From an uncultured Myxococcales bacterium (GTDB lineage: Bacteria > Myxococcota > UBA4151), in contig CAXGWI010000003.1 in the NCBI GenBank assembly GCA_964013405.1, positions 21,889 through 85,888 of the forward strand: 64,000 nucleotides of DNA, in the 5' to 3' direction. Positions 1 through 64,000 of this stretch are shown in pieces. Position 1 is the first letter of the stretch. The number at the start of each line of letters is the position of its first letter. Both the position numbers and the translations under genes were made by a program. The notes beneath the pieces are model-generated. The model worked only from the letters and a program-made list of their open reading frames with translations, was not told the DNA's origin and searched no databases.

Positions 1-2
1 GC

Positions 3-119
3 GATCATCCTGATCACCCGACGGGGTGCGGCTGTGTGGCCGCTAGCCCCCTCAACCTCTGGTTGCTCTTGCTCTTCTTTGTCGGCCGGCGGCCCTATCG
101 AGCGGGGACGCTGAACTGA
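3..119 (+). CDS. 3' end of a surface protein with a MYXO-CTERM-like sorting signal (partial, 5' end outside window)
   Basis: Manual translation of frame 3: DHPDHPTGCGCVAASPLNLWLLLLFFVGRRPYRAGTLN*. This is GCGC + hydrophobic helix + basic residues. Stop TGA at 117-119; overlaps the convergent gene by 25 bp. Confidence 0.7.
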   Translation, partial: DHPDHPTGCGCVAASPLNLWLLLLFFVGRRPYRAGTLN

Positions 120-1156
120 GCCATGATTCCCCCATCGGCGGGGGAGATCAATTGCACCTCGATGACCTGCTGGCCGCGCCGTGTGAGAATCGTACCGGTC
201 AACACCGCATCGGTCTTCTTCGCCATGCGCTTCTTTCGCCCGTCACTCATGTCGGCAAACTTTTTGATCGGTTGTTTTTTGGCGACCGTGCAACCCGCAG
301 CGCCGGATTTGAGTTGGTCGATCACCTGCTTGGCAGCCTTTCGGCCGTCGAGGCCGCTGGCGCCCCGACTGGTGAACTCAGCCACCGAGATCCGCAAGGG
401 CCCTGGGCGTACAGGCTGTCCCTTTTTCGCGCCACCAAAGGTGTCGCCCAGGTGGGTATAACTGCCCTTCGAACTGCTGGCTTTGACCTCGTACACTTCG
501 ATCTCGCCGACGGCGTCACCGCCCTTCATCACCTGGAGTTTGCTCCCCTCACCAATGCCGTGGCCTCGCCCTAAGGAGACCGTGATCTCACCAGCGATAT
601 GGGCCGTGATGCGCCCCCGGACACTGTTTCGTGGAGCACAGGCATGGCGATTCAATTGATGGAAAAGCCGAACGCCAAACTTTGGATCAAGCTCTACGGC
701 TGCTTTGGCATCGCCACTGAGTTTTCCCGCCAGACCTTCGAGGAGTTCCTCAAGTAAATCCGGGTTACTCCAGCTCACCCGCTCGGCATGAACGGTGGCA
801 GCCGTATCCACATCGACCAGGCGAACATTCAAAATGCGCTTCGAGCCCAACCGCCCAACACTACCAACGAGAAAATAAGCCGCGTGGGCGTAGGCAGCGA
901 GGTCGATAAAATCGTCATCGCTGGCCGTCACCATCTGCAACTGCTTCTCTTCCATCATTTGGGCCATATGGTTCCGGTCGAGGACTTTATATTTGCCCTT
1001 CTGGCTCAGCATCGTGCCCAACGTGTCGCCGATCTCGTCACCATCCCCTTGGGTGAGACCACCGCCCACCTTGAGGGGCATCAAAGCCAAGGTCTCCTGC
1101 TCGGCCATCGCTGGGCCGGCCACGAGAAGACTCGCAGCAATCGTCAGACGGAACAT
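95..1156 (-). CDS. Secreted CsgG/FlgO(TolB-N)-like protein with a FlgT-C-like beta domain
   Basis: Sec signal (AMA|E). 'YKVLDRNHMAQMMEEKQLQ...AAYFLVGSVGRLG...LNVRLVDVDTA' resembles the CsgG/FlgO fold. 'ITVSLGRGHGIGEGSKLQV...GEIEVYEV...SSKG' resembles FlgT-C. A second alpha/beta domain lies at the C-terminus. Confidence 0.6.
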   Translation of the reverse strand: MFRLTIAASLLVAGPAMAEQETLALMPLKVGGGLTQGDGDEIGDTLGTMLSQKGKYKVLDRNHMAQMMEEKQLQMVTASDDDFIDLAAYAHAAYFLVGSVGRLGSKRILNVRLVDVDTAATVHAERVSWSNPDLLEELLEGLAGKLSGDAKAAVELDPKFGVRLFHQLNRHACAPRNSVRGRITAHIAGEITVSLGRGHGIGEGSKLQVMKGGDAVGEIEVYEVKASSSKGSYTHLGDTFGGAKKGQPVRPGPLRISVAEFTSRGASGLDGRKAAKQVIDQLKSGAAGCTVAKKQPIKKFADMSDGRKKRMAKKTDAVLTGTILTRRGQQVIEVQLISPADGGIMAQFSVPAR

Positions 1157-2025
1157 CAGTTCTCCTTCTTTGCCTCTGGCGGCTTATCGGACTCCGGAGG
1201 CGTCTTTTTATTCGGCGCCTTTGGGCCAATATCGGTTGGTTTCGACCGGCGCTTGATCAAGGGCCGCTTGGCTTTGCCTTTTTGCTCACTGGATTTGGAG
1301 GCATTCCCTGGGGAATCCTTGCTGGTCTTCGGTCCAGGGTTCGGGGGCGCTGACTTGGCATTCGCGGCCTCTGGCTCATCCCTCACGGCGGGCCCGACTG
1401 CGGGCTCGGAAGCCCCTAACTCCAGATCGGGTTCTCCATCCTCTTTGTCCTCTTTGGACTCCGCGGCCAAGAGATCACCTTTCGCCTCGATGACGTGGGT
1501 TAGGGGCAGCGCCTGGCGCATCTCGTCGGGAACCTGAGCCCACTTCAGTTGCATCCAGTCCGGCGCCCTTGGGGTAAAAACCGTGCCGTCCCCCATCCGG
1601 CCAGGGAGGGCCTCTAGGACGGAATCGAGCCGCTCGTCCCCATGCAGCGCCCTACGAATCACCTTGTCCACATCTTCCCATCGTAACTGGACCCGGCTGA
1701 AGTGGCTGCCGTCGGCCGGGTCCACCCAGCGGTCGCTCACCGATGCGACCAGGGCGACCTGAACATAGAGTTCCTTCGCTAGATCCGGCCCCAATGGCGT
1801 CAGGGCAGGGGCCAGCCAGGCGTCGAGTGCACCAGCGAGTTGGGAGGCGGCCATCATATCAGCCCCAGCGATGCCTTCCGCTGCGGGGGCCTCACCGATC
1901 GCGACCACGCCCCGCTTCGCAATGGCCGTCTCCCCGCTCACCCAATCCGGGGCGGGAGCCGGCAAGTAGGCACAAGCGATGCCAAGAAAACCGCCAAGAC
2001 CGAGGGTTAGCCATCGCATCAGCAC
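1156..2025 (-). CDS. LPP20-like lipoprotein with a disordered, charged/Pro-rich C-terminal tail
   Basis: AAGGAGG RBS before GTG; lipobox-like 'GIAC'; 'APDWV...VVAIGEA...DRWVDPADGSHFSRV'; Lys/Glu/Pro-rich tail; 1-bp overlap with the next gene. Confidence 0.5.
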   Translation of the reverse strand: MLMRWLTLGLGGFLGIACAYLPAPAPDWVSGETAIAKRGVVAIGEAPAAEGIAGADMMAASQLAGALDAWLAPALTPLGPDLAKELYVQVALVASVSDRWVDPADGSHFSRVQLRWEDVDKVIRRALHGDERLDSVLEALPGRMGDGTVFTPRAPDWMQLKWAQVPDEMRQALPLTHVIEAKGDLLAAESKEDKEDGEPDLELGASEPAVGPAVRDEPEAANAKSAPPNPGPKTSKDSPGNASKSSEQKGKAKRPLIKRRSKPTDIGPKAPNKKTPPESDKPPEAKKEN

Positions 2026-2080
2026 GACACCTCCTTGCCCAGAGCCTAGCCCAGGGGGCCACCGCTGCCCAGGAAAGGGG

Positions 2081-2536
2081 TCACGGTTTCGGATAAGAAT
2101 AGAGAAAGTAGTAAACTCGCCCCTCTTTGCCGGACCATCTTCCGTGGGGGTCGATCCACTCCGCCTCCTGCTTCATTCCCTCGAGCACCGACTTAAAGAG
2201 TCGGCTGCTTTCACTCCGATCGACAGCAAAGTGCCGCTGAATGCCCTCCTTCGATGTCTGATCGGAGCGGGTCACACGGGTGGAGATATCGACGCCAGCG
2301 ACAGACACGGTCCCCAGCATGCTCGCCAGGTCACGGGCAGCCCGGTCCTGAGCGATTTTGCGGGCATCGCCCGGCATGCCGGTCGGACCGCCATAGCCCA
2401 CCACCCAGAGTCGACTCTCGTCCTGAACGGGCGGCTCACCCGTGGCTTTCCACTGACTCAGCCACGGTGGCGGCTCCGGAACAGGTGGCGTGTGAGCACA
2501 GGCCAAAAAGAGAAGGGATGCGGTGAAACACCGCAT
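2081..2536 (-). CDS. LPP20-like lipoprotein
   Basis: Start moved to ATG 2536 (GAGGGG RBS); 'LLFLAC' lipobox; 'PPPWL...WVVGYG...ARKIAQDRAARDLA'. Confidence 0.55.
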   Translation of the reverse strand: MRCFTASLLFLACAHTPPVPEPPPWLSQWKATGEPPVQDESRLWVVGYGGPTGMPGDARKIAQDRAARDLASMLGTVSVAGVDISTRVTRSDQTSKEGIQRHFAVDRSESSRLFKSVLEGMKQEAEWIDPHGRWSGKEGRVYYFLYSYPKP

Positions 2537-2573
2537 CCCCCTCTTTAGCAGAATCCAACTCAAGGGAACGCTC

Positions 2574-3122
2574 TTAGTTCCCACGAGCCTTTTCAAGTTC
2601 CGAATTCAGGTCATCGAAGTTGCTCTCGGCCCGGGCTCGGATTTGGGCTGCAGCCCGCTTATCCAGGTCGTTCATCTTCTCCAGGTTGTCGCCGAAGGCG
2701 TCCAGATTCAGATAGGCCAGCGAGTAGAGCGTGCCATCTTTGTCTTCCCAGTGATTGATGATGTTCACGCCCACCAACTTCACATCCACCAAACTCTTGG
2801 TGATGTCGGCCGTATAGGCTTCGACGTTTTCTGCCTCGGTATCGGTCACGCTCTCGCGGGAGCTCTTGTAGAGGTTGGTCACGTGCTTACCGAAGATGGC
2901 AGCCATCTCCTTGAAGGCCTCATTATGGGACTGAGTCCGCCGCATGATCTTATCTTTGGAGGTGCCGATCCCGACGGCATAAAATCCCTTGCCGTTGGGT
3001 GCATCATAGGCACCACCCCCACGATGGACCCAGGCGGGGGTTCCGCTGGTGGCCGGTGTGGAGGCACAAGCCATGATCATACCGGCCGCAGCCATAACGG
3101 TAAGTGTCTTCGCAATTCGCAT
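2574..3122 (-). CDS. LPP20-family lipoprotein
   Basis: 'GMIMAC' lipobox; 'PAWV...FYAVGIG...LVGVNIINHWEDKDGTLYSLA' is the typical LPP20 pattern; AAAGGAAG RBS. Confidence 0.7.
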   Translation of the reverse strand: MRIAKTLTVMAAAGMIMACASTPATSGTPAWVHRGGGAYDAPNGKGFYAVGIGTSKDKIMRRTQSHNEAFKEMAAIFGKHVTNLYKSSRESVTDTEAENVEAYTADITKSLVDVKLVGVNIINHWEDKDGTLYSLAYLNLDAFGDNLEKMNDLDKRAAAQIRARAESNFDDLNSELEKARGN

Positions 3123-3203
3123 GTCGTCTTCCTTTCAATAGCCCGACGGGCTGGTCAAAGTTGGGGCTGAGACGAATATCCCCTGTTCCTATTCAATCCA
3201 TCC

Positions 3204-3223
3204 ACTGTGACGTGGTTCACAGT
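3204..3223. promoter_or_regulatory. Perfect CRP/FNR-family-type palindrome (ACTGTGA-cgtggt-TCACAGT)
   Basis: TGTGA at 3206-3210, a 6-nt spacer and TCACA at 3217-3221, extended by AC/GT. It lies in the largest intergenic gap of the operon, about 85-100 bp upstream of the 3122 start. Confidence 0.55.
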
Positions 3224-3256
3224 CTTCCTAATGCCTCCATGACAGGCCGACAACCC

Positions 3257-4777
3257 TCAGCGAGAGAGCGCCTGACGCAAGGCCTTCACCAAGCGCTTCC
3301 CCACACGCTTCTCGGCCTGTTCCGTGGCCGAGTCATCGTCGGTTTGCGTCCCCCGCCCGCTTGCGTCGAGTTGGGCCCGCTGGGCTCCCTGCTTGCGTAC
3401 CGTCAACTGGGCCCTCACTTTACAGGTCCTGCGCATGCTCAGGTCCTTACAGGTCGCCTCGCCGATGGATAATTCGAGTTCCCAAGCCGCACTTGAATCA
3501 TCGACCAGGTCCATACCCAGCTTCTTGGAGAGTCCTTCACGCAGAGCACTCGGCGGCTCACTGCCGGAAAGGCGAACTCGAATCGGCTGCAGATTCAAGG
3601 TCATCTGTAGTCGCAGCCGCGCCACCACACCGGGATGCTTCAGCCGCAACCAACTGTTCTCCCCCTGATCCACGCCCGCAAGCGTTGCCATATCGACGGC
3701 GACAACAACCTTCGGACGGCGGCCCCAGATTCGCCAGTCTTTCACATGGGCCGTCCCAGCACGGGTCGTGACCAAGTGACTGGGCGACCGGGGCCCCATA
3801 CGAAGTTTAAAGCGAACCGGCACGCCGTCCACCGGGCCACCATCGCTGGTGACCTCCGCACTGATCGTCAGCGCCGTTCCCACGGGAGCGGAACCCGGAT
3901 CCGCCGCAGACAACTGGAGGCCTGCTCCAGCTCGAGCGACGAGGTCATTGACCAGGGCCTCTGCCGGCCGGCCCGCGATCTGGAAGGGCACACCGAAGAG
4001 ATTTCGCAGGGCGAGGCTGGCCCGCAGACCATGCCCCAAGGCTTTCACCGAATCCCCAGCGGCCAAAGCTTTCTCCGCAGCCTGGACCTGATCGAGCACC
4101 ACGTCTTGGAGGGCTGCAAGTTGAGCGGCGATCTTCGCCTCCAGCTCCGCTTTATTGAAACGGCCCAGCACATAGGCATTTTGCTCGTCACTGTACTGAT
4201 CATGAATCTCAGCACCCTCTAAGGAGGCATCCACGTGGGCCCGAATGGCCTCATCATAGTTACTTGCGAGGTTTTCACCGGCCTGATCGGTGTAGCTGCT
4301 GCGGAAGCTGTCCGCGACAGACTCCACATGGACCTTCAATTGGGAGCCGATGGCCGCGAAAGCTCGATCGCGAGCCTGGATCCGAGCCTCACCTTCATCG
4401 CTCTCGATATTGGCCATGCCCATGCCATAGATATAGGTCCCATCAGCGGCCGGCACCTGCATGATCCAGGCAGGCTTCCCCCTTGGCTTTGCAGGTTCTG
4501 CAGCCGGCGCTGGGTCCGGCTTGGTACGGATCGGCGCGGGTGCTGGGGCCTCTTTACGGGGACGAAGCGTCGTCAAATTCGGGGGGTTTTCTTCGATATC
4601 CCGAACCCGCTCCTCTTTCGTCTTCATCTTTCGGCGCTTCTCGAGGTCGAGAAAATTGGCACCCGCCCGGGCCTTGATTCGGTCCCGCTTGGCCTTTGAG
4701 AGTCGTTTCGGCCCTGTTTTCGGCGGTGGCGTGCTCACACAGCCCGCCATCGCCAACAGCAACAATCCCCGTTTCAT
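3257..4777 (-). CDS. LPP20-domain lipoprotein with helical and Ig-like C-terminal extensions
   Basis: 'LAMAGC' lipobox; basic/Pro-rich linker; 'KPAWI...YIYGMGMA...ARIQARDRAFAAIGSQLKVHVES...LEGAEIHDQY...YVLGRF'. Confidence 0.65.
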   Translation of the reverse strand: MKRGLLLLAMAGCVSTPPPKTGPKRLSKAKRDRIKARAGANFLDLEKRRKMKTKEERVRDIEENPPNLTTLRPRKEAPAPAPIRTKPDPAPAAEPAKPRGKPAWIMQVPAADGTYIYGMGMANIESDEGEARIQARDRAFAAIGSQLKVHVESVADSFRSSYTDQAGENLASNYDEAIRAHVDASLEGAEIHDQYSDEQNAYVLGRFNKAELEAKIAAQLAALQDVVLDQVQAAEKALAAGDSVKALGHGLRASLALRNLFGVPFQIAGRPAEALVNDLVARAGAGLQLSAADPGSAPVGTALTISAEVTSDGGPVDGVPVRFKLRMGPRSPSHLVTTRAGTAHVKDWRIWGRRPKVVVAVDMATLAGVDQGENSWLRLKHPGVVARLRLQMTLNLQPIRVRLSGSEPPSALREGLSKKLGMDLVDDSSAAWELELSIGEATCKDLSMRRTCKVRAQLTVRKQGAQRAQLDASGRGTQTDDDSATEQAEKRVGKRLVKALRQALSR

Positions 4778-4831
4778 CCGCTCATCTCCTCGTCACGGGG
4801 GGATGGACGTCCCCCCCGGCCAGACATTCAG

Positions 4832-6667
4832 CTAGTAGTTAAAGATCAACCCGCCCATGAGGGTAGGTAAGCCTGCTTGAAGGCCGGCTCGCCCGTGGAT
4901 GCCGGCCCAGCCGGAACCGAGGAAGTAGTCCGCAAAAATATGCGTACCCGGGTGAAGATCTTCTGAGCCCGCATTGACGCCCACATCGAACTGAGCGCCG
5001 AAACCCAAGGCGCCACTGTGCCAGCGCTTTTTGAGGCCAAGGGCACCAAAGCCGGCGAAATCGCCAAGGTCGGCGCTGTAGTTCGTACCAAAGTCTCCCA
5101 CAAACCAGAGCTCACTCAAGGCAGAGCTGTTGAATGCGAAGCCTAAACTCTTCGCAAAGCCAAAGGTGACCCCCATGCCACCGGCGATGATGAAGTTCCC
5201 ACCGTTATCCCGGTGATCCTCAAGCATCTGATGCCCGAGATCACCCCGGCCGGCGATGAGTTCAGCTTCGGAGCTAACGTCCCGCTTCATACCGTCTTTG
5301 CCCGGCTTGTTATTGGCCACTTTGCGAACCCGAGAGTAGCCGATCTTCTGGCGCTTCATGGCCGTGTTGTATTCAGCCACATAAAAGCCCTGGTCGACGC
5401 GAATACCTTCCCGGCTTCCCAGACCGAAACCAAGGCGGTCACCCACTTTGGAGTTGATGGGCGCCAGCAAGCGGAAGGGCTCAAGGCCTCTCATCTGCTG
5501 TTGAACGCTGCCACCGATACTTGAGGCGGCGCCGCGACAGGCATCACGCAAACGCCGCTGTTGGCTGTTGCCGCTGGCCCGGAGCTTGGCAAAATGCTTC
5601 TTGTAAGGGGGCGCGTGCCGGAGGTGGTGGAAATCAAACTTGGCGCTCAGGCGACACTGCCATTCCGGGTGATAGGGCTTACGGGCGCTCTTGTTGTCCT
5701 CACTCGATGGAAACATACACCGGGCCGGATACTGGGGCTTACTGGGTGCACGCTGTCCCTTTTGGGGATTCTTCTGCCAGGCCTCATACTTTGCCTGCTG
5801 CGCCTGAAAACGATCCCGTTCCCGTTTCCGCTTCTGCAACCACTGCCCCGCCTTCATCCAGTCGGTTTCACCGGGGACTCGGACTTCGGACTGTCGACTC
5901 ACTCGACCATTCTTGATGAGACCTTCGAGATTGCTGGCCCGCTCACTACGCCACGAGTCGAAACTCTGGCGAACATGAATGCGCTGATTGTTACCGTCGT
6001 TTCGAGGCCGCTTCGAATCGGGAATATCGCAGACAAGGACCCGCTTCACCCCGGCGCCGGTCAAGGTGGGCTGGTAGAAGAAAGCCGAGTTCATGACCCG
6101 CTCGAGGTCCCGACCTTTGATATCGAACTCCTTATACTTCACGTTGAAGTCCGCTTCCGCCTTCGCCTTGTCCATCTTCGAGGCCTTCATGTAGTCGCTG
6201 AATGCCTTTAGATTCTTTTGGTTCGGAGGCACCCCGTAGGGCATATCGACAAAGTCAAAGCGCACCATGCGGGTGGCCCGGCCGATGGCCTTGCCCACCA
6301 TTTGATTCATGGCTTCGAGGGTCCAGGCACCACCAGGAAACCTCTGGCCATAAAATTTGAACCACCTCACCACATGCCAGCCTGGCTTATCCCAGACGGT
6401 CTCCGGCGCGAAGTAGAGCAAGGTCTTGCGACGGTAAGTGGCCGCGCTCTTGTCCTCCTGGCTCATCGCATCTTTGTCCGCGGTCGTCGCGTCCCGATGG
6501 TCCACTTTCGGCGCGGAGGGATCGGCCGCATCGCTAGGCGCCGTCGGACTGGCCGTGGGTCCCGTCGTACTGTCTGCTGCAGTGCCGCCTTCTTTATAAT
6601 GACTATCCTGGGCGAGCCCAGGGGCTGCGATGAGGCAAACCGAAAAGAGAATCAGAGATTTCTTCAC
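4832..6667 (-). CDS. Secreted/outer-membrane protein: FlgT-C-like domain plus probable C-terminal beta-barrel
   Basis: Signal peptide (GLA|Q); 'LGFGLGSREGIRVDQGFYV...IGYSRVRKV' is FlgT-C-like; the last ~120 aa are Gly/aromatic alternating beta strands ending in 'LIFNY'. Confidence 0.5.
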   Translation of the reverse strand: MKKSLILFSVCLIAAPGLAQDSHYKEGGTAADSTTGPTASPTAPSDAADPSAPKVDHRDATTADKDAMSQEDKSAATYRRKTLLYFAPETVWDKPGWHVVRWFKFYGQRFPGGAWTLEAMNQMVGKAIGRATRMVRFDFVDMPYGVPPNQKNLKAFSDYMKASKMDKAKAEADFNVKYKEFDIKGRDLERVMNSAFFYQPTLTGAGVKRVLVCDIPDSKRPRNDGNNQRIHVRQSFDSWRSERASNLEGLIKNGRVSRQSEVRVPGETDWMKAGQWLQKRKRERDRFQAQQAKYEAWQKNPQKGQRAPSKPQYPARCMFPSSEDNKSARKPYHPEWQCRLSAKFDFHHLRHAPPYKKHFAKLRASGNSQQRRLRDACRGAASSIGGSVQQQMRGLEPFRLLAPINSKVGDRLGFGLGSREGIRVDQGFYVAEYNTAMKRQKIGYSRVRKVANNKPGKDGMKRDVSSEAELIAGRGDLGHQMLEDHRDNGGNFIIAGGMGVTFGFAKSLGFAFNSSALSELWFVGDFGTNYSADLGDFAGFGALGLKKRWHSGALGFGAQFDVGVNAGSEDLHPGTHIFADYFLGSGWAGIHGRAGLQAGLPTLMGGLIFNY

Positions 6668-6670
6668 CTC

Positions 6671-7828
6671 TTACTCCTCACAGGAAATGACGGCCATGGC
6701 GCCGCGACTGGTGGCCACTCGGCAACCCATGCCCTCCACCTGGCTTCCCAAGGAGAACATCAAACCACTGCTGTCGCCCTTCACCTTCACGATGAATTGC
6801 ATGGTGCCATCGGTGGCCAGCGTGTTCTTCGCTTTGCCCAAAGCCTTCATCTGCTGAAAGACTTGGTTCTTCGCCGCGCCACTGCTGAAGTCACCCCGCC
6901 AGGTAAAGAAGAAGTTTTTGCCCTTCTTCGCCTGCTTCTTCCACTTCTTCGTCATCATACCGATCACCTTATTGGCTGCATCGGAGATGGCTTCACTCAT
7001 GGCCACTTGAGCCTGGCCCATGGGGCGAGTCGGGCTGTAACCAGTGGCATCAGCAAGAGCCCGGCCTGTGGTGGTTTCGTAGGCCCGGAGTTGGGATTCC
7101 ACCTTCATGTTGCTGCCTTGGGTTTGAACCGTGGCGGCATAGGTGATGTAGACCTCAGCGCCGAGGGCCAGCGCCACCTGGGCTGCTTCGTCCTCATCAT
7201 GACCTGCGATCTCGCCAAGCTGACTCACAACTTCCTGCAAATCGCTGATGCCTGTCCGGTTCAGAACATCGAAGTCTCGTTCCTGAAGATACTCGTTGAT
7301 GCGAGTCTCGGCGCTGGTTTGAAGCTTCGGGTTACGAAAGGACTTGGATGGCACTGCCACAATACTCGGATTACCGATCGCGTCGGCCACATCCTCGTCA
7401 TCGGCGACCATGCCCTTGGCTTGCAGGCTCTCACGAAGATTCGCCACGTTCACTTCCACCATGGCCGTGTAGGTCACCCGGTTTGCGTCGAGGCGCTTGC
7501 TCCCAAGCATCTTCTTTTCGGTGGCGAAGCTGTGGGGGTCGATACCGGCAAAGAAGCCTTCACGCATGCCCATGTAGCGCTTCTTCTCATCGGGGCCGTT
7601 GGCAATCTTCTCTTTGATCGCCGCGTCGATGGCCACCTTCATCGAATCCATCTTGGCATTACCACCATCGGCGCCAATGCCGACGGTCTTGTAGGTCACC
7701 CGACCCACGTCTCCGCTTTCGTAAAACTGGGCATCCACCCCCACGGGGTGAGGCGGGTTCGGAACCACCGCCGGAGCGCAAGCGAGCGGCCCGACAAAGA
7801 AGAGTGACAACAACAGATGCTTATTCAT
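6671..7828 (-). CDS. FlgT-N/CsgG-like (DUF6175-like) lipoprotein
   Basis: AAGGAG RBS; 'PLAC' lipobox; 'VGIG...AKMDSMKVAIDAA...YTAMVEVNVANLRESL' followed by 'PSIVAVP...INEYLQERDFDVL...GAEVYI...LRAYETTTGRALA'. Confidence 0.55.
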   Translation of the reverse strand: MNKHLLLSLFFVGPLACAPAVVPNPPHPVGVDAQFYESGDVGRVTYKTVGIGADGGNAKMDSMKVAIDAAIKEKIANGPDEKKRYMGMREGFFAGIDPHSFATEKKMLGSKRLDANRVTYTAMVEVNVANLRESLQAKGMVADDEDVADAIGNPSIVAVPSKSFRNPKLQTSAETRINEYLQERDFDVLNRTGISDLQEVVSQLGEIAGHDEDEAAQVALALGAEVYITYAATVQTQGSNMKVESQLRAYETTTGRALADATGYSPTRPMGQAQVAMSEAISDAANKVIGMMTKKWKKQAKKGKNFFFTWRGDFSSGAAKNQVFQQMKALGKAKNTLATDGTMQFIVKVKGDSSGLMFSLGSQVEGMGCRVATSRGAMAVISCEE

Positions 7829-7941
7829 GCGAGCTCCTTGCTCATCAAAAGTAGACGATGTTTTAGGGTATCGGCGGCGTCGACGCTGATCGCTCCCCTT
7901 TCATTCACGGGGGGGACCTTGGATCGTGCTCTGGCTTTCGG

Positions 7942-8781
7942 TCAAGAGGCCAAGCGCTGCGCCAGCCAATCTCTGATGTCGGCTCGAACCACAGCTTGTT
8001 CTGGCTCATTGAGGATCTCGTGAAACAAGCCCGCATAAAACTTGAGGGTCTTGTCCTTGCTGCTCGCTTTTGCCACCAACTCTTCCGAGCCCGCCGGGAC
8101 GGCGATCGCGTCTTCGCTGCCGTGTAAAACCAAGAGGGGGCATTCAATCCCATCAGCCCGGGAGAGGACCTCTTCGCCGATGCCTAAAAGTTGGTGCCCA
8201 GAGCGGGCCGGCACCATGCCGTGATAAACGAGAGGATCGCGCTCATAGGCCCGGACGACCTCGGGGTCCCGCGAGACCCGGTCTGGATCCAACTTCGATG
8301 CAGGGAGCCGGGGGGCGATGGTCCCCAAGACGCCAGCGATCTTTTGCAACAACGGGCTGAGATCTTCGCTTAACTTCAAGGGTGGACCGGTGATGATACA
8401 GAGGTCCATCCGCTCTGGAGCCTCGGCCGCGGCCAAGGCGGCAAGGGCCCCACCCATGCTGTGACCAAAGAGAATACGCGGCCGGTTCGGTTGCTCCTCC
8501 GCAGCCCACCGCAGCACACGAATCAACTCGGGCAACAGGCCGCGAAAGCTGCTGATGTAGCCCATTTTGCCACCGGAACGGCCATGGCCCCGCTGATCGT
8601 AGGCATAGACCGCAATGCCCAGGCTCAGCATCTCCTCGACAAAGGCCTCGTAGCGACCGCAGTGCTCGCCATAGCCATGAACCAAGGTCAGACTGGCCCG
8701 GACCTCCCCCTCAGGAAGCCAGCGACAGCGAAAGATGTCGTCACCATCGACTCCAGTGACCGTTTGCTCTTCGTAGCTCAT
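7942..8781 (-). CDS. Alpha/beta hydrolase, lysophospholipase/monoacylglycerol lipase family
   Basis: 'VHGYGEHCGRY', 'DQRGHGRS', nucleophile 'GHSMGG', 'HGSED', 'FHEILNE'. Confidence 0.9.
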   Translation of the reverse strand: MSYEEQTVTGVDGDDIFRCRWLPEGEVRASLTLVHGYGEHCGRYEAFVEEMLSLGIAVYAYDQRGHGRSGGKMGYISSFRGLLPELIRVLRWAAEEQPNRPRILFGHSMGGALAALAAAEAPERMDLCIITGPPLKLSEDLSPLLQKIAGVLGTIAPRLPASKLDPDRVSRDPEVVRAYERDPLVYHGMVPARSGHQLLGIGEEVLSRADGIECPLLVLHGSEDAIAVPAGSEELVAKASSKDKTLKFYAGLFHEILNEPEQAVVRADIRDWLAQRLAS

Positions 8782-8813
8782 AGGCCTTCGTTATCTGGCC
8801 CCAGCCTTTCCGG

Positions 8814-9638
8814 CTACCTGTCGCGACAAAAACCCGAGTTAAACGTGGGAACACAGAATCTTCCACCGGCCCGGGGGCCCGTATCTTCGGGCCCGGGGGC
8901 ATCACTCCCGATCCCCGCATCATCGAAGGGATCGGGCAGACCACTGTCATTATCACCGGGGCGCCCCCGATCATCGACTGGTGGTAGCCCCCCATCGAAC
9001 TCGCCGCCGTCCAGGCCACCATCATGAGCCAGCCCTGTGTCTTCGATCACGCCGCTGTCATTGGGCAGGCCGCCATCGTTGGCCACACCCCCATCGTTGG
9101 CCACACCACCATCGTTGGCCACACCACCATCGTTGGCCACACCACCATCGTTGGCCACACCGCCATCGTTGGCCACACCGCCATCGTTGGCCACACCGCC
9201 ATCGTTGGCCACACCACCGTCGTTGGCCACACCACCGTCGTTGGCCACACCACCGTCGTTGGCCACACCACCGTCGTTGGCCACACCGCCGTCGTTGGCC
9301 GCACCACCGTCGTTGGCCGCACCACCGTCGTTGGCCGCACCACCGTCGTTCGCTGCGCCGCCATCGTCAGCCACGCCACCATCGTTGGCCACGCCGCCGT
9401 CGTTGGCCGCACCGCCATCGCTAGCCACGCCACCATCGTTGGTCGCAGCACCGACATCAGCGGCTGGAGCAGGGGAATTTACCGCGGTGGCGCGGGGGCG
9501 ATGACAGGTGCCTGCGTAACAAAACTGCCCGAGCGGACAATGGCTGTGCCGCATGCAGTTGATGACGACCTCGCCCGCCTCATCCTCGCCACCGCAGCCA
9601 GCAGCGCAGAGAACGGCGACAAAAAACAGTGACCTCAT
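8814..9638 (-). CDS. Lipoprotein with a Cys-rich module and a long NDGG(V/A)A repeat stalk
   Basis: 'LCAAGC' lipobox; C-x4-C-x5-C-x4-C module; 21 hexapeptide repeats; C-terminal 'FCVPTFNSGFCRDR'; 4-bp overlap with the upstream gene. Confidence 0.75.
   Translation of the reverse strand: MRSLFFVAVLCAAGCGGEDEAGEVVINCMRHSHCPLGQFCYAGTCHRPRATAVNSPAPAADVGAATNDGGVASDGGAANDGGVANDGGVADDGGAANDGGAANDGGAANDGGAANDGGVANDGGVANDGGVANDGGVANDGGVANDGGVANDGGVANDGGVANDGGVANDGGVANDGGVANDGGVANDGGLPNDSGVIEDTGLAHDGGLDGGEFDGGLPPVDDRGRPGDNDSGLPDPFDDAGIGSDAPGPEDTGPRAGGRFCVPTFNSGFCRDR
9071..9448. repeat. 18-bp tandem repeat, 21 copies (consensus caccatcgttggccacac)
   Basis: Read directly from the sequence; in frame within the 8814-9638 CDS. 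Confidence 0.95.
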
Positions 9639-10135
9639 AGCTCGAAGCGTAGACCGAATTGCAGTTGGAGGCGATAGAAGGAGATATCCGTCGGCAAGTC
9701 GTTACCGAAAAAGTACAGATCGGTGACCAGTCCTACGCTCCCATCGACAATACCGCTGATCTTCGGCCTCCAGGCCAATTCAACGGCGGCACCGTAGAGT
9801 GTATAGGGGCTAATAAAGCCCCGCAGCCCAAGGCCTAACTCGAAGGGCTGACCAAAAACTGGCTTCAGGGGGATCGTGAGACCCGGTGCCAGTCCGAGGG
9901 CAACGCGCTGTTGCAACGGAACCACCAAACCAAGCCGCCAGCGCTTGGTGTAATCCTCTTCCAAGTACGCGGATAACTCCAGGTTCAAGTGGGCCGGTGC
10001 CCCAAGCGAGATCACGCCATCAGCGCCCGTTCCAAAACTGACACCCTTCTCCAGAAGCATCCCAAACTGGGGCTCGACCTGGTCGGCCACCGCACGACTG
10101 GAAAACAACAGGGAAGCGAGGAAGAGCCAGCGCAC
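9635..10135 (-). CDS. Small secreted protein, probable outer-membrane beta-barrel
   Basis: GGAGG RBS; signal peptide (AVA|D); amphipathic beta strands; C-terminal 'LQFGLRFEL'. Confidence 0.55.
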   Translation of the reverse strand: MRWLFLASLLFSSRAVADQVEPQFGMLLEKGVSFGTGADGVISLGAPAHLNLELSAYLEEDYTKRWRLGLVVPLQQRVALGLAPGLTIPLKPVFGQPFELGLGLRGFISPYTLYGAAVELAWRPKISGIVDGSVGLVTDLYFFGNDLPTDISFYRLQLQFGLRFEL

Positions 10136-10193
10136 ATGGCCTCCAAACAGGTGACCCCCGGTTTATCGGACCAAATACGCTTGCTACTTAGGC

Positions 10194-13100
10194 CTAGTAG
10201 TTCTTCGTGAACAACTCCACGTCCAGCGTCCATGAACGACGGTTGGCCTGGCTCAGATCACCATAGGTCCAACTCTCGAAATCGAAGTCTGGAATGTAGA
10301 TGGCCTGCAATGCCCACAGATAGGCCCCCGGACCGGGCACCGGCGGCTGTTCCGGATTGCCAGTGATCGGCACATGGGGAAGGCGGAACTTCCGCTGATC
10401 ACCGGGGACGACGAAGTCCCAGCGATGATTGGTGACAAGGTTGATGATGATCACCTGATAGACCGTAGGTCGAACACCGGTTTCGGCGGGCTTCCAGCGA
10501 AAGTACCCACCCTCGAGCAGCCCATTGTTCACCGGCGAGGTGATTTCGGGGAACTGGAGAATGGGATCCAAGGTCACGCCAGAGTCGAGACGACCGACAC
10601 CTTGCTTGAGGGTGACCGAGTAAGGATAGCTGTAGATGAACTCACCAGCACAGGCATTGCCTTGCATGGTGGGAACACAGCTCTGCCCAGGCTCGCATTG
10701 CGCCGCCGACTCACAGGATGGTCCTGTGACGTTGTCCGGTTCCCATCGACGGGTAAACGAGCCGCCATAGAAGGTCATGAACTCACCGGGGAATGAGGGC
10801 AGTTCTTCCTGCACGATGATGTTGCTGTCACTGTCGGTATCACCCAGAGGATAGACACCCTCGCCACCAAAATCGATATAGGTCGTGACCCGCTTTTTAT
10901 TGGGACCCAACTTACCTTCTAGCTGACCCGGCGCATCGGGTAGACTGATATTGACGCTCTGCTCGAGGGGGTACTCGAGGTGAATATCGAGGCCGCTATG
11001 GATTTCACCGAGCACTGCGGTCACGCCGCGGCGAACACCTAACTGCCGCAGCTCCACGATCTCTTCCGTGCGGCTGTTGTAGATGCCGGCCCAGGCCAAA
11101 AGGGCGTAGCGACCGGGCATGGTGATAAAGTCGAAGGTTGCATGGTCAGCGAAGACCATGTCGTTGCCCTGGATCACGATGCAGTTGCCCGTGCCTCCCT
11201 GACAGGGCTGACCGCCTTCATCCACCGGAACTTCCCAAATGGTGGCCTTCGGAGTGGGGCTTGAGAATGCATTGCGTTGGGTCAACTGAATCTGGGCAAA
11301 CGGCACTTCGTCAGGGCCCAAGGTGGCCGGGTCGAATACGGCCTTTGAAAAGCCACTCACCGTCCCCTGGAGGCGGGGATACAAGGCCGGGGGACGACCA
11401 CCACCGCCACCGCCGGGCGATGGGGGCGCCGAGCAGTAGAGGATCAAGGTCACATCGGCGCCTTCAGACTCCACGACCGTGGCACTCGTGCACATGTTCT
11501 GCATCGCAGTCACCGTCTGAGGACCATGGATATCGGGCCCACTCAGCGTGACTTGGCCGATGGCGTTTGTGTAGCCGAAGTATGGCGTATCCGATTCAAG
11601 CCCCAGATAGACCAGCGCCCCCGCTTGGGGAATCATTTGGCCCATCAGCACCCCGTACACGGTGACGTTGACGGATCCCTCCACATCACCACCATGGGAG
11701 CCGCCATTGATGAACGCAGGGTCGAAATAGGTGAACGCCATCGGCAACACTTGGGATTCACCCCCAACGCTGATGGTCACATCCACGGTTCCCGGCAGGT
11801 TGGGCGGCGTGCGCAGGCTGACCGTATTGTCATTGATCACTCGGACGTCGCTGGCAGCCCCCTGACCGACTTGAACGTTCACGGGACCTGCGCTGAAACC
11901 GGTCCCCGTCAACACGACATAGGTCCCACCGGCCTGCGCCCCGCGATTGGGATGGAGTCCGTTGAGTCGTAATGGAGCCTCATAGGTGAATGCATTGGCC
12001 AAGCGGGCCCGCTCTAGCCCCCGCTCAACCCGCAACTCCACGGGACCGCCTGCGCCTGGAGGCGTGGTGAAGATGAGGGCATTGCCATCCTGGGTGATCC
12101 CTTCGAGCTCCTGGCCTCCGAGCCATGCTCGCAGCCCCTCACCAAATCCAACACCCTCAACACGGACTTCGGTACCGCCCTCGACGGGCCCCCGACGGGG
12201 GTTGAGATTATGGACCGCTAGGGGTGTTACATACTGAAAGGCACCGGCGCGCTCGGCAAAGCCGGCCGCCGTCTCCACCCGCAGGTCAACAGTTCCTTCG
12301 CTACCCTGCGGGGTCGTCACGAGAAGGCGGTCGCCATCGACCACCAAGTCGGTGGCCTCAACACCACCGAGGAGGACTCGCTGGGGGTCGTCGGTCACCC
12401 CGCTGCCGTAGATCGCGAGGCGGGTGCCGCCCTGAACGGGGCCCCGATCCGGCGCCGACCCGTGGATGGCGAGTGCATCACCAGCGGCTGTGTAGACGAA
12501 GGCTGCGGGCCGCTCATAGGCTCCTGTCGCATCGGTGGCAGTGACCGCGACCGGTCCAACTTCGGCACCGGCCGGCACCGTGCATTCCAAGCGACCGGCA
12601 TCGATGACCTGCAGATCACCACATTCATTGGCGCCAACCTGCACGGTCACCCCGTCGTGAAATCCTTCACCGAGAATTGTGACCGTATAGCCACCGGCAA
12701 GATCACCACCACTGGGCTGAGCTTCGTTCACTCGGAGCGGGGCGTAGTAACGGAAGGCCAGGGGCAGCACCTTGCGTCCGAAGGCGTTGATCACCTCCAC
12801 GTCAACTTCACCGGGGCTCGCGGCCGGCGGCACGATACCGGTCATTTCGTTGGCATCGATTCGCTGGATCCCGCGCACCGCTGCGCCACCGATGAGCACC
12901 GCTGTCTCATCGCTAAACCCATCGCCAAGAAGACGGACTTCACTGCCGCCAAGGTAGCTCCCCGAGCCCGGCTCTACGGAGTGAAGCTCAAGAGGGTCGT
13001 AATAGGTAAATGCGCCCTCGACCGTCGCACTGCCGAGACTGTTTTGCACCACGATATCCGCTGGACCTGGGGTCCCCGGCGGGGTGCGGAAGGTGATAAT

Positions 13101-13415
13101 TCGCTCGTTGGTCAGCAGCATATCTAAGCCCTGCTCGCCACCGACGAGGACGATGCTATCCGGTGCGAAGCCCGTGCCGCGGACTCGGACTCGCGTCCCC
13201 CCCATGGCCGAACCAGACACCGGCGAGACCTCTTGAATTTGCACCGGGCCGGGACCGGCATCCTCTGGTGTGGCCGGACCCGCATCTGGGATGAGTACGG
13301 AACCCGCATCCTCCACAGGGATCTCAACCCCAGCATCTGTGCCCCCTGGGCCCGAATCCGGGCACGCGGCGAGCAGTGCGATTAAAGGAAGAAAAGAAAG
13401 GCTGCGTGCCGACAT
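10194..13415 (-). CDS. Large lipoprotein with six IPT/TIG domains and a C-terminal beta-rich region
   Basis: Start moved to ATG 13415 (GGAGGG RBS); 'LLAAC' lipobox; DAG linker; six 'P..G...GGT.V...G.GF ... AF.Y' repeats; Cys-rich insert 'CESAAQCEPGQSC'. Confidence 0.85.
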   Translation of the reverse strand: MSARSLSFLPLIALLAACPDSGPGGTDAGVEIPVEDAGSVLIPDAGPATPEDAGPGPVQIQEVSPVSGSAMGGTRVRVRGTGFAPDSIVLVGGEQGLDMLLTNERIITFRTPPGTPGPADIVVQNSLGSATVEGAFTYYDPLELHSVEPGSGSYLGGSEVRLLGDGFSDETAVLIGGAAVRGIQRIDANEMTGIVPPAASPGEVDVEVINAFGRKVLPLAFRYYAPLRVNEAQPSGGDLAGGYTVTILGEGFHDGVTVQVGANECGDLQVIDAGRLECTVPAGAEVGPVAVTATDATGAYERPAAFVYTAAGDALAIHGSAPDRGPVQGGTRLAIYGSGVTDDPQRVLLGGVEATDLVVDGDRLLVTTPQGSEGTVDLRVETAAGFAERAGAFQYVTPLAVHNLNPRRGPVEGGTEVRVEGVGFGEGLRAWLGGQELEGITQDGNALIFTTPPGAGGPVELRVERGLERARLANAFTYEAPLRLNGLHPNRGAQAGGTYVVLTGTGFSAGPVNVQVGQGAASDVRVINDNTVSLRTPPNLPGTVDVTISVGGESQVLPMAFTYFDPAFINGGSHGGDVEGSVNVTVYGVLMGQMIPQAGALVYLGLESDTPYFGYTNAIGQVTLSGPDIHGPQTVTAMQNMCTSATVVESEGADVTLILYCSAPPSPGGGGGGRPPALYPRLQGTVSGFSKAVFDPATLGPDEVPFAQIQLTQRNAFSSPTPKATIWEVPVDEGGQPCQGGTGNCIVIQGNDMVFADHATFDFITMPGRYALLAWAGIYNSRTEEIVELRQLGVRRGVTAVLGEIHSGLDIHLEYPLEQSVNISLPDAPGQLEGKLGPNKKRVTTYIDFGGEGVYPLGDTDSDSNIIVQEELPSFPGEFMTFYGGSFTRRWEPDNVTGPSCESAAQCEPGQSCVPTMQGNACAGEFIYSYPYSVTLKQGVGRLDSGVTLDPILQFPEITSPVNNGLLEGGYFRWKPAETGVRPTVYQVIIINLVTNHRWDFVVPGDQRKFRLPHVPITGNPEQPPVPGPGAYLWALQAIYIPDFDFESWTYGDLSQANRRSWTLDVELFTKNY

Positions 13416-13549
13416 CGGCCCTCCGCGCCCGCTCGCGAGCGGAACTAATGGCTGTGGGAGCAACCTAGCACCTCCGTGAGGTGCCGGCAAAGGCCCTCCG
13501 CTTGGCAATGGTCCGGCGACGGGGCAAGGGGAAGAACAGGAGCCAATCG

Positions 13550-14362
13550 ATGCATGAAAAATGGATTCGAGAAGCCCTCGCCGATCCAAGCCTTGTGGAC
13601 GGCGAAGGCCCCCACCGAAACGCGGTCCTAGACACCCTCGCCGAACTGGACGCAGGTCGACTCCGAGTGGCCAGCGATGACACCGGCGAATGGGTCGTGA
13701 ACGACTGGGTTCAGGGGGCGATCAATCTCTACTTTCGCGTCGCGCCCATGGCTCGAATCGAGGCTGGAGAGATGAGCTGGTTTGATAAGATCCCGCCCCG
13801 GACCGACCACGCCGATCGTGGCTTACGGGCCGTCCCCCTTTCCCTGGTTCGCTACGGTGCCTTCGTCGAGCCCGGGGCCGTTCTGATGCCTTGCCTGGTC
13901 AATATCGGTGCTCGGGTCGGTTCGGGATCCATGATCGACACCTGGGCGACCGTGGGCTCCTGTGCTCAGGTGGGACGGGATGTTCATGTGGCCGGCGGGG
14001 TGGGCATCGGCGGGGTCCTTGAGCCCCCTGGGGCTCGTCCTGTGATCATCGAGGATGGCTGCTTTCTAGGCTCTAGATGCATCGTCGTGGAAGGGGTTCA
14101 CGTGGGCAAGGAAGCGGTGATCGGCGCTGGTGTGGTTCTGACGGCCTCTACGCCCATCATCGACGTCCGTGGTCCCGAAGCCCAAACCTTGAAAGGCCAT
14201 GTCCCCCCCCGAAGTGTCGTCATCCCCGGCATCAGGGAGCGGGACTTCCCCGCCGGCCGCTACGGTCTCCCCTGTGCCCTGATCGTTGGCGAGCGCAAGG
14301 CATCGACCGACCGAAAAACCAGCCTCAATGCGGCCCTCCGGGACCATGACGTGGCCGTCTGA
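13550..14362 (+). CDS. dapD: Tetrahydrodipicolinate N-succinyltransferase
   Basis: 'LDAGRLRVA', 'WFDKIP', 'MIDTWATVGSCAQVG', 'GGVLEP...PVIIED'; AGGAG RBS before ATG 13550. Confidence 0.95.
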   Translation: MHEKWIREALADPSLVDGEGPHRNAVLDTLAELDAGRLRVASDDTGEWVVNDWVQGAINLYFRVAPMARIEAGEMSWFDKIPPRTDHADRGLRAVPLSLVRYGAFVEPGAVLMPCLVNIGARVGSGSMIDTWATVGSCAQVGRDVHVAGGVGIGGVLEPPGARPVIIEDGCFLGSRCIVVEGVHVGKEAVIGAGVVLTASTPIIDVRGPEAQTLKGHVPPRSVVIPGIRERDFPAGRYGLPCALIVGERKASTDRKTSLNAALRDHDVAV

Positions 14363-15420
14363 TGAGTCTTTCCCCCCTCGAGCAAACCCTGCTCCAACTC
14401 CTTGAGATCGAATCACCCACCGGCGGTGAAGGCCCGATCACCGATTGGATCGAAGCCCAACTCACCGGCTGGGGCTGGCAGGTGGATCGACTCGGCCACG
14501 CCCTGTCGGCCCGGCGCCCCCAAGGCAGTGGCGGCGTGCCCGTGGGTTTGTTTGGCCATACCGACGTGGTCACAGACCTTGAGATGGCCCCCATCAAGGT
14601 CGAAGTTGATGAAATCCATGGGCCTGGAGCCAGCGACATGAAGGGGGGTCTGGCCGTCATGCTGCAATTGGCGAAGACCCTTCAAAATACCAGTCTTGCG
14701 AAGGAGCCCACCTTGGTCTTCTACGATAAAGAAGAAGGCCCGCTGGCAGACAATGGCCTAGGACCACTCCTCGCAGCCCAGCCACAGTTACACGAACTGG
14801 CCCTCGGGCTTTGCCTCGAACCAACAGATGGACAGTTGCATCTTGGCTGCGTCGGCTCCCTGCACGTGGAGGTGACCGTACACGGCAAAGCAGGCCACTC
14901 CGCCCGTCCCTGGCAAGGCGTGAATGCCATCACGACCGCCGGCGAACTGCTGCACCGTTTCCACCAGTGGCAGCCCCGGGCGACCGAGATCCAGGGACTG
15001 ACCTTTCACGATACGGTCACGGTCACCACCATTCGCGGTGGGCAGAGCCGAAACTCCGTCCCTGCTGCCTGTACCTTTAACGTCAACCTCCGCTTCGTGC
15101 CTGGCCGGACGACGGCCGAGGCCTTGGCCGATTTGACAGACTTTGTGGGCGAGGATGCGAGCCTCAAGGTCATCGATGCCAGCGGGGGTGCTGACGTGGT
15201 CTTGGACCACCCCCTCGTCCAGGATCTGCTCAAAACAGAGCGCCTGGAGGTAGCCGCCAAACAGGCCTGGACCGATGTGGCTCAATTGCAAACCGTTGGG
15301 GTCCCTGGAATCAACTACGGCCCCGGCGCCACAGGCTGGGCCCATCAAGCAGGTGAGCGACTCGAGCGTACTCGATTGCAAGAGGCCTACGATGTCCTGG
15401 AGCGATGGCTGCGCGGCTGA
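14362..15420 (+). CDS. dapE: Succinyl-diaminopimelate desuccinylase (M20 family)
   Basis: 'GHTDVV', 'GASDMKGG', 'FYDKEEG', 'EPT', 'HSARPWQGVNAI', 'WTDVA', 'NYGPG...AH'; coupled to dapD. Confidence 0.9.
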   Translation: MSLSPLEQTLLQLLEIESPTGGEGPITDWIEAQLTGWGWQVDRLGHALSARRPQGSGGVPVGLFGHTDVVTDLEMAPIKVEVDEIHGPGASDMKGGLAVMLQLAKTLQNTSLAKEPTLVFYDKEEGPLADNGLGPLLAAQPQLHELALGLCLEPTDGQLHLGCVGSLHVEVTVHGKAGHSARPWQGVNAITTAGELLHRFHQWQPRATEIQGLTFHDTVTVTTIRGGQSRNSVPAACTFNVNLRFVPGRTTAEALADLTDFVGEDASLKVIDASGGADVVLDHPLVQDLLKTERLEVAAKQAWTDVAQLQTVGVPGINYGPGATGWAHQAGERLERTRLQEAYDVLERWLRG

Positions 15421-16226
15421 GTTTCATCCTGATCGTCCTCGCCGCCGGCTGTACGGAGGCGAAGATGCCTCCCGTCACAAAACACCGGGTCATTAGCCTG
15501 TCGCCCGCTGCCACCTCCGTGGTCATCGCCTTGGGGGCCCAGGATCAGCTTGCGGGCATTTCCACCTTCTGCCCTGAAGTACCAAACCATCCAGACCTGC
15601 CGCGACTGGGTGGCCTCATCGATCCTAATCTGGAGGCGATCGCACTGCTCCAGCCCAGTCTCGTCGTTCTCACCTCCGGTGGAAAGGCAACAGCCCACCG
15701 CCTTCAACAACTGGGTATCGACAGCCTCCAACTGGCCGAAGGGGACCTCGGGGGCGTCATCGACAACTACCGGGTCCTGGGCGCTGCCTTGAATCGCCCG
15801 GAAGCGAGCATCCGCTTAAGGACGGAGTTAGAGAACCTCTTCGCAAAGCAGCCACAAAAGCGCGGAAAGCGAACCCTTCTGGTCTTTGCCCATGAGGGTG
15901 AGCGCTATTGGGTCGCCACCCCGAAGGGCTGGCTGGGCCAGTTAGCCCAGCGGATGGGCCTGCGGGTGGTGCCACCGGGCCAGAAAGGTTTCCAGGCGCT
16001 GAGCGCAGAAGCCATCGTCGATCTGGCCCCGGAGCAAATCCTCGAACTCCGAGGACAGGCACCGGGTGGCGCTTCTTTGTCCGACTTGCGGGCCCGCTGG
16101 GCCCGCTTTCCCAGCCTCGCCCAACTCAAGGACATTCATCTCATCGAGGATGAGGAACTGCTCCAGCCGGGCGCCAGCTTGTTTCGAACAGCGCAAGCCC
16201 TTCTCCCCTTTGGCGCGAAGCCATGA
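15405..16226 (+). CDS. Helical-backbone ABC substrate-binding lipoprotein (BtuF/heme/siderophore type)
   Basis: 'LAAGC' lipobox; 'RVISLSPA', 'PNLEAIALLQPSLV', 'LSAEAIVDLAPEQI', 'LLQPG'. Confidence 0.85.
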   Translation: MAARLSFILIVLAAGCTEAKMPPVTKHRVISLSPAATSVVIALGAQDQLAGISTFCPEVPNHPDLPRLGGLIDPNLEAIALLQPSLVVLTSGGKATAHRLQQLGIDSLQLAEGDLGGVIDNYRVLGAALNRPEASIRLRTELENLFAKQPQKRGKRTLLVFAHEGERYWVATPKGWLGQLAQRMGLRVVPPGQKGFQALSAEAIVDLAPEQILELRGQAPGGASLSDLRARWARFPSLAQLKDIHLIEDEELLQPGASLFRTAQALLPFGAKP

Positions 16227-16987
16227 GTATCCAGGTCATCGACCTGGCCGTGGGCCGGGGAGCTTCGCCGACTTTAACCCAACTCAACTTTGAACTGCCG
16301 GCCGGGGAGTTGGTTGGATTGATCGGCCCCAACGGCGCCGGCAAGACCAGCCTCTTGCGTGCGCTGGCCGGACTGGATGCTCCCCATGCCGGCCAGTTAC
16401 CGGCCATCAGCCTCGAGCCGCCGCAACTGCGCCGACAGTCCCTTGCCTTTTTACCCCAGCTCGCGCCGCCCGCGCCGGCCTATTCGGTGCGAGAGTTCGT
16501 GCTGATGGCCAGTGATGAGCCCTTGCGATGGCAGGCCCAATCGACGGCCATCGAGCGGGCAGATGATGCCCTGCTCGCGACGGACCTCAGCGCCCTTGCG
16601 CACCGCCCATGCGATCGCCTCAGTGGTGGTGAATACCGTCGGACTCTACTGGCGGCGACCCTTGCTCAAGGGGCTAGCTTGTTGCTCTTGGATGAGCCCT
16701 GTGCTGGCCTCGACCTCCCCCACGCTGCCCTCGTGATGAGCCACCTGCGGACTTGGTTGACGGGCGCCAAAAACCGGCGAGTGCTCGTGGCCATGCACGA
16801 CCTCAACTTGACGGCGCAATTTTGCGACCAAGTGCTCCTCCTTGGCGAGGGTGAACTCCTAGGTCAGGACAGGCCCAACGCCGTCCTCACACCGAACCTG
16901 CTGGATCGAGCCTTTGGACCGGGCTTGAGTTGCTTCGAACATCCAGAATCGGGCCAGCGAGTGATTCTCGCGAAGGGCGAACGATGA
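16223..16987 (+). CDS. ABC transporter ATP-binding protein (BtuD/FepC type)
   Basis: Walker A GPNGAGKT, LSGGE signature, LLLDEP, H-loop 'MHDLN'. Confidence 0.9.
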   Translation: MSIQVIDLAVGRGASPTLTQLNFELPAGELVGLIGPNGAGKTSLLRALAGLDAPHAGQLPAISLEPPQLRRQSLAFLPQLAPPAPAYSVREFVLMASDEPLRWQAQSTAIERADDALLATDLSALAHRPCDRLSGGEYRRTLLAATLAQGASLLLLDEPCAGLDLPHAALVMSHLRTWLTGAKNRRVLVAMHDLNLTAQFCDQVLLLGEGELLGQDRPNAVLTPNLLDRAFGPGLSCFEHPESGQRVILAKGER

Positions 16988-18057
16988 AAGCCTGGGTGAT
17001 CGTCCTCGCCGTGCTCCTCTTTGCCAGCGCCGCAGCCCTGTTGGTTGGCCCTGTCAGTCTGGAACACGAACACGCCGCCTGGGTCGTGCTCCAACTGCGA
17101 CTTCCCCGACTCCTCTTGGCCCTCAGCGCCGGGGCGAGCCTGGCAGCCTGCGGGATGGTGATGCAATCGCTGCTGCGAAACCCCCTCGCTTCTCCCTACA
17201 CCCTGGGGCTTGGCTCGGCCTCAGCCCTGGGCGCGGCCCTGGGTCTGCTCATCCTGCCCGTGCTGCCCAGCCGCCACGGTCTCCTCTGGCTGGCCGTCGT
17301 TCCCGGCCTGCTTCTCGCTTACCGCTTTTGGTCCTATGGCCGCCTCGCCTCCAGCCTGACCCTGATCGCATCCCTTCTCGGCAGCTACGCGCTCTGGCTC
17401 CAAGGCCTCATCGAGCCGACCGGCCTGGGGGCTTTGATCGGCGCCTGCACCGTGGCGTTGATCCTCGAAGCCCTCGATCGCAGCGGCCAAGTCCCCGGTG
17501 ATGGCTTGCTACTGGCCGGAGTCGCCATGGGGCTCAGCTGCGGTGCGGGGGTGATGCTTCTCCACTATCTGGTCGATCAAAGTACCAGCGCATCGATGCT
17601 GCGCTGGACCATGGGTAGTTTGGCCGTGGTCGGGGCGGATAAAGCCCTCCTGATGGGCGGCGTGCTGCTGGCCAGCCTCCCCCTCTTTTTGGTCGCACTC
17701 CCAGGCTTGAACCACCTGCAACTAGGCGAAGCGATCGCTGCCTCACGGGGCGTGGATGTCTCCCGGTTTCGCCGAGACCTCCTCTTTTTTACGGCGCTCT
17801 GGACAGGGCTGGTCGTCGCCCTGGTGGGCCCCCTCGGCTTCATCGGGATCCTCGCCCCCCATGGCGCCCGCCTGCTCTGTGGCGAAGACCAACGCCGAAC
17901 GGGCCCCCTGGCCCTCCTCCTCGGTGCCGCGCTGCTGGCCGCTTGCGACGCCCTAGGAAGAGGGCTCCTGGGCAATATGGAACTACCCGTCGGCGTCGTT
18001 ACCGCCCTCCTGGGCGGCCCTTGCTTTCTCTTCTTACTGCTGCGCCGCCGGCGCTAA
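16984..18057 (+). CDS. FecCD/BtuC-family ABC permease
   Basis: 'LRLPR', 'LLRNPLASPYTLG', 'LGEAIAASRGV', 'GPLGFIG', 'ELPVGVVTALLGGP'; ATG 16984 overlaps the ATPase stop. Confidence 0.9.
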   Translation: MKAWVIVLAVLLFASAAALLVGPVSLEHEHAAWVVLQLRLPRLLLALSAGASLAACGMVMQSLLRNPLASPYTLGLGSASALGAALGLLILPVLPSRHGLLWLAVVPGLLLAYRFWSYGRLASSLTLIASLLGSYALWLQGLIEPTGLGALIGACTVALILEALDRSGQVPGDGLLLAGVAMGLSCGAGVMLLHYLVDQSTSASMLRWTMGSLAVVGADKALLMGGVLLASLPLFLVALPGLNHLQLGEAIAASRGVDVSRFRRDLLFFTALWTGLVVALVGPLGFIGILAPHGARLLCGEDQRRTGPLALLLGAALLAACDALGRGLLGNMELPVGVVTALLGGPCFLFLLLRRRR

Positions 18058-18060
18058 GCG

Positions 18061-19677
18061 TTACTTCTTCTTACCCCGCTGGTAACGCATCTTGTCGGCC
18101 AGCAAGCGGAACTCGTAGACCAGCCGGGTATAGTCCCGGTTGCCCTTGTCGCTCTCGATGATCTGCTCGACCGTCGAAAGGCCCTTCGAGCCGCCCAAGC
18201 GCCAGAGGGCCCAGAACTTCGCGAAGCGGCTCTCATTGGTCTTATCAACCTCAGAGCTCAGGGTTTTGAGCAACTGATCTCGACTGCCCTCATCCTTAAG
18301 GTAGGCCAGTTCGTAGGCGGCTTTTTCCCGGATCAACGGGTCATCGCTGCTCAGCAGCTTACGGTAACAGACAGCATCGGCCTGGCACTTGTCATAGACT
18401 CGAACCTTGCGCAGATGGCCCTCCATCATCATCCGGACTTTCCCATTGGTTTCAGCCTTCACCATCTTCTCAAGTTCAGCGGCCACTCGACCGTCGCCGG
18501 CCCGGGTTGCATTTTCGATGGTGAACCGGCGGATTTCGACCTCACTCTTGTCGCAGTGCTTGGCATCGTAACCCATGCGCTTGCAGTCCCGACGATACTC
18601 ATTGCGCTCCCCTTGGCGCAGCAATGAAAGGGCTGCTTGTCGGTCGCCAATGCGTGCGATGGAACGACCGAAGTACTCGCGGACCGTCAGGTTATTGAGT
18701 TGCTTCATAATGGTTTTGATGGCGAAGGACTCGCCGGTCCGCCCCATGGCTTCCACCAGTTTAAAAACCATCGTTTGATTGGCTTTGGGGCTGATGACCT
18801 TGTCAAACATCCCCACCTGAGCCTCGGTCAGGCCGATATCGGATAGAACTTCGCCCACCTTTGAGCGAAGGACCCAACACACTTTCTCTTTTGCATCTTG
18901 GCACAGCTTGGAGCCCTGAATGAGCCCATTGGCCACCTTGTTCTTGCCTTCGAAGGTGTTCGCCAACTTCTCCACCACGACCGGATGCATACGCATCTGG
19001 TACAAAGAGAAGCTCGCCTCAGGGTAAAAGGAGACTCCACGCTCCTTGAAGAGGTAGGTGATCAGTGTATCTGCCGAACTGGGGTCTCTCAGGTCACCAA
19101 GGGCCATGATGGCATTCTTGATAATGAAGTTGTTGTCATGGTCCTCAATGATATCGAGTAGGACCTTCGTCCCCTTCTTATCTTGCAACATTCCAACCAC
19201 ACGAATGGCGACCAATGCGGTCTGGGCGTTGCCGGAATTCACGTAAGGAGTCACTTCATCGATCGTCCCGGCGGGAAGCTTCTCTCCCTTGCGGAGCAAC
19301 TGCTTCAGTCCCGTCAAAATCGAACGATTCGCTGCGTTGAGCGCTTCTTCTCTCGAGGTCGCCGGCACCAGACCGCCGGGGTCGAGTCCCTTGAGTAGCG
19401 CAGGGACGACTTCCATACCCCAGCCATCGGTCAACACAGCCGCCAGGGCCGCTCGATGGGGACCAGGATTTTCAAAGGCCGCGAGCATATCCTCTTTGGC
19501 CCCGGGCACTTTTTGAACCAAAAAGACCAGGTTACGAAGGGACTCTGCCGCCTTGGCTCGCTCCCTCTCGTCGGCACTGTTCAGTGCCTCTAATGCAACC
19601 TTTTCGGGGGCTGGCTCCTCGGGAGCACAGGCTCCCAGTGCCAACAGAAGAGTCAAACTGGCCAGGGCAAGACGCAT
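18061..19677 (-). CDS. HEAT-repeat lipoprotein
   Basis: ATG 19677; 'LGAC' lipobox; repeated helical units such as 'KNAIMALGDLRD' and 'DPLIREKAAYELA'; several Cys pairs. Confidence 0.75.
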   Translation of the reverse strand: MRLALASLTLLLALGACAPEEPAPEKVALEALNSADERERAKAAESLRNLVFLVQKVPGAKEDMLAAFENPGPHRAALAAVLTDGWGMEVVPALLKGLDPGGLVPATSREEALNAANRSILTGLKQLLRKGEKLPAGTIDEVTPYVNSGNAQTALVAIRVVGMLQDKKGTKVLLDIIEDHDNNFIIKNAIMALGDLRDPSSADTLITYLFKERGVSFYPEASFSLYQMRMHPVVVEKLANTFEGKNKVANGLIQGSKLCQDAKEKVCWVLRSKVGEVLSDIGLTEAQVGMFDKVISPKANQTMVFKLVEAMGRTGESFAIKTIMKQLNNLTVREYFGRSIARIGDRQAALSLLRQGERNEYRRDCKRMGYDAKHCDKSEVEIRRFTIENATRAGDGRVAAELEKMVKAETNGKVRMMMEGHLRKVRVYDKCQADAVCYRKLLSSDDPLIREKAAYELAYLKDEGSRDQLLKTLSSEVDKTNESRFAKFWALWRLGGSKGLSTVEQIIESDKGNRDYTRLVYEFRLLADKMRYQRGKKK

Positions 19678-19714
19678 CAGAGTAGCTCCAGAAAACCGCG
19701 GGAAACTGCTACTC

Positions 19715-20380
19715 CTAATGTCCGGTGCGCGCAACCGCCCGTCGACGGAGCGAGGGCAAGATTCGAAACAGGCCCAGGACTTGGGCAAGGAGTGCCAACG
19801 CGGGCAGAAGGGCCCACAAGCTCAATCGATAGCTCAACTCGGGGGGGATTCCCGGATTCCAAAAGGCGTAGACCATGGCCAGAATGACGAACAAGATGAC
19901 CATCTGACGCAGCAGGGTCGCCGTGTCCTGAATTCGGTGGCGCAGGTTTCGTTCGAAGCCGATGAATGCGATCTCCGCGAGGACAAGCAGGAGCAATAGA
20001 ATGCCGCCGGTTTCAATGCCGGGGACGGCCTGTTGAAAGCCTGGGGTGGTCACCACGTACCAGGGCAGGAAGAGGGTGACGAAGGTGGCACAGGAGACGA
20101 CCAACATGCGCACAGACTGACTGTCCAGCCGAGCGAGCAGACCTTCAAGGTCCTGGACCGCCTGATCCAATTCCTGAACACCGGTCCGGGGCAACCGCAG
20201 CGGCGCTTGCAGGGGCGTCCTTGGGTCGGCCGGCGTCACCTCCGCGGTCAGATCAAAGTCGAGTTGTGCCTCGCCGCCGCCCGGTTGGGTGGCCTCCAAG
20301 GTCACATCCTCCGCGTCCCCGCCGGCCGTGTCCATCTCCAGGATCGGCCGGACGTCTGTCACTTCCTCATCGTCGATCAC
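19715..20380 (-). CDS. Hypothetical membrane protein (acidic N-terminus, about 4 TM helices)
   Basis: Four hydrophobic segments; 'FLPWY' motif; 4-bp overlap with the cyclase stop. Confidence 0.6.
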   Translation of the reverse strand: MIDDEEVTDVRPILEMDTAGGDAEDVTLEATQPGGGEAQLDFDLTAEVTPADPRTPLQAPLRLPRTGVQELDQAVQDLEGLLARLDSQSVRMLVVSCATFVTLFLPWYVVTTPGFQQAVPGIETGGILLLLLVLAEIAFIGFERNLRHRIQDTATLLRQMVILFVILAMVYAFWNPGIPPELSYRLSLWALLPALALLAQVLGLFRILPSLRRRAVARTGH

Positions 20381-23355
20381 GTGACTTCAGTCCAATGATG
20401 GTGGATCTGCGCGTCGAAGAGATCGCCGCGGACCACGCCAAGGTACGAACCCGCAGCCCGGAGCAACTCCCGATCAAAGCGCCGGGGGAGGCCTTGCAGT
20501 TGGTCGACCACATCAAGCCAGGCGGAAACATCTCGACTCAGAGCACAAGCGGCCAGAGCAGCCCAACCCTGCTCTGCGTTCTCAGTGATCCGGGCTAATG
20601 CAGCGAGGGCCACCGCCCGATCGCCGGGGGCGCCGGCGGCCTGAGCGGCCTCGAGGAGTTCCATCGCCCGTTGCGCCACATCATCATCCCGGCGGCGACG
20701 GTCGACCATCAGGCCGATGCGCTGGGCCTGGCGGCGCAAGCGCAAAAGCCCCCGTTCGCTGCAGTTTTTGAGCAAGGGTGCCAATAAGGCCCTGGCCTCA
20801 TCACCTTCCTCCTCAGCGTCTTTGAGTTGAATCCAGAGCAACTGGAGTCGAAGCTGAAACAACTCGCTTTTGAGGCCTTCGGCCAGTCGAGCACCATTCT
20901 CAAGCATCCCATGCGCTTCTTCCACCCGACCGGCGGCCAACACCAAGGCAACGTGGTCGACCAGAACCTCGAGTCGAAGTGCGGAAGAGTTGGCCGCAGG
21001 TAGTTTTTTCTCCGCAGCCTCAAGAATTTCCATGGCGAGGCTACTGGCCCCTTGGCGAAAGGCGAGCCGGGCGGTCAGCAAATCACGCTGAACCTGATGA
21101 ACAGGCTGCAGATCAAACTCACCCATGCGCTCAAGACAACGGCCAGTCCGCCTGGTGAATCCAAGGGACTCCGCGGCCTCGGCTTGCGTCAGCCAGACAA
21201 AGGCTTGCAACTCCGGCGGCGTCTGCGGGCTCAGGGCATCTCCTGCTTCCCGAGCGACTTCGCTGGCCCCTTTGAGATCATCCTGCTCAAGTAGCAGTTG
21301 GGCCCGTAGGGCGAGGCGCTCAGGATGAGCTTCCGGAGCCCCCTCTAAGACCGCCAAAGCCTGCTTCACGTTGCCATCTTGCAGCCACAGACGCTCCGCT
21401 TGGAGCGAGACCTCAAGATCGCCACTCAGGGTTGGTTGCTGGATGGGCAGCCGATCAACGTCCAAGTTGGGCATCAGTTCTGGTGTTGGACTCTCGGCCG
21501 ATGCCAACATCAGATGTCGGGCCAATTGGGACCGCAGCACGGGATGCCGGCCATCGACCCGCGACGCCAACCAGTCGGCGACCCGCTGGTGCAGGGTCTG
21601 CCGTAGGACCTGGGGGAGCATCTTTGCGGCCACCTCAGTCACCATCGTGTTGACGATCTGGTAGGCTTTGGTCTCAGGAAGACTCTTGTCTTGATAGCGC
21701 CTCAACCAGCCCTGCTCGATAAGGTATTCAAGGGCGGCAGCCACCTCAACGGCATCGCCGATGGCAATACGCTCCGCAACGGGATGCCAAAAGACCCGAC
21801 CCACCGCTGCACAGCGCTGCAGTAAATACCTGGGCGTCCGCGGGAGTTGGTCGATCCGGGCTTGGAGTAACTCCCGTAGTGAGCCTGGCAGGCTCGCCTC
21901 CAACTGCCGGCCCCCGTCTAACTCCCATCGGCCCGACTCCGATCGCTGGATCACCCCCTCATGGCGCCAGGCATCAACCAACTCAACGAGGTGGGCTGGC
22001 GTTCCCCCGCTCATATCGGAAAGTTGGGCGAGCAGTTCATCGCTACACTGCCCCAGATTGACCTCGATCCAATCGAGAAAGCCATCGCCGGACAATGGCC
22101 CGAGCTCCAAGACCTGGCTCACCTCTAAATCGGTAATTCCAGCATCTTCAAAGCTCGGCGTCGGCAGGGACGACAGCAGAATAAAACCGGTACCAGATGT
22201 CTCTGCCCACATCTGGAGCCAGGCGATCGAAGCGATATCAAGTTGGTGCGCCTCTTCGACGATGATGTTCCCGACGGCCATTCTTTTCGTCTCAAGGAGC
22301 GCCTTCCATGCTTCCAGTCCAGCGCTTTGGTCCATGGTCCCCACCGCGCCCGGTAGCCCATGAAGTCTGGCCAAGGGGTCGGCCAAATGGGCGTGCTCGC
22401 CCAACCAATAGGTCAGGCTAGCCGTGTCCGGTATCAGATGGACATCACCGCTAATTTCGGCGGCGAGCAACTGGACCGGTAAGGAGAGGGGAGCCGTCGC
22501 GATGATCGGATCCAAACGGAGGTGATGGTACGTATCACTCAACCCCTCACAAAACACTTCGAGTAAATGCCCGCGCCCAAAACCACGCTGCCCCTCCAAG
22601 ATGACCACTTGGCGACGGGCCTTTCCCTCTTCGTAGAAGGCCTGGAGAGCGGCGAGTTCACGATCTCGACCGACGAGGCGCTCCCGGTCGCTGTGTCGTG
22701 ACGACTCAAAGCGATCCCGAATCCCTAAGACGAGAAATGATGGCTCCGGTCGATCCCGACCCTTGAGTCGCAATTCTCCAACGGGGGCCAAATCGAAACG
22801 GCGGCTCACCTGCTTAGCGGTGGTTTCCCCCACCATGACCTGCCCGGCGCCAGCGGCACTTTCGAGGCGGGCGGCCACGTTGACGGTGTCCCCAATCACC
22901 GTAAACTCTGAAGCCCGGCCTAGGGGCCCAGCGATCACCTCACCGGTGTTGATGCCAACACGCATCTGCAAATCGAGGCCCATCTGCCCACCGATTTCGG
23001 CGACGACCGTATGAATCGCAAGACCACATAAGACCGCTCGCTCTGCGTCATCCCCACTGGCTTTGGGCACACCAAAGAGGGCCATGATGGCGTCACCGAT
23101 GATCTTATCAACGCTCCCTCCATGGGACTCCACCAACTTGCTTAAACGACCAAACAACTGGTTCATCAGTCGCTGAACAATCTCAGCGTCCATACCCTCG
23201 GCCATGTTGGTGAATGACTTCACGTCGGCGAAAAGGACGGTACACCAGCGGCGCTCGACCTGGGAGGAGGTCACCACACTCAGACCGCAATGGTGGCAGT
23301 AATTGGCCTCGGCCAAGAGGACTGTCTGGCAGTTCGTACAGACTCTTTCCGTCAT
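20377..23355 (-). CDS. Class III adenylate/guanylate cyclase fused to zinc ribbon, STAND-type NTPase and TPR-like domains
   Basis: 'CTNC...CHHCG'; 'FADVKSFT', 'VDKIIGDAIMA', 'RVGINTG', 'GDTVNVAARLE'; 'LVGRDREL', 'SGGTP', 'LQARIDQL'. Confidence 0.9.
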   Translation of the reverse strand: MTERVCTNCQTVLLAEANYCHHCGLSVVTSSQVERRWCTVLFADVKSFTNMAEGMDAEIVQRLMNQLFGRLSKLVESHGGSVDKIIGDAIMALFGVPKASGDDAERAVLCGLAIHTVVAEIGGQMGLDLQMRVGINTGEVIAGPLGRASEFTVIGDTVNVAARLESAAGAGQVMVGETTAKQVSRRFDLAPVGELRLKGRDRPEPSFLVLGIRDRFESSRHSDRERLVGRDRELAALQAFYEEGKARRQVVILEGQRGFGRGHLLEVFCEGLSDTYHHLRLDPIIATAPLSLPVQLLAAEISGDVHLIPDTASLTYWLGEHAHLADPLARLHGLPGAVGTMDQSAGLEAWKALLETKRMAVGNIIVEEAHQLDIASIAWLQMWAETSGTGFILLSSLPTPSFEDAGITDLEVSQVLELGPLSGDGFLDWIEVNLGQCSDELLAQLSDMSGGTPAHLVELVDAWRHEGVIQRSESGRWELDGGRQLEASLPGSLRELLQARIDQLPRTPRYLLQRCAAVGRVFWHPVAERIAIGDAVEVAAALEYLIEQGWLRRYQDKSLPETKAYQIVNTMVTEVAAKMLPQVLRQTLHQRVADWLASRVDGRHPVLRSQLARHLMLASAESPTPELMPNLDVDRLPIQQPTLSGDLEVSLQAERLWLQDGNVKQALAVLEGAPEAHPERLALRAQLLLEQDDLKGASEVAREAGDALSPQTPPELQAFVWLTQAEAAESLGFTRRTGRCLERMGEFDLQPVHQVQRDLLTARLAFRQGASSLAMEILEAAEKKLPAANSSALRLEVLVDHVALVLAAGRVEEAHGMLENGARLAEGLKSELFQLRLQLLWIQLKDAEEEGDEARALLAPLLKNCSERGLLRLRRQAQRIGLMVDRRRRDDDVAQRAMELLEAAQAAGAPGDRAVALAALARITENAEQGWAALAACALSRDVSAWLDVVDQLQGLPRRFDRELLRAAGSYLGVVRGDLFDAQIHHHWTEVT

Positions 23356-23481
23356 GATCCTTCAATACGACGACTCAGCCCGTAACACCAAACTTCGTGC
23401 GCCGCGCCCGCGAGGGATACAGGGCGCTTGAACCGGCGGCGGGGCTCCTGTACAGCCGCCCCCGCCCTGCAGGAGTCGTTC

Positions 23482-25017
23482 ATGAGTACTCTGAACACCT
23501 TAGTTGCCAAGATTATGGTCATTGGCATCATTCTGGCCTTTATTATCAACTTTGGTCCCCAAGCCGGTACGGCCTGTCAGCCGAACCAAGGGCCAGCGAT
23601 CGTGGTCAACGGCGAGGAGGTCAGCGCACAGGAATACAGTCGCGCCTACACCCAGCAACTTCGCCAACGCACGCAACAGAGCCGGGGCGAGTTCACCATT
23701 GAGCAAGCTCAAGCTGAAGGCTTTCCTAAAAAAGTCGCAGATCTTCTCGTTGAGACTCGCCTCCTTGCGGCCGAAGCGAAACGGCGAGGCCTTGAAGTCG
23801 GCGATGTCGAACTCCGTGATGAGTTGAAGAGGATCTTCGACGGCGTGATGCCAGAGGGAGCCTGGGACCAAGAAGAATACGAGCTGCGGGTGAGGAGCAC
23901 CGACATGTCGGTGCCAGAGTTTGAAAGCAGCCTACGGCGTCAACTCAGTGCCCAGAAAGTCACGGATGCCCTCATGTGGGCTGCAGAACCGACTCAAGCC
24001 GAACTCAAAGACGCTTACCAACTGAATGAGAATCGGGCCCGCTTCCAGATGGTCTTGGTCAAACTGGCTGCCTTTGAAAGTAAGATCGAACAGCCCGATG
24101 CCGATGCGGTCCAGGCCTGGGCCGAAGCGAATGGGGACAAGATTCAAGAGGCTTACGATGGGGACGAGGCCCGCTGGACCCAAAGTGAAGAGGTCAAAGC
24201 TCGGCACATCCTGGCCAAGGTCTCAAAGGGTGCGGACCTAGATGAGAAGAAGAAGGCAAAGGCAAAAATTGAAGCGGTGATCGGCAAGCTCAAAGACGGC
24301 GCCGACTTTGTCGAATTGGCGAAAACAGAAAGCGAAGGCCCCAGCGCCAGCAAGGGCGGCGATCTGGGATGGTTCGGTCGTGGTGCCATGGTCAAACCCT
24401 TCGAAGAGGCGGCTTTTGCCCTGGAGCCTGGTGGCTTGAGCGGCGTGGTTGAAAGCTCCTTTGGGTTTCACGTCATCAAAGTCGAAGAAAAGAAGGCTGC
24501 TGGGAAAACCCCTCTCAAAGATGCCCGCAGCGAGTTGGCCAAAGAGCTGATGACGAAGGCACAAACGAGCGCCCTTGCGCGGGCTGAAGCCGACCGAATT
24601 CAGGCCCTCAATACCGCGGAAGGCTTCGAAGGCCTGGAGAAGACATTCACCGGCACAGCCACCGAAACCAACCCGATGGAACTGAAGGCTTCCGATAGCA
24701 ATTGGCTCCGATTGGACAGCCGAAGCGTTCCAGGCCTGGGCAGTTCCCCGGGCTTGGCCCACCGGCTGCTCCAGCAAAAAGACAAGGGCCCATGCCCTCG
24801 GGTCTACTCCACCGAAGAGGGCTTTCTCGTCTGCCAGTTGACCGACCGCAAAGAGGCAGACGATGCCGGCTTCGCTGGGGCCGTCGAGAACCTTCGCTTT
24901 GGGCTGAAGTACCCCCGACAGAGTCGGCTGCGCCAGGAGCTGGTTCAGCGCCTACGACGAGACGCAGAAGTCGAAATCAACTGGGAGATCGTCCGGGTTC
25001 CGGGGAGCCGGGGCTAA
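23482..25017 (+). CDS. ppiD: PpiD/SurA-like periplasmic chaperone, parvulin PPIase
   Basis: N-terminal TM; 'VNGEEVS'; 'VKARHIL', 'GGDLGWFGRGAMVKPFEEAAF', 'SSFGFHVIKV'; AGGAG RBS. Confidence 0.8.
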   Translation: MSTLNTLVAKIMVIGIILAFIINFGPQAGTACQPNQGPAIVVNGEEVSAQEYSRAYTQQLRQRTQQSRGEFTIEQAQAEGFPKKVADLLVETRLLAAEAKRRGLEVGDVELRDELKRIFDGVMPEGAWDQEEYELRVRSTDMSVPEFESSLRRQLSAQKVTDALMWAAEPTQAELKDAYQLNENRARFQMVLVKLAAFESKIEQPDADAVQAWAEANGDKIQEAYDGDEARWTQSEEVKARHILAKVSKGADLDEKKKAKAKIEAVIGKLKDGADFVELAKTESEGPSASKGGDLGWFGRGAMVKPFEEAAFALEPGGLSGVVESSFGFHVIKVEEKKAAGKTPLKDARSELAKELMTKAQTSALARAEADRIQALNTAEGFEGLEKTFTGTATETNPMELKASDSNWLRLDSRSVPGLGSSPGLAHRLLQQKDKGPCPRVYSTEEGFLVCQLTDRKEADDAGFAGAVENLRFGLKYPRQSRLRQELVQRLRRDAEVEINWEIVRVPGSRG

Positions 25018-25069
25018 GCTGCAATCAGAGGCTTAACCTCAGCACCAACTTCGCGTTAAGGAGTGGCTG

Positions 25070-25756
25070 ATGAATGCCACGCTCCTCCTCCTTATTCTCC
25101 TGGGTGAAACGGACCCTTTCGCCAAGGTCTGGGCCCATCTCGACAAGGCAGAATTTGCGGAGGCTCAAGCCGTTGCGGTCGCTCTGGCTGCCGCTCCCGA
25201 TGCCCCACCGGCGCAACAACAAAAGGCTCTAGAGTTAGCCCTCACTGCCGCCTGTAACATCGGCCAGGGGCCCTGCCTTGAAGGCGCCCAGCGCCTGGTC
25301 GACTGGAATCCGTCCTGGCGCCCCGATAGCCGGGCGCAACCGGCCTTGATCGCCGCGGCAAGACAGGCCCGACTCAGTCAGTCCCAGCGCTTGGATGCCC
25401 TTGAGGCCGTCCCTTGGCACAAGACAAAAGGGTGGTGCAGTCCCCCCGGCACCCAACAAATGATCAAAGGGGTTAACCAGGCCAGCGTCTTGGCCTTGGA
25501 GCGCTTGGCCACCCCGTGTGTCACCGCCAGTGAGCGTACGGGCTTCCTTTTGGCACTCGACGCAAACTTTGCCCCCCTCGCCGCCTACGGAAGCCCTGCT
25601 TCACCCCGCCCGCTGGCCCCCCCCCGAGAGCAGGCTTCTCGGGGCTTGATCTTTGCGGCGGCCGGCGCACTCCTCGCAGGGCTCACCGTCGCCGTATACT
25701 TTTTTAGGACCCCCCCCACCGGCGCCCTCGATGTGCGCCTTGAGGTCAGCCCATGA
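25070..25756 (+). CDS. Hypothetical exported helical (TPR-like) protein with C-terminal hydrophobic segment
   Basis: AAGGAG RBS; hydrophobic N-terminus; Ala-rich helices; TM near the C-terminus. Confidence 0.55.
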   Translation: MNATLLLLILLGETDPFAKVWAHLDKAEFAEAQAVAVALAAAPDAPPAQQQKALELALTAACNIGQGPCLEGAQRLVDWNPSWRPDSRAQPALIAAARQARLSQSQRLDALEAVPWHKTKGWCSPPGTQQMIKGVNQASVLALERLATPCVTASERTGFLLALDANFAPLAAYGSPASPRPLAPPREQASRGLIFAAAGALLAGLTVAVYFFRTPPTGALDVRLEVSP

Positions 25757-26133
25757 GAAGCCTCCTATGCTTGCTGCTGGCTGGTTGTGGTCCAGCGACA
25801 GCATCTCTAACCGTCGGCCTCCCTCTCCAGGTGACCTCAGGGGCTGACCGCATCCAACTCAGCGTCTTTGAGTCGCAGACCTGCGAGGGGCTATCACTCC
25901 CGCTGGACGGGAGCATCGAGGCCTCTTCTCAACAAGAATTCAGCAGAGGGGCACTGTCCGACACAACGGGCCAGTCAGCTATTCTCAGTCTAGAGAACGT
26001 CCCTGCAGAGACGGAATTAACGCTAACTGCGGAGGTCTTTGGCCAGGGTGGCTCCTTGCAATTCCAAGGCTGTGAAGAAGGCCTGATGGTTGCATCTGAG
26101 GAGCGCAAACCCGTTGTACTGCGCCTTCACTGA
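25753..26133 (+). CDS. Hypothetical small lipoprotein
   Basis: 'LLLAGC' lipobox; beta-rich; ATGA overlap with the upstream gene. Confidence 0.65.
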   Translation: MRSLLCLLLAGCGPATASLTVGLPLQVTSGADRIQLSVFESQTCEGLSLPLDGSIEASSQQEFSRGALSDTTGQSAILSLENVPAETELTLTAEVFGQGGSLQFQGCEEGLMVASEERKPVVLRLH

Positions 26134-26151
26134 GCCCCTGAGAAAGACAAA

Positions 26152-26188
26152 GAAAAAAAGAAAAACCGCGAACCTAGATTCGCGGTTT
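26152..26188 (-). terminator. Rho-independent terminator after tRNA-Arg
   Basis: Stem aaaccgcgaa/ttcgcggttt (26163-26188) followed by a T-rich run on the minus strand. Confidence 0.8.
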
Positions 26189-26264
26189 GGTGGGCAGGAC
26201 AGGATTTGAACCTGCGACCCTCGGCTTCGGAGGCCGATGCTCTATCCAGCTGAGCTACCCGCCC
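26188..26264 (-). tRNA. tRNA-Arg(CCG)
   Basis: Reverse complement folds into a cloverleaf: acceptor GGGCGGG/CCTGCCC, anticodon arm TCGGC-CT-CCG-AA-GCCGA, GGTTCAAATCC T-arm, encoded CCA. Confidence 0.97.
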
Positions 26265-26300
26265 GGGCGAGGCCGCATGTAGCGAATGGGCCCGGGCCTG

Positions 26301-26332
26301 AAAAGCAGGAAAGGCGCCAATCGGCGCCTTTC
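26301..26332 (-). terminator. Hairpin/terminator between tRNA-Ala and tRNA-Arg
   Basis: Perfect 10-bp stem gaaaggcgcc-aatc-ggcgcctttc (26309-26332) followed by 'ctgctttt' on the minus strand. Confidence 0.65.
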
Positions 26333-26336
26333 TCCG

Positions 26337-26412
26337 TGGTGGAGGTGAGGGGAGTCGAACCCCTGACCCCTTGAATGCCATTCAAGTACTCTACCAACTG
26401 AGCTACACCCCC
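26337..26412 (-). tRNA. tRNA-Ala(GGC)
   Basis: Acceptor GGGGGTG/CACCTCC with the G3:U70 alanine identity pair; anticodon arm CTTGA-AT-GGC-AT-TCAAG; GGTTCGACTCC; CCA end. Confidence 0.97.
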
Positions 26413-26493
26413 ACGGGGCGGGCTCCCTTAAAAGAGGCCTCCCACTGGGGTCAAGTCCTTTGAATCTTATGACCTTTGAGGCTAACTGAAGCC

Positions 26494-27474
26494 ATGGTGT
26501 CATCATACCGAGATAAGCACGGTCGAAGTCTCGAATACCTGAGGGTATCCGTCACAGATCGGTGCAACTTTCGTTGCCCCTACTGTCGACCAGAAACCGG
26601 TGAACTGTATGACCCCCCAGCGGATCATTTAAAGGCCAGCGAAATTGCCCGGGTGGTAAAAACCAGTACTCAACTCGGTGTTCGGGCCGTTCGCTTTACG
26701 GGGGGTGAGCCCCTGCTCCGTCGGGACCTTCCTGAGATCATCGCCGCAGTTCACGGTCTCGGGATCACTGACCTGGCCCTGACCACCAACGCTTGGCGCC
26801 TTGCCCAACGAACGGAAGCCCTTTGGGCCGCCGGACTGAGACGGATCAACGTGAGCCTCGACTCGCTGAGCCCGGAGCGATTCCAGCGCTTGTCGGGGGG
26901 TCTCGATATCACACCGACCCTAGAGGGCATTCACGGGGCCGTGGCCAGGGGCTTTGAGGTCAAAACCAACACGGTGGTCATGGGCGGAGAAAACGATGGC
27001 GAACTGCTTCACCTCGCCCAGTTCGCTTGGGATCTCGGCCTGACGCCACGATTCATCGAGTTGATGCCCATTGGGGCCGGCGCCCTGGCCACCCACCGAA
27101 GAGTGGACGCTCAGCAGATCCTTGGGGCCTTTGATGTCGTGCCCGAATCACCGGATGAAGCTCGGGCCTATGGCCGCGGCCCGGCCGACTACTGGTACCA
27201 CGAGGGCAAGAAACATCAGAAGCTCGGTGTCATCGGCGCAACCACGCGAAACTTTTGCGCTAGCTGCAACCGCGCTCGCCTGACGGCCACCGGCGGTCTT
27301 AGGCCCTGCCTAGCTTCGAATCTAGGCTACGAATTACGACCGCTTCTTCGCCGCGCCTGCGGCGAGGATGAACTCCTTAATGGCATGCTCCTGGCCATGG
27401 GCTTGAAACCGGAAGGCCACCGCTTTGAAGAGGGTTATGCTGGCGAGAACGCCATGCGGGGGATCGGCGGCTAG
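26494..27474 (+). CDS. moaA: GTP 3',8-cyclase (molybdenum cofactor biosynthesis)
   Basis: 'YLRVSVTDRCNFRCPYC' radical SAM motif, 'TGGEP', 'FIELMP', 'FCASCNRARL...PCL', C-terminal 'MRGIGG'. Confidence 0.96.
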   Translation: MVSSYRDKHGRSLEYLRVSVTDRCNFRCPYCRPETGELYDPPADHLKASEIARVVKTSTQLGVRAVRFTGGEPLLRRDLPEIIAAVHGLGITDLALTTNAWRLAQRTEALWAAGLRRINVSLDSLSPERFQRLSGGLDITPTLEGIHGAVARGFEVKTNTVVMGGENDGELLHLAQFAWDLGLTPRFIELMPIGAGALATHRRVDAQQILGAFDVVPESPDEARAYGRGPADYWYHEGKKHQKLGVIGATTRNFCASCNRARLTATGGLRPCLASNLGYELRPLLRRACGEDELLNGMLLAMGLKPEGHRFEEGYAGENAMRGIGG

Positions 27475-28106
27475 CTTCGCCCCCGACGGCGCCCACGACC
27501 CCCCTGGCCGCCCCAGCGCTGTCGCCCTTGCCGAAAGATCACAAAGGTGAGGATCAAAATACCGGCAAGAAAGAGCCACGCGGTGCTGCCACCGTAGGCA
27601 TTGCGTAATTCGGACTCGGTTTTGCGCACCAGGCCATCAAAGTGACTTCCAAAACGCTCCTTAGAGCGGAGGGCGAGGGCGTAGGCCATGGCCGTTTCAC
27701 CCCCACGAATCGCACTATGGATCGCCATCTCTGCGGCCCAGATGTTGTCCGGCTCCAACTCGTAGAGGCTTTGGCCCAGTCGCCGGGCCTCCTTAAACTT
27801 GGTCTCTAAAAACGTGCGCTCCAGGGCAATCCGAAGGCCCCAGCGATTGTCAGCTTTGACCGTCGTCGTCTCAATGACGGCCTTCGCCACACTGCGGGCC
27901 GGCTCCGCTGCGTTGCTCCCGCAATCCTTGATCACTGCCTGATCCCTCAATCGCCAACCGGCAAGACAGTAGTCGATCCAGGCTTCCGAGTTACCACTCT
28001 GTACCTCAAGGAGCAGCGCCGACTCAGACCGCAGGCCGGTCCAATCACCGGGTTCCGTGGGCAAATCCGCCGCTGCGAAAACCAAGAGAAATAGAGGCAT
28101 CATCAT
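27471..28106 (-). CDS. Hypothetical exported helical protein with C-terminal TM and Arg/Gly tail; last gene of the BMC operon
   Basis: ATG overlaps the stop of the BMC-T gene (ATGA 28103-28106); signal peptide; TPR-like helices; TM 'AWLFLAGILILTFVIF'. Confidence 0.65.
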   Translation of the reverse strand: MMMPLFLLVFAAADLPTEPGDWTGLRSESALLLEVQSGNSEAWIDYCLAGWRLRDQAVIKDCGSNAAEPARSVAKAVIETTTVKADNRWGLRIALERTFLETKFKEARRLGQSLYELEPDNIWAAEMAIHSAIRGGETAMAYALALRSKERFGSHFDGLVRKTESELRNAYGGSTAWLFLAGILILTFVIFRQGRQRWGGQGGRGRRRGRS

Positions 28107-28699
28107 CGCTTCTCCGGAGCAAAGAGCGCTTCCCACGCGGGCCCCTCGTCAGGGCGAGCAATGAGTTGGGACTCGAGGAAGCCTGCGCCGGCACTGGCCT
28201 GAAAGTCCAGTGCGGCCACCTCAAGGTCAGCCTGGGCCCCGGTCAGCATGGCGATCCCCTTCCCCCCAATACCCTGCCCAAGGCGGAGGCCTGCCAGGCC
28301 GCACGCCACGGCTTTGAAGGCCGCATCGAGCCCTCGAATTTGACTACAAAGGCTGGCGGTCTCGACAAAGAGCAGAGCCTCATCGACTTCGAAACTCGCC
28401 GTCATCTCACCGGCCAGCCCTGCGACGACCCGAGCATGCAGCGCTTGGAGGACAAAATGATCGACGACCCGCTTTCCGCCGCAATGAAGGGCAGCGTCGC
28501 TGGCCCGCTCAACCGCTTCAACACCCCCGTCGAAGAGAATGAGCATGCGGCCTTGGGAGAAACTCTGAGCACAGAGGAGTCGAACCGTCGCGGCCTTCAT
28601 CAAGCTGTCGATGCATCGGGCTGACCGAGCAAGAGAGTCCAGTTCCAGTCCCCCCACGCATGAAGCCGTCGGCAGGGATTGAGACTGCAGGGGAATCAT
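28103..28699 (-). CDS. BMC-T shell protein (PduT-like tandem domain, divergent)
   Basis: Two BMC-like domains: 'GGLELDSLAR...DSLMKAATVRL...GGVEAVE' and 'LFVET...DAAFKA...LRLGQGIGGKG...IARPD'; ATG overlaps the AldDH stop. Confidence 0.8.
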   Translation of the reverse strand: MIPLQSQSLPTASCVGGLELDSLARSARCIDSLMKAATVRLLCAQSFSQGRMLILFDGGVEAVERASDAALHCGGKRVVDHFVLQALHARVVAGLAGEMTASFEVDEALLFVETASLCSQIRGLDAAFKAVACGLAGLRLGQGIGGKGIAMLTGAQADLEVAALDFQASAGAGFLESQLIARPDEGPAWEALFAPEKR

Positions 28700-30117
28700 C
28701 AGACGATCCGGAACCGATCCTTCAAGGTGCAACGCCGTATACGGGAGAAGGACAGTGCGGTGGTCAGGCCCTCCCCCGTCGGACTTGCGATGGTAAACGA
28801 GGTATGCCCCTCGCCACCGTGACCCAAGCCAGCAAAGTTACTGGCATTTTTGATGTAAATACTGGTGTTGCAGACCCGGGCCATCGCGTGGAGGTTGTCG
28901 AGATTCCGACTCCACATGCTGGCCGTATGCCCATAGCCATGCTCACAGCGCAGCGCACCGTCGATGGCAGCCTGTACATCTGGATAACGAACAATCCCGA
29001 CGATCGGCGTCAGCAGTTCGTGTTGAACGAAAGGATGACTCTCGTCGACGTCGGCGATGATCAGCCGGGTCTGGGCCGGTGCGCGCACGCCGACTGCATC
29101 CAAAATGAAGGCAGCATCTTTGCCGATATACTCACGGTTGACGTGGTTATCTGGCGTGATGATCAGCTGTTCGAGGCGACGGAGGGCATCACCTTTAACG
29201 AGGAATGCCTGACCGGTCGCGACCATTTTGTCTCGAAGGGAGTCGGCGATGGACTCCACGGCCAGCACCTCTTTTTCATCGGTGCAAATGATGTTGTTGT
29301 CGAAGCTTGCGCCCGCGATGATCCCCCGGGCAGCGGCATCGAGGTCGGCTGTCTCGTCGACGACGACGGGCGGGTTTCCTGGTCCCCCTGCGATGCAGCG
29401 CTTGCCACTGGTCATCGCCGCCCGAACAACCGCCCCACCTCCGGTCACAACCACCAGGCGTGTGCCACTATGAGTCATGAGGTTGCCGGCGGAATCAATG
29501 GTGGGCTCGGCGATACACGTTAAGAGATTCCGAGGGCCGCCGACCCCTACAATCGCTCGGTTCAGATCAGCGATAAAGCGAGCCGACAACCGCTTCGCCG
29601 CCGGGTGCACATTAAAGACTGCCGAATTCCCCGCGGCCACAAAGCCCAATCCATTGCAAAGGATGGTTTCCGTCGGGTTCGTGCACGGAGTAATCGCGGC
29701 GATCACCCCATAGGGGGCCCGTTCCTCAAGAGTGAGGCCATGGTCGCCGGTGCGAACCCAAGGGGTGAGGATCTCAGTTCCAGGTGTCTTCGTCGCAACG
29801 AGCCGATTCTTGTGAATCTTGTCTTCCACTCGACCCAGGCCGGTTTCTTGAACCGCGTCCCGGGCGAGGGACTCGAGTTGGTCGAGCGTGCATTTCCGCA
29901 TCGCCCCGACGATCCGTTCTCGGTCCTCTAGACTGAGGGCGACCAACTCCCGCTGGGCCACCGTGGCCGCGGTGATCGCATCATCGAGATCCGAGAACAC
30001 ACCATTGCCACCGGCCACATCCACCGGGACCGGCGCCGCTGAATGGCCGGCGCCGCCTTGGAGGCGAGAAACCACCTGATTGACGATGGCCTCAATGCTT
30101 GCGGAATCTAGGCTCAT
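28699..30117 (-). CDS. BMC-associated CoA-acylating aldehyde dehydrogenase (EutE/PduP family) with N-terminal encapsulation peptide
   Basis: 'ETGLGRVEDKIHKN', 'TPCTNPTET', 'GPGNPPVVVDETAD', catalytic 'NNIICTDEK', 'TIASPTGEG'; N-terminal helix 'SIEAIVNQVVSRL' plus linker. Confidence 0.93.
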   Translation of the reverse strand: MSLDSASIEAIVNQVVSRLQGGAGHSAAPVPVDVAGGNGVFSDLDDAITAATVAQRELVALSLEDRERIVGAMRKCTLDQLESLARDAVQETGLGRVEDKIHKNRLVATKTPGTEILTPWVRTGDHGLTLEERAPYGVIAAITPCTNPTETILCNGLGFVAAGNSAVFNVHPAAKRLSARFIADLNRAIVGVGGPRNLLTCIAEPTIDSAGNLMTHSGTRLVVVTGGGAVVRAAMTSGKRCIAGGPGNPPVVVDETADLDAAARGIIAGASFDNNIICTDEKEVLAVESIADSLRDKMVATGQAFLVKGDALRRLEQLIITPDNHVNREYIGKDAAFILDAVGVRAPAQTRLIIADVDESHPFVQHELLTPIVGIVRYPDVQAAIDGALRCEHGYGHTASMWSRNLDNLHAMARVCNTSIYIKNASNFAGLGHGGEGHTSFTIASPTGEGLTTALSFSRIRRCTLKDRFRIV

Positions 30118-30420
30118 CTAGGCCTCCCCAACGCCTTTGGCATAGGTGGTTTGCCCATCTCGGTCGACCACATCGACGATGGCCATGATCACCGCATCGA
30201 CAGGACGGTCTTTGGTCACCGCCGTCTGCCGAGCAGAGGATCCGGAGGCAAAGAGAACCAGCTCCCCGACCCCGCTGCCAACTGCGTCTGCGGCAACGAT
30301 GGGATTGCCCGCCGCCTCCCCGGCTTCATCCGTAGGCGCGATCAACATGAGCCGAAGACCATCCACGGCCGCCTCTTTGCGGGTCGAGACCACGGTCCCG
30401 ACCACTCGGGCTAATTTCAT
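30118..30420 (-). CDS. BMC-P vertex protein (EutN/CcmL family)
   Basis: '[15 protein letters not shown]...[20 protein letters not shown]...[11 protein letters not shown]'. Confidence 0.95.
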
Positions 30421-30710
30421 TTGCCCGTCTTAGGCGCCCGGCCCAGGGGAAGGACCTCATCCACGTTGCCATGGGGCCGCGGAATGATGTGAACGCTGAC
30501 CAACTCGCCAACCCGCTCTGCGGCTCGGCTGCCGGCTTCCGTGGCTGCCCGAACAGCGGCCACATCGCCACGGACCACAGCGGTCACGAAGCCTCCGCCA
30601 ATCTTCTCGTAGCCAACCAATTCCACACGAGCGGCTTTCACCATGGCATCGCTGGCTTCCACCATGCCCACAAATCCGCGTGTCTCAATCATGCCAAGGG
30701 CATCGGACAT
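30417..30710 (-). CDS. BMC-H hexamer shell protein
   Basis: '[24 protein letters not shown]...[16 protein letters not shown]...HIIPRPH'. Confidence 0.97.
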
Positions 30711-30756
30711 CTCAGCTTCTCCTCTTCGCCGACAGGTGTCGGTCCTGTCATCTCAG

Positions 30757-31377
30757 TTATTCATCTACGCCAGTGACGCTTTCGAGGGCGTCGATCGCGG
30801 CCTTGGCCGCCACATCAATTTCCGCTTCCGTCCCACTCAAGTAGAGCCGGCCGAAGGCACCGTAGGGGCGGACCTCAATAAGTTTCACATTCGCCGCCTT
30901 CTCCGCCTCGTTGGCAGCGAAAGCGATATAAGCAGCTGGCTTACACTCGAGGATAAAGAGGCTCTCCCCTGGCACGATCATCGAACCGAAGCGGAACTTG
31001 TTGATGACCTGACTTTGGTAGGGAGAAACAGAGCGAATGATCTCATTGGAGACCACTTTCGGTTTGATCCGCTGGTCTTCTTGTAGATCAAGGCCGCCAA
31101 GGATGGCTTTACCTGCCGCTTTGACCTCGCCGATGTCCTCGTGGTGCATCTCGAGGGAGCCGTAGGCCCGCTCAACCACCTGCATGGCCGGCTGACAGGC
31201 CGTGGCCTTCAGTGCTGTGTCAGTCACTCGATTGATGGCCATCCCAGGGGCGATCTCCACCCAGAGGGACGCCACGTAGGGAACGGGCAAGAATGCCCGA
31301 GATGTGGTCCCCACGTAGCCGGCCAACTGGGGCTGCATCGAATCGAGTAGGATAAAAGTCCTCAGGGTAGTGCTCAA
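30757..31377 (-). CDS. BMC-T double-stacking permuted shell protein (CcmP/CsoS1D type)
   Basis: '[15 protein letters not shown]', '[14 protein letters not shown]', 'VVERAYG', 'AANEAEKAA', '[10 protein letters not shown]'; TTG start with GGAGG RBS. Confidence 0.93.
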
Positions 31378-31473
31378 AAGGCGTCATCCCTCCTGTGAGC
31401 GGACCCTACAGATCTTTATGGAACAGGTCTACCGGGGGTAAGAGGGCATGGAGAGAGGCGGAGGTCCTAGGCT

Positions 31474-31800
31474 TTGAGCGACGAGAACAACCCATTGGAT
31501 GACCAACAGATCGAAGCGATGTTGGCCCCCCTACGGAAGCCAACAAAGCCCCGGTCTCGCCTGCGCCCGCTCGTGATTGGGCTCAGCTTTATGGCGGTGA
31601 TGCTCATCGCCCTTGTCCTGAGTCTACCGAAAAAAAGAACCCGCACGACCCAAGACCGGGGCGGCCCCGTGGCCACCTGTGGTAACGGTAAAGTTGAACC
31701 AGGCGAGGACTGCGAACCCCCGCTGGGAACCAATTGTGGCGCCGACTGCCTAGACCAAACGCCGGCGCCGCAGGAGGAACAACCCGCAGAGCAGCCATAG
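31474..31800 (+). CDS. Small membrane protein with a myxobacterial Cys-rich repeat
   Basis: GGAGG RBS before TTG; one TM; 'CGNGKVEPGEDCE...CGADC'; divergent from the BMC operon. Confidence 0.7.
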   Translation: MSDENNPLDDQQIEAMLAPLRKPTKPRSRLRPLVIGLSFMAVMLIALVLSLPKKRTRTTQDRGGPVATCGNGKVEPGEDCEPPLGTNCGADCLDQTPAPQEEQPAEQP

Positions 31801-34800
31801 GCCCAGATCCCATGGGCTGGTACCAGCACAACCACAGGGCGATTCCGGTACCGCAAACTCACCGACACCCGAGTTGGAGGTTTGCTCCGCTCGGACGGTG
31901 ATCATTACCGTGTCCGTGCCGGGCTCGAAGCCCTCCTCGGTGATGGTGAGTTGAAAGCCATAGCTTCCGCCTTCAGTGACCGTGAAACTGGGTCGTAGCG
32001 TGTCCGCAGCTTCGATCTCCACACGGGGGCCTTCAACCTGCTCCCACAGGAAGGCTGCAGTTCCGTCACTACCCCGCTGATAAGTACTCGCTGTGCCATC
32101 GAGAGCCACGGTCCGCTGGCCCTCTTCCGAAGACAAACTGACCCGGGTGTCTGGACCCGCATCCACGATGGGGCCGGCATAACGAACCCGGATCGTCACC
32201 GAGTCATCGGCCGATAGGCTTTCACCAGCATCATCGGTGGCCGTCACGGTCAACTTGAAGGTGTAGTCGCCGGGATAGCGTAAATCCACGGTGGTGATCG
32301 CCTGGGCGGAGGAGGCGATCTCGACGGGCTCAGGCCCTTCATCGAGGCGCCACGCATAACTCAAGGTGCCGTTAAAGGGATCCCGACTGTTGCTCCCATC
32401 CAGCTGGACCAAACCCGGATCCACCTCTTGATCAGGCCCTGCATCGGCAATGGGTCCTTCCGGAATCTCAGTGGCCACCGTGATGGTCCAGATTTGCGTA
32501 TCGACGAGGGCACCGTCGGTCACCTCGATCACCACTCGATATTCGCTTCCTGCCTCCGACAAACTCGGCGTCCAGCTGATCAACTGGTTCTCGTCGATGG
32601 TCATGGTTTCCGGGCTGTCCTTCAACTCGTAAAGCAGAGGGTCTCCATCGCTGTCCGAAGCCACCACTTGGTAGCTGTAAGGCAGGGTTGGGTAGGCTTC
32701 TGTTGGCGGCTGGCTCGTAAACTGAGGTGGTGCATTTTCCCCCTCATCGATCACGGCCAACTCGTATTCTTGCGTTGCGCTCCCACCGTTACCGTCGCTG
32801 ACCTGAACGACGACCGTTTGAAAGCCGAGATCGAGACGGGTGGGTCGCCAACGAATCTCGCCCGTCTCTTCGTCGATGGTCATTCCTGGCGGGTTCAGAG
32901 CGAGGCTGAAGACCAACTCGTCATCAGAGTCTGGGTCCGTGGCCCGGGCCGTGTATTCGTACAACTCCCCAATGCGGGCGATCGTTTCTGGGCTGCTGGT
33001 AAAGGCCGGCAGAGCGTTGGGCGCAGGCAGACTAACCACCACCTCCCAGGCTAGCTCGCTTCGGTTCTCTTCAGAGTCGGTGGCCTCCAATTTGAAACTG
33101 TAGCGTCCCACACCAGTGGGAACCCAGCTCAGCGTGTTGCAGCGGCTATCGGAGCATTGAGCGCTCGGCGGCCCCCGCACCAGTTCGACGGTGAAGGGAT
33201 CTCCTTCGCCATCAAAAGCACGAGGTGAGAAGTCGTAGCGCTCACCAACAACCCCCTCAGCCGGCGGCTCAGAACCAAAAACTGGCGCCATATTGACCGC
33301 CGGATTCAGAACGGAAAGTAGTGTCCGCTGCTCATCGAACAGACCGTTCACGTCGTCCACCCTCACGGTAAAGACGACGGACTCCCCGCCCAGACCCAGG
33401 GGCACGTTCCACCGCAAGACGCCGCTGGATGGATCAATGGACATCCCAGCCGGGAAGTCCCCCTCCACCAACGAGAACGTCATTCGGTCGCCATCAGCAT
33501 CACTGGCTTCGACCTCGTAGAGGTAAACCTCACCAGCAACCACCGAGGCCTCGGGGAAACTGGTAATTCGAGGCGCTCGGTTGCCTGGGTCCTCGTCCAC
33601 ACCCAGTTCCCAACTCTGCCGGTCAACGGCCCCCTGGCTGTCATAGACCGTCAGAACGACGAGGAAGCTTCTGTTGCCCTGCTCGTCGGTGGGAACCCAC
33701 TGGATGCGACCCGTTTGACTGTCGATCGTCATTCCCTCGGGAGCCTCGTCCAGATCCCAGCTAAAGACATCACCCTCATCCGGGTCATCCGCTCTGGGGG
33801 AATAGCTGTAACTTTGACGGGCCTGGGCAGTGAGTCTCGGTTCCGACTCGATTGAGGGCGGCCGATTGGGCACCTCCACCTCCCAACTGAGTGTATCCGT
33901 GCCTCCCCGGCCATCACTCACCTCCACCGAAAACTGATGCCTGCGACCGAGGTCACCAAGGGCTGGCGTCCACGTGAGCCGTTGGTCCTCGAGAAGCGCT
34001 GCGGCTGGTACTGTGACGAGGCGCCAAGTCAGGGGATCACCGTCGGGGTCGATCGCCCGTAGAAAAGTGGACATCTCGGTGGCCAGGAAGACCGAGGTAC
34101 GGGGCACCGTCGTGATCGCTGGCGGATTGTTACCACCTACGGGCGGTGACACGACCACTTCCCACCGCTGCCGGTCACTGGCCTGACCATCAGAGACTTC
34201 GATCTGGAAGACGTGCTCACCCCGATCCCCAGCGCTCGGAATCCAGAGAAGTGTCCCACTGCTCGCGTTGATCTCCGCCCCTCTTGGGCTTTCAAGCAAG
34301 CGCCAACTCAAGACATCATCGTTGGGATCAAAGGCCAGTGCATCGTAGCGATAAGCTTGATTGGCGACGGCCGCCGTCCCCGGTTCAGACCGGATCTCGG
34401 GGGGCTCGTTGAGGGGTTCTTCAGGCACCACGCTCACATTCCAGTTTTGCCGATGTACACCACCCCGCCCATCACTCAACTCGATGGCAAAACTCACCGT
34501 CCTGCCTAAATCGATATCGCTAGGGGTCCAGACCAACAGACCACTGGCGGGGTTGAGCACGGCCGAGGGGGGACCGGCGGTCAAACGCCAGGTCAAGCGG
34601 TCCTCATCCTCATCCTCACCCCGGGCATCGTAGCGATAGGACTGCCCTTCAGTAACCCGGTCTTGGGGCTCGCTAATGATCACCGGCGGGTTGTTGGCCG
34701 GGGCTCCATCGGTCACCGTCAAGGAAAGCGCTTGTGTGTCGGCCAACTCGCCCGGATCGACCACGACGAGAATGCAAGCAATGGTTTGCCCAATAAGTGC

Positions 34801-37800
34801 ATTGCTGGGCGTCCAAGTGACCATGCCCGTGTTCGAGTTCACCTCGAAGGGGCACTCCTCATCATCGACGAAACCGAAGAAGACAGGATCGCCGTCCGGA
34901 TCTTCCGCAGTCGCCCGATACTCAAACTGCTCGCCGGCCGTCGCCTGGTTCGGCGGACTCGACGTAAACTGAGGCGCTGTGTTCGCAGCCGGCCGCCCCA
35001 CACCAATTTGGAAGACCTGAGCGTCCCAAAGCACGCCGTCCCAGACTGCGAGGGTCACCGAAACGGAACGCCCATCAAGTTCCTCTCCCGGGGTCCAGGT
35101 CACCAACCCCGTGGCCGCGTCGACCTCCATCCCCTCGGGAGGAGACTGCTCTTCGGGTAGAACCCAAAACAAGGGGTCTCCATCGGGGTCATTCGCCTCG
35201 GCCGCATAACGGTATTCGACGCCTACCTCGGCTTCGGTGGGTGGCTCGGTGATAATCACCGGTGCTCGGTTTTGCGGGGGCGGCGGCTCACCGGTGACCT
35301 CGACGGTCCAACTCTGCTCGGCCGTGCCATCATTCTCATCCCGAACCTCAATTCGGAAGCTGAAGCTTTGTCCCTGCTGACCTTCGGTGGGTGTCCAGCG
35401 CAACGTACCGGCCTGATTGTCCATCGTCGCGCCAACCGGTCCCCCGAGAAGGGCGTAGGTCATTCGGTCACGGTCGAGATCGAAGGCTTGAATCTGATAT
35501 TGGTAGAGCAGATCGGGAGCGGCCGCGAGGCCCGGCGAAGAGGTGATCACCGGCGGTTGGTTGGCATCCCCTTCGCCCACCGTTACGGTCCAAGCCTGGT
35601 TCACCGAGCCACCGTTGCCGTCTCGCACAACAATCTCGAAGGCGAAACTATCGCCTTCGGCGCCTTCGGGCACCAACCAGGCGATACCATTGACGGGTCC
35701 CTGTTGAACAAAGCGTGCGCCGTTGGGACCACTGAGCAACTCATAGCTCAAGTTATCGCCGTCGGGGTCTGAGGCGGTGACATTGTAAGCGTAGAGTTGA
35801 CCGGCGCTGCCAACCAGGCTGGGGGATGAGGTGATCACCGGGTCGCTATTTTGATTCGCTCCCTCCACCACCCGGAAGGAGATGGTTTGCAAATCCACCA
35901 AGTCACCGGTGTCCACCACACCCAATAAGCAACTGACTGTGGTGTCGACAAACGGAGCTGAGGGCATCCACGTCAGTCGACCCGTCATCATGTTGATGAC
36001 CATGTCTTCAGGGCAGCGGTCCTCATCGATAAAGTAGCGCAGCGCATCGCCATCTGGATCCTCAGCAACGACGGTGTAGACGTATTGTTCGCCCAACGGG
36101 ACCTCGATGGGCCAGGCAGAGGTGATCGTGGGTGGCCCGTTGGCGTTGACGCCCACGCCCACATCGAAGATCTGTGCATCGAAGAGCCCGCCCTCATCGG
36201 CAGCGACCACGACCACTCGATGGGCTTCGTCACCTTGGTCCGCCGTCGGCGTCCAAGTGATCTCACCGGTTCGATTGTCGATCTCCATGCCATCGGGGGG
36301 CGGGTTGTCATCGGGAAAGATAAAGAGGATGGTATCCCCTTCGGGGTCTTCTGCGGTGACCTGGTAAGTATAGAGTTCACCCACTTGAGCGGACGTCACC
36401 GGCACCGACGTGATTGCGGGGGCTCGATTGGCAATATTTTGGTCTACAAACACCTGCCACCCTTGGCTGGACTCCGCCCCCTGAGCATCACGAATCACCA
36501 ACTCAAAGGCGTGGCTTCGGCCGCCTTCCGCCTGACCTGGCGTCCAGGTGAGCAAACCGCCTTCGAAGCGTGCTCCTGCTGGCGCCGTGGTGAGGTGCAT
36601 GGTGACAATGCCCCCCTCCGGATCATTCCCCTGGGGTCGGTACACATACTCCTCATCGACAAAGGCCGTGCCTTCCGGCTCGCTTGTGAAGACGGGGGGC
36701 TCGTTGGCCACCACCACCTCCACATCAATATCGATGACTTGCTGCGCCGTGGCGCCGCGACTATCGGTCAACTCCAAGGTCATGCGGCGCCGCTGGCCAC
36801 CATCCTGCGGCCCGGGAGTCCACGTGACCCGGTCGTCTCGGAGCTCCACGCCGGCGGGACCGCCCACCAAACGCAAGGTGACTGAATCCCCATCGGGGTC
36901 ATCGTAGGTCACGTCGTAGCGATAAGCTTCACCGACCGTCGCCGACTGACTGGGTACAGAGGTGAACACCGGCGGGTTATTGCCTGGATCCACGCTGGCA
37001 ACGACGAGCCACTGCTGCCGGGTACTGCCACCTTGCCCATCGGAGACCTCCACAACGAAGGTTCGGGCCACACCGTCATCGGCCTCTGTGGGCGTCCACC
37101 GGACCTGTCGATCCTCTAGGGTTGCCCCCGCTGGGCCGGTCAAAAGGGCGTACTGTAGTGGGTCCCCATCCCCATCGGTGGCCACCACATCATAGGTGTA
37201 GAGCTGGTCGATCTGAGCCATGGTGTTGGGACTCGATGTGATCACCGGATCCAAGTTGTCCGGGGCCTCATTACTCACCAGCACGTTCCACTCGTGCAAC
37301 AGCGACGCCCCCCGACTATCGGAGATGCGCACACGGAAGAACTGCAGCGTACCACCAAGCCCTTCACCCGGGGTCCATGTCAGCCGGCCATTGGGGTCCA
37401 TGGTGGTCCCTTCCGGCGCGGTCAACAGGTCATAACTAATGGCGTCGCCATCGGGGTCGGTGGCGAGGATCACATACTGATAGAGCAGACCAACATAGGC
37501 CTCTGTGTTGGGATTCGAGGTCACGAGAGGCCGGTTGTTCGGTTCCTCATCGACCTCGACAAACCACGTCTGGTTGTTCCTGAAATTATCACCATCTTCG
37601 GCCGTGAGAATGAACTGGTAACTGTTGCCCGCCTGTCCCGGCGTCGGGTTCCAGCGAACCAGACCAGAGTTCGCCATCACACTGGAGCCCGTTGGGCCTT
37701 GGTCGAGGCTGAAAACAACGGGGGTGCCCTCCGGGTCCACTGCGTCGGCATCGTAACTATAGGTTCCGCCCACAACCGCCACGAGGGGGGGCTGCGTGGT

Positions 37801-39363
37801 AAATTGGGGTGCCTGATTGGGGGGGGGCGGCTCCGGCTGAACGGTGACGTTAAAGACCTGGACATTGAACCCATTGTTGGCGTCGGTCGCTCGAATTCGG
37901 CAGGAGAAGACCTCGCCTACCATATCGATCGTCGGGGTGTAGCGAAACACCCCCGTCCCCGCGTCGATGATGGATCCATTCGGGCAGTTGTTTCGACTCA
38001 AACTGTAGACGATCGCATCCCCATCCGGATCGACCGCATCCGCGTCGTAGACGTACTGGACCCCGGCGATCGCCGTGGTGGGTGCGTTACTCGTAAAGAC
38101 TGGCGGCGAATTCGGCGGCGGTGCCCCCTCGCCCACCGCAACCTCCCAAAAGTGGGTCACTGCCCCCCCTTGGCTGTCCCGCACGATCACACGGAAGGAG
38201 TGGGTCTCCCCCTCGTGGTCGACCGTGGGCGTCCAAGTCACAAGGCCGGTCACTCGGCTGACGACCACCCCATCGGGATTATTGCGCCCAATGTAGGTCA
38301 GCGTATCCCCATCGGGATCGATGGCGACGATCTGGTAGCTGTACTGCTCACCAACGGTGGCTGTTGTTGGGGGCTGCGACGTCACCTCTGGTGGGCCATT
38401 GGGCCGGTCGATGCTGATGGTGATCGTTTGGTCGTCACTCAGTGGCGGCACGCCATCATCCGTGACCGTGAAGGTCACTTGGTGCTCCCCCTCCTGGCCT
38501 GGCGTCGGTGTCCATCGAAACAAGCCGGTGGCCGTATTGAACTCAGCACCAGCCAACGGGCTCATGCTGAATGTCAACGGGTCATCATCTTCATCAAGGG
38601 CCTGGACCGTGAACTGAACCAGAGTGCCGGTGAGACCGGCCCGATCGTCCAGGTCGATGATCTCCGGCGGATGGTTCACATCCTGGGGGTCGTAGGTCCA
38701 AGCCACCGCATAGTTGGTGACCGAATTCTCGATCTCACCGAAGAAGCTGCCGACCCCATCGAGTCGGTCGGAGGCCTCAAGACCGGCGCTAATCGTCTGG
38801 CCACTCCCCCCAGGAATCTGGCGATAGTTGAAGTTGACGATATTGGGTTGCGTAAGACGAAGTTGGGCTTCGACGGCACCGATCTCGTTCCTGTTGAAAA
38901 ACGGCGCTCGCCAGGTGACGAGAAACTCATCGCCATCCATATGGACCCACACGCCATTCTCAAGTTGACCGCCGTTGATCGAGGGATTGAGATCCGTAAA
39001 GATGGGCGCAAGCATGCCCATGGGCGCGGCATTGTCCGGCAACTCCTGCCGGGGCGTGTAGTTCACCGAGGCCGTCGGAACGAACGTCACCCAGCCATTC
39101 GAGCACACGAAAATCGAGTTGTAAGTCTCACCGAAAAACTCAAAGCTAAAGCCGGGCGGGAAGTCGATCTCCCGGGTCTGGTCATCACCAAAGTCTAGAT
39201 TCGTCGCGCCTCGGCCTGGCTCGGTCCACTCGAAGGCCGGACCATCGGGCTCTTGGTTATCAACCCAAGTGTAACCACCGGAATTTTCGCCGCCGCCGCC
39301 ACGCCCTGCAAAAGCAGAGGTTGCGACAAAAGAGGTAAGAACTATGAGGGCTCGCAAACTCAT
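31750..39363 (-). CDS. Giant surface protein: N-terminal nidogen-like head, about 22 putative-Ig/cadherin-like repeats, two PKD-like domains, MYXO-CTERM-like tail
   Basis: Signal peptide; 22 units of about 95 aa starting 'N.xP.(I/F)(T/S)' with 'A.DPDGD.L' and 'G...WTP'; two 'P..DAGPD' units; C-terminal 'CGCAGTSPWDLGLWLLCGLFLLRRRRLV'. Confidence 0.9.
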   Translation of the reverse strand: MSLRALIVLTSFVATSAFAGRGGGGENSGGYTWVDNQEPDGPAFEWTEPGRGATNLDFGDDQTREIDFPPGFSFEFFGETYNSIFVCSNGWVTFVPTASVNYTPRQELPDNAAPMGMLAPIFTDLNPSINGGQLENGVWVHMDGDEFLVTWRAPFFNRNEIGAVEAQLRLTQPNIVNFNYRQIPGGSGQTISAGLEASDRLDGVGSFFGEIENSVTNYAVAWTYDPQDVNHPPEIIDLDDRAGLTGTLVQFTVQALDEDDDPLTFSMSPLAGAEFNTATGLFRWTPTPGQEGEHQVTFTVTDDGVPPLSDDQTITISIDRPNGPPEVTSQPPTTATVGEQYSYQIVAIDPDGDTLTYIGRNNPDGVVVSRVTGLVTWTPTVDHEGETHSFRVIVRDSQGGAVTHFWEVAVGEGAPPPNSPPVFTSNAPTTAIAGVQYVYDADAVDPDGDAIVYSLSRNNCPNGSIIDAGTGVFRYTPTIDMVGEVFSCRIRATDANNGFNVQVFNVTVQPEPPPPNQAPQFTTQPPLVAVVGGTYSYDADAVDPEGTPVVFSLDQGPTGSSVMANSGLVRWNPTPGQAGNSYQFILTAEDGDNFRNNQTWFVEVDEEPNNRPLVTSNPNTEAYVGLLYQYVILATDPDGDAISYDLLTAPEGTTMDPNGRLTWTPGEGLGGTLQFFRVRISDSRGASLLHEWNVLVSNEAPDNLDPVITSSPNTMAQIDQLYTYDVVATDGDGDPLQYALLTGPAGATLEDRQVRWTPTEADDGVARTFVVEVSDGQGGSTRQQWLVVASVDPGNNPPVFTSVPSQSATVGEAYRYDVTYDDPDGDSVTLRLVGGPAGVELRDDRVTWTPGPQDGGQRRRMTLELTDSRGATAQQVIDIDVEVVVANEPPVFTSEPEGTAFVDEEYVYRPQGNDPEGGIVTMHLTTAPAGARFEGGLLTWTPGQAEGGRSHAFELVIRDAQGAESSQGWQVFVDQNIANRAPAITSVPVTSAQVGELYTYQVTAEDPEGDTILFIFPDDNPPPDGMEIDNRTGEITWTPTADQGDEAHRVVVVAADEGGLFDAQIFDVGVGVNANGPPTITSAWPIEVPLGEQYVYTVVAEDPDGDALRYFIDEDRCPEDMVINMMTGRLTWMPSAPFVDTTVSCLLGVVDTGDLVDLQTISFRVVEGANQNSDPVITSSPSLVGSAGQLYAYNVTASDPDGDNLSYELLSGPNGARFVQQGPVNGIAWLVPEGAEGDSFAFEIVVRDGNGGSVNQAWTVTVGEGDANQPPVITSSPGLAAAPDLLYQYQIQAFDLDRDRMTYALLGGPVGATMDNQAGTLRWTPTEGQQGQSFSFRIEVRDENDGTAEQSWTVEVTGEPPPPQNRAPVIITEPPTEAEVGVEYRYAAEANDPDGDPLFWVLPEEQSPPEGMEVDAATGLVTWTPGEELDGRSVSVTLAVWDGVLWDAQVFQIGVGRPAANTAPQFTSSPPNQATAGEQFEYRATAEDPDGDPVFFGFVDDEECPFEVNSNTGMVTWTPSNALIGQTIACILVVVDPGELADTQALSLTVTDGAPANNPPVIISEPQDRVTEGQSYRYDARGEDEDEDRLTWRLTAGPPSAVLNPASGLLVWTPSDIDLGRTVSFAIELSDGRGGVHRQNWNVSVVPEEPLNEPPEIRSEPGTAAVANQAYRYDALAFDPNDDVLSWRLLESPRGAEINASSGTLLWIPSAGDRGEHVFQIEVSDGQASDRQRWEVVVSPPVGGNNPPAITTVPRTSVFLATEMSTFLRAIDPDGDPLTWRLVTVPAAALLEDQRLTWTPALGDLGRRHQFSVEVSDGRGGTDTLSWEVEVPNRPPSIESEPRLTAQARQSYSYSPRADDPDEGDVFSWDLDEAPEGMTIDSQTGRIQWVPTDEQGNRSFLVVLTVYDSQGAVDRQSWELGVDEDPGNRAPRITSFPEASVVAGEVYLYEVEASDADGDRMTFSLVEGDFPAGMSIDPSSGVLRWNVPLGLGGESVVFTVRVDDVNGLFDEQRTLLSVLNPAVNMAPVFGSEPPAEGVVGERYDFSPRAFDGEGDPFTVELVRGPPSAQCSDSRCNTLSWVPTGVGRYSFKLEATDSEENRSELAWEVVVSLPAPNALPAFTSSPETIARIGELYEYTARATDPDSDDELVFSLALNPPGMTIDEETGEIRWRPTRLDLGFQTVVVQVSDGNGGSATQEYELAVIDEGENAPPQFTSQPPTEAYPTLPYSYQVVASDSDGDPLLYELKDSPETMTIDENQLISWTPSLSEAGSEYRVVIEVTDGALVDTQIWTITVATEIPEGPIADAGPDQEVDPGLVQLDGSNSRDPFNGTLSYAWRLDEGPEPVEIASSAQAITTVDLRYPGDYTFKLTVTATDDAGESLSADDSVTIRVRYAGPIVDAGPDTRVSLSSEEGQRTVALDGTASTYQRGSDGTAAFLWEQVEGPRVEIEAADTLRPSFTVTEGGSYGFQLTITEEGFEPGTDTVMITVRAEQTSNSGVGEFAVPESPCGCAGTSPWDLGLWLLCGLFLLRRRRLV

Positions 39364-39429
39364 TTTCGCTCCGAACTCGGTAAGGCAAAAGGCAAACGAG
39401 GCCTTTTGCCCAGGGAGCGTAGCCTATTT

Positions 39430-39813
39430 TTAAGGTTCGCGCTCGCCCTCGCTCGCGAGGGAAGCGTCGGGACGCAAAGGATCCCAGGAGCCGTCCGACG
39501 GAATGGACTCACCGACAGCTGCCCGCTTCACGATCGGATCGTTGTGCCAATCAGCACCGGCATCAAACCACCGCATCCCTGCATCTCGCCGCGGCCCCCC
39601 ATCGACAAGTTGTGTTGGCGCTGGCCTGCGAGCCGCTGCTTCGATCTGACGGCGAAGGGTTTCTAGGGTTTCGTCGCTTGGCTCGGTCAATTCGAGCTCG
39701 GGATGACGAAGTTGCTCGGGCACCGTGTAGGTGGTGGGCGCCTCCCGCATCAGGGCAAGAAAGAGAAAGAGGAAGGCCAGCGCCACGAGGGCCACCGCCA
39801 AGCGGTGCCTCAC
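39430..39813 (-). CDS. Hypothetical membrane-anchored protein
   Basis: N-terminal TM; DGG/DAG motifs; GTG start overlaps the Hsp70 stop. Confidence 0.55.
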   Translation of the reverse strand: MRHRLAVALVALAFLFLFLALMREAPTTYTVPEQLRHPELELTEPSDETLETLRRQIEAAARRPAPTQLVDGGPRRDAGMRWFDAGADWHNDPIVKRAAVGESIPSDGSWDPLRPDASLASEGEREP

Positions 39814-41387
39814 GGGTCGCCAGACTCCGCAGCCCAGTCATCGGGCTCGGGGGCATCCGATGCCACTCGGTCGAGACCAGGGACCTTGAGAGAATGACGA
39901 ACGGCTTTTTTCGTATCCACATCCCGGGCATGAAGGGTGAGCAAACCGTCAACGCTTAGATCAAATCGAGTCTGCACACGGACACTGCCCGCATGACCTG
40001 GCTTGATGCCGTCGAAATTATGCTCACCCAGATGCTGGTTGTTGGCAGCGATCCGGTCCTCGCCCTGGTAGATCTTCATCACCAATTCCCGCTGATGGTC
40101 CCGACTGGTCGTAAAAATCAGATCCTTGCGGTTCGGCGTCGGCGTATTTTTCGGGAAGATTTCAAACATCTCCCCATCGGCTCGCTCGATGCCGATGGCC
40201 AGGGAGATCACATCGAGTAGGGTGACCGCTTGTTCAGCGCCTCCGGATTCGGCTTCCAGCGCACTGGCGAAAATAGCGGCCCCCAAAGCAACCGCTTCAT
40301 CGGGGTGAACCCCCTTTGACGGGGCTTTTCCGAAGTATTCGCTCACCTTGTCTGCCACGGCCGGCATGCGGCTTTGGCCACCGACCAAGAGAACCTCATC
40401 CACCTCTTCCGGTCGCAGGCCTGCGTCCTCAATCACGCCGGCGCAGACCTCGATGGTCCGATCGACCAGGTCCTGGACAAGGGACTGAAACTCTTCCCGA
40501 GTGATCACCCGCTCAACATCGAGAGGTTCACCGGCATCATTAAAGGCGACAAAGGGGACTGAGAAGGTGGCTTCCGTGCGACTGGAGAGGTCAATCTTTA
40601 CCTGTTCGCTCATCTCACGGAGGCGCTGGATCGTTGTCCCATCCTGGCTCAAATCAACGCCGTGTTCTTGCTGAAACTCGTTGATGATGAATTCGAGCAG
40701 CGCCTGATCGAAATTGATGCCGCCCAAGAACAGGTCACCATCGGTGGCCACGACCTCGAAGACGTTGTCCCTGATTTCGATAATGCTCACGTCGAAGGTG
40801 CCGCCACCGAGATCGAAGACAACGACTCGCTCGCTCAGTTCCCGGCCATAGCCGTAGGCGAGGGCGGCCGCTGTCGGCTCGTTAATGACCCGCACCACTT
40901 CCAGGCCAACGACGGCCCCTGCATCCTTCACGCTCTGCCGTTGCCGGTCATCGAAATAGGCAGGTACGGTCACCACAGCTTGGTCGATGCGCCGTTCCAA
41001 ATTGGTTTCGGCCATCTCGTGTACTGCGCCGAGAATACGCGCCGAAATGTCGGTGAGCGTCCGCCGCTTGCCGGCCAGCTCCACCTCGACCGTGTCGTGC
41101 TCGCTACGAATCAACGAGTACGTGAAGAAACGGGCGATCTCCTCGATAAAATCGGCGTCGTACTGACGGCCGATAAGGCGCTTTGCACCGTAAACGGTGT
41201 TGTTTGGATTGAGTTGCCATTGGCGGCGAGCATCAAAACCGACGAGCTCTCGGCCCTCGTCGTCAACCGCATAGATTGACGGAAAACTGAAGCCGCCGCC
41301 CGGCATCGTGACGAGTCTCGAGCGACCCTCGTCATCCGTATAGGCGGCAGCGCTATTGGTAGTCCCTAAATCGATACCGATGATCAA
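39810..41387 (-). CDS. Hsp70-family protein (DnaK paralogue lacking the C-terminal lid)
   Basis: 'IIGIDLGTTNS', 'TVPAYF', 'INEPTAAAL', 'FDLGGGTFDVS', 'LLVGGQSR', linker 'TLLDV'. Start inferred at TTG 41387 after GGAG. Confidence 0.9.
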   Translation of the reverse strand: MIIGIDLGTTNSAAAYTDDEGRSRLVTMPGGGFSFPSIYAVDDEGRELVGFDARRQWQLNPNNTVYGAKRLIGRQYDADFIEEIARFFTYSLIRSEHDTVEVELAGKRRTLTDISARILGAVHEMAETNLERRIDQAVVTVPAYFDDRQRQSVKDAGAVVGLEVVRVINEPTAAALAYGYGRELSERVVVFDLGGGTFDVSIIEIRDNVFEVVATDGDLFLGGINFDQALLEFIINEFQQEHGVDLSQDGTTIQRLREMSEQVKIDLSSRTEATFSVPFVAFNDAGEPLDVERVITREEFQSLVQDLVDRTIEVCAGVIEDAGLRPEEVDEVLLVGGQSRMPAVADKVSEYFGKAPSKGVHPDEAVALGAAIFASALEAESGGAEQAVTLLDVISLAIGIERADGEMFEIFPKNTPTPNRKDLIFTTSRDHQRELVMKIYQGEDRIAANNQHLGEHNFDGIKPGHAGSVRVQTRFDLSVDGLLTLHARDVDTKKAVRHSLKVPGLDRVASDAPEPDDWAAESGDP

Positions 41388-41520
41388 TGGGAGTCGACTC
41401 CATCCCGTGTTGGGGCGCACGTTAGCAGCGGCAGAGAGAAGTCCGCAAGTTCCATGAATCCGGCGCTTGACGCTCAGCCCGCTTGTGCACATGGTGACCT
41501 GCACCAAAGGGGGCCTTAAC

Positions 41521-43137
41521 TTGCGGATCCTCAGTTCAACTCTCGCCCTTTTCGCACTGACGTCGTGTGCAAGCACGCCAGAACCCACGGAACCGATCAC
41601 CAGTGCAGGGTCGAATCGCCTCGCTGCCGCGACGCCAACCGTGGAGCAAGACCGGGAACTCCTCGATGCCTATATGGCCTTGAGTCGGTCTACGGCCGGT
41701 AACACCGGTGCGGTCGAAGAAAAAGCCTACGCCATCGATGAAAACGAGACAGACCCCTTCAAGATGATGAAGTGGGCAGTCGTTCAAGCCGATCGTCAAA
41801 AAGGCTGGCGCACCTGCATGAAGATGAAAAATCTTCAAGAGCGCGGCCAGATCAACAGCTTCGCGCCCTGGCCCTTTCTCTGCCGAGGGATGTTCCTGGC
41901 CGAACAGCGCATGTTCACCCAAGCCGATATGCTGCTGGGACCCACGTCCATCAAGCTGGCATCGATCCATTACGCCTACGTCTTAGGGCATCTCGCTCGG
42001 AAGCGTTTCGACAAGGCTCGCAAGCATCTGAAAGCGGCCGAGGGCCTCGTCGCTGACCACCCCTTGATCAACTTGGTCAAAGCCCAAGCGAGCGCTGATC
42101 CCACCGAGGAGCTGGCCCTCTTGGAAAAAGTCTACGCTGTGGACAAGAACCACTTCTGGGTCCTCCAGAAGCTGGCCGCACACTATGACAAGGGCGGCGA
42201 CCCCCGAGCCACCGAACTCCTGATGAAAGCGGCGGCGATCGACAGCGAAAACACCGACCTCAGGCTGCAACTGGCCGAGCGCTTCGCCAAGGAGCGCCGC
42301 TATGACGAAGCGGCCGCACAACATAAGGCGGTTCTTGAGGTCCGCCCCCGCCAAGAAAGCAGCTTAAACTTCCTGATTGGCTACAGTCGGGACAACAGCG
42401 ATACGGTGGGTGAGCTCAAATGGCTCGATGCGTCCATCGCCTCCCTCGGGAAAACAGACGCACGCTTTTTCCACCGGGCCAAACTGCTCGATAAACTGAA
42501 GCGAGGGCCCGAAGCTAAAAAGGTCTTCAGCGGTCTGTTGAATCGAACAGAAAAGAAGCTCAAGCGACTGCGCAACAATATCGAGGTGCTCAAGGAGAAG
42601 ATCGCTGCGAAGGATGTGAAAGAAGAGGATAAAAAAGCGATGGAGGCCCAGCTTGCCCAACAGGAAGCCAAAGGGCCTGCGTTCACCGAACGGCTCGTTG
42701 CATCCCGCATGTTTATGGCCCGGTGGGAGATCGCAAAGGGAACCCCCATGAACGCTTTGAGCTTCCTTTCAGAGGCAGGCGAAGAGGGTCAGGCGAAGCT
42801 CAATGCCATGCGCCAAGAGTTTGAGATGGGATCGCCGGCACCGGCGGCCCGCTCCATCGATCCGATCATCTGGAACATCGATGCCAAGCTGAAAAAGCGT
42901 TTCAAAGCGGCGAAGTCTCGGGATGCGTACGTGAAAGGTGGGCGTATGACTTGGACCCTGCGCTTCAACGATGTCGGCGAAGTCGCTGAGGTCTTTCGCG
43001 ATGAGGATAGCCCGGTGGTTGACCCCTGGTTCCTCACCGGCGCCGAATTGCTGCTTCTCACCATCAAGTGCGGTGCGAAGTGCAATGGTGGCAGGCTCCG
43101 AGGCAACGAGATCGAGTATCCGGCCCGTTTCCCGTGA
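41521..43137 (+). CDS. TPR lipoprotein with a C-terminal TonB-C/AgmX-PglI-like domain
   Basis: 'LTSC' lipobox (TTG 41521); several TPRs; coiled coil; 'GRMTWTLRFNDVGEVAEV...DP...IEYPARF'. Confidence 0.7.
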   Translation: MRILSSTLALFALTSCASTPEPTEPITSAGSNRLAAATPTVEQDRELLDAYMALSRSTAGNTGAVEEKAYAIDENETDPFKMMKWAVVQADRQKGWRTCMKMKNLQERGQINSFAPWPFLCRGMFLAEQRMFTQADMLLGPTSIKLASIHYAYVLGHLARKRFDKARKHLKAAEGLVADHPLINLVKAQASADPTEELALLEKVYAVDKNHFWVLQKLAAHYDKGGDPRATELLMKAAAIDSENTDLRLQLAERFAKERRYDEAAAQHKAVLEVRPRQESSLNFLIGYSRDNSDTVGELKWLDASIASLGKTDARFFHRAKLLDKLKRGPEAKKVFSGLLNRTEKKLKRLRNNIEVLKEKIAAKDVKEEDKKAMEAQLAQQEAKGPAFTERLVASRMFMARWEIAKGTPMNALSFLSEAGEEGQAKLNAMRQEFEMGSPAPAARSIDPIIWNIDAKLKKRFKAAKSRDAYVKGGRMTWTLRFNDVGEVAEVFRDEDSPVVDPWFLTGAELLLLTIKCGAKCNGGRLRGNEIEYPARFP

Positions 43138-43142
43138 GTTCC

Positions 43143-43676
43143 ATGGTCAGGGCCCTCTACGGGGGCTCCTTTGACCCCCCTCACTTCGGCCACCAGATGG
43201 CCATCCTATACCTACTAGAGGGGGGCTATGCCGACGAGGTGCGAGTCATCCCGTGCTTCGACCACCCCTTTGGCAAAGAACTGAGCCCCTTCCCGTTACG
43301 ACTCAGTTACTGTGAAGCCCTGGTACGCCCATTCGGGGGCCGGGCCGTTGTTGACCCGATCGAAGAGACACTGGCTCGGCCGAGCTACAGCTATCGGACG
43401 GCCGAAAGCCTCGCAGCGCGCTTTCCCGAAGACCAACTCCGGTGGATCATCGGTAGCGATGCCGCCCAGGCAGCAGATCAGTGGGCAGAGAGCGATCGAC
43501 TCCAGCGAGTTGCACCGTTCTTGGTCTTGGCTCGCAAGGGCGCGCCACCAGACAAAAACCAGGCCCCACTCGTCCTTCCCGAAGTGGCCAGCCGAGATCT
43601 CCGCCAGCGACTTGCCCAGGGGGAAAACCTTAAAGGCTGGATCCCCGAATCGGTGCTGACACGGCTGAACAACTAG
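43143..43676 (+). CDS. nadD: Nicotinate-nucleotide adenylyltransferase
   Basis: 'LYGGSFDPPHFGH', 'HPFGKEL', 'SYSYRT', 'WIIGSD', 'VASRDLR'. Confidence 0.9.
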   Translation: MVRALYGGSFDPPHFGHQMAILYLLEGGYADEVRVIPCFDHPFGKELSPFPLRLSYCEALVRPFGGRAVVDPIEETLARPSYSYRTAESLAARFPEDQLRWIIGSDAAQAADQWAESDRLQRVAPFLVLARKGAPPDKNQAPLVLPEVASRDLRQRLAQGENLKGWIPESVLTRLNN

Positions 43677-43708
43677 TTTGCGCCGGCGTTCTCTGATACG
43701 GATGGTCT

Positions 43709-43918
43709 ATGGCGATGAACGACGACCATAGCGATCTGCGCAGCCGAATTCAGCAACTCAAGGACGACCACCAGGCCCTCAAAGCCCAACTGCTCGAACT
43801 ACGGGACCGCCCCTATCTAACGGTCGAGGAACAGATCGAAGTGCGGACCTTGCAAAAGATGAAGCTCATGAAGAAGGACTCCCTGGCCATGCTGCTCTCG
43901 GTCGGCGGCCACGCCTGA
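43709..43918 (+). CDS. DUF465/YdcH-like small coiled-coil protein
   Basis: 'LKDDHQALKAQL...YLTVEEQIE...LQKMKLMKKD'. Confidence 0.75.
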   Translation: MAMNDDHSDLRSRIQQLKDDHQALKAQLLELRDRPYLTVEEQIEVRTLQKMKLMKKDSLAMLLSVGGHA

Positions 43919-43925
43919 AGTCGAC

Positions 43926-44762
43926 TTACTCGTCGTCAGCTAAGCCACTGGTGAAGTCGCTGCGATGCTCCTCGTACTCGTATGCATAGATCTGCTCTGA
44001 GGCGATGATGAAGGCCTTGAAGATTGGCTTCGCCAGGCGCCCAGAGCCATTGCAACTGAAACGCCGGTAGTTATCCCGCCTGCCCTTGTTCTTGCAGCCC
44101 CTAGCCACCGCTCGCATGGCTGACGAACTCTTCTTCCCATCCGCAGGAACCGCCTTGGCAGCGATGATCTTTGTGTCCTTGATATCGATAGCGACCCCTA
44201 GAAAGACCTGGCGTTTCCCCTCTTCGACCTGGCGCAGGATAATCCAGCCGGAGCGATGCTTTTGATCCATGTCTTCGTAGGCAACCCGATTACCCGTGAG
44301 GTTTCGGACCGGCCCTCTGGCCTCCGGGTCGGTCCACGTTAAGATCACCTTCCCTTTGACCTCTTCTGGCTTGGGGGACGAAGAGAAGACCTTCGCCTGC
44401 TTGTAGAGCCGCTGCCGGGCATATTCGTTTGGCTCGGGTTCGAAGGCTGCAAAGTGAGTCACGCCCGGGATGAGGTCCCGTAGCGTGATCGACCGAGACC
44501 GGATGTAGGTCAGTACATCCCAAGCTTCGAGGGCCGAAAGACGGCGACCATCCCAACCTTCCAGCGGACCGATTCCCTTGCCTCGAGCGAGGGCTTTAAT
44601 CACCTTCCGCTCGCCCACATCGTTGAGTCGAATGGGATCAAAGAGAACCTCAGCCTTACATGACTTGCAGTGAGAGGCCACGAGCCGAGTCCCATTGGGG
44701 AGATCGCCGGTCTGCATCGGCAGACCGGCGACGACGATTGTTGCAGCAAATGCAAGGGACAT
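43926..44762 (-). CDS. Exported protein with a cytochrome-c-like N-terminal domain carrying CxxCK
   Basis: AGGAG RBS; 'GDLPNGTRLVASHCKSCK' and 'LSALEAWDVLTYIRS' match the terminal helices of class I cytochrome c. Confidence 0.6.
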   Translation of the reverse strand: MSLAFAATIVVAGLPMQTGDLPNGTRLVASHCKSCKAEVLFDPIRLNDVGERKVIKALARGKGIGPLEGWDGRRLSALEAWDVLTYIRSRSITLRDLIPGVTHFAAFEPEPNEYARQRLYKQAKVFSSSPKPEEVKGKVILTWTDPEARGPVRNLTGNRVAYEDMDQKHRSGWIILRQVEEGKRQVFLGVAIDIKDTKIIAAKAVPADGKKSSSAMRAVARGCKNKGRRDNYRRFSCNGSGRLAKPIFKAFIIASEQIYAYEYEEHRSDFTSGLADDE

Positions 44763-44771
44763 GAACAACTC

Positions 44772-45311
44772 CTAACGGCGACGCAGCAGGGGCCGACGGC
44801 TCCTACCAGAGGTGGGTTGGGCCGACTGCTCCGTTTGCAGGTCCGGCGCTGGCCAGACATCTGCGTGGAGTCCAAATTCCGTCTCCACATCGACGCCATC
44901 GATCGTTCCAGTCACCTTCACCAAATACGAACCGCTCGCTGGCAAGGTCACGTGAAAGCCATAGGTCCCACGATCCGGTAACGAATGAACCCACCGGCCC
45001 GTCGGCTTTGCCTTGCGCAATGCCCGCCGCAACTTTCGGTCCTTGGTCACTTTCATATCGGGCCGAATCTCAGCGCTCAGGCGAGCTTTAGTGACGGGCA
45101 CAGGCCCCCCAACCCCCTTCTTGCTGATCTGGACTTTGACCTCAGTCACGGTGTCCATCTTTGGAACACCTGGAAGGATCTCGATGGACACCTGGGTGCC
45201 TGCAAGCTGGCGCTGAAGAATGCGCGCTGCGGGGGCAGGAGGGGGGGCGTCCGCAACGGCTTGCGCCGGTGGAGCCGCCAAGAGAAAGAAGGGGATGAGG
45301 GCCTGAGTCAT
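44772..45311 (-). CDS. Exported YtkA/FixH-like beta-sandwich protein
   Basis: Signal-like N-terminus; 'GTYGFHVTLPASGSYLVKV'; coupled to the DsbA-like gene. Confidence 0.5.
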   Translation of the reverse strand: MTQALIPFFLLAAPPAQAVADAPPPAPAARILQRQLAGTQVSIEILPGVPKMDTVTEVKVQISKKGVGGPVPVTKARLSAEIRPDMKVTKDRKLRRALRKAKPTGRWVHSLPDRGTYGFHVTLPASGSYLVKVTGTIDGVDVETEFGLHADVWPAPDLQTEQSAQPTSGRSRRPLLRRR

Positions 45312-46258
45312 TCGCAGTTATCCTTCCCACGGAGTCGTTCCAGTTGAATTCGGGCGAACATGTCATGTCGAACCACCTGGACGCCCAAAGGTCGACCATT
45401 AATCAAAATATAGGGTGTTCCTTGCAAGCCCGCCTGGTTTCCGAGGGTGACGCCCTGGTCGAATTGTTTTTCTAAAAAGGGGTCCTTGCGGTCGTTTTCC
45501 CACCGTTTGATGTCGAGGTTTGCCTCCTTGGCCAGCCTGGGCAAGTCCGCTTCCGTCAAACCGCTGTGATTCTTGAACAGTAACTTCGCATAACGCTTGA
45601 ACGTGTCATCCCCCTGATTGAAGGCCGCAAGAGCCGCAACCCCCGCTTTCTTTGAGAGCGGATTGCCGCCCACATTGACCGGGATAAAGACGACGTCGAT
45701 GGGCAAGCCGAGGGAAATGACCGCATCAATCTCCGGCGCAGCTTGGGCGCAATGACCACAGAGAAAGTCGGCAAACTCGATCAGCACCACCTGGGACTCA
45801 GGGCCACCACGATGCAAACGGGGCCAGTCTCGAAAGTCGCCCTGGGGCAAGGTGACTGGATCACCGCAATGGCCATTGGTGACCGTGTTGGCGAAATTAA
45901 ACTGTGCATCGGCCTGGCTCAGACCTTCCTTGAGATAGCCGGCCACCAGTCCGGCCATCACCTGAGCCGATTTACATGCATCCTTTTTCGCCAAGCAGCC
46001 GGCCAGTGTCCGAGTGCTTTCACAACCACAGAGCTCCTCTTGGAGGATCGTTGCGAAAGGCCTGCGGGTCGATGGCGGCAGATCGTTGATGGGGTAGCCG
46101 TCGAGCTTTGGCAACGGTCCCTGGTCAACTCCAGTTGCCGGTTTCGCCGGCGCCTCCTTTTGCTTCGGAGCCGCTGACCCCTTCGAGTCAGATGTTTGGG
46201 AGCAGCCGGCGACGCCAGCCATGAGAAGACAGAGAATTGATAGAGTTCGCATCATCAT
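45308..46258 (-). CDS. DsbA/thioredoxin-family lipoprotein
   Basis: 'VAGC' lipobox; 'IEFADFLCGHC'; cis-Pro 'GTPYILINGR'; additional Cys-rich N-domain 'LCGC...AGCL...ACK'. Confidence 0.85.
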   Translation of the reverse strand: MMMRTLSILCLLMAGVAGCSQTSDSKGSAAPKQKEAPAKPATGVDQGPLPKLDGYPINDLPPSTRRPFATILQEELCGCESTRTLAGCLAKKDACKSAQVMAGLVAGYLKEGLSQADAQFNFANTVTNGHCGDPVTLPQGDFRDWPRLHRGGPESQVVLIEFADFLCGHCAQAAPEIDAVISLGLPIDVVFIPVNVGGNPLSKKAGVAALAAFNQGDDTFKRYAKLLFKNHSGLTEADLPRLAKEANLDIKRWENDRKDPFLEKQFDQGVTLGNQAGLQGTPYILINGRPLGVQVVRHDMFARIQLERLRGKDNCE

Positions 46259-46272
46259 CCAGCCCGGCGGAC

Positions 46273-49032
46273 CTACTGTCCGCTTGCTTGAGGGGTCAAG
46301 GCCATGGAGACAGCTTCTGCCTCTGTGGTCGTTTGGGGTTGAGGGGGTCCAACCTGTGCCTCGTGACCTCGGCCAGACTGGAACAGTTGTTGAGCAAAGC
46401 TCATGATCTGCGCCGGCTCCACTTTGAGCAGCCGCTCCTGCAAGCGCTCTTCCCAGTCCAACCCCAGGCCATAGGCCATGTCTAGCGAGCCGCTACGGGC
46501 CCGATCAGCGTTGGCCTGATGCCGAAGTTTGTAGCCGGCCACCAGGCCCTGCTGAGCCCGCTTCAGTTCGGCCAATGGGGGCGCCTCGGATTGCAGTTGA
46601 GAGAGCACATCATCGAGGGCCTTGCTGACCTCTTTGACGTGCTCTGGAGCCGTCGAACAGTGGACCGAGAGCGCACCGGCCTGAAGCCCCAGAAATGGTG
46701 TTGCACTCACCGAGTAGACCAAGCCTTGGCGCTCCCGCAGCGCATCGAACAGGCGCCCGCTTTGCCCACCGAGAAGTTCGGCGATCAAGAGGAGTTCGGG
46801 CAGTGTTTTGTCTGCCAGGGATGGAGCCGGGTAGAGCCGGAGCAGATGGACCTGCTCCCGGGGCAGTGGCAGTTCGATGGGTTGCTCGGGGCTCGCCTGC
46901 AGCGCCAATGCAGGCCTTGCGACCGAAGCGGCCACGGCCAGGGAACCACCGGGTGGAAAGGCTGCTTGAATCCGCTCAACGAAGAGGCCTGGGTCAAAAT
47001 CACCCACGATCATCATCGCCGGCGGTCGCTGTGCATAATGTTGGGCATAGAACTGCCGGATCGTTTGCGCGCTGATATGCCGCAACGTCTCCTCGCTTCC
47101 GCCCAGGGGCCGACCATAAGGATGCTGACCAAACAAGGATCGGGCTGCGAGATGGAAGGCACGTTGGCCGGGTCGATCATCACGACTCCGGACCGCTTCT
47201 AGCGCCAGCAAACGCTCGCGGTCGACACTGCTGGCCTCAAAACGGGGGTTCTTGAGGGTCTCTAAAAAGAGCTCGAGACTCTCATCAAAGCCTTCGCTGA
47301 GGCCCTCCAGCATCAAACTATAACTGTTCCTGCCCGCTTGGGCGTACAGGCTTGCCCCTAGATCATCCAAGCGTCTGGCGAGGGCTAACTCCCCAAGACT
47401 CTCGGTCCCTTCCGTTTGGCTGGCAGCCATCAGGGCGTGCAAACCATGGAGGCTCCGGGTTTCGTAGAGTGCGCCGCCCTCCCAAGCGGCCTGAACAGCG
47501 AAGAGCCCGCTGCCCTTACGGGGCTCAAGGGCCAACTGAATGCCGGAGGGCAAGGTGATGCGAATACGACCACGGGCATCAGGCTCAGGCATCTTCTGGC
47601 TGGTGGCGAGTTCGTTCTCGAGACCAAGCCACGCCCCGGCCACAGCCGACTCTAAATGCACCGTAGCCAACTCGGGGGTCCCCCCCTTCGGGACGGTCGC
47701 GGCGAGCACCATGTTTTGGCTTTGGAACAAACGGTTCGCCAGCCCTTGCAATCGGGTCGGGGTTGCCGATCGAACCCACTCCAAATCGGTTTCCGCTGCG
47801 CTCAGGTTACCCCGGTGCAGTTGGTAGTGACCCAAGCGGGACGCATGGTCCTCCGCTGTCTCCTCCTCGGCCCGCCATTGCAATAAGACCTGACGGCGGG
47901 CCCGCTCTAGCTCCTGGCTGGACAACGGTCGGTTCCGTAATCGGCCTAACACCACAATCGTCCGCTTTAAGGCGTCGAGGAGGCGCGCCTGGTCCGTCGC
48001 TACCGAGACCACGAAGAGGCCCGGCCCCTTGGGATCAAAAAGGTAGGTACTGAGGCCGTTGGCCAATTGATCATCGTACTGGAGGGCCCGGAGCAGGCGA
48101 CTACTATCCCCTTGCCCCAATGCCAGGGCCAATAGGTTCAGGTCGACTCGATCTCGGCGCTCCAGGCTATCCACCGCAAAGGCGAAGGAGAAGAGACTCT
48201 CGGCCACCGGCTCTAACTCGAGGCTGACGGCTGGACCAGATTGCCGTGATGGAAGCGGGGTGGCCGCGGCGCGGGTCGGGCCGGTCCATGAGCCGAAGTG
48301 GGTCGATAGGGAAGCGAGCATCGCGGACTGCTGCAAATCCCCAGCCACCGTTAGCACCACCGCTTCGGGGTGGTAATGCTGTCGATAGAAGGACTCGAGG
48401 CCAGGGATCTTCATGCCCTGAACGGACGCGGCGGTCCCAGCGATATCCCGAGCCAAGGGGTGGTCTTCACCATAGGCCTGAATCATCAAGCGTCGAGATA
48501 AGCGCTGTCTCGGGTCGTCCTCACTGTCACGGATCTCTTCGACCACGACCTCTTTTTCGGCCTGGAGGTCCTCGGCACCAAAACGGGCGCTAACCACCAT
48601 CTCCTTTAACAGTTGGAGCCCTTCTTCAAAGGCCGTGGCCGGTAAAAGAAGGTGGTAGACGGTTTCATCGTAACTGGTCCAAGCGTTGACCTCACCACCC
48701 AACTCGGCGACGCGGCGGTCCAAGTCACCGGGCCCGAGATTTTCTGTCCGCTTAAAAAGCATGTGCTCGTGGAGATGGGCCATCCCTTCTTCACCAGCCC
48801 GCTCATGGACACTGCCCACACCCACCCAGGCCTGAACGGCGACCACCTCGCTGCCCGGCCGGGGGGCAAAGGCCCAGCGCATCCCGTTCTCGAGTTTCCC
48901 CTCGGACCTTGCGTCGAGAGGGGCTGCTGTCTCTTTTGTCTCTTCCATCATCTCCGGCTTCTTTACCTCGGGCTTCATCTCAGCGCTGTGGGCGCAGGCT
49001 ATTAGAAACAACAGAGCAAGGCGTCGGTCCAT
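46273..49032 (-). CDS. M16 (pitrilysin) zinc peptidase, fused two-half form
   Basis: 'GMAHLHEHMLFKRT' (HxxEH), 'NAWTSYDETVY', 'EKEVVVEE'; inactive second half; possible lipobox 'LIAC'. Confidence 0.92.
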   Translation of the reverse strand: MDRRLALLFLIACAHSAEMKPEVKKPEMMEETKETAAPLDARSEGKLENGMRWAFAPRPGSEVVAVQAWVGVGSVHERAGEEGMAHLHEHMLFKRTENLGPGDLDRRVAELGGEVNAWTSYDETVYHLLLPATAFEEGLQLLKEMVVSARFGAEDLQAEKEVVVEEIRDSEDDPRQRLSRRLMIQAYGEDHPLARDIAGTAASVQGMKIPGLESFYRQHYHPEAVVLTVAGDLQQSAMLASLSTHFGSWTGPTRAAATPLPSRQSGPAVSLELEPVAESLFSFAFAVDSLERRDRVDLNLLALALGQGDSSRLLRALQYDDQLANGLSTYLFDPKGPGLFVVSVATDQARLLDALKRTIVVLGRLRNRPLSSQELERARRQVLLQWRAEEETAEDHASRLGHYQLHRGNLSAAETDLEWVRSATPTRLQGLANRLFQSQNMVLAATVPKGGTPELATVHLESAVAGAWLGLENELATSQKMPEPDARGRIRITLPSGIQLALEPRKGSGLFAVQAAWEGGALYETRSLHGLHALMAASQTEGTESLGELALARRLDDLGASLYAQAGRNSYSLMLEGLSEGFDESLELFLETLKNPRFEASSVDRERLLALEAVRSRDDRPGQRAFHLAARSLFGQHPYGRPLGGSEETLRHISAQTIRQFYAQHYAQRPPAMMIVGDFDPGLFVERIQAAFPPGGSLAVAASVARPALALQASPEQPIELPLPREQVHLLRLYPAPSLADKTLPELLLIAELLGGQSGRLFDALRERQGLVYSVSATPFLGLQAGALSVHCSTAPEHVKEVSKALDDVLSQLQSEAPPLAELKRAQQGLVAGYKLRHQANADRARSGSLDMAYGLGLDWEERLQERLLKVEPAQIMSFAQQLFQSGRGHEAQVGPPQPQTTTEAEAVSMALTPQASGQ

Positions 49033-49034
49033 CC

Positions 49035-49277
49035 TCAGCCCCTCCGCTTGGGAAAGTCCCATGGCTGTTCGGGGACAGGGTCATCGCCGCTGCCGCCCCA
49101 TGGCGCACAGCGAAAAAGACGCCACAGCGTGCCGGCGATCCCGGCCAGCGCACCATGTTTATTTAAATAACCAATGGAGTAAACGGAGCAACTCGGATGA
49201 AAACGGCACTGCCCACCTAGGAGATGCGAAAGGGTCCTCTGATAAACCCGAACCAAGCAGATGAGGAGACGAGCCAT
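49035..49277 (-). CDS. yidD: Membrane protein insertion efficiency factor
   Basis: 'VYQRTLS...CRFHPSCSVY...WRLFRCAPWGGSGDDPVP'. Confidence 0.9.
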   Translation of the reverse strand: MARLLICLVRVYQRTLSHLLGGQCRFHPSCSVYSIGYLNKHGALAGIAGTLWRLFRCAPWGGSGDDPVPEQPWDFPKRRG

Positions 49278-49280
49278 CGT

Positions 49281-51203
49281 TTAGAGCAGATCCCTAGGAT
49301 CCGTCAGGCGGCCCCTCACAGCCGATGCTGCTGCAACCGCTGGACTCACCAACCAGACGGGACCCGCTGCCCCCATTCGGCGATCGAAATTGCGATTGGT
49401 CGTACTCGCCGTCACCTCGCCTTCGAGAGGAATTCCCGGACCGTTACCGATACACGAACCACAACCGGGCTCCGAAATCACGGCGCCCACAGCACGAAAC
49501 ACATCGAGATAGCCGTCCCGCTGAGCTGCGGCCGCCACCGATTCGGAGGATGGAGTCACCGTCATCCGAACGCCAGAGGCCAATTGGTGCCCCTCAAGGA
49601 CCTCTGCAGCCGCCTTGAGGTCCGCATAGGACCCACCGGTACAACTGGCGATCACCACATTGTGGATATCGACCCCCGAACAGTCGGACAATGGTTTGCG
49701 ATAGCGTGAGTCGCCGGGGCTAGCGACCGTCAAGGGAACCTCAGCGAGATCGACCTCGATGACTCGAGCGTAGGACGCATCATCATCGGGATAGACCATC
49801 TTGGATGCCCATTGACCGGGCCCTCGACGCCGCTCCAGAAAGTCGATGATCGGCTGACAAGGCTCAATCATCCCTGTCATCAGCCCCCCTTCGACCGTCA
49901 TATTGGTGATGACACTCAGTTCATCCACATTCCACTGATCGAGACCGGGACCCCCCACTTGGATCACACAGGTATCCGTGGCCGACTCGCGCCACTGCTC
50001 TTCCTTGAAGTACGGGTCGCCGATGAGGTGAAGAATGAGATCCTTCGGACTCACAAGCCCACCGGCATCGCCGGTCACAAGGATGCGCACGACCTTGGGG
50101 ACGGTGACTGGAATGAGCCCCGTCCGCAGGGCGAAGGCCATGGCTGTCGAGCCCACACCAAAGGCAAAGGTGTTCAACACCCCTGCGGTAGGACTATGGG
50201 AGTCGGTTAAGCAAAGCACGGTGCCGGGCTCCGCATAATCCTCCACCACCAAACGATGGCAAACGCCAGCTGGCAGGGCCCGCCCTGGGCCATGGAGGCG
50301 CAGGCCCATCTCTTCACAGGCCTCCACCATCTCCTCGGCCAAACGTTGAGCGGGCGCTAAGCGCTTCGATTTCACAGATTCGGGCACGGTTTCATGATCA
50401 ATCAACACGAAGTGATCTTCGAAACAGGCCACCAACTCAGGGCGCACCACAGGGATCGCGCCAAACTCCTTCTTGTAGAGGTCGACCACCATGCCGGCCG
50501 TGTACTCATGCATCCCCCGAAAACCCGCCTCGCAGAGGACTTGGTCGCCGGGCGACACGCTGGCGAGACCAAAGGCTTGGCCTGCACCGCGAAAGCCCCG
50601 GGAAGCGATCACCTTCTCCACCGCATTCATGGGGCGACGTGGTGGGTTGAGATGATAACTCGGCGCCTGATCACCATCGAGTAGGGCCTGGCCGTAAGGC
50701 AGCAGACCGCCGGCTTCGGCCACGGCGCGAAAGAAGGGGGGCAGTTCCTGAGCCAAAGCCTCGAGATCCACCTCTTCACCATTGAGTAGACGATCAAGCA
50801 CCTCGGGATTAGCGCTAAACGGCAGACCCGAGTAGACCATGTTTTCTTGGAAAATGCGCTGGAAGCTCTCCGCAATGACCAGTTCAATGCCGGCTCCCTG
50901 GTGGGCCACCACAGCAACCTCACGGCTCCAGCCGCTGCCATACGCAGCGCCACCGACAACCACCTGAAAGCCGCCAGAACGAACGCTATCCTCGCCCACC
51001 ACCTCCTTGAAGTTCTTCAGAAAGTGGGGGCCCAGGATCTCGCCTGTATAGCCAAGGGTGCAAGCCTGCCCCGAGATCATCGCGTCCGTGTTCACAGCAA
51101 ACTGCTTCGGTGCGTCGCGGAGGTCGATAGATTCCCCCCCCAGTTGACGCTCAATCAAAGCAGCTTCTTCCGTAAGGAAGAGAACGCGCCCTTCAAGCTT
51201 CAT
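49281..51203 (-). CDS. Aconitase/isopropylmalate-isomerase-family protein with N-terminal swivel domain fused to the [4Fe-4S] domain
   Basis: Swivel 'VNTDAM...YGSGWSRE...AESFQRIFQEN'; large domain 'EDH', 'GVCH', 'TDSH', 'IASCTGG', 'PGCGSCIG', 'TTNRNF..RMG', 'SPAVAAASA'. Confidence 0.85.
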   Translation of the reverse strand: MKLEGRVLFLTEEAALIERQLGGESIDLRDAPKQFAVNTDAMISGQACTLGYTGEILGPHFLKNFKEVVGEDSVRSGGFQVVVGGAAYGSGWSREVAVVAHQGAGIELVIAESFQRIFQENMVYSGLPFSANPEVLDRLLNGEEVDLEALAQELPPFFRAVAEAGGLLPYGQALLDGDQAPSYHLNPPRRPMNAVEKVIASRGFRGAGQAFGLASVSPGDQVLCEAGFRGMHEYTAGMVVDLYKKEFGAIPVVRPELVACFEDHFVLIDHETVPESVKSKRLAPAQRLAEEMVEACEEMGLRLHGPGRALPAGVCHRLVVEDYAEPGTVLCLTDSHSPTAGVLNTFAFGVGSTAMAFALRTGLIPVTVPKVVRILVTGDAGGLVSPKDLILHLIGDPYFKEEQWRESATDTCVIQVGGPGLDQWNVDELSVITNMTVEGGLMTGMIEPCQPIIDFLERRRGPGQWASKMVYPDDDASYARVIEVDLAEVPLTVASPGDSRYRKPLSDCSGVDIHNVVIASCTGGSYADLKAAAEVLEGHQLASGVRMTVTPSSESVAAAAQRDGYLDVFRAVGAVISEPGCGSCIGNGPGIPLEGEVTASTTNRNFDRRMGAAGPVWLVSPAVAAASAVRGRLTDPRDLL

Positions 51204-51282
51204 GATGACGCCCCCGATTGCGGGCGCCTGTTACCAAGACTCGCGGTGCATTGCGACGCCAAACATAAAGATGGCAGGAGCG

Positions 51283-53340
51283 CTAAGAACTCAGGAGGCT
51301 CAATTCTTTCAACTGACGGAGTTCCTCCCGCAGCTTTGCTGCTTCCTCGAAGTCGAGTTCGGCCGCGGCCCGACGCATCGATCGCTCGACGGACTTGATC
51401 TTCTGACGCATCTCGCCGGCGGGCAAGAAGCCCGCAGACTGCAAAAACGTCAGCAGGTCGTCCTGGCCCGGCGGCGAGGCCCCCTCAGCCCGATGGCTCT
51501 GGCGGTGTTTTGCGACTCTGCGATCCACATCGCGATCTTCGGAACGGCGATCCCTGGGCATCTCCAGAAGCTCCCGGACCGTGGATTTAGGGGTGATTCC
51601 ATGCCGCTCATTGTGGGCCGCCTGAACCTGCCGACGACGATGGGTCTCTGTGATCACTGCCTTGATCGCGACCGTCTCCTGCTCGGCGTAGAGGAGGGCC
51701 CGACCGTTCACGTTCCGAGCGGCCCGGCCGACGGTTTGGATGAGACTGCGCTCGTTGCGCAAAAAACCCGACCGGTCCGCATCAAGAACGGCCACCAGCC
51801 CGACTTCTGGTAGATCCAAGCCCTCCCGCAGCAAGTTGATCCCGATCAGCACATCGTAGACCCCCTGCCGGAGTTCGGCGAGCAACTCGATACGTTCTAG
51901 GGTGTCCACATCCGCGTGCAAATAGCGGCAGCGTATCCCCAACTCCTCAAAGTATTCGGCGAGGTCCTCCGCCATTTTTTTGGTGAGCGTCGTGACAAGA
52001 ACCCGCAGGCCTTGCCCGGTTGTCTTACGGATCTCATGGACGAGGTCGTCCACTTGCCCTCGGACCGGGCGGATCTCAATCTCAGGATCCAACAGTCCCG
52101 TGGGACGGATGAGTTGCTCCACCACCTCCCCATGGGTTTGCCCTAACTCGTAGTCGCCCGGGGTGGCGGACACATAGATGGCCTGATGACGGCGCTCCAC
52201 CCACTCGTCAAAGCGAAGAGGACGGTTATCGAGGGCACTTGGAAGGCGAAAGCCATGATCCACCAATGTTTCTTTGCGGGCCCGATCACCACGATACATC
52301 CCCCGCACCTGTCCGATGGTGACGTGGCTTTCATCCACAAAGGTGATCACGTCGTCGGGAAAATAGTCGATAAGAGTGGGCGGTGGCTCGCCTTCGGCCC
52401 GGCCACTCAGCCAGCGGGAGTAGTTCTCGATCCCAGAGCACGTCCCAAGGGTGTCAAGCAGTTCAAGGTCGTAGCGGGTCCGTTGGTCTAAGCGCTGCAA
52501 CTCCAATAACTTCCCTTGGCTCTTGAAGGCCTCCAGGCGTGTCTGCAACTCCTGCCGAATCCCCCGCAGTGCTCGCTTCATTTGGTCCGCGGGCAGTACA
52601 TAATGACTGCCGGGATAAACAACCGCTGACTCCAGATCCTCAAGAACACGCCCCGTCAGGGCATCGACCCGCTGGATCCGCTCCAGTTCATCACCGAAGA
52701 AACTGAAGCGCAGGGCCCGGTTCTGTTCGTGGGCTGGATACACCTCGACCAGATCACCTCGGACCCGAAAAGTCCCCCGATCAAAGGCCGTATCGTTGCG
52801 GTCGTAGAGGGCAGCGACAAGCCGCTCCATAAAGGCCCTCGGCTCCAGACTTTGCCCCACCGAGAGGGAGATCATCATTTGGCGCCAGAAGTCCGGCGTA
52901 CCGATTCCATAGATACAGGAGACTGAAGCCACCACCACCACGTCTCGACGCTCCAACAGAGCCCGAGTTGCGCGGTGACGCATCCGGTCGATCTCATCGT
53001 TGATCGACGAATCCTTCTCCACATAGGTGTCCGTGGTCGGGACGTAGGCTTCGGGTTGGTAATAATCGTAATAGGAGACGAAATACTCCACCGCCATTTC
53101 GGGCAATAGGCTGGAGAGTTCTTGGAACAGCTGGCCCGCAAGCGTCTTGTTATGGGCCAGGACCAGTGCCGGCCGCTTCGACTGGGCGATCACATGGGCC
53201 ATGGTGAATGTTTTGCCTGAGCCGGTCACCCCCAGCAGGACCTGGTCGGGCCGCCCCTCGCACAGGCCGCGACAGAGGGCTTCGATGGCCTGAGGCTGGT
53301 CCCCGGTCGGCGTATAAGGGCTGTCCACCCGAAAGGTCAC
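51283..53340 (-). CDS. uvrB: Excinuclease ABC subunit B
   Basis: 'PTGDQPQAI', 'GVTGSGKT', 'FVSYYDYYQPEAY', 'DESH', 'INLLREGLDLPEV', C-terminal UVR 'LDFEEAAKLR'; GTG 53340 after GGAGG. Confidence 0.97.
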   Translation of the reverse strand: MTFRVDSPYTPTGDQPQAIEALCRGLCEGRPDQVLLGVTGSGKTFTMAHVIAQSKRPALVLAHNKTLAGQLFQELSSLLPEMAVEYFVSYYDYYQPEAYVPTTDTYVEKDSSINDEIDRMRHRATRALLERRDVVVVASVSCIYGIGTPDFWRQMMISLSVGQSLEPRAFMERLVAALYDRNDTAFDRGTFRVRGDLVEVYPAHEQNRALRFSFFGDELERIQRVDALTGRVLEDLESAVVYPGSHYVLPADQMKRALRGIRQELQTRLEAFKSQGKLLELQRLDQRTRYDLELLDTLGTCSGIENYSRWLSGRAEGEPPPTLIDYFPDDVITFVDESHVTIGQVRGMYRGDRARKETLVDHGFRLPSALDNRPLRFDEWVERRHQAIYVSATPGDYELGQTHGEVVEQLIRPTGLLDPEIEIRPVRGQVDDLVHEIRKTTGQGLRVLVTTLTKKMAEDLAEYFEELGIRCRYLHADVDTLERIELLAELRQGVYDVLIGINLLREGLDLPEVGLVAVLDADRSGFLRNERSLIQTVGRAARNVNGRALLYAEQETVAIKAVITETHRRRQVQAAHNERHGITPKSTVRELLEMPRDRRSEDRDVDRRVAKHRQSHRAEGASPPGQDDLLTFLQSAGFLPAGEMRQKIKSVERSMRRAAAELDFEEAAKLREELRQLKELSLLSS

Positions 53341-53433
53341 AGGAACCTCCAATCCATCCATCGCTTGTCTGACGTGTGCGATCAACTAGGCTTTACCCCC
53401 AAACGGTTGTAACCGGTAACGGGGAGTTTCAAG

Positions 53434-56400
53434 TTGACCGGCCGTGCCCTGATGCTGAGCTTGCTCGCAATCCTGCCGAGTCAGGCGATGGCTCTGTCCA
53501 CAGAAGCGGTCCCTCGTTGGGCTCTCAACAAGCTCAATGAAGCCCTCGCCGGCACCGTGACAAGCCGCGGCATTCGCTTCGACACCCAAACCGGCTTGAC
53601 CCTCACGGGAGTCCAGGTCACCGCCCCCAACGGACGACTGGTCTTACAGGCCCAGCGACTTGTCGCCGAGGTCAGCATCGGCAACCTCCTGGCCGATGTG
53701 GTCAGCATCGATGCGATCGAGATCACCGGACTTAAGATGAGCCTACGGGAAAACGCCCAGGGCGAATTCGATCTGGTCCAGGCTTTTATGCCGAAAGAGG
53801 CGAGTGAGGACAGCGGTGGGGGTGGCGGCGGGGTCCGAATTCAGCGCCTGAGCATCAGCAACAGTGAGTTCGAGTTGCGCATTCCAAGCGCGTCGATGGA
53901 GATCAAAGATCTCAACATCTCGGGGCGGCTCAGCGTGACCAATACGCTCACTGCACGACTTCGACTCAACAGTGGAGCCATCCAATTCCGGCAACCCAGC
54001 CGAGGCGATGCCAACCTAGCGACAGAATTCCGTGGCCTCATCATCAAGGAATTCCGGCTAGACGACCAACACATCCGCATCCGCCAAGGCTCCCTGCGCG
54101 TCGACACCGACCACCGGATCGGCCTCTCGGGGAAAATCAATACAGGGGCTGATCGGATCGCTATGGATTTCGACGGCCGCATCCCTCCCCGCTGGTTAAA
54201 CCGAAGCCTTGGCAGCGGTGATGCCGTCCCCCCCATGGGTGCCATTCGCACGAAAGGCAGAGTCAGAGGGGTGATGAGTGACCCGACCATCGACTTCGAC
54301 CTTTCGACCACCAACGTCGTGTTGCCTTCGGGGGCACCACGACTCACAACCTTCTCGGCCCAAGGGAAGTACACCAGCACCAGGCTCCTTCTCAGCCAGG
54401 TGCAGGCCAGCACACTCGGTGGCCAACTTCGCCTTTCGGGCCGTATGGCGATGGACGATCGCTACCGCAGCCGCATGACGGGCCAACTGAAAAATATCAG
54501 CTTGGCCGCGGCCCATGAGAGTCTCGCCGAGTATGGCGGCCGCTACACCGGCGCAATCAGCCTAGAAGGCCCCATGCTCTTCGACGATGCCCAGCCCCTT
54601 CAGATCGATCTCGATGGTAGAGTCACATCTTTCCTGATCCCGAGCCTTGGGCGTCAAGATGTCAGCCTGAAGGGCGGTATCAGCCAGGGGGAGGCGATCA
54701 CGCTCAAACCAACCACCCTGGTGATCGGCAAAAGCACCGCAAGCCTGAATGGACCGGTGTATCCCAAGCTCAGGCTGGACTGGAGCCTGCAGTCAAAGCG
54801 GCTCAAGAGGCTTCTTAGGGCCCTGGATATCGATGACTATATCCCCCAACAAGCCACGGCATCGGGGCGCTTGGTTTTGGAACCCCGGTTCCGTCTTCGC
54901 TTTGCGATCAACGCCAATCGGTTCAACCTTTTCGATATGCCCCTGGGCCCCACGCGCACCCAAGGCGTCATGACCGATGATTTTCTGACCCTCAACCAGC
55001 TCACATCCACGATCTCGGGGGGTGCACTTCAGGCGAAGAACCTCACCATGCGCCTTGCTGACCCCACCTCGATGAAGGGTGAGATCAAGGTCGAAGCCAT
55101 GGCGATTCCCGGCGCCGAGGGGCTTGTCACATTGCAGCTAAAATCACCGGATTTCGATCGATGGGATGGTGATGTCTACGTGGAAGACTTGGTGGCCGGC
55201 GGCATGGCCTTGGGCAGCCTCGACTTCAACCTGCGCTTCAACGGCGAGCGCGTCGACTTGCGGGTGCGTGACTGGGAGGACGGACTGGGTGTTCTCAACG
55301 GTGATCTTGGCCTGGAGTTGGCAACCAATCGTCCCGATGGAGGCCTCACGCTCTACCTCGATCAAACCGGGTTACAAATGCTTGGTGGCGATGTTCTTGA
55401 GGGGCGAGCGAAGCTGCTCCTGCAACCCAAGGGAACCCTCGACCAGATCGCGGCCCGGGCAATTCTTGATCTGGATGGTCTTCGTGTTGGGGGCGTTCCC
55501 CTCGGCCAAGGAAACATGGAATTCTCCGCAACCCCCAACCATCTGGGGGGCATTATCAGACTCAGAGGGAATGGCCGAGCCCAAGGCTCCCTTCGACTCA
55601 CCGACGGCTTTGAAAAACTCGACCTGCAGCTGCGCTGGTCAGGGCTTGAGTTGGCTTCGCTCCCCACTGGCGTTGACGGACTCCGTGGCAAGGCAGACCT
55701 GCATGCTCGGCTCACCGGCCCCCTGACGGCGCCGCTGGGCGAGGCGAACCTGCGACTCCGGCACGTGCGTATCGGTGGCCAAACCCTCGGCACGGGCAAT
55801 GGTGGTCTCCGCTTGGTGCTGGATCCGGGACGACTCAAAGCAGATCTTGAGTTGATCGGATGGCTTCAAGGGACTCTGACCAGTGGTTGGCCGGATTTAG
55901 AGGACATGGACCTCACCGCTAGCCTGCAAGCCAACACATTGGAAGACTTGGCGCCGGCGCTGCGCATGACCGGAAGCACGGCCGCTTTGGATGCGAAGAT
56001 ACGCGTCCTGCGTCGAGGCGGCTCTCCCAGTGGGCAAATTCTAATCAATCGGCTGCAAATCTCAAACCCGGTCTTACCCGGCCAGGAACTAGAGAACGCC
56101 GGCGATATTATCCTCGGCTACGGTGGTGGTCGGGTTCGTGTGGAAAAAATGGGCATCAAAATGGCACAAGGCCAACTGTCGGTCCAAGGCTTCGTCGAAC
56201 CAGGAGATGAGGATGGCCGAGTCAATCTTCGGCTGGAAGGGGCCTTCCCGATGGAGGTGCTTCAAGCTCTCGACCCCGGCTTCTCCTTGGCCCGGGGACG
56301 CATCGCTCTCCAATGCCTCGCCCGCGGAAAACTCTACGACAATCCGAACCTCCAAGTCATGGTTCAACCGGAGCCGGGCACCACCATCATCCATAGCGCT

Positions 56401-57645
56401 TACCCGCGCCCACTCACGATCCTCTCCGGTCAGATCGAAGGCAACCAACAGAAGGCGAGCGTACGGGACTTTCGGATTAAAAGCGGGAGTGGAGAGTTGC
56501 GACTCGACGGCTTTGTCACCCTGGAGGACTTAGCGCCTCAAGCCGCTGATATCAGTCTCAGTATGAATGCCTTTCGCTACCGATTTGGTAAGAACTTCCT
56601 CGAAATCAACAGCGACTTGAAGGCATCGGGCCCACTCATCGGTGCGAAAGTCGCAGGCAACATCCATTTAGCGCGCGGAAAGATAGAGGAACAGGTCGAC
56701 TTGACCAAACTGGTCTTAAGCAGCCGCGTGGAAGGCAGTGGCCAGAGCCTCAGAGACCTCCTCGGCGCCTATGCTGATACGGACCTAGACCTTCAAGTCA
56801 CCAGCTCAGAGGAGGTGATGATCCAGGCTGGACTGCCAGTGCTCGCTGTCGAGTTGACGCCAAGTATCGACCTCAAGGTCGCAGGGGTCTTGGCTGAACC
56901 GGAAGTATCAGGGGTCCTGGAAATCGATGAAGGCCAAGGTGCCATCCTCTTCCCTAAAGCACGCTTCCTCGTCGACTCAGCCAGCATCGATTTAAGCCAA
57001 GATCCCTTCTTCGTGGCCCTGGACGCCACCTGGGACTATATCCCCCGGCGGCGCAGCAGTGACCAAGATGAGATCATCACGCTGAAACTGGGGCTCTCTG
57101 GGCCTGTGGATGAGGTTGCCATCAAGCTCGCAGCCCCTGACTTTCCCGAGATCACCGACGCCCAACTCTTGGCCATGCTCGCGCAAGGCCAAACCCCGGA
57201 TCACCTCGTGAACCAAAGCAGCACACCCGAAGATGATGGTGAACTGGGCAGCATCGCATTGAAGGTCTTCGCTGGTCAGATCATTTCAGTCTTCGAGCGC
57301 AACCTCGAGTTGGTCCTGAACTCGGCACTGCAGATGCCGACGGAGGTCACCATCGATCCGGGCGTAGAACGACTGCGGATGGAGGCGGTCATCCAACCGA
57401 TCAACCGGCTTGAGGTCATCGGTGAAACCGAACTCCTCTTTGGCAATGATGACGAAGTGACGGAGACCCAAACAAACAGCCAAACTGAAGGCTCCTCCAG
57501 TCGTCAAGCCATCCGCACCACCTACGTCATTTCGGACAACCTCCGGGCGGAAGCGAATCTCCGCAATGGCTTCATTACCGACGAAGACGGATCTCAGGTT
57601 CTCGAGTTACTACTGAACTTGCGGTGGAGACTGTTCAGTCGATGA
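53434..57645 (+). CDS. tamB: Translocation and assembly module TamB/AsmA-like protein
   Basis: N-terminal anchor; about 1400 aa of Gly-rich amphipathic beta strands; DUF490-like C-terminus; coupled to the Omp85 gene. Confidence 0.75.
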   Translation: MTGRALMLSLLAILPSQAMALSTEAVPRWALNKLNEALAGTVTSRGIRFDTQTGLTLTGVQVTAPNGRLVLQAQRLVAEVSIGNLLADVVSIDAIEITGLKMSLRENAQGEFDLVQAFMPKEASEDSGGGGGGVRIQRLSISNSEFELRIPSASMEIKDLNISGRLSVTNTLTARLRLNSGAIQFRQPSRGDANLATEFRGLIIKEFRLDDQHIRIRQGSLRVDTDHRIGLSGKINTGADRIAMDFDGRIPPRWLNRSLGSGDAVPPMGAIRTKGRVRGVMSDPTIDFDLSTTNVVLPSGAPRLTTFSAQGKYTSTRLLLSQVQASTLGGQLRLSGRMAMDDRYRSRMTGQLKNISLAAAHESLAEYGGRYTGAISLEGPMLFDDAQPLQIDLDGRVTSFLIPSLGRQDVSLKGGISQGEAITLKPTTLVIGKSTASLNGPVYPKLRLDWSLQSKRLKRLLRALDIDDYIPQQATASGRLVLEPRFRLRFAINANRFNLFDMPLGPTRTQGVMTDDFLTLNQLTSTISGGALQAKNLTMRLADPTSMKGEIKVEAMAIPGAEGLVTLQLKSPDFDRWDGDVYVEDLVAGGMALGSLDFNLRFNGERVDLRVRDWEDGLGVLNGDLGLELATNRPDGGLTLYLDQTGLQMLGGDVLEGRAKLLLQPKGTLDQIAARAILDLDGLRVGGVPLGQGNMEFSATPNHLGGIIRLRGNGRAQGSLRLTDGFEKLDLQLRWSGLELASLPTGVDGLRGKADLHARLTGPLTAPLGEANLRLRHVRIGGQTLGTGNGGLRLVLDPGRLKADLELIGWLQGTLTSGWPDLEDMDLTASLQANTLEDLAPALRMTGSTAALDAKIRVLRRGGSPSGQILINRLQISNPVLPGQELENAGDIILGYGGGRVRVEKMGIKMAQGQLSVQGFVEPGDEDGRVNLRLEGAFPMEVLQALDPGFSLARGRIALQCLARGKLYDNPNLQVMVQPEPGTTIIHSAYPRPLTILSGQIEGNQQKASVRDFRIKSGSGELRLDGFVTLEDLAPQAADISLSMNAFRYRFGKNFLEINSDLKASGPLIGAKVAGNIHLARGKIEEQVDLTKLVLSSRVEGSGQSLRDLLGAYADTDLDLQVTSSEEVMIQAGLPVLAVELTPSIDLKVAGVLAEPEVSGVLEIDEGQGAILFPKARFLVDSASIDLSQDPFFVALDATWDYIPRRRSSDQDEIITLKLGLSGPVDEVAIKLAAPDFPEITDAQLLAMLAQGQTPDHLVNQSSTPEDDGELGSIALKVFAGQIISVFERNLELVLNSALQMPTEVTIDPGVERLRMEAVIQPINRLEVIGETELLFGNDDEVTETQTNSQTEGSSSRQAIRTTYVISDNLRAEANLRNGFITDEDGSQVLELLLNLRWRLFSR

Positions 57646-60600
57646 CCGCTAGTCTCGCCATCCTGCTTGCATCGGCCTCGACCTTCCAACTCGATTTGGA
57701 GTTCGTGCCACCTGTTCCCGGGCCCGAGGCCGAACAAATCAAACGGTTTCTTCAAGAAGACCAGCGTCAACTCCCCGGCCCGCTCCTCATCAAACGGCTG
57801 CATCGAGATATCGATCTGATGCACCGGTTTGCCGAACGCACCTGCCGACTTCTTCCCGGCGACGAGCGCGTCTTGCATTGCCGACTCACCGAGAGCCCAC
57901 GGGTCCGTTCGCTGGAGATCACGGGGCAACTCCCCTACTCGATCTTACGCAGCGAAATCATCCGCCGGGCCATTTTGCGTCCAGGCAAACGCCTACCGAT
58001 CAAGGAATACAAAAAGCGCCGGGCGGATGAAGCCATCGACGCAGCCGAAAAGGACCACTGGGCCCACCTCAAAGATCGAGTCCGCCTTCGCCTCAAAGAG
58101 TTCATCGAGAGTCAGGGTTACAGCAACAGTTCCGTCGATGTGCAGATCCAAAATGTGGCTAATGCCCCCGGGCGCGTGGATGTCGTCATCGAGATCCTGC
58201 CGGGCAAACCCCATCGCTGGGGCAAGGTCACAGTTAACGGCTTGATGGCCCGGGAACAACGGGAGGCTCAGGGGCGAATCCGCCCCCTAGGTGGAGCCTT
58301 TCGGGAACAGACCCTCCAGACCCGTATCGAACGGGAAGAGCAGCGCCTCCGTAAACTTGGCTACGTTGAGGTCCACGCGGATTATGAACTCGAAACCAGT
58401 GGGGATGTGGTGAACGTCGTCGTCACCTTCCAACTGGGCCCCATTCTGAAACAGACCTACCACGGCAAGCTCCTCGCACCCGTCAGTCTCCTGAAGTCCA
58501 AGTCGACTTTTGAGGAAGCCCGCAGTGCTGGACCTCGCCAGATGGAAGCGACGGTCAGCGCCTTACGAAATTACTATCAGCGGCGAGGCTACTTTCGCCC
58601 TGAGATTATCGCCCAGGACCCGGAAGAGTCATCCCTCCAGGTCGAGGAGCGCTCCCTGGAGCAACAAGCGAAGGCGATCCTATCAGATCCGAGCAAGGAC
58701 CGCCGGGAGGCCATGGCTCGGGTCACCCAGCGACGACTTGAGTTGCGTGAGCGGCGGCGACAACTCCAGGCCACTCGGCGGCAGAGTCGCCACATCGCCT
58801 TTCACATCAACCCCGGTCGCCATGCCCGTTGTGTCGATGTTCGCATTGCCGGCATTCCTCGCCCCCTTCAGCAAGAGATGCTGGACGAAGGGATCCTCGC
58901 GACGAAACCACCCATCTCGGGGCGGCACGACGGCTACATCCTCGATGAAGACTTAAGAGCGGACCAAGACCGCATACGAACATGGCTAGAGCGCCGGGGT
59001 TGGCTTGTGAGCGATGTCAGCACGGTCTTACGCCGCAAAGACAGCGACGAAATCCAGGTGGTCTTTCCCGTCATTGCGGGCGAGCCCTCCTACATTCGTT
59101 CCATTTCCTTGGTGGGTGTGAGCGATGGTGACGATGACGAAGACGGCAACCCGACTGAAGATCTCTACGATGATCTCATGGACGCCCTGGAGATCCGGCC
59201 GGGGTCGCCCTTTTTGGAGGATACCCCAGAGGAGCTTCGTCGACGGACGCTCCGTTTTTATCGAATCCGCGGCTACCCCACCACTGAAGTCGAAGCGATG
59301 GTGGGCTTCCTCGCGGACGGCGTCAGCGCGCGCCTCATTATTCAGGAGGGGCGCCGGGTTCTTTATGGCGGCATGATCCTAACGGGCATGGAGCGCACAC
59401 TACGGGATAAAATTCTGGAAGTGTTTTCGGCCAAGCCCGGTGAGCCCTTCGATCCCCAGGTCTTCCATAAGGGCGCTGCCCTCTTGAGAAGCTGGCGGGT
59501 TTTTCGGCGGGTCTCTGTCCAGTTCCTTGGCCTCGAGGAAGGCAGGGAGCGGATCTGGGTCCACATCGCGCTGCAAGAAAGCGCCAATCAAACCCTCGAC
59601 CTCACCCTCGGCTTTTCTATTGAAGACTATTTTCAAGCAGCCCTCCGCTTCCGAGACCGCAACATCCTGGGCCGGGCGTGGAGTTGGGATACGCTGGGCG
59701 CTTACGGACTTTTAATCGGCCGAAGGAGTGAACTCCGTAGTACCCTTAAAATGCCCCGACTCCTTGGGGCCCATACGGACTTTAGCCTCGAGCCCCGCCT
59801 CTTTTATCGAGAACCCAGCCGAGTCGCCCTTTGGGATGAAGACTTTCAGTGGAAAAACGACCCCTCGAATCTCCTGATTCTGCGAGCTGCCGCAAAGATT
59901 GCCCATCGAGTCAGTGCCTTTACCACGGTGAAGGCCGATTATGCCTACTCCCTGGAGCGGGACCAGACGGGCGAAGAGGGGGTTGAGATCAGTACGGGTG
60001 CCACAACACTTGAGGCCAATTGGCTTCGGGTCGACAACCCCTTCAATCCCCACGAAGGGCTGCAGTTGCGTGGCTCGGTCAAACTGGCGGCGCCCTTCCT
60101 TCTCGGTAACTCCTATTTCCTGTCCACCGTCGGCCAAGCCTCCGCCTATGTGCCCGTGGGTCGGAGCACGCTGGCCACCAACTTCAGAGGTGGCTCGGTC
60201 CTAGAACTGGCCGAGGACGCCAACGTTCCACCCAGTGACCTCTTCCGACTCGGAGGGGATCGCTCGGTCCGGGGCTTTCCCCAAGACTGGATTCGTCTCA
60301 CCCACCCGGGCGCGGTCGACAGCGACCTTGGGCGAGATGGACATGCTAACCTTTTTGCCCTTGGCAGCTTGGAGTGGCGGATCCCCGTGGGAGAACAGAG
60401 CGCTGGTGGCGGCATGGCCTTAAGTTTGTTTTCCGATCTGGGCTGGGTGGCCTCCGAGCTGGACGGCGCTCGGCGCACCAATATGGGTTGGAGCAATGGT
60501 CTAGCAGTCAACTACGTCTTGCCGATCGGACCCGTGGGTCTCGTCGTAGCCCACCAGACCATCACACCACGTTACGACGAGACCTACCCCAACCGGCCGG

Positions 60601-60683
60601 AGCTTGACGACTATCAACTGGTCGCCTTGCCCTCGGCCTTGAAGCGCTTCGGTTATCATCTCACGATGGGCTATGTTTTTTAG
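57642..60683 (+). CDS. Omp85 (BamA/TamA) family outer-membrane protein with multiple POTRA domains
   Basis: POTRA-like repeats ('YYQRRGYF', 'FYRIRGYP'); 'DRNILG', 'DNPFNPHEG', lid motif 'SVRGF', 'LPIGP'; C-terminal Phe. Confidence 0.88.
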   Translation: MTASLAILLASASTFQLDLEFVPPVPGPEAEQIKRFLQEDQRQLPGPLLIKRLHRDIDLMHRFAERTCRLLPGDERVLHCRLTESPRVRSLEITGQLPYSILRSEIIRRAILRPGKRLPIKEYKKRRADEAIDAAEKDHWAHLKDRVRLRLKEFIESQGYSNSSVDVQIQNVANAPGRVDVVIEILPGKPHRWGKVTVNGLMAREQREAQGRIRPLGGAFREQTLQTRIEREEQRLRKLGYVEVHADYELETSGDVVNVVVTFQLGPILKQTYHGKLLAPVSLLKSKSTFEEARSAGPRQMEATVSALRNYYQRRGYFRPEIIAQDPEESSLQVEERSLEQQAKAILSDPSKDRREAMARVTQRRLELRERRRQLQATRRQSRHIAFHINPGRHARCVDVRIAGIPRPLQQEMLDEGILATKPPISGRHDGYILDEDLRADQDRIRTWLERRGWLVSDVSTVLRRKDSDEIQVVFPVIAGEPSYIRSISLVGVSDGDDDEDGNPTEDLYDDLMDALEIRPGSPFLEDTPEELRRRTLRFYRIRGYPTTEVEAMVGFLADGVSARLIIQEGRRVLYGGMILTGMERTLRDKILEVFSAKPGEPFDPQVFHKGAALLRSWRVFRRVSVQFLGLEEGRERIWVHIALQESANQTLDLTLGFSIEDYFQAALRFRDRNILGRAWSWDTLGAYGLLIGRRSELRSTLKMPRLLGAHTDFSLEPRLFYREPSRVALWDEDFQWKNDPSNLLILRAAAKIAHRVSAFTTVKADYAYSLERDQTGEEGVEISTGATTLEANWLRVDNPFNPHEGLQLRGSVKLAAPFLLGNSYFLSTVGQASAYVPVGRSTLATNFRGGSVLELAEDANVPPSDLFRLGGDRSVRGFPQDWIRLTHPGAVDSDLGRDGHANLFALGSLEWRIPVGEQSAGGGMALSLFSDLGWVASELDGARRTNMGWSNGLAVNYVLPIGPVGLVVAHQTITPRYDETYPNRPELDDYQLVALPSALKRFGYHLTMGYVF

Positions 60684-60794
60684 GTGGATCCTGCTGACCC
60701 GGTGGGATGTACTGCCCTTATCCTATCGATGTAGACTTGCCTCTCCTGGCTCCGCAGAGCTAATCAGCCGGCGCTCCAAAGGAAGAAATTCGTT

Positions 60795-63475
<2,681 letters not shown>

Positions 63476-63479
<4 letters not shown>

Positions 63480-64000
63480 GCCAAGGCTCGGTTCGGCTGG
63501 CCTTCGATGAAGTGGGGCTTTTGGGACGGCTCCCCACGGCTCGATCCATCACCCTTGCTTGCCCCGCTCTTGAGCCCCCGCCGGATCTGTCCCCGGAAGG
63601 CCGTCGTCTAGCGCTGCAGGCTTGGGAGGATCGAACTCGAGCGGAGTATGCCGGGGTGATGATTGTGCGCCACTTCCATGGCCTGCTCGTCGATCTCAAC
63701 AGCCCCATGGATTTACAAGAATTGGCCCTCGCCATGGTCCTGCAAGAACAGCAACACGCGCGGCTGTGCATGAACGCGGTCAAGAGTCTTGGGGGAGCAG
63801 CGGAGCTCACCTTCGAATTGGATCAACTGCAGATTCAGCGCAGTGATGCGCCCTTAGAGGTCCAGTTCTTTCAGACCCTGGTCGGAACCTATGCAATCGG
63901 TGAAGCGGTGGCCCTCGACCTACTGGTCGGCAGCCTGGAAGCCCTGCCCGAGAGTGGCTATCGTGAGATCCTCAAATTGATCGCACGAGACGAAGTGCTT
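63476..64000 (+). CDS. Ferritin-like di-iron protein (partial, runs off the window)
   Basis: Not in the ORF track. Manual translation from GTG 63476 (overlapping the acnA stop) is open to the end: '...[11 protein letters not shown]...[10 protein letters not shown]...AIGEAVA...IARDEVL', giving E...ExxH...E...DE carboxylate spacing. Confidence 0.7.

Follow-up and report, generated by a model that had tools for sequence, protein, structure and literature searches.

A Haliangium ochraceum-type microcompartment locus in an uncultured myxobacterium and its candidate role in deoxyribose breakdown

What does a bacterial microcompartment metabolize if its main locus codes for a shell and a single aldehyde dehydrogenase? 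The question is raised by a locus in a stretch of 64,000 nucleotides from an uncultured Myxococcales bacterium (hereafter, the window), which resembles that of Haliangium ochraceum (HO). Structural and engineering work has drawn on the HO shell more than on any other, so that it serves as the main structural model, and it is still called enigmatic. The type I HO class was catalogued in 2021 with 30 loci, and is defined by a main locus of shell genes and an aldehyde dehydrogenase (AldDH) with further parts at satellite sites, including a PF00596 aldolase on the satellite in 24 of the 30 (Sutter et al. 2021, PMC8217296 and its supplementary file 4). The same work gives the native job of the organelle as unresolved, and had already suggested a deoxyribose role for "some" HO genomes.

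The main locus and its aldehyde dehydrogenase

Five genes, all on the minus strand within 28103-31377, have the order that had been predicted for them, with a family match for each, and a sixth lies downstream:

30757..31377, minus strand: BMC-Tdp, double-stacking trimer (HO-5816 type), 206 aa, PF00936
30417..30710, minus strand: BMC-H, main hexamer (HO-5815 type), 97 aa, PF00936 (104 bits)
30118..30420, minus strand: BMC-P, vertex pentamer (Hoch_5814 type), 100 aa, PF03319 (three matches genome-wide)
28699..30117, minus strand: CoA-acylating AldDH with an N-terminal encapsulation-peptide-like helix and catalytic C278, 472 aa, NF011927
28103..28699, minus strand: BMC-Ts, single-layer trimer (Hoch_5812 type), two BMC domains
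27471..28106, minus strand: sixth gene with no Pfam or NCBIfam family, stop-start-coupled to BMC-Ts, whose stop it overlaps

For each of the four shell genes, the closest natural protein of solved structure comes from HO (5V74, 5DJB, 5DIH). BMC-Tdp, which starts with a TTG codon preceded by a GGAGG element and would be expected to form a large gated pore, is closest to the HO-5816 chain 5V74_A8 (E 6.5e-84; 283.7 bits versus 227.2 for 5V76); BMC-H shares 77 of 94 aligned residues with 5DJB (E 2.9e-46), and BMC-P matches 5V74_A1 (E 5e-29). The original prediction had spoken of very similar H. ochraceum shell sequences, which is borne out for BMC-H and BMC-Tdp but not for the divergent BMC-Ts, whose best natural solved match, 5DIH (Hoch_5812), reaches only E 4.8e-20. 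Going by start context and sequence, BMC-Ts more probably begins with an ATG at 28699 that shares bases with the stop codon of the AldDH (TGATG) than with the TTG at 28732; the protein lacks a PduT-type pore cysteine.

Judged by its sequence, the locus is a type I HO main locus (as Hoch_5812-5816), and in itself an ordinary one, adding one more to the class: it too consists only of shell genes and an AldDH with an N-terminal helix. As had been claimed, no aldehyde-producing enzyme, alcohol dehydrogenase, phosphotransacylase (PTAC), regulator or transporter is present in the locus; it is flanked by MoaA and by a large surface protein with Ig repeats. The sixth gene follows BMC-Ts in three family relatives (G019, G010, G027) and in none of 80 more distant loci, and is probably a lineage-specific neighbor rather than part of the organelle. 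All four PF00936 matches of the genome lie at the main locus, with a single BMC-H and one BMC-Ts; no second, satellite BMC-Tdp was found in this 94% complete assembly, the family relatives likewise have one intact match, and 57 of the 61 HO-type genomes searched have one match only. A promoter scan gave nothing above chance.

The AldDH clears the NF011927 cut-off (613.7 bits against 403), and its C278 is invariant in 34/34 aligned homologs, to which an amphipathic N-terminal segment (about residues 3-20) is also common. With a profile built from the AldDH N-termini of other lineages, this N-terminus ranks first among 3144 predicted genes, and we regard it as a putative encapsulation peptide; a hydrophobic-moment check gave no separation (0.39-0.45 for targeting helices, 0.48 for an ordinary first helix). 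The top match of a C-terminal targeting scan, a phosphomannomutase (contig C12, 13966-15327), was set aside as ending in its family's presumably normal last helix and not in a targeting peptide. In a tree made with FastTree only, from sequences chosen by likeness to the query, the AldDH falls within an 86-row group (SH 98) in which enzymes of HO and SPU loci are intermixed, and those of PVM loci (100) and EutE stand separately. Among 80 AldDH relatives kept from GTDB, 19 adjoin rpiB and deoC, 11 of them in the order rpiB-deoC-Tdp-H-P-AldDH, and a matching AldDH occurs in 73/201 sampled genomes of the phylum. One marine metatranscriptome, in which DNA carry-over is possible, contains three short AldDH contigs of at least 99% identity.

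Parts elsewhere in the genome

The original prediction had described the locus as an orphan without signature enzyme and with no known substrate; this holds for the locus but not for the genome as a whole. The search that it recommended, for satellites and for enzymes such as aldolases with encapsulation peptides, brought up both a satellite on contig C1 and a DeoC with a targeting-type helix on contig C6. In keeping with the predicted Haliangium-type architecture, the satellite (G000, C1, about 53150-54320) combines two further BMC-P genes with the only class II aldolase of the genome, so that the three PF03319 matches are split between C3 (one, in the main locus) and C1 (two), as is the BMC-P triplet of type I HO systems, whose satellite likewise has two BMC-P and a PF00596 aldolase. 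Besides the divergent BMC-Ts, differences from that type are a GltJ-like gene leading the satellite and the lack of an EutBC module; the notion that this upstream gene links the organelle with the cell-envelope machinery of these predators strikes us as quite doubtful.

The class II aldolase is found near BMC-P genes in 29/30 of the closest loci and keeps E71, H90 and H92, together with H154 in the host genome. This third zinc histidine is an asparagine in 20/36 homologs, compatible with weakened catalysis or none at all, and the protein has no C-terminal targeting tail. The aldolase, in which a zinc ligand and a tail are often missing, may be a packing partner comparable to the inactive RpiB of SPU.

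On C6 (39012-43558), genes for DeoC, thymidine phosphorylase, NupC and purine nucleoside phosphorylase (PNP) form one run. DeoC exceeds the TIGR00126 cut-off (255.5 bits against 117.3) and keeps the catalytic D149, K211 and K240; in its structure model residues 2-21 are helical (pLDDT 84-91) and a low-confidence linker comes next. Among the N-termini of the 3144 predicted genes, that of DeoC ranks first with a DeoC profile from other families and twelfth with the AldDH-derived profile, with which its score is weak (6.8 here, negative in 3/4 family relatives). We consider DeoC, with its encapsulation-peptide-like helix, to be the candidate signature enzyme and putative cargo. The DeoC proteins of the host family lack a cysteine-rich linker that is seen in 52/61 shell-bearing genomes, and deoC is unlinked to shell genes in the host genome and its family.

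No DeoB was found in the five family genomes; G181 and G146 encode a PGM-family mutase two genes past deoC, and its homolog in the host genome (44-47% identical) might substitute for DeoB. Mutases of this family can act as pentomutases, on which a literature search brought up nothing. The sole RpiB of the host genome stands in a housekeeping context (fabF-rpiB-glyA) and has no evident extension.

Helices and gene order across Myxococcota

DeoC is near-universal in the phylum (189/201 genomes), and we compared its N-terminus between genomes with and without shell genes, calling a targeting-type helix at a leave-one-family-out score of 5 or more, and counting G028 and G116 as shell-bearing on BMC-P evidence. 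In this Myxococcota sample the helix is present in 59/61 genomes with shell genes and in 6/49 without, and the AldDH-derived profile separates the two sets at an AUC of 0.86. An earlier profile (threshold score 8) had separated them poorly, at 16/59 versus 4/51, because the AldDH and DeoC helices differ. Within family f5, scores are 7-30 in shell-bearing genomes (n=8) versus -4 or lower in shell-less ones (n=5); the host family keeps the helix in 5/5 genomes (scores 14-21). Scores of 4 or lower are seen in 19/23 shell-less f10 genomes, many of which keep a decayed helix; together with the six shell-less genomes that retain a good one, they indicate that the helix can outlast the shell. A phylogenetically independent test was underpowered, with four pairs on supported branches, of which 1.8 agreed in direction and none ran the other way (p 0.5).

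Contextual information from gene neighborhoods points to the same enzyme. In 23/59 HO-type genomes deoC lies behind the satellite aldolase at a distance of at most 500 bp from the matches (29/59 within 8 kb), and this linkage recurs in 9/22 families. A single run in G117 comprises BMC-P, BMC-P, aldolase, deoC, thymidine phosphorylase, nupC and PNP, and G079, G064 and G084 have the same run minus nupC; in the host genome its satellite and nucleoside halves are apart, on C1 and C6. The commonest neighbor of deoC is the class II aldolase, an association also present in 10/12 SPU genomes of family f3. In the openly searchable literature on H. ochraceum and Myxococcota microcompartments we found no paper on this linkage, and Haliangium has no rows in three supplements of PMC4207490.

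Weighing the possible substrates

Taking these lines of evidence together, we propose, with a probability of about three in four, that the window holds the main locus, of the type I HO class, of a dispersed SPU metabolosome in which the deoxyribose of scavenged deoxynucleosides is degraded. Its parts would lie at three sites, namely the main locus, the C1 satellite and the C6 nucleoside run; DeoC would cleave deoxyribose 5-phosphate, and the AldDH would convert the resulting acetaldehyde to acetyl-CoA, the products overall being G3P and acetyl-CoA. Neither a PTAC nor an acetate kinase nor a targeted alcohol dehydrogenase was found, so CoA, acetyl-CoA and NAD(H) would need a way through the shell, plausibly the BMC-Tdp pore, as has been proposed for PTAC-less SPU types (PMC11585597). 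Two candidates were discarded: a Pta match looks from its sequence like the C-terminal part of a malic enzyme, and an iron alcohol dehydrogenase on C27 is not among the top targeting-scan matches and adjoins an aldehyde dehydrogenase of its own. Dwyer et al. (2024, PMC11585597) describe an SPU DERA with activity on deoxyribose 5-phosphate; SPU5 has a class II aldolase and no RpiB, and in SPU7 it is a satellite that carries DeoC (PMC8217296 supplementary file 4; PMC11585597). Chiefly with these two types the present system shares a DeoC/DERA with N-terminal helical extension, an acylating AldDH, a BMC-P triplet and a BMC-Tdp in the absence of PTAC; it differs in that deoC lies on another contig in a nucleoside operon rather than beside shell genes, and in that RpiB has no evident extension and the class II aldolase no targeting tail. 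The original prediction had set against itself the outcome of kinship with a characterized type and a signature enzyme elsewhere in the genome, and the candidate on C6 and the grouping of the AldDH with SPU-locus enzymes come most of the way there. Its suggestion of aldehydes from prey or sugar degradation is narrowed to acetaldehyde from deoxyribose, fucose and rhamnose being left without support.

The latter sugars would come into play if the satellite aldolase were the signature enzyme and released lactaldehyde from fuculose or rhamnulose 1-phosphate, with DeoC cytosolic or secondary. Such a PVM-like organelle would account for the association of the aldolase with BMC-P genes here and in the closest loci and for its retained E71, H90, H92 and H154, and PVM loci, whose signature enzyme is a class II aldolase (PMC4594438), also share the acylating AldDH with N-terminal helix and several BMC-P. 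We nonetheless find it highly improbable: acetate kinase, PTAC and three BMC-H belong to PVM loci, as does a C-terminally tailed aldolase, their aldolases are 29-32% and their AldDHs, a separate clade, 37-46% identical to those here, and the entry enzymes are wanting. Fucose isomerase was found in 1/201 genomes, that one shell-less, RhaA in 0/201 and RhaI in 0/5 family genomes; fucI/P/U and rhaA/B/D/M/T have no match in the host genome, and a FucK match reads as a glycerol kinase. Nor were other signature enzymes found, with EutB in 0/5 family genomes, no eutB/C/L match in the host genome and no diol dehydratase or glycyl radical enzyme at the main, C1 and C6 loci.

Both aldolases might instead be cargo, the class II enzyme cleaving 5-deoxyribulose or ribulose 1-phosphate and the shell serving as a general sink for nucleoside-sugar aldehydes, a reading which its frequent place beside deoC, including in the f3 SPU genomes, would favor. 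Its fold matches the 5-deoxyribulose-phosphate aldolases 6BTG/6BTD just as well as it does FucA and YgbL, and the ribulose-1-phosphate aldolase model gives 98 bits; however, this is below the cut-off of 300, no other family cut-off is reached, and the third zinc histidine is often replaced. Moreover, the required isomerase MtnA was not found in the host genome, 4 family relatives or 3 f19 genomes, with which the idea of a DHAP shunt for this aldolase lost support, and in several genomes MtnA adjoins a different, more distant class II aldolase. We accordingly judge this possibility unlikely. A complex prediction for DeoC with the class II aldolase (score 0.01, mark 0.32) speaks neither for nor against their association. 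Still another view, to which we give very little credence, takes the shell and AldDH for a general aldehyde detoxification device fed by diffusion, and the DeoC helix for a relic or an oligomerization element. It would suit the AldDH as sole enzyme of the main locus, the helices persisting in some shell-less genomes and the loss of both the cysteine-rich linker and the deoC-satellite linkage in the host family, yet that family keeps the helix throughout, most shell-less f10 genomes do not score as having one, and physical linkage of deoC recurs in nine families.

The deoxyribose reading is named and testable, with DeoC as cargo, deoxyribose 5-phosphate as substrate and thymidine or DNA as growth condition, and it adds gene-order evidence. 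Extending it, we lean towards the view that the whole HO class, widespread in Myxococcota, serves to scavenge DNA, as an SPU system that has come apart into a main locus and a run of BMC-P, BMC-P, class II aldolase, deoC, nucleoside phosphorylases and transporter, has split further in some lineages and has left a decayed DeoC helix where the shell was lost. If true, HO would merge with SPU, the statement that DERA is confined to SPU loci (PMC11585597, which has no mention of Haliangium) would need widening, and many myxobacteria would use the DNA of prey or detritus as a compartmentalized source of carbon. The DeoC helix also occurs in four further HO genomes, which carry the gene beside thymidine phosphorylase or deoB; two are from Kofleriaceae, the family of H. 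ochraceum (its own genome being outside those compared).

Main locus and its class

The original prediction of a five-gene microcompartment operon held in both position and gene order, and the coordinates of all five genes were recovered:

Genes of the main locus
31377-30757, minus strand: BMC-Tdp; best natural solved match 5V74_A8
30710-30417, minus strand: BMC-H; best natural solved match 5DJB
30420-30118, minus strand: BMC-P; best natural solved match 5V74_A1
30117-28699, minus strand: AldDH; passes NF011927, the acylating EutE/PduP-type model
28699 (or 28732) to 28103, minus strand: BMC-Ts; best natural solved match 5DIH, weak

For each of the four shell genes the top natural solved structure is an H. 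ochraceum shell protein, weakly so for BMC-Ts, and the AldDH keeps C278 and displays an amino-terminal amphipathic segment common to 34 aligned homologs. A FastTree phylogeny of 101 AldDHs, picked by likeness to the window AldDH and rooted at the midpoint, places the latter in a 58-row group of the Haliangium ochraceum (HO) type (SH 97), with three loci of the DERA-bearing SPU class among its rows; this group is nested in an 86-row HO+SPU group (SH 98), and 11 AldDHs of the fucose/rhamnose (PVM) class are set apart (SH 100).

The operon belongs to a catalogued type, the HO class, for which Sutter et al. 2021 (PMC8217296) give 41 loci. Thirty are HO type I, which combine a main locus of shell genes and AldDH with a satellite of two BMC-P genes and usually a PF00596 aldolase. 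The same study terms HO function enigmatic and places the HO AldDH beside SPU5 and SPU7, and H. ochraceum was entered as a metabolosome with an incomplete core in Axen 2014 (PMC4207490).

The operon flanks (MoaA, two tRNA genes and an Ig-repeat protein) are unrelated to it. The last, encoded upstream (31750-39363, minus strand), is a 2537-aa surface protein that carries numerous Ig-like repeats and a C-terminal anchor of myxobacterial type, and it has no relation to the operon by present evidence; the genes for tRNA-Arg(CCG) and tRNA-Ala(GGC) lie just past moaA (26188-26412, minus strand).

Satellite, nucleoside operon and gene order

The satellite parts, which the original prediction would have sought elsewhere in the genome (3.9 Mb, 244 contigs, 94% complete), are present together on contig C1 as two additional BMC-P genes followed by the genome's only class II aldolase. 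A GltJ/AgmX-like gene in front (L001:10325-12301) ends 5 bases ahead of the first satellite BMC-P; of the 16 regions read, 10 have GltJ-like matches ahead of the satellite, directly adjacent in this genome's family, and a link to the satellite is unproven because GltJ-type domains have many paralogs. After the aldolase comes an ORF of ~210 aa matching no Pfam or NCBIfam family (L001:8437-9093), likewise seen in the relative G019 and absent there in G010. Three other genomes (G028, region L209; G036; G097) have 6-7 BMC-P matches rather than 3, perhaps representing a second compartment or gene type.

Searches of the whole 94% complete genome recovered no second BMC-Tdp, PTAC, acetate kinase, Pta, EutBC, DeoB, MtnA, or fucose and rhamnose genes. 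Three further PGM/PMM-family genes are present, and one of them, on contig C6, shows 44-47% identity to the mutase encoded two genes past deoC in G181 and G146. C6 also carries the genome's only DeoC, the first gene of a run that continues with thymidine phosphorylase, then a transporter of the NupC family (419 bits versus a cut-off of 442) and purine nucleoside phosphorylase (PNP). The lineage is marine, and contigs from a marine metagenome (run X1, which may be the source) match its DNA at ≥99% identity.

Gene order is the stronger line of evidence joining DeoC to the shell loci. Judged from match positions, no more than 500 bp separate the satellite aldolase from a following deoC in 23 of the 59 HO-type genomes for which both genes were listed, and no more than 8 kb in 29 of 59, a linkage spanning 9 of 22 families. 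Of the 16 satellite regions read, mostly selected for that linkage, 13 show the order BMC-P, BMC-P, aldolase, deoC. In G117 this run extends into thymidine phosphorylase, nupC and PNP, and in G079, G064 and G084 into thymidine phosphorylase and PNP; in the source genome and its family the satellite and the nucleoside operon occupy separate sites. Tdp-H-P-AldDH is the gene order in 52 of the 80 AldDH relatives kept of at least 594 in GTDB; rpiB and deoC lie inside the locus in 19, in 11 of these directly before Tdp-H-P-AldDH. We did not find the deoC-satellite linkage in the published literature searched, with subscription papers and two large supplements outside reach.

The amino-terminal helix of DeoC

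An enzyme bearing an encapsulation peptide was likewise to be sought elsewhere in the genome, and the candidate recovered is the C6 DeoC with its extra amino-terminal helix. The protein has ~60 additional amino-terminal residues; in its predicted structure residues 2-21 are helical and a loose linker joins them to the barrel. Its D149, K211 and K240 align with the catalytic residues of the E. coli enzyme. When the N-termini of the 3144 genes called with a simple custom gene finder were ranked by profiles, this one came first with a profile derived from DeoC of other families and twelfth with an AldDH N-terminus profile. The helix also occurs on a DeoC encoded within a nucleoside operon in four additional HO genomes, of which two are type II and two Kofleriaceae.

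Across 201 Myxococcota genomes, including G180, which is flagged as unpublished and supports none of the conclusions, matches to AldDH, BMC-P and DeoC occur in 73, 75 and 189, respectively. The reading of DeoC N-termini took in 110 genomes. Of the 74 that bear shell genes and DeoC it covered 61 (leaving out G180 and 12 of the 13 SPU genomes in family f3), and of the 115 shell-less ones 49, hand-picked across families from the listed matches. With a leave-one-family-out profile, a helix score of at least 5 was obtained for 59/61 shell-bearing versus 6/49 shell-less genomes, counts in which kin are not independent; the independent AldDH-derived profile gave an AUC of 0.86. The two shell-bearing genomes below this score are G098, with an RpiB-DeoC fusion, and G090, of 0.6 Mb. 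A test on the DeoC tree offered only 4 supported contrasts, with 1.8 agreeing and 0 opposing (p 0.5).

A cysteine-rich linker, which may bind a metal in HO-type DeoC, is found in 52/61 shell-bearing versus 1/49 shell-less genomes and is missing in the source genome's family, where its place is taken by a charged stretch predicted to include a short helix (32-40) (L092:9013-9200); DeoC of G057 and G077 similarly have no linker cysteines. The ~0.6-Mb G090 (87% complete; L279, L280, L161) combines an HO-type main locus and aldolase satellite with a DeoC devoid of the extension, and a microcompartment in so strongly reduced a genome is unusual. Many large shell-less f10 genomes (L163-L178 and related loci) have a decayed amphipathic helix on DeoC, resembling a remnant of an organelle since lost. 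The G011 genome (L122; 92% complete) encodes a DeoC with both the full helix and the cysteine linker; it gave a single weak BMC match and no BMC-P, and its shell may have been lost recently or may lie on missing contigs.

Candidate pathway and the class II aldolase

From these sequences we infer that the HO organelle of this organism would, at every step, follow the SPU scheme of Dwyer et al. 2024 (PMC11585597), yielding G3P and acetyl-CoA from deoxyribose 5-phosphate. That work demonstrates SPU DERA activity, describes the same helical extension, notes that PTAC-less types carry BMC-Tdp, and restricts DERA to SPU loci. Haliangium is unmentioned in its accessible text, as it is in that of Du et al. 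2025 (PMC12747264), a preprint dealing with SPU loci in other lineages of Myxococcota. This functional reading was already proposed in 2021: PMC8217296 reports a PF01791 enzyme elsewhere in "some" HO genomes, in some cases with an extension resembling an encapsulation peptide, and we extend this to nearly all genomes read. The operon is ordinary as a locus; its value is that a long-standing question on a model organelle becomes testable.

In structure, the class II aldolase is equally distant from YgbL, FucA and 5-deoxyribulose-phosphate aldolase. A PVM-like role is disfavoured because fucose isomerase occurs in one of 201 phylum genomes, itself shell-less, and RhaA in none of the 201; a DHAP shunt is disfavoured because MtnA is missing in the source genome's family. 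The enzyme itself retains E71, H90 and H92 and falls in an HO-specific group in which ANHDGN is invariant (36/36), with the third zinc position being H in 16 and N in 20 of the 36 members. HO class II aldolases mostly have no targeting tail.
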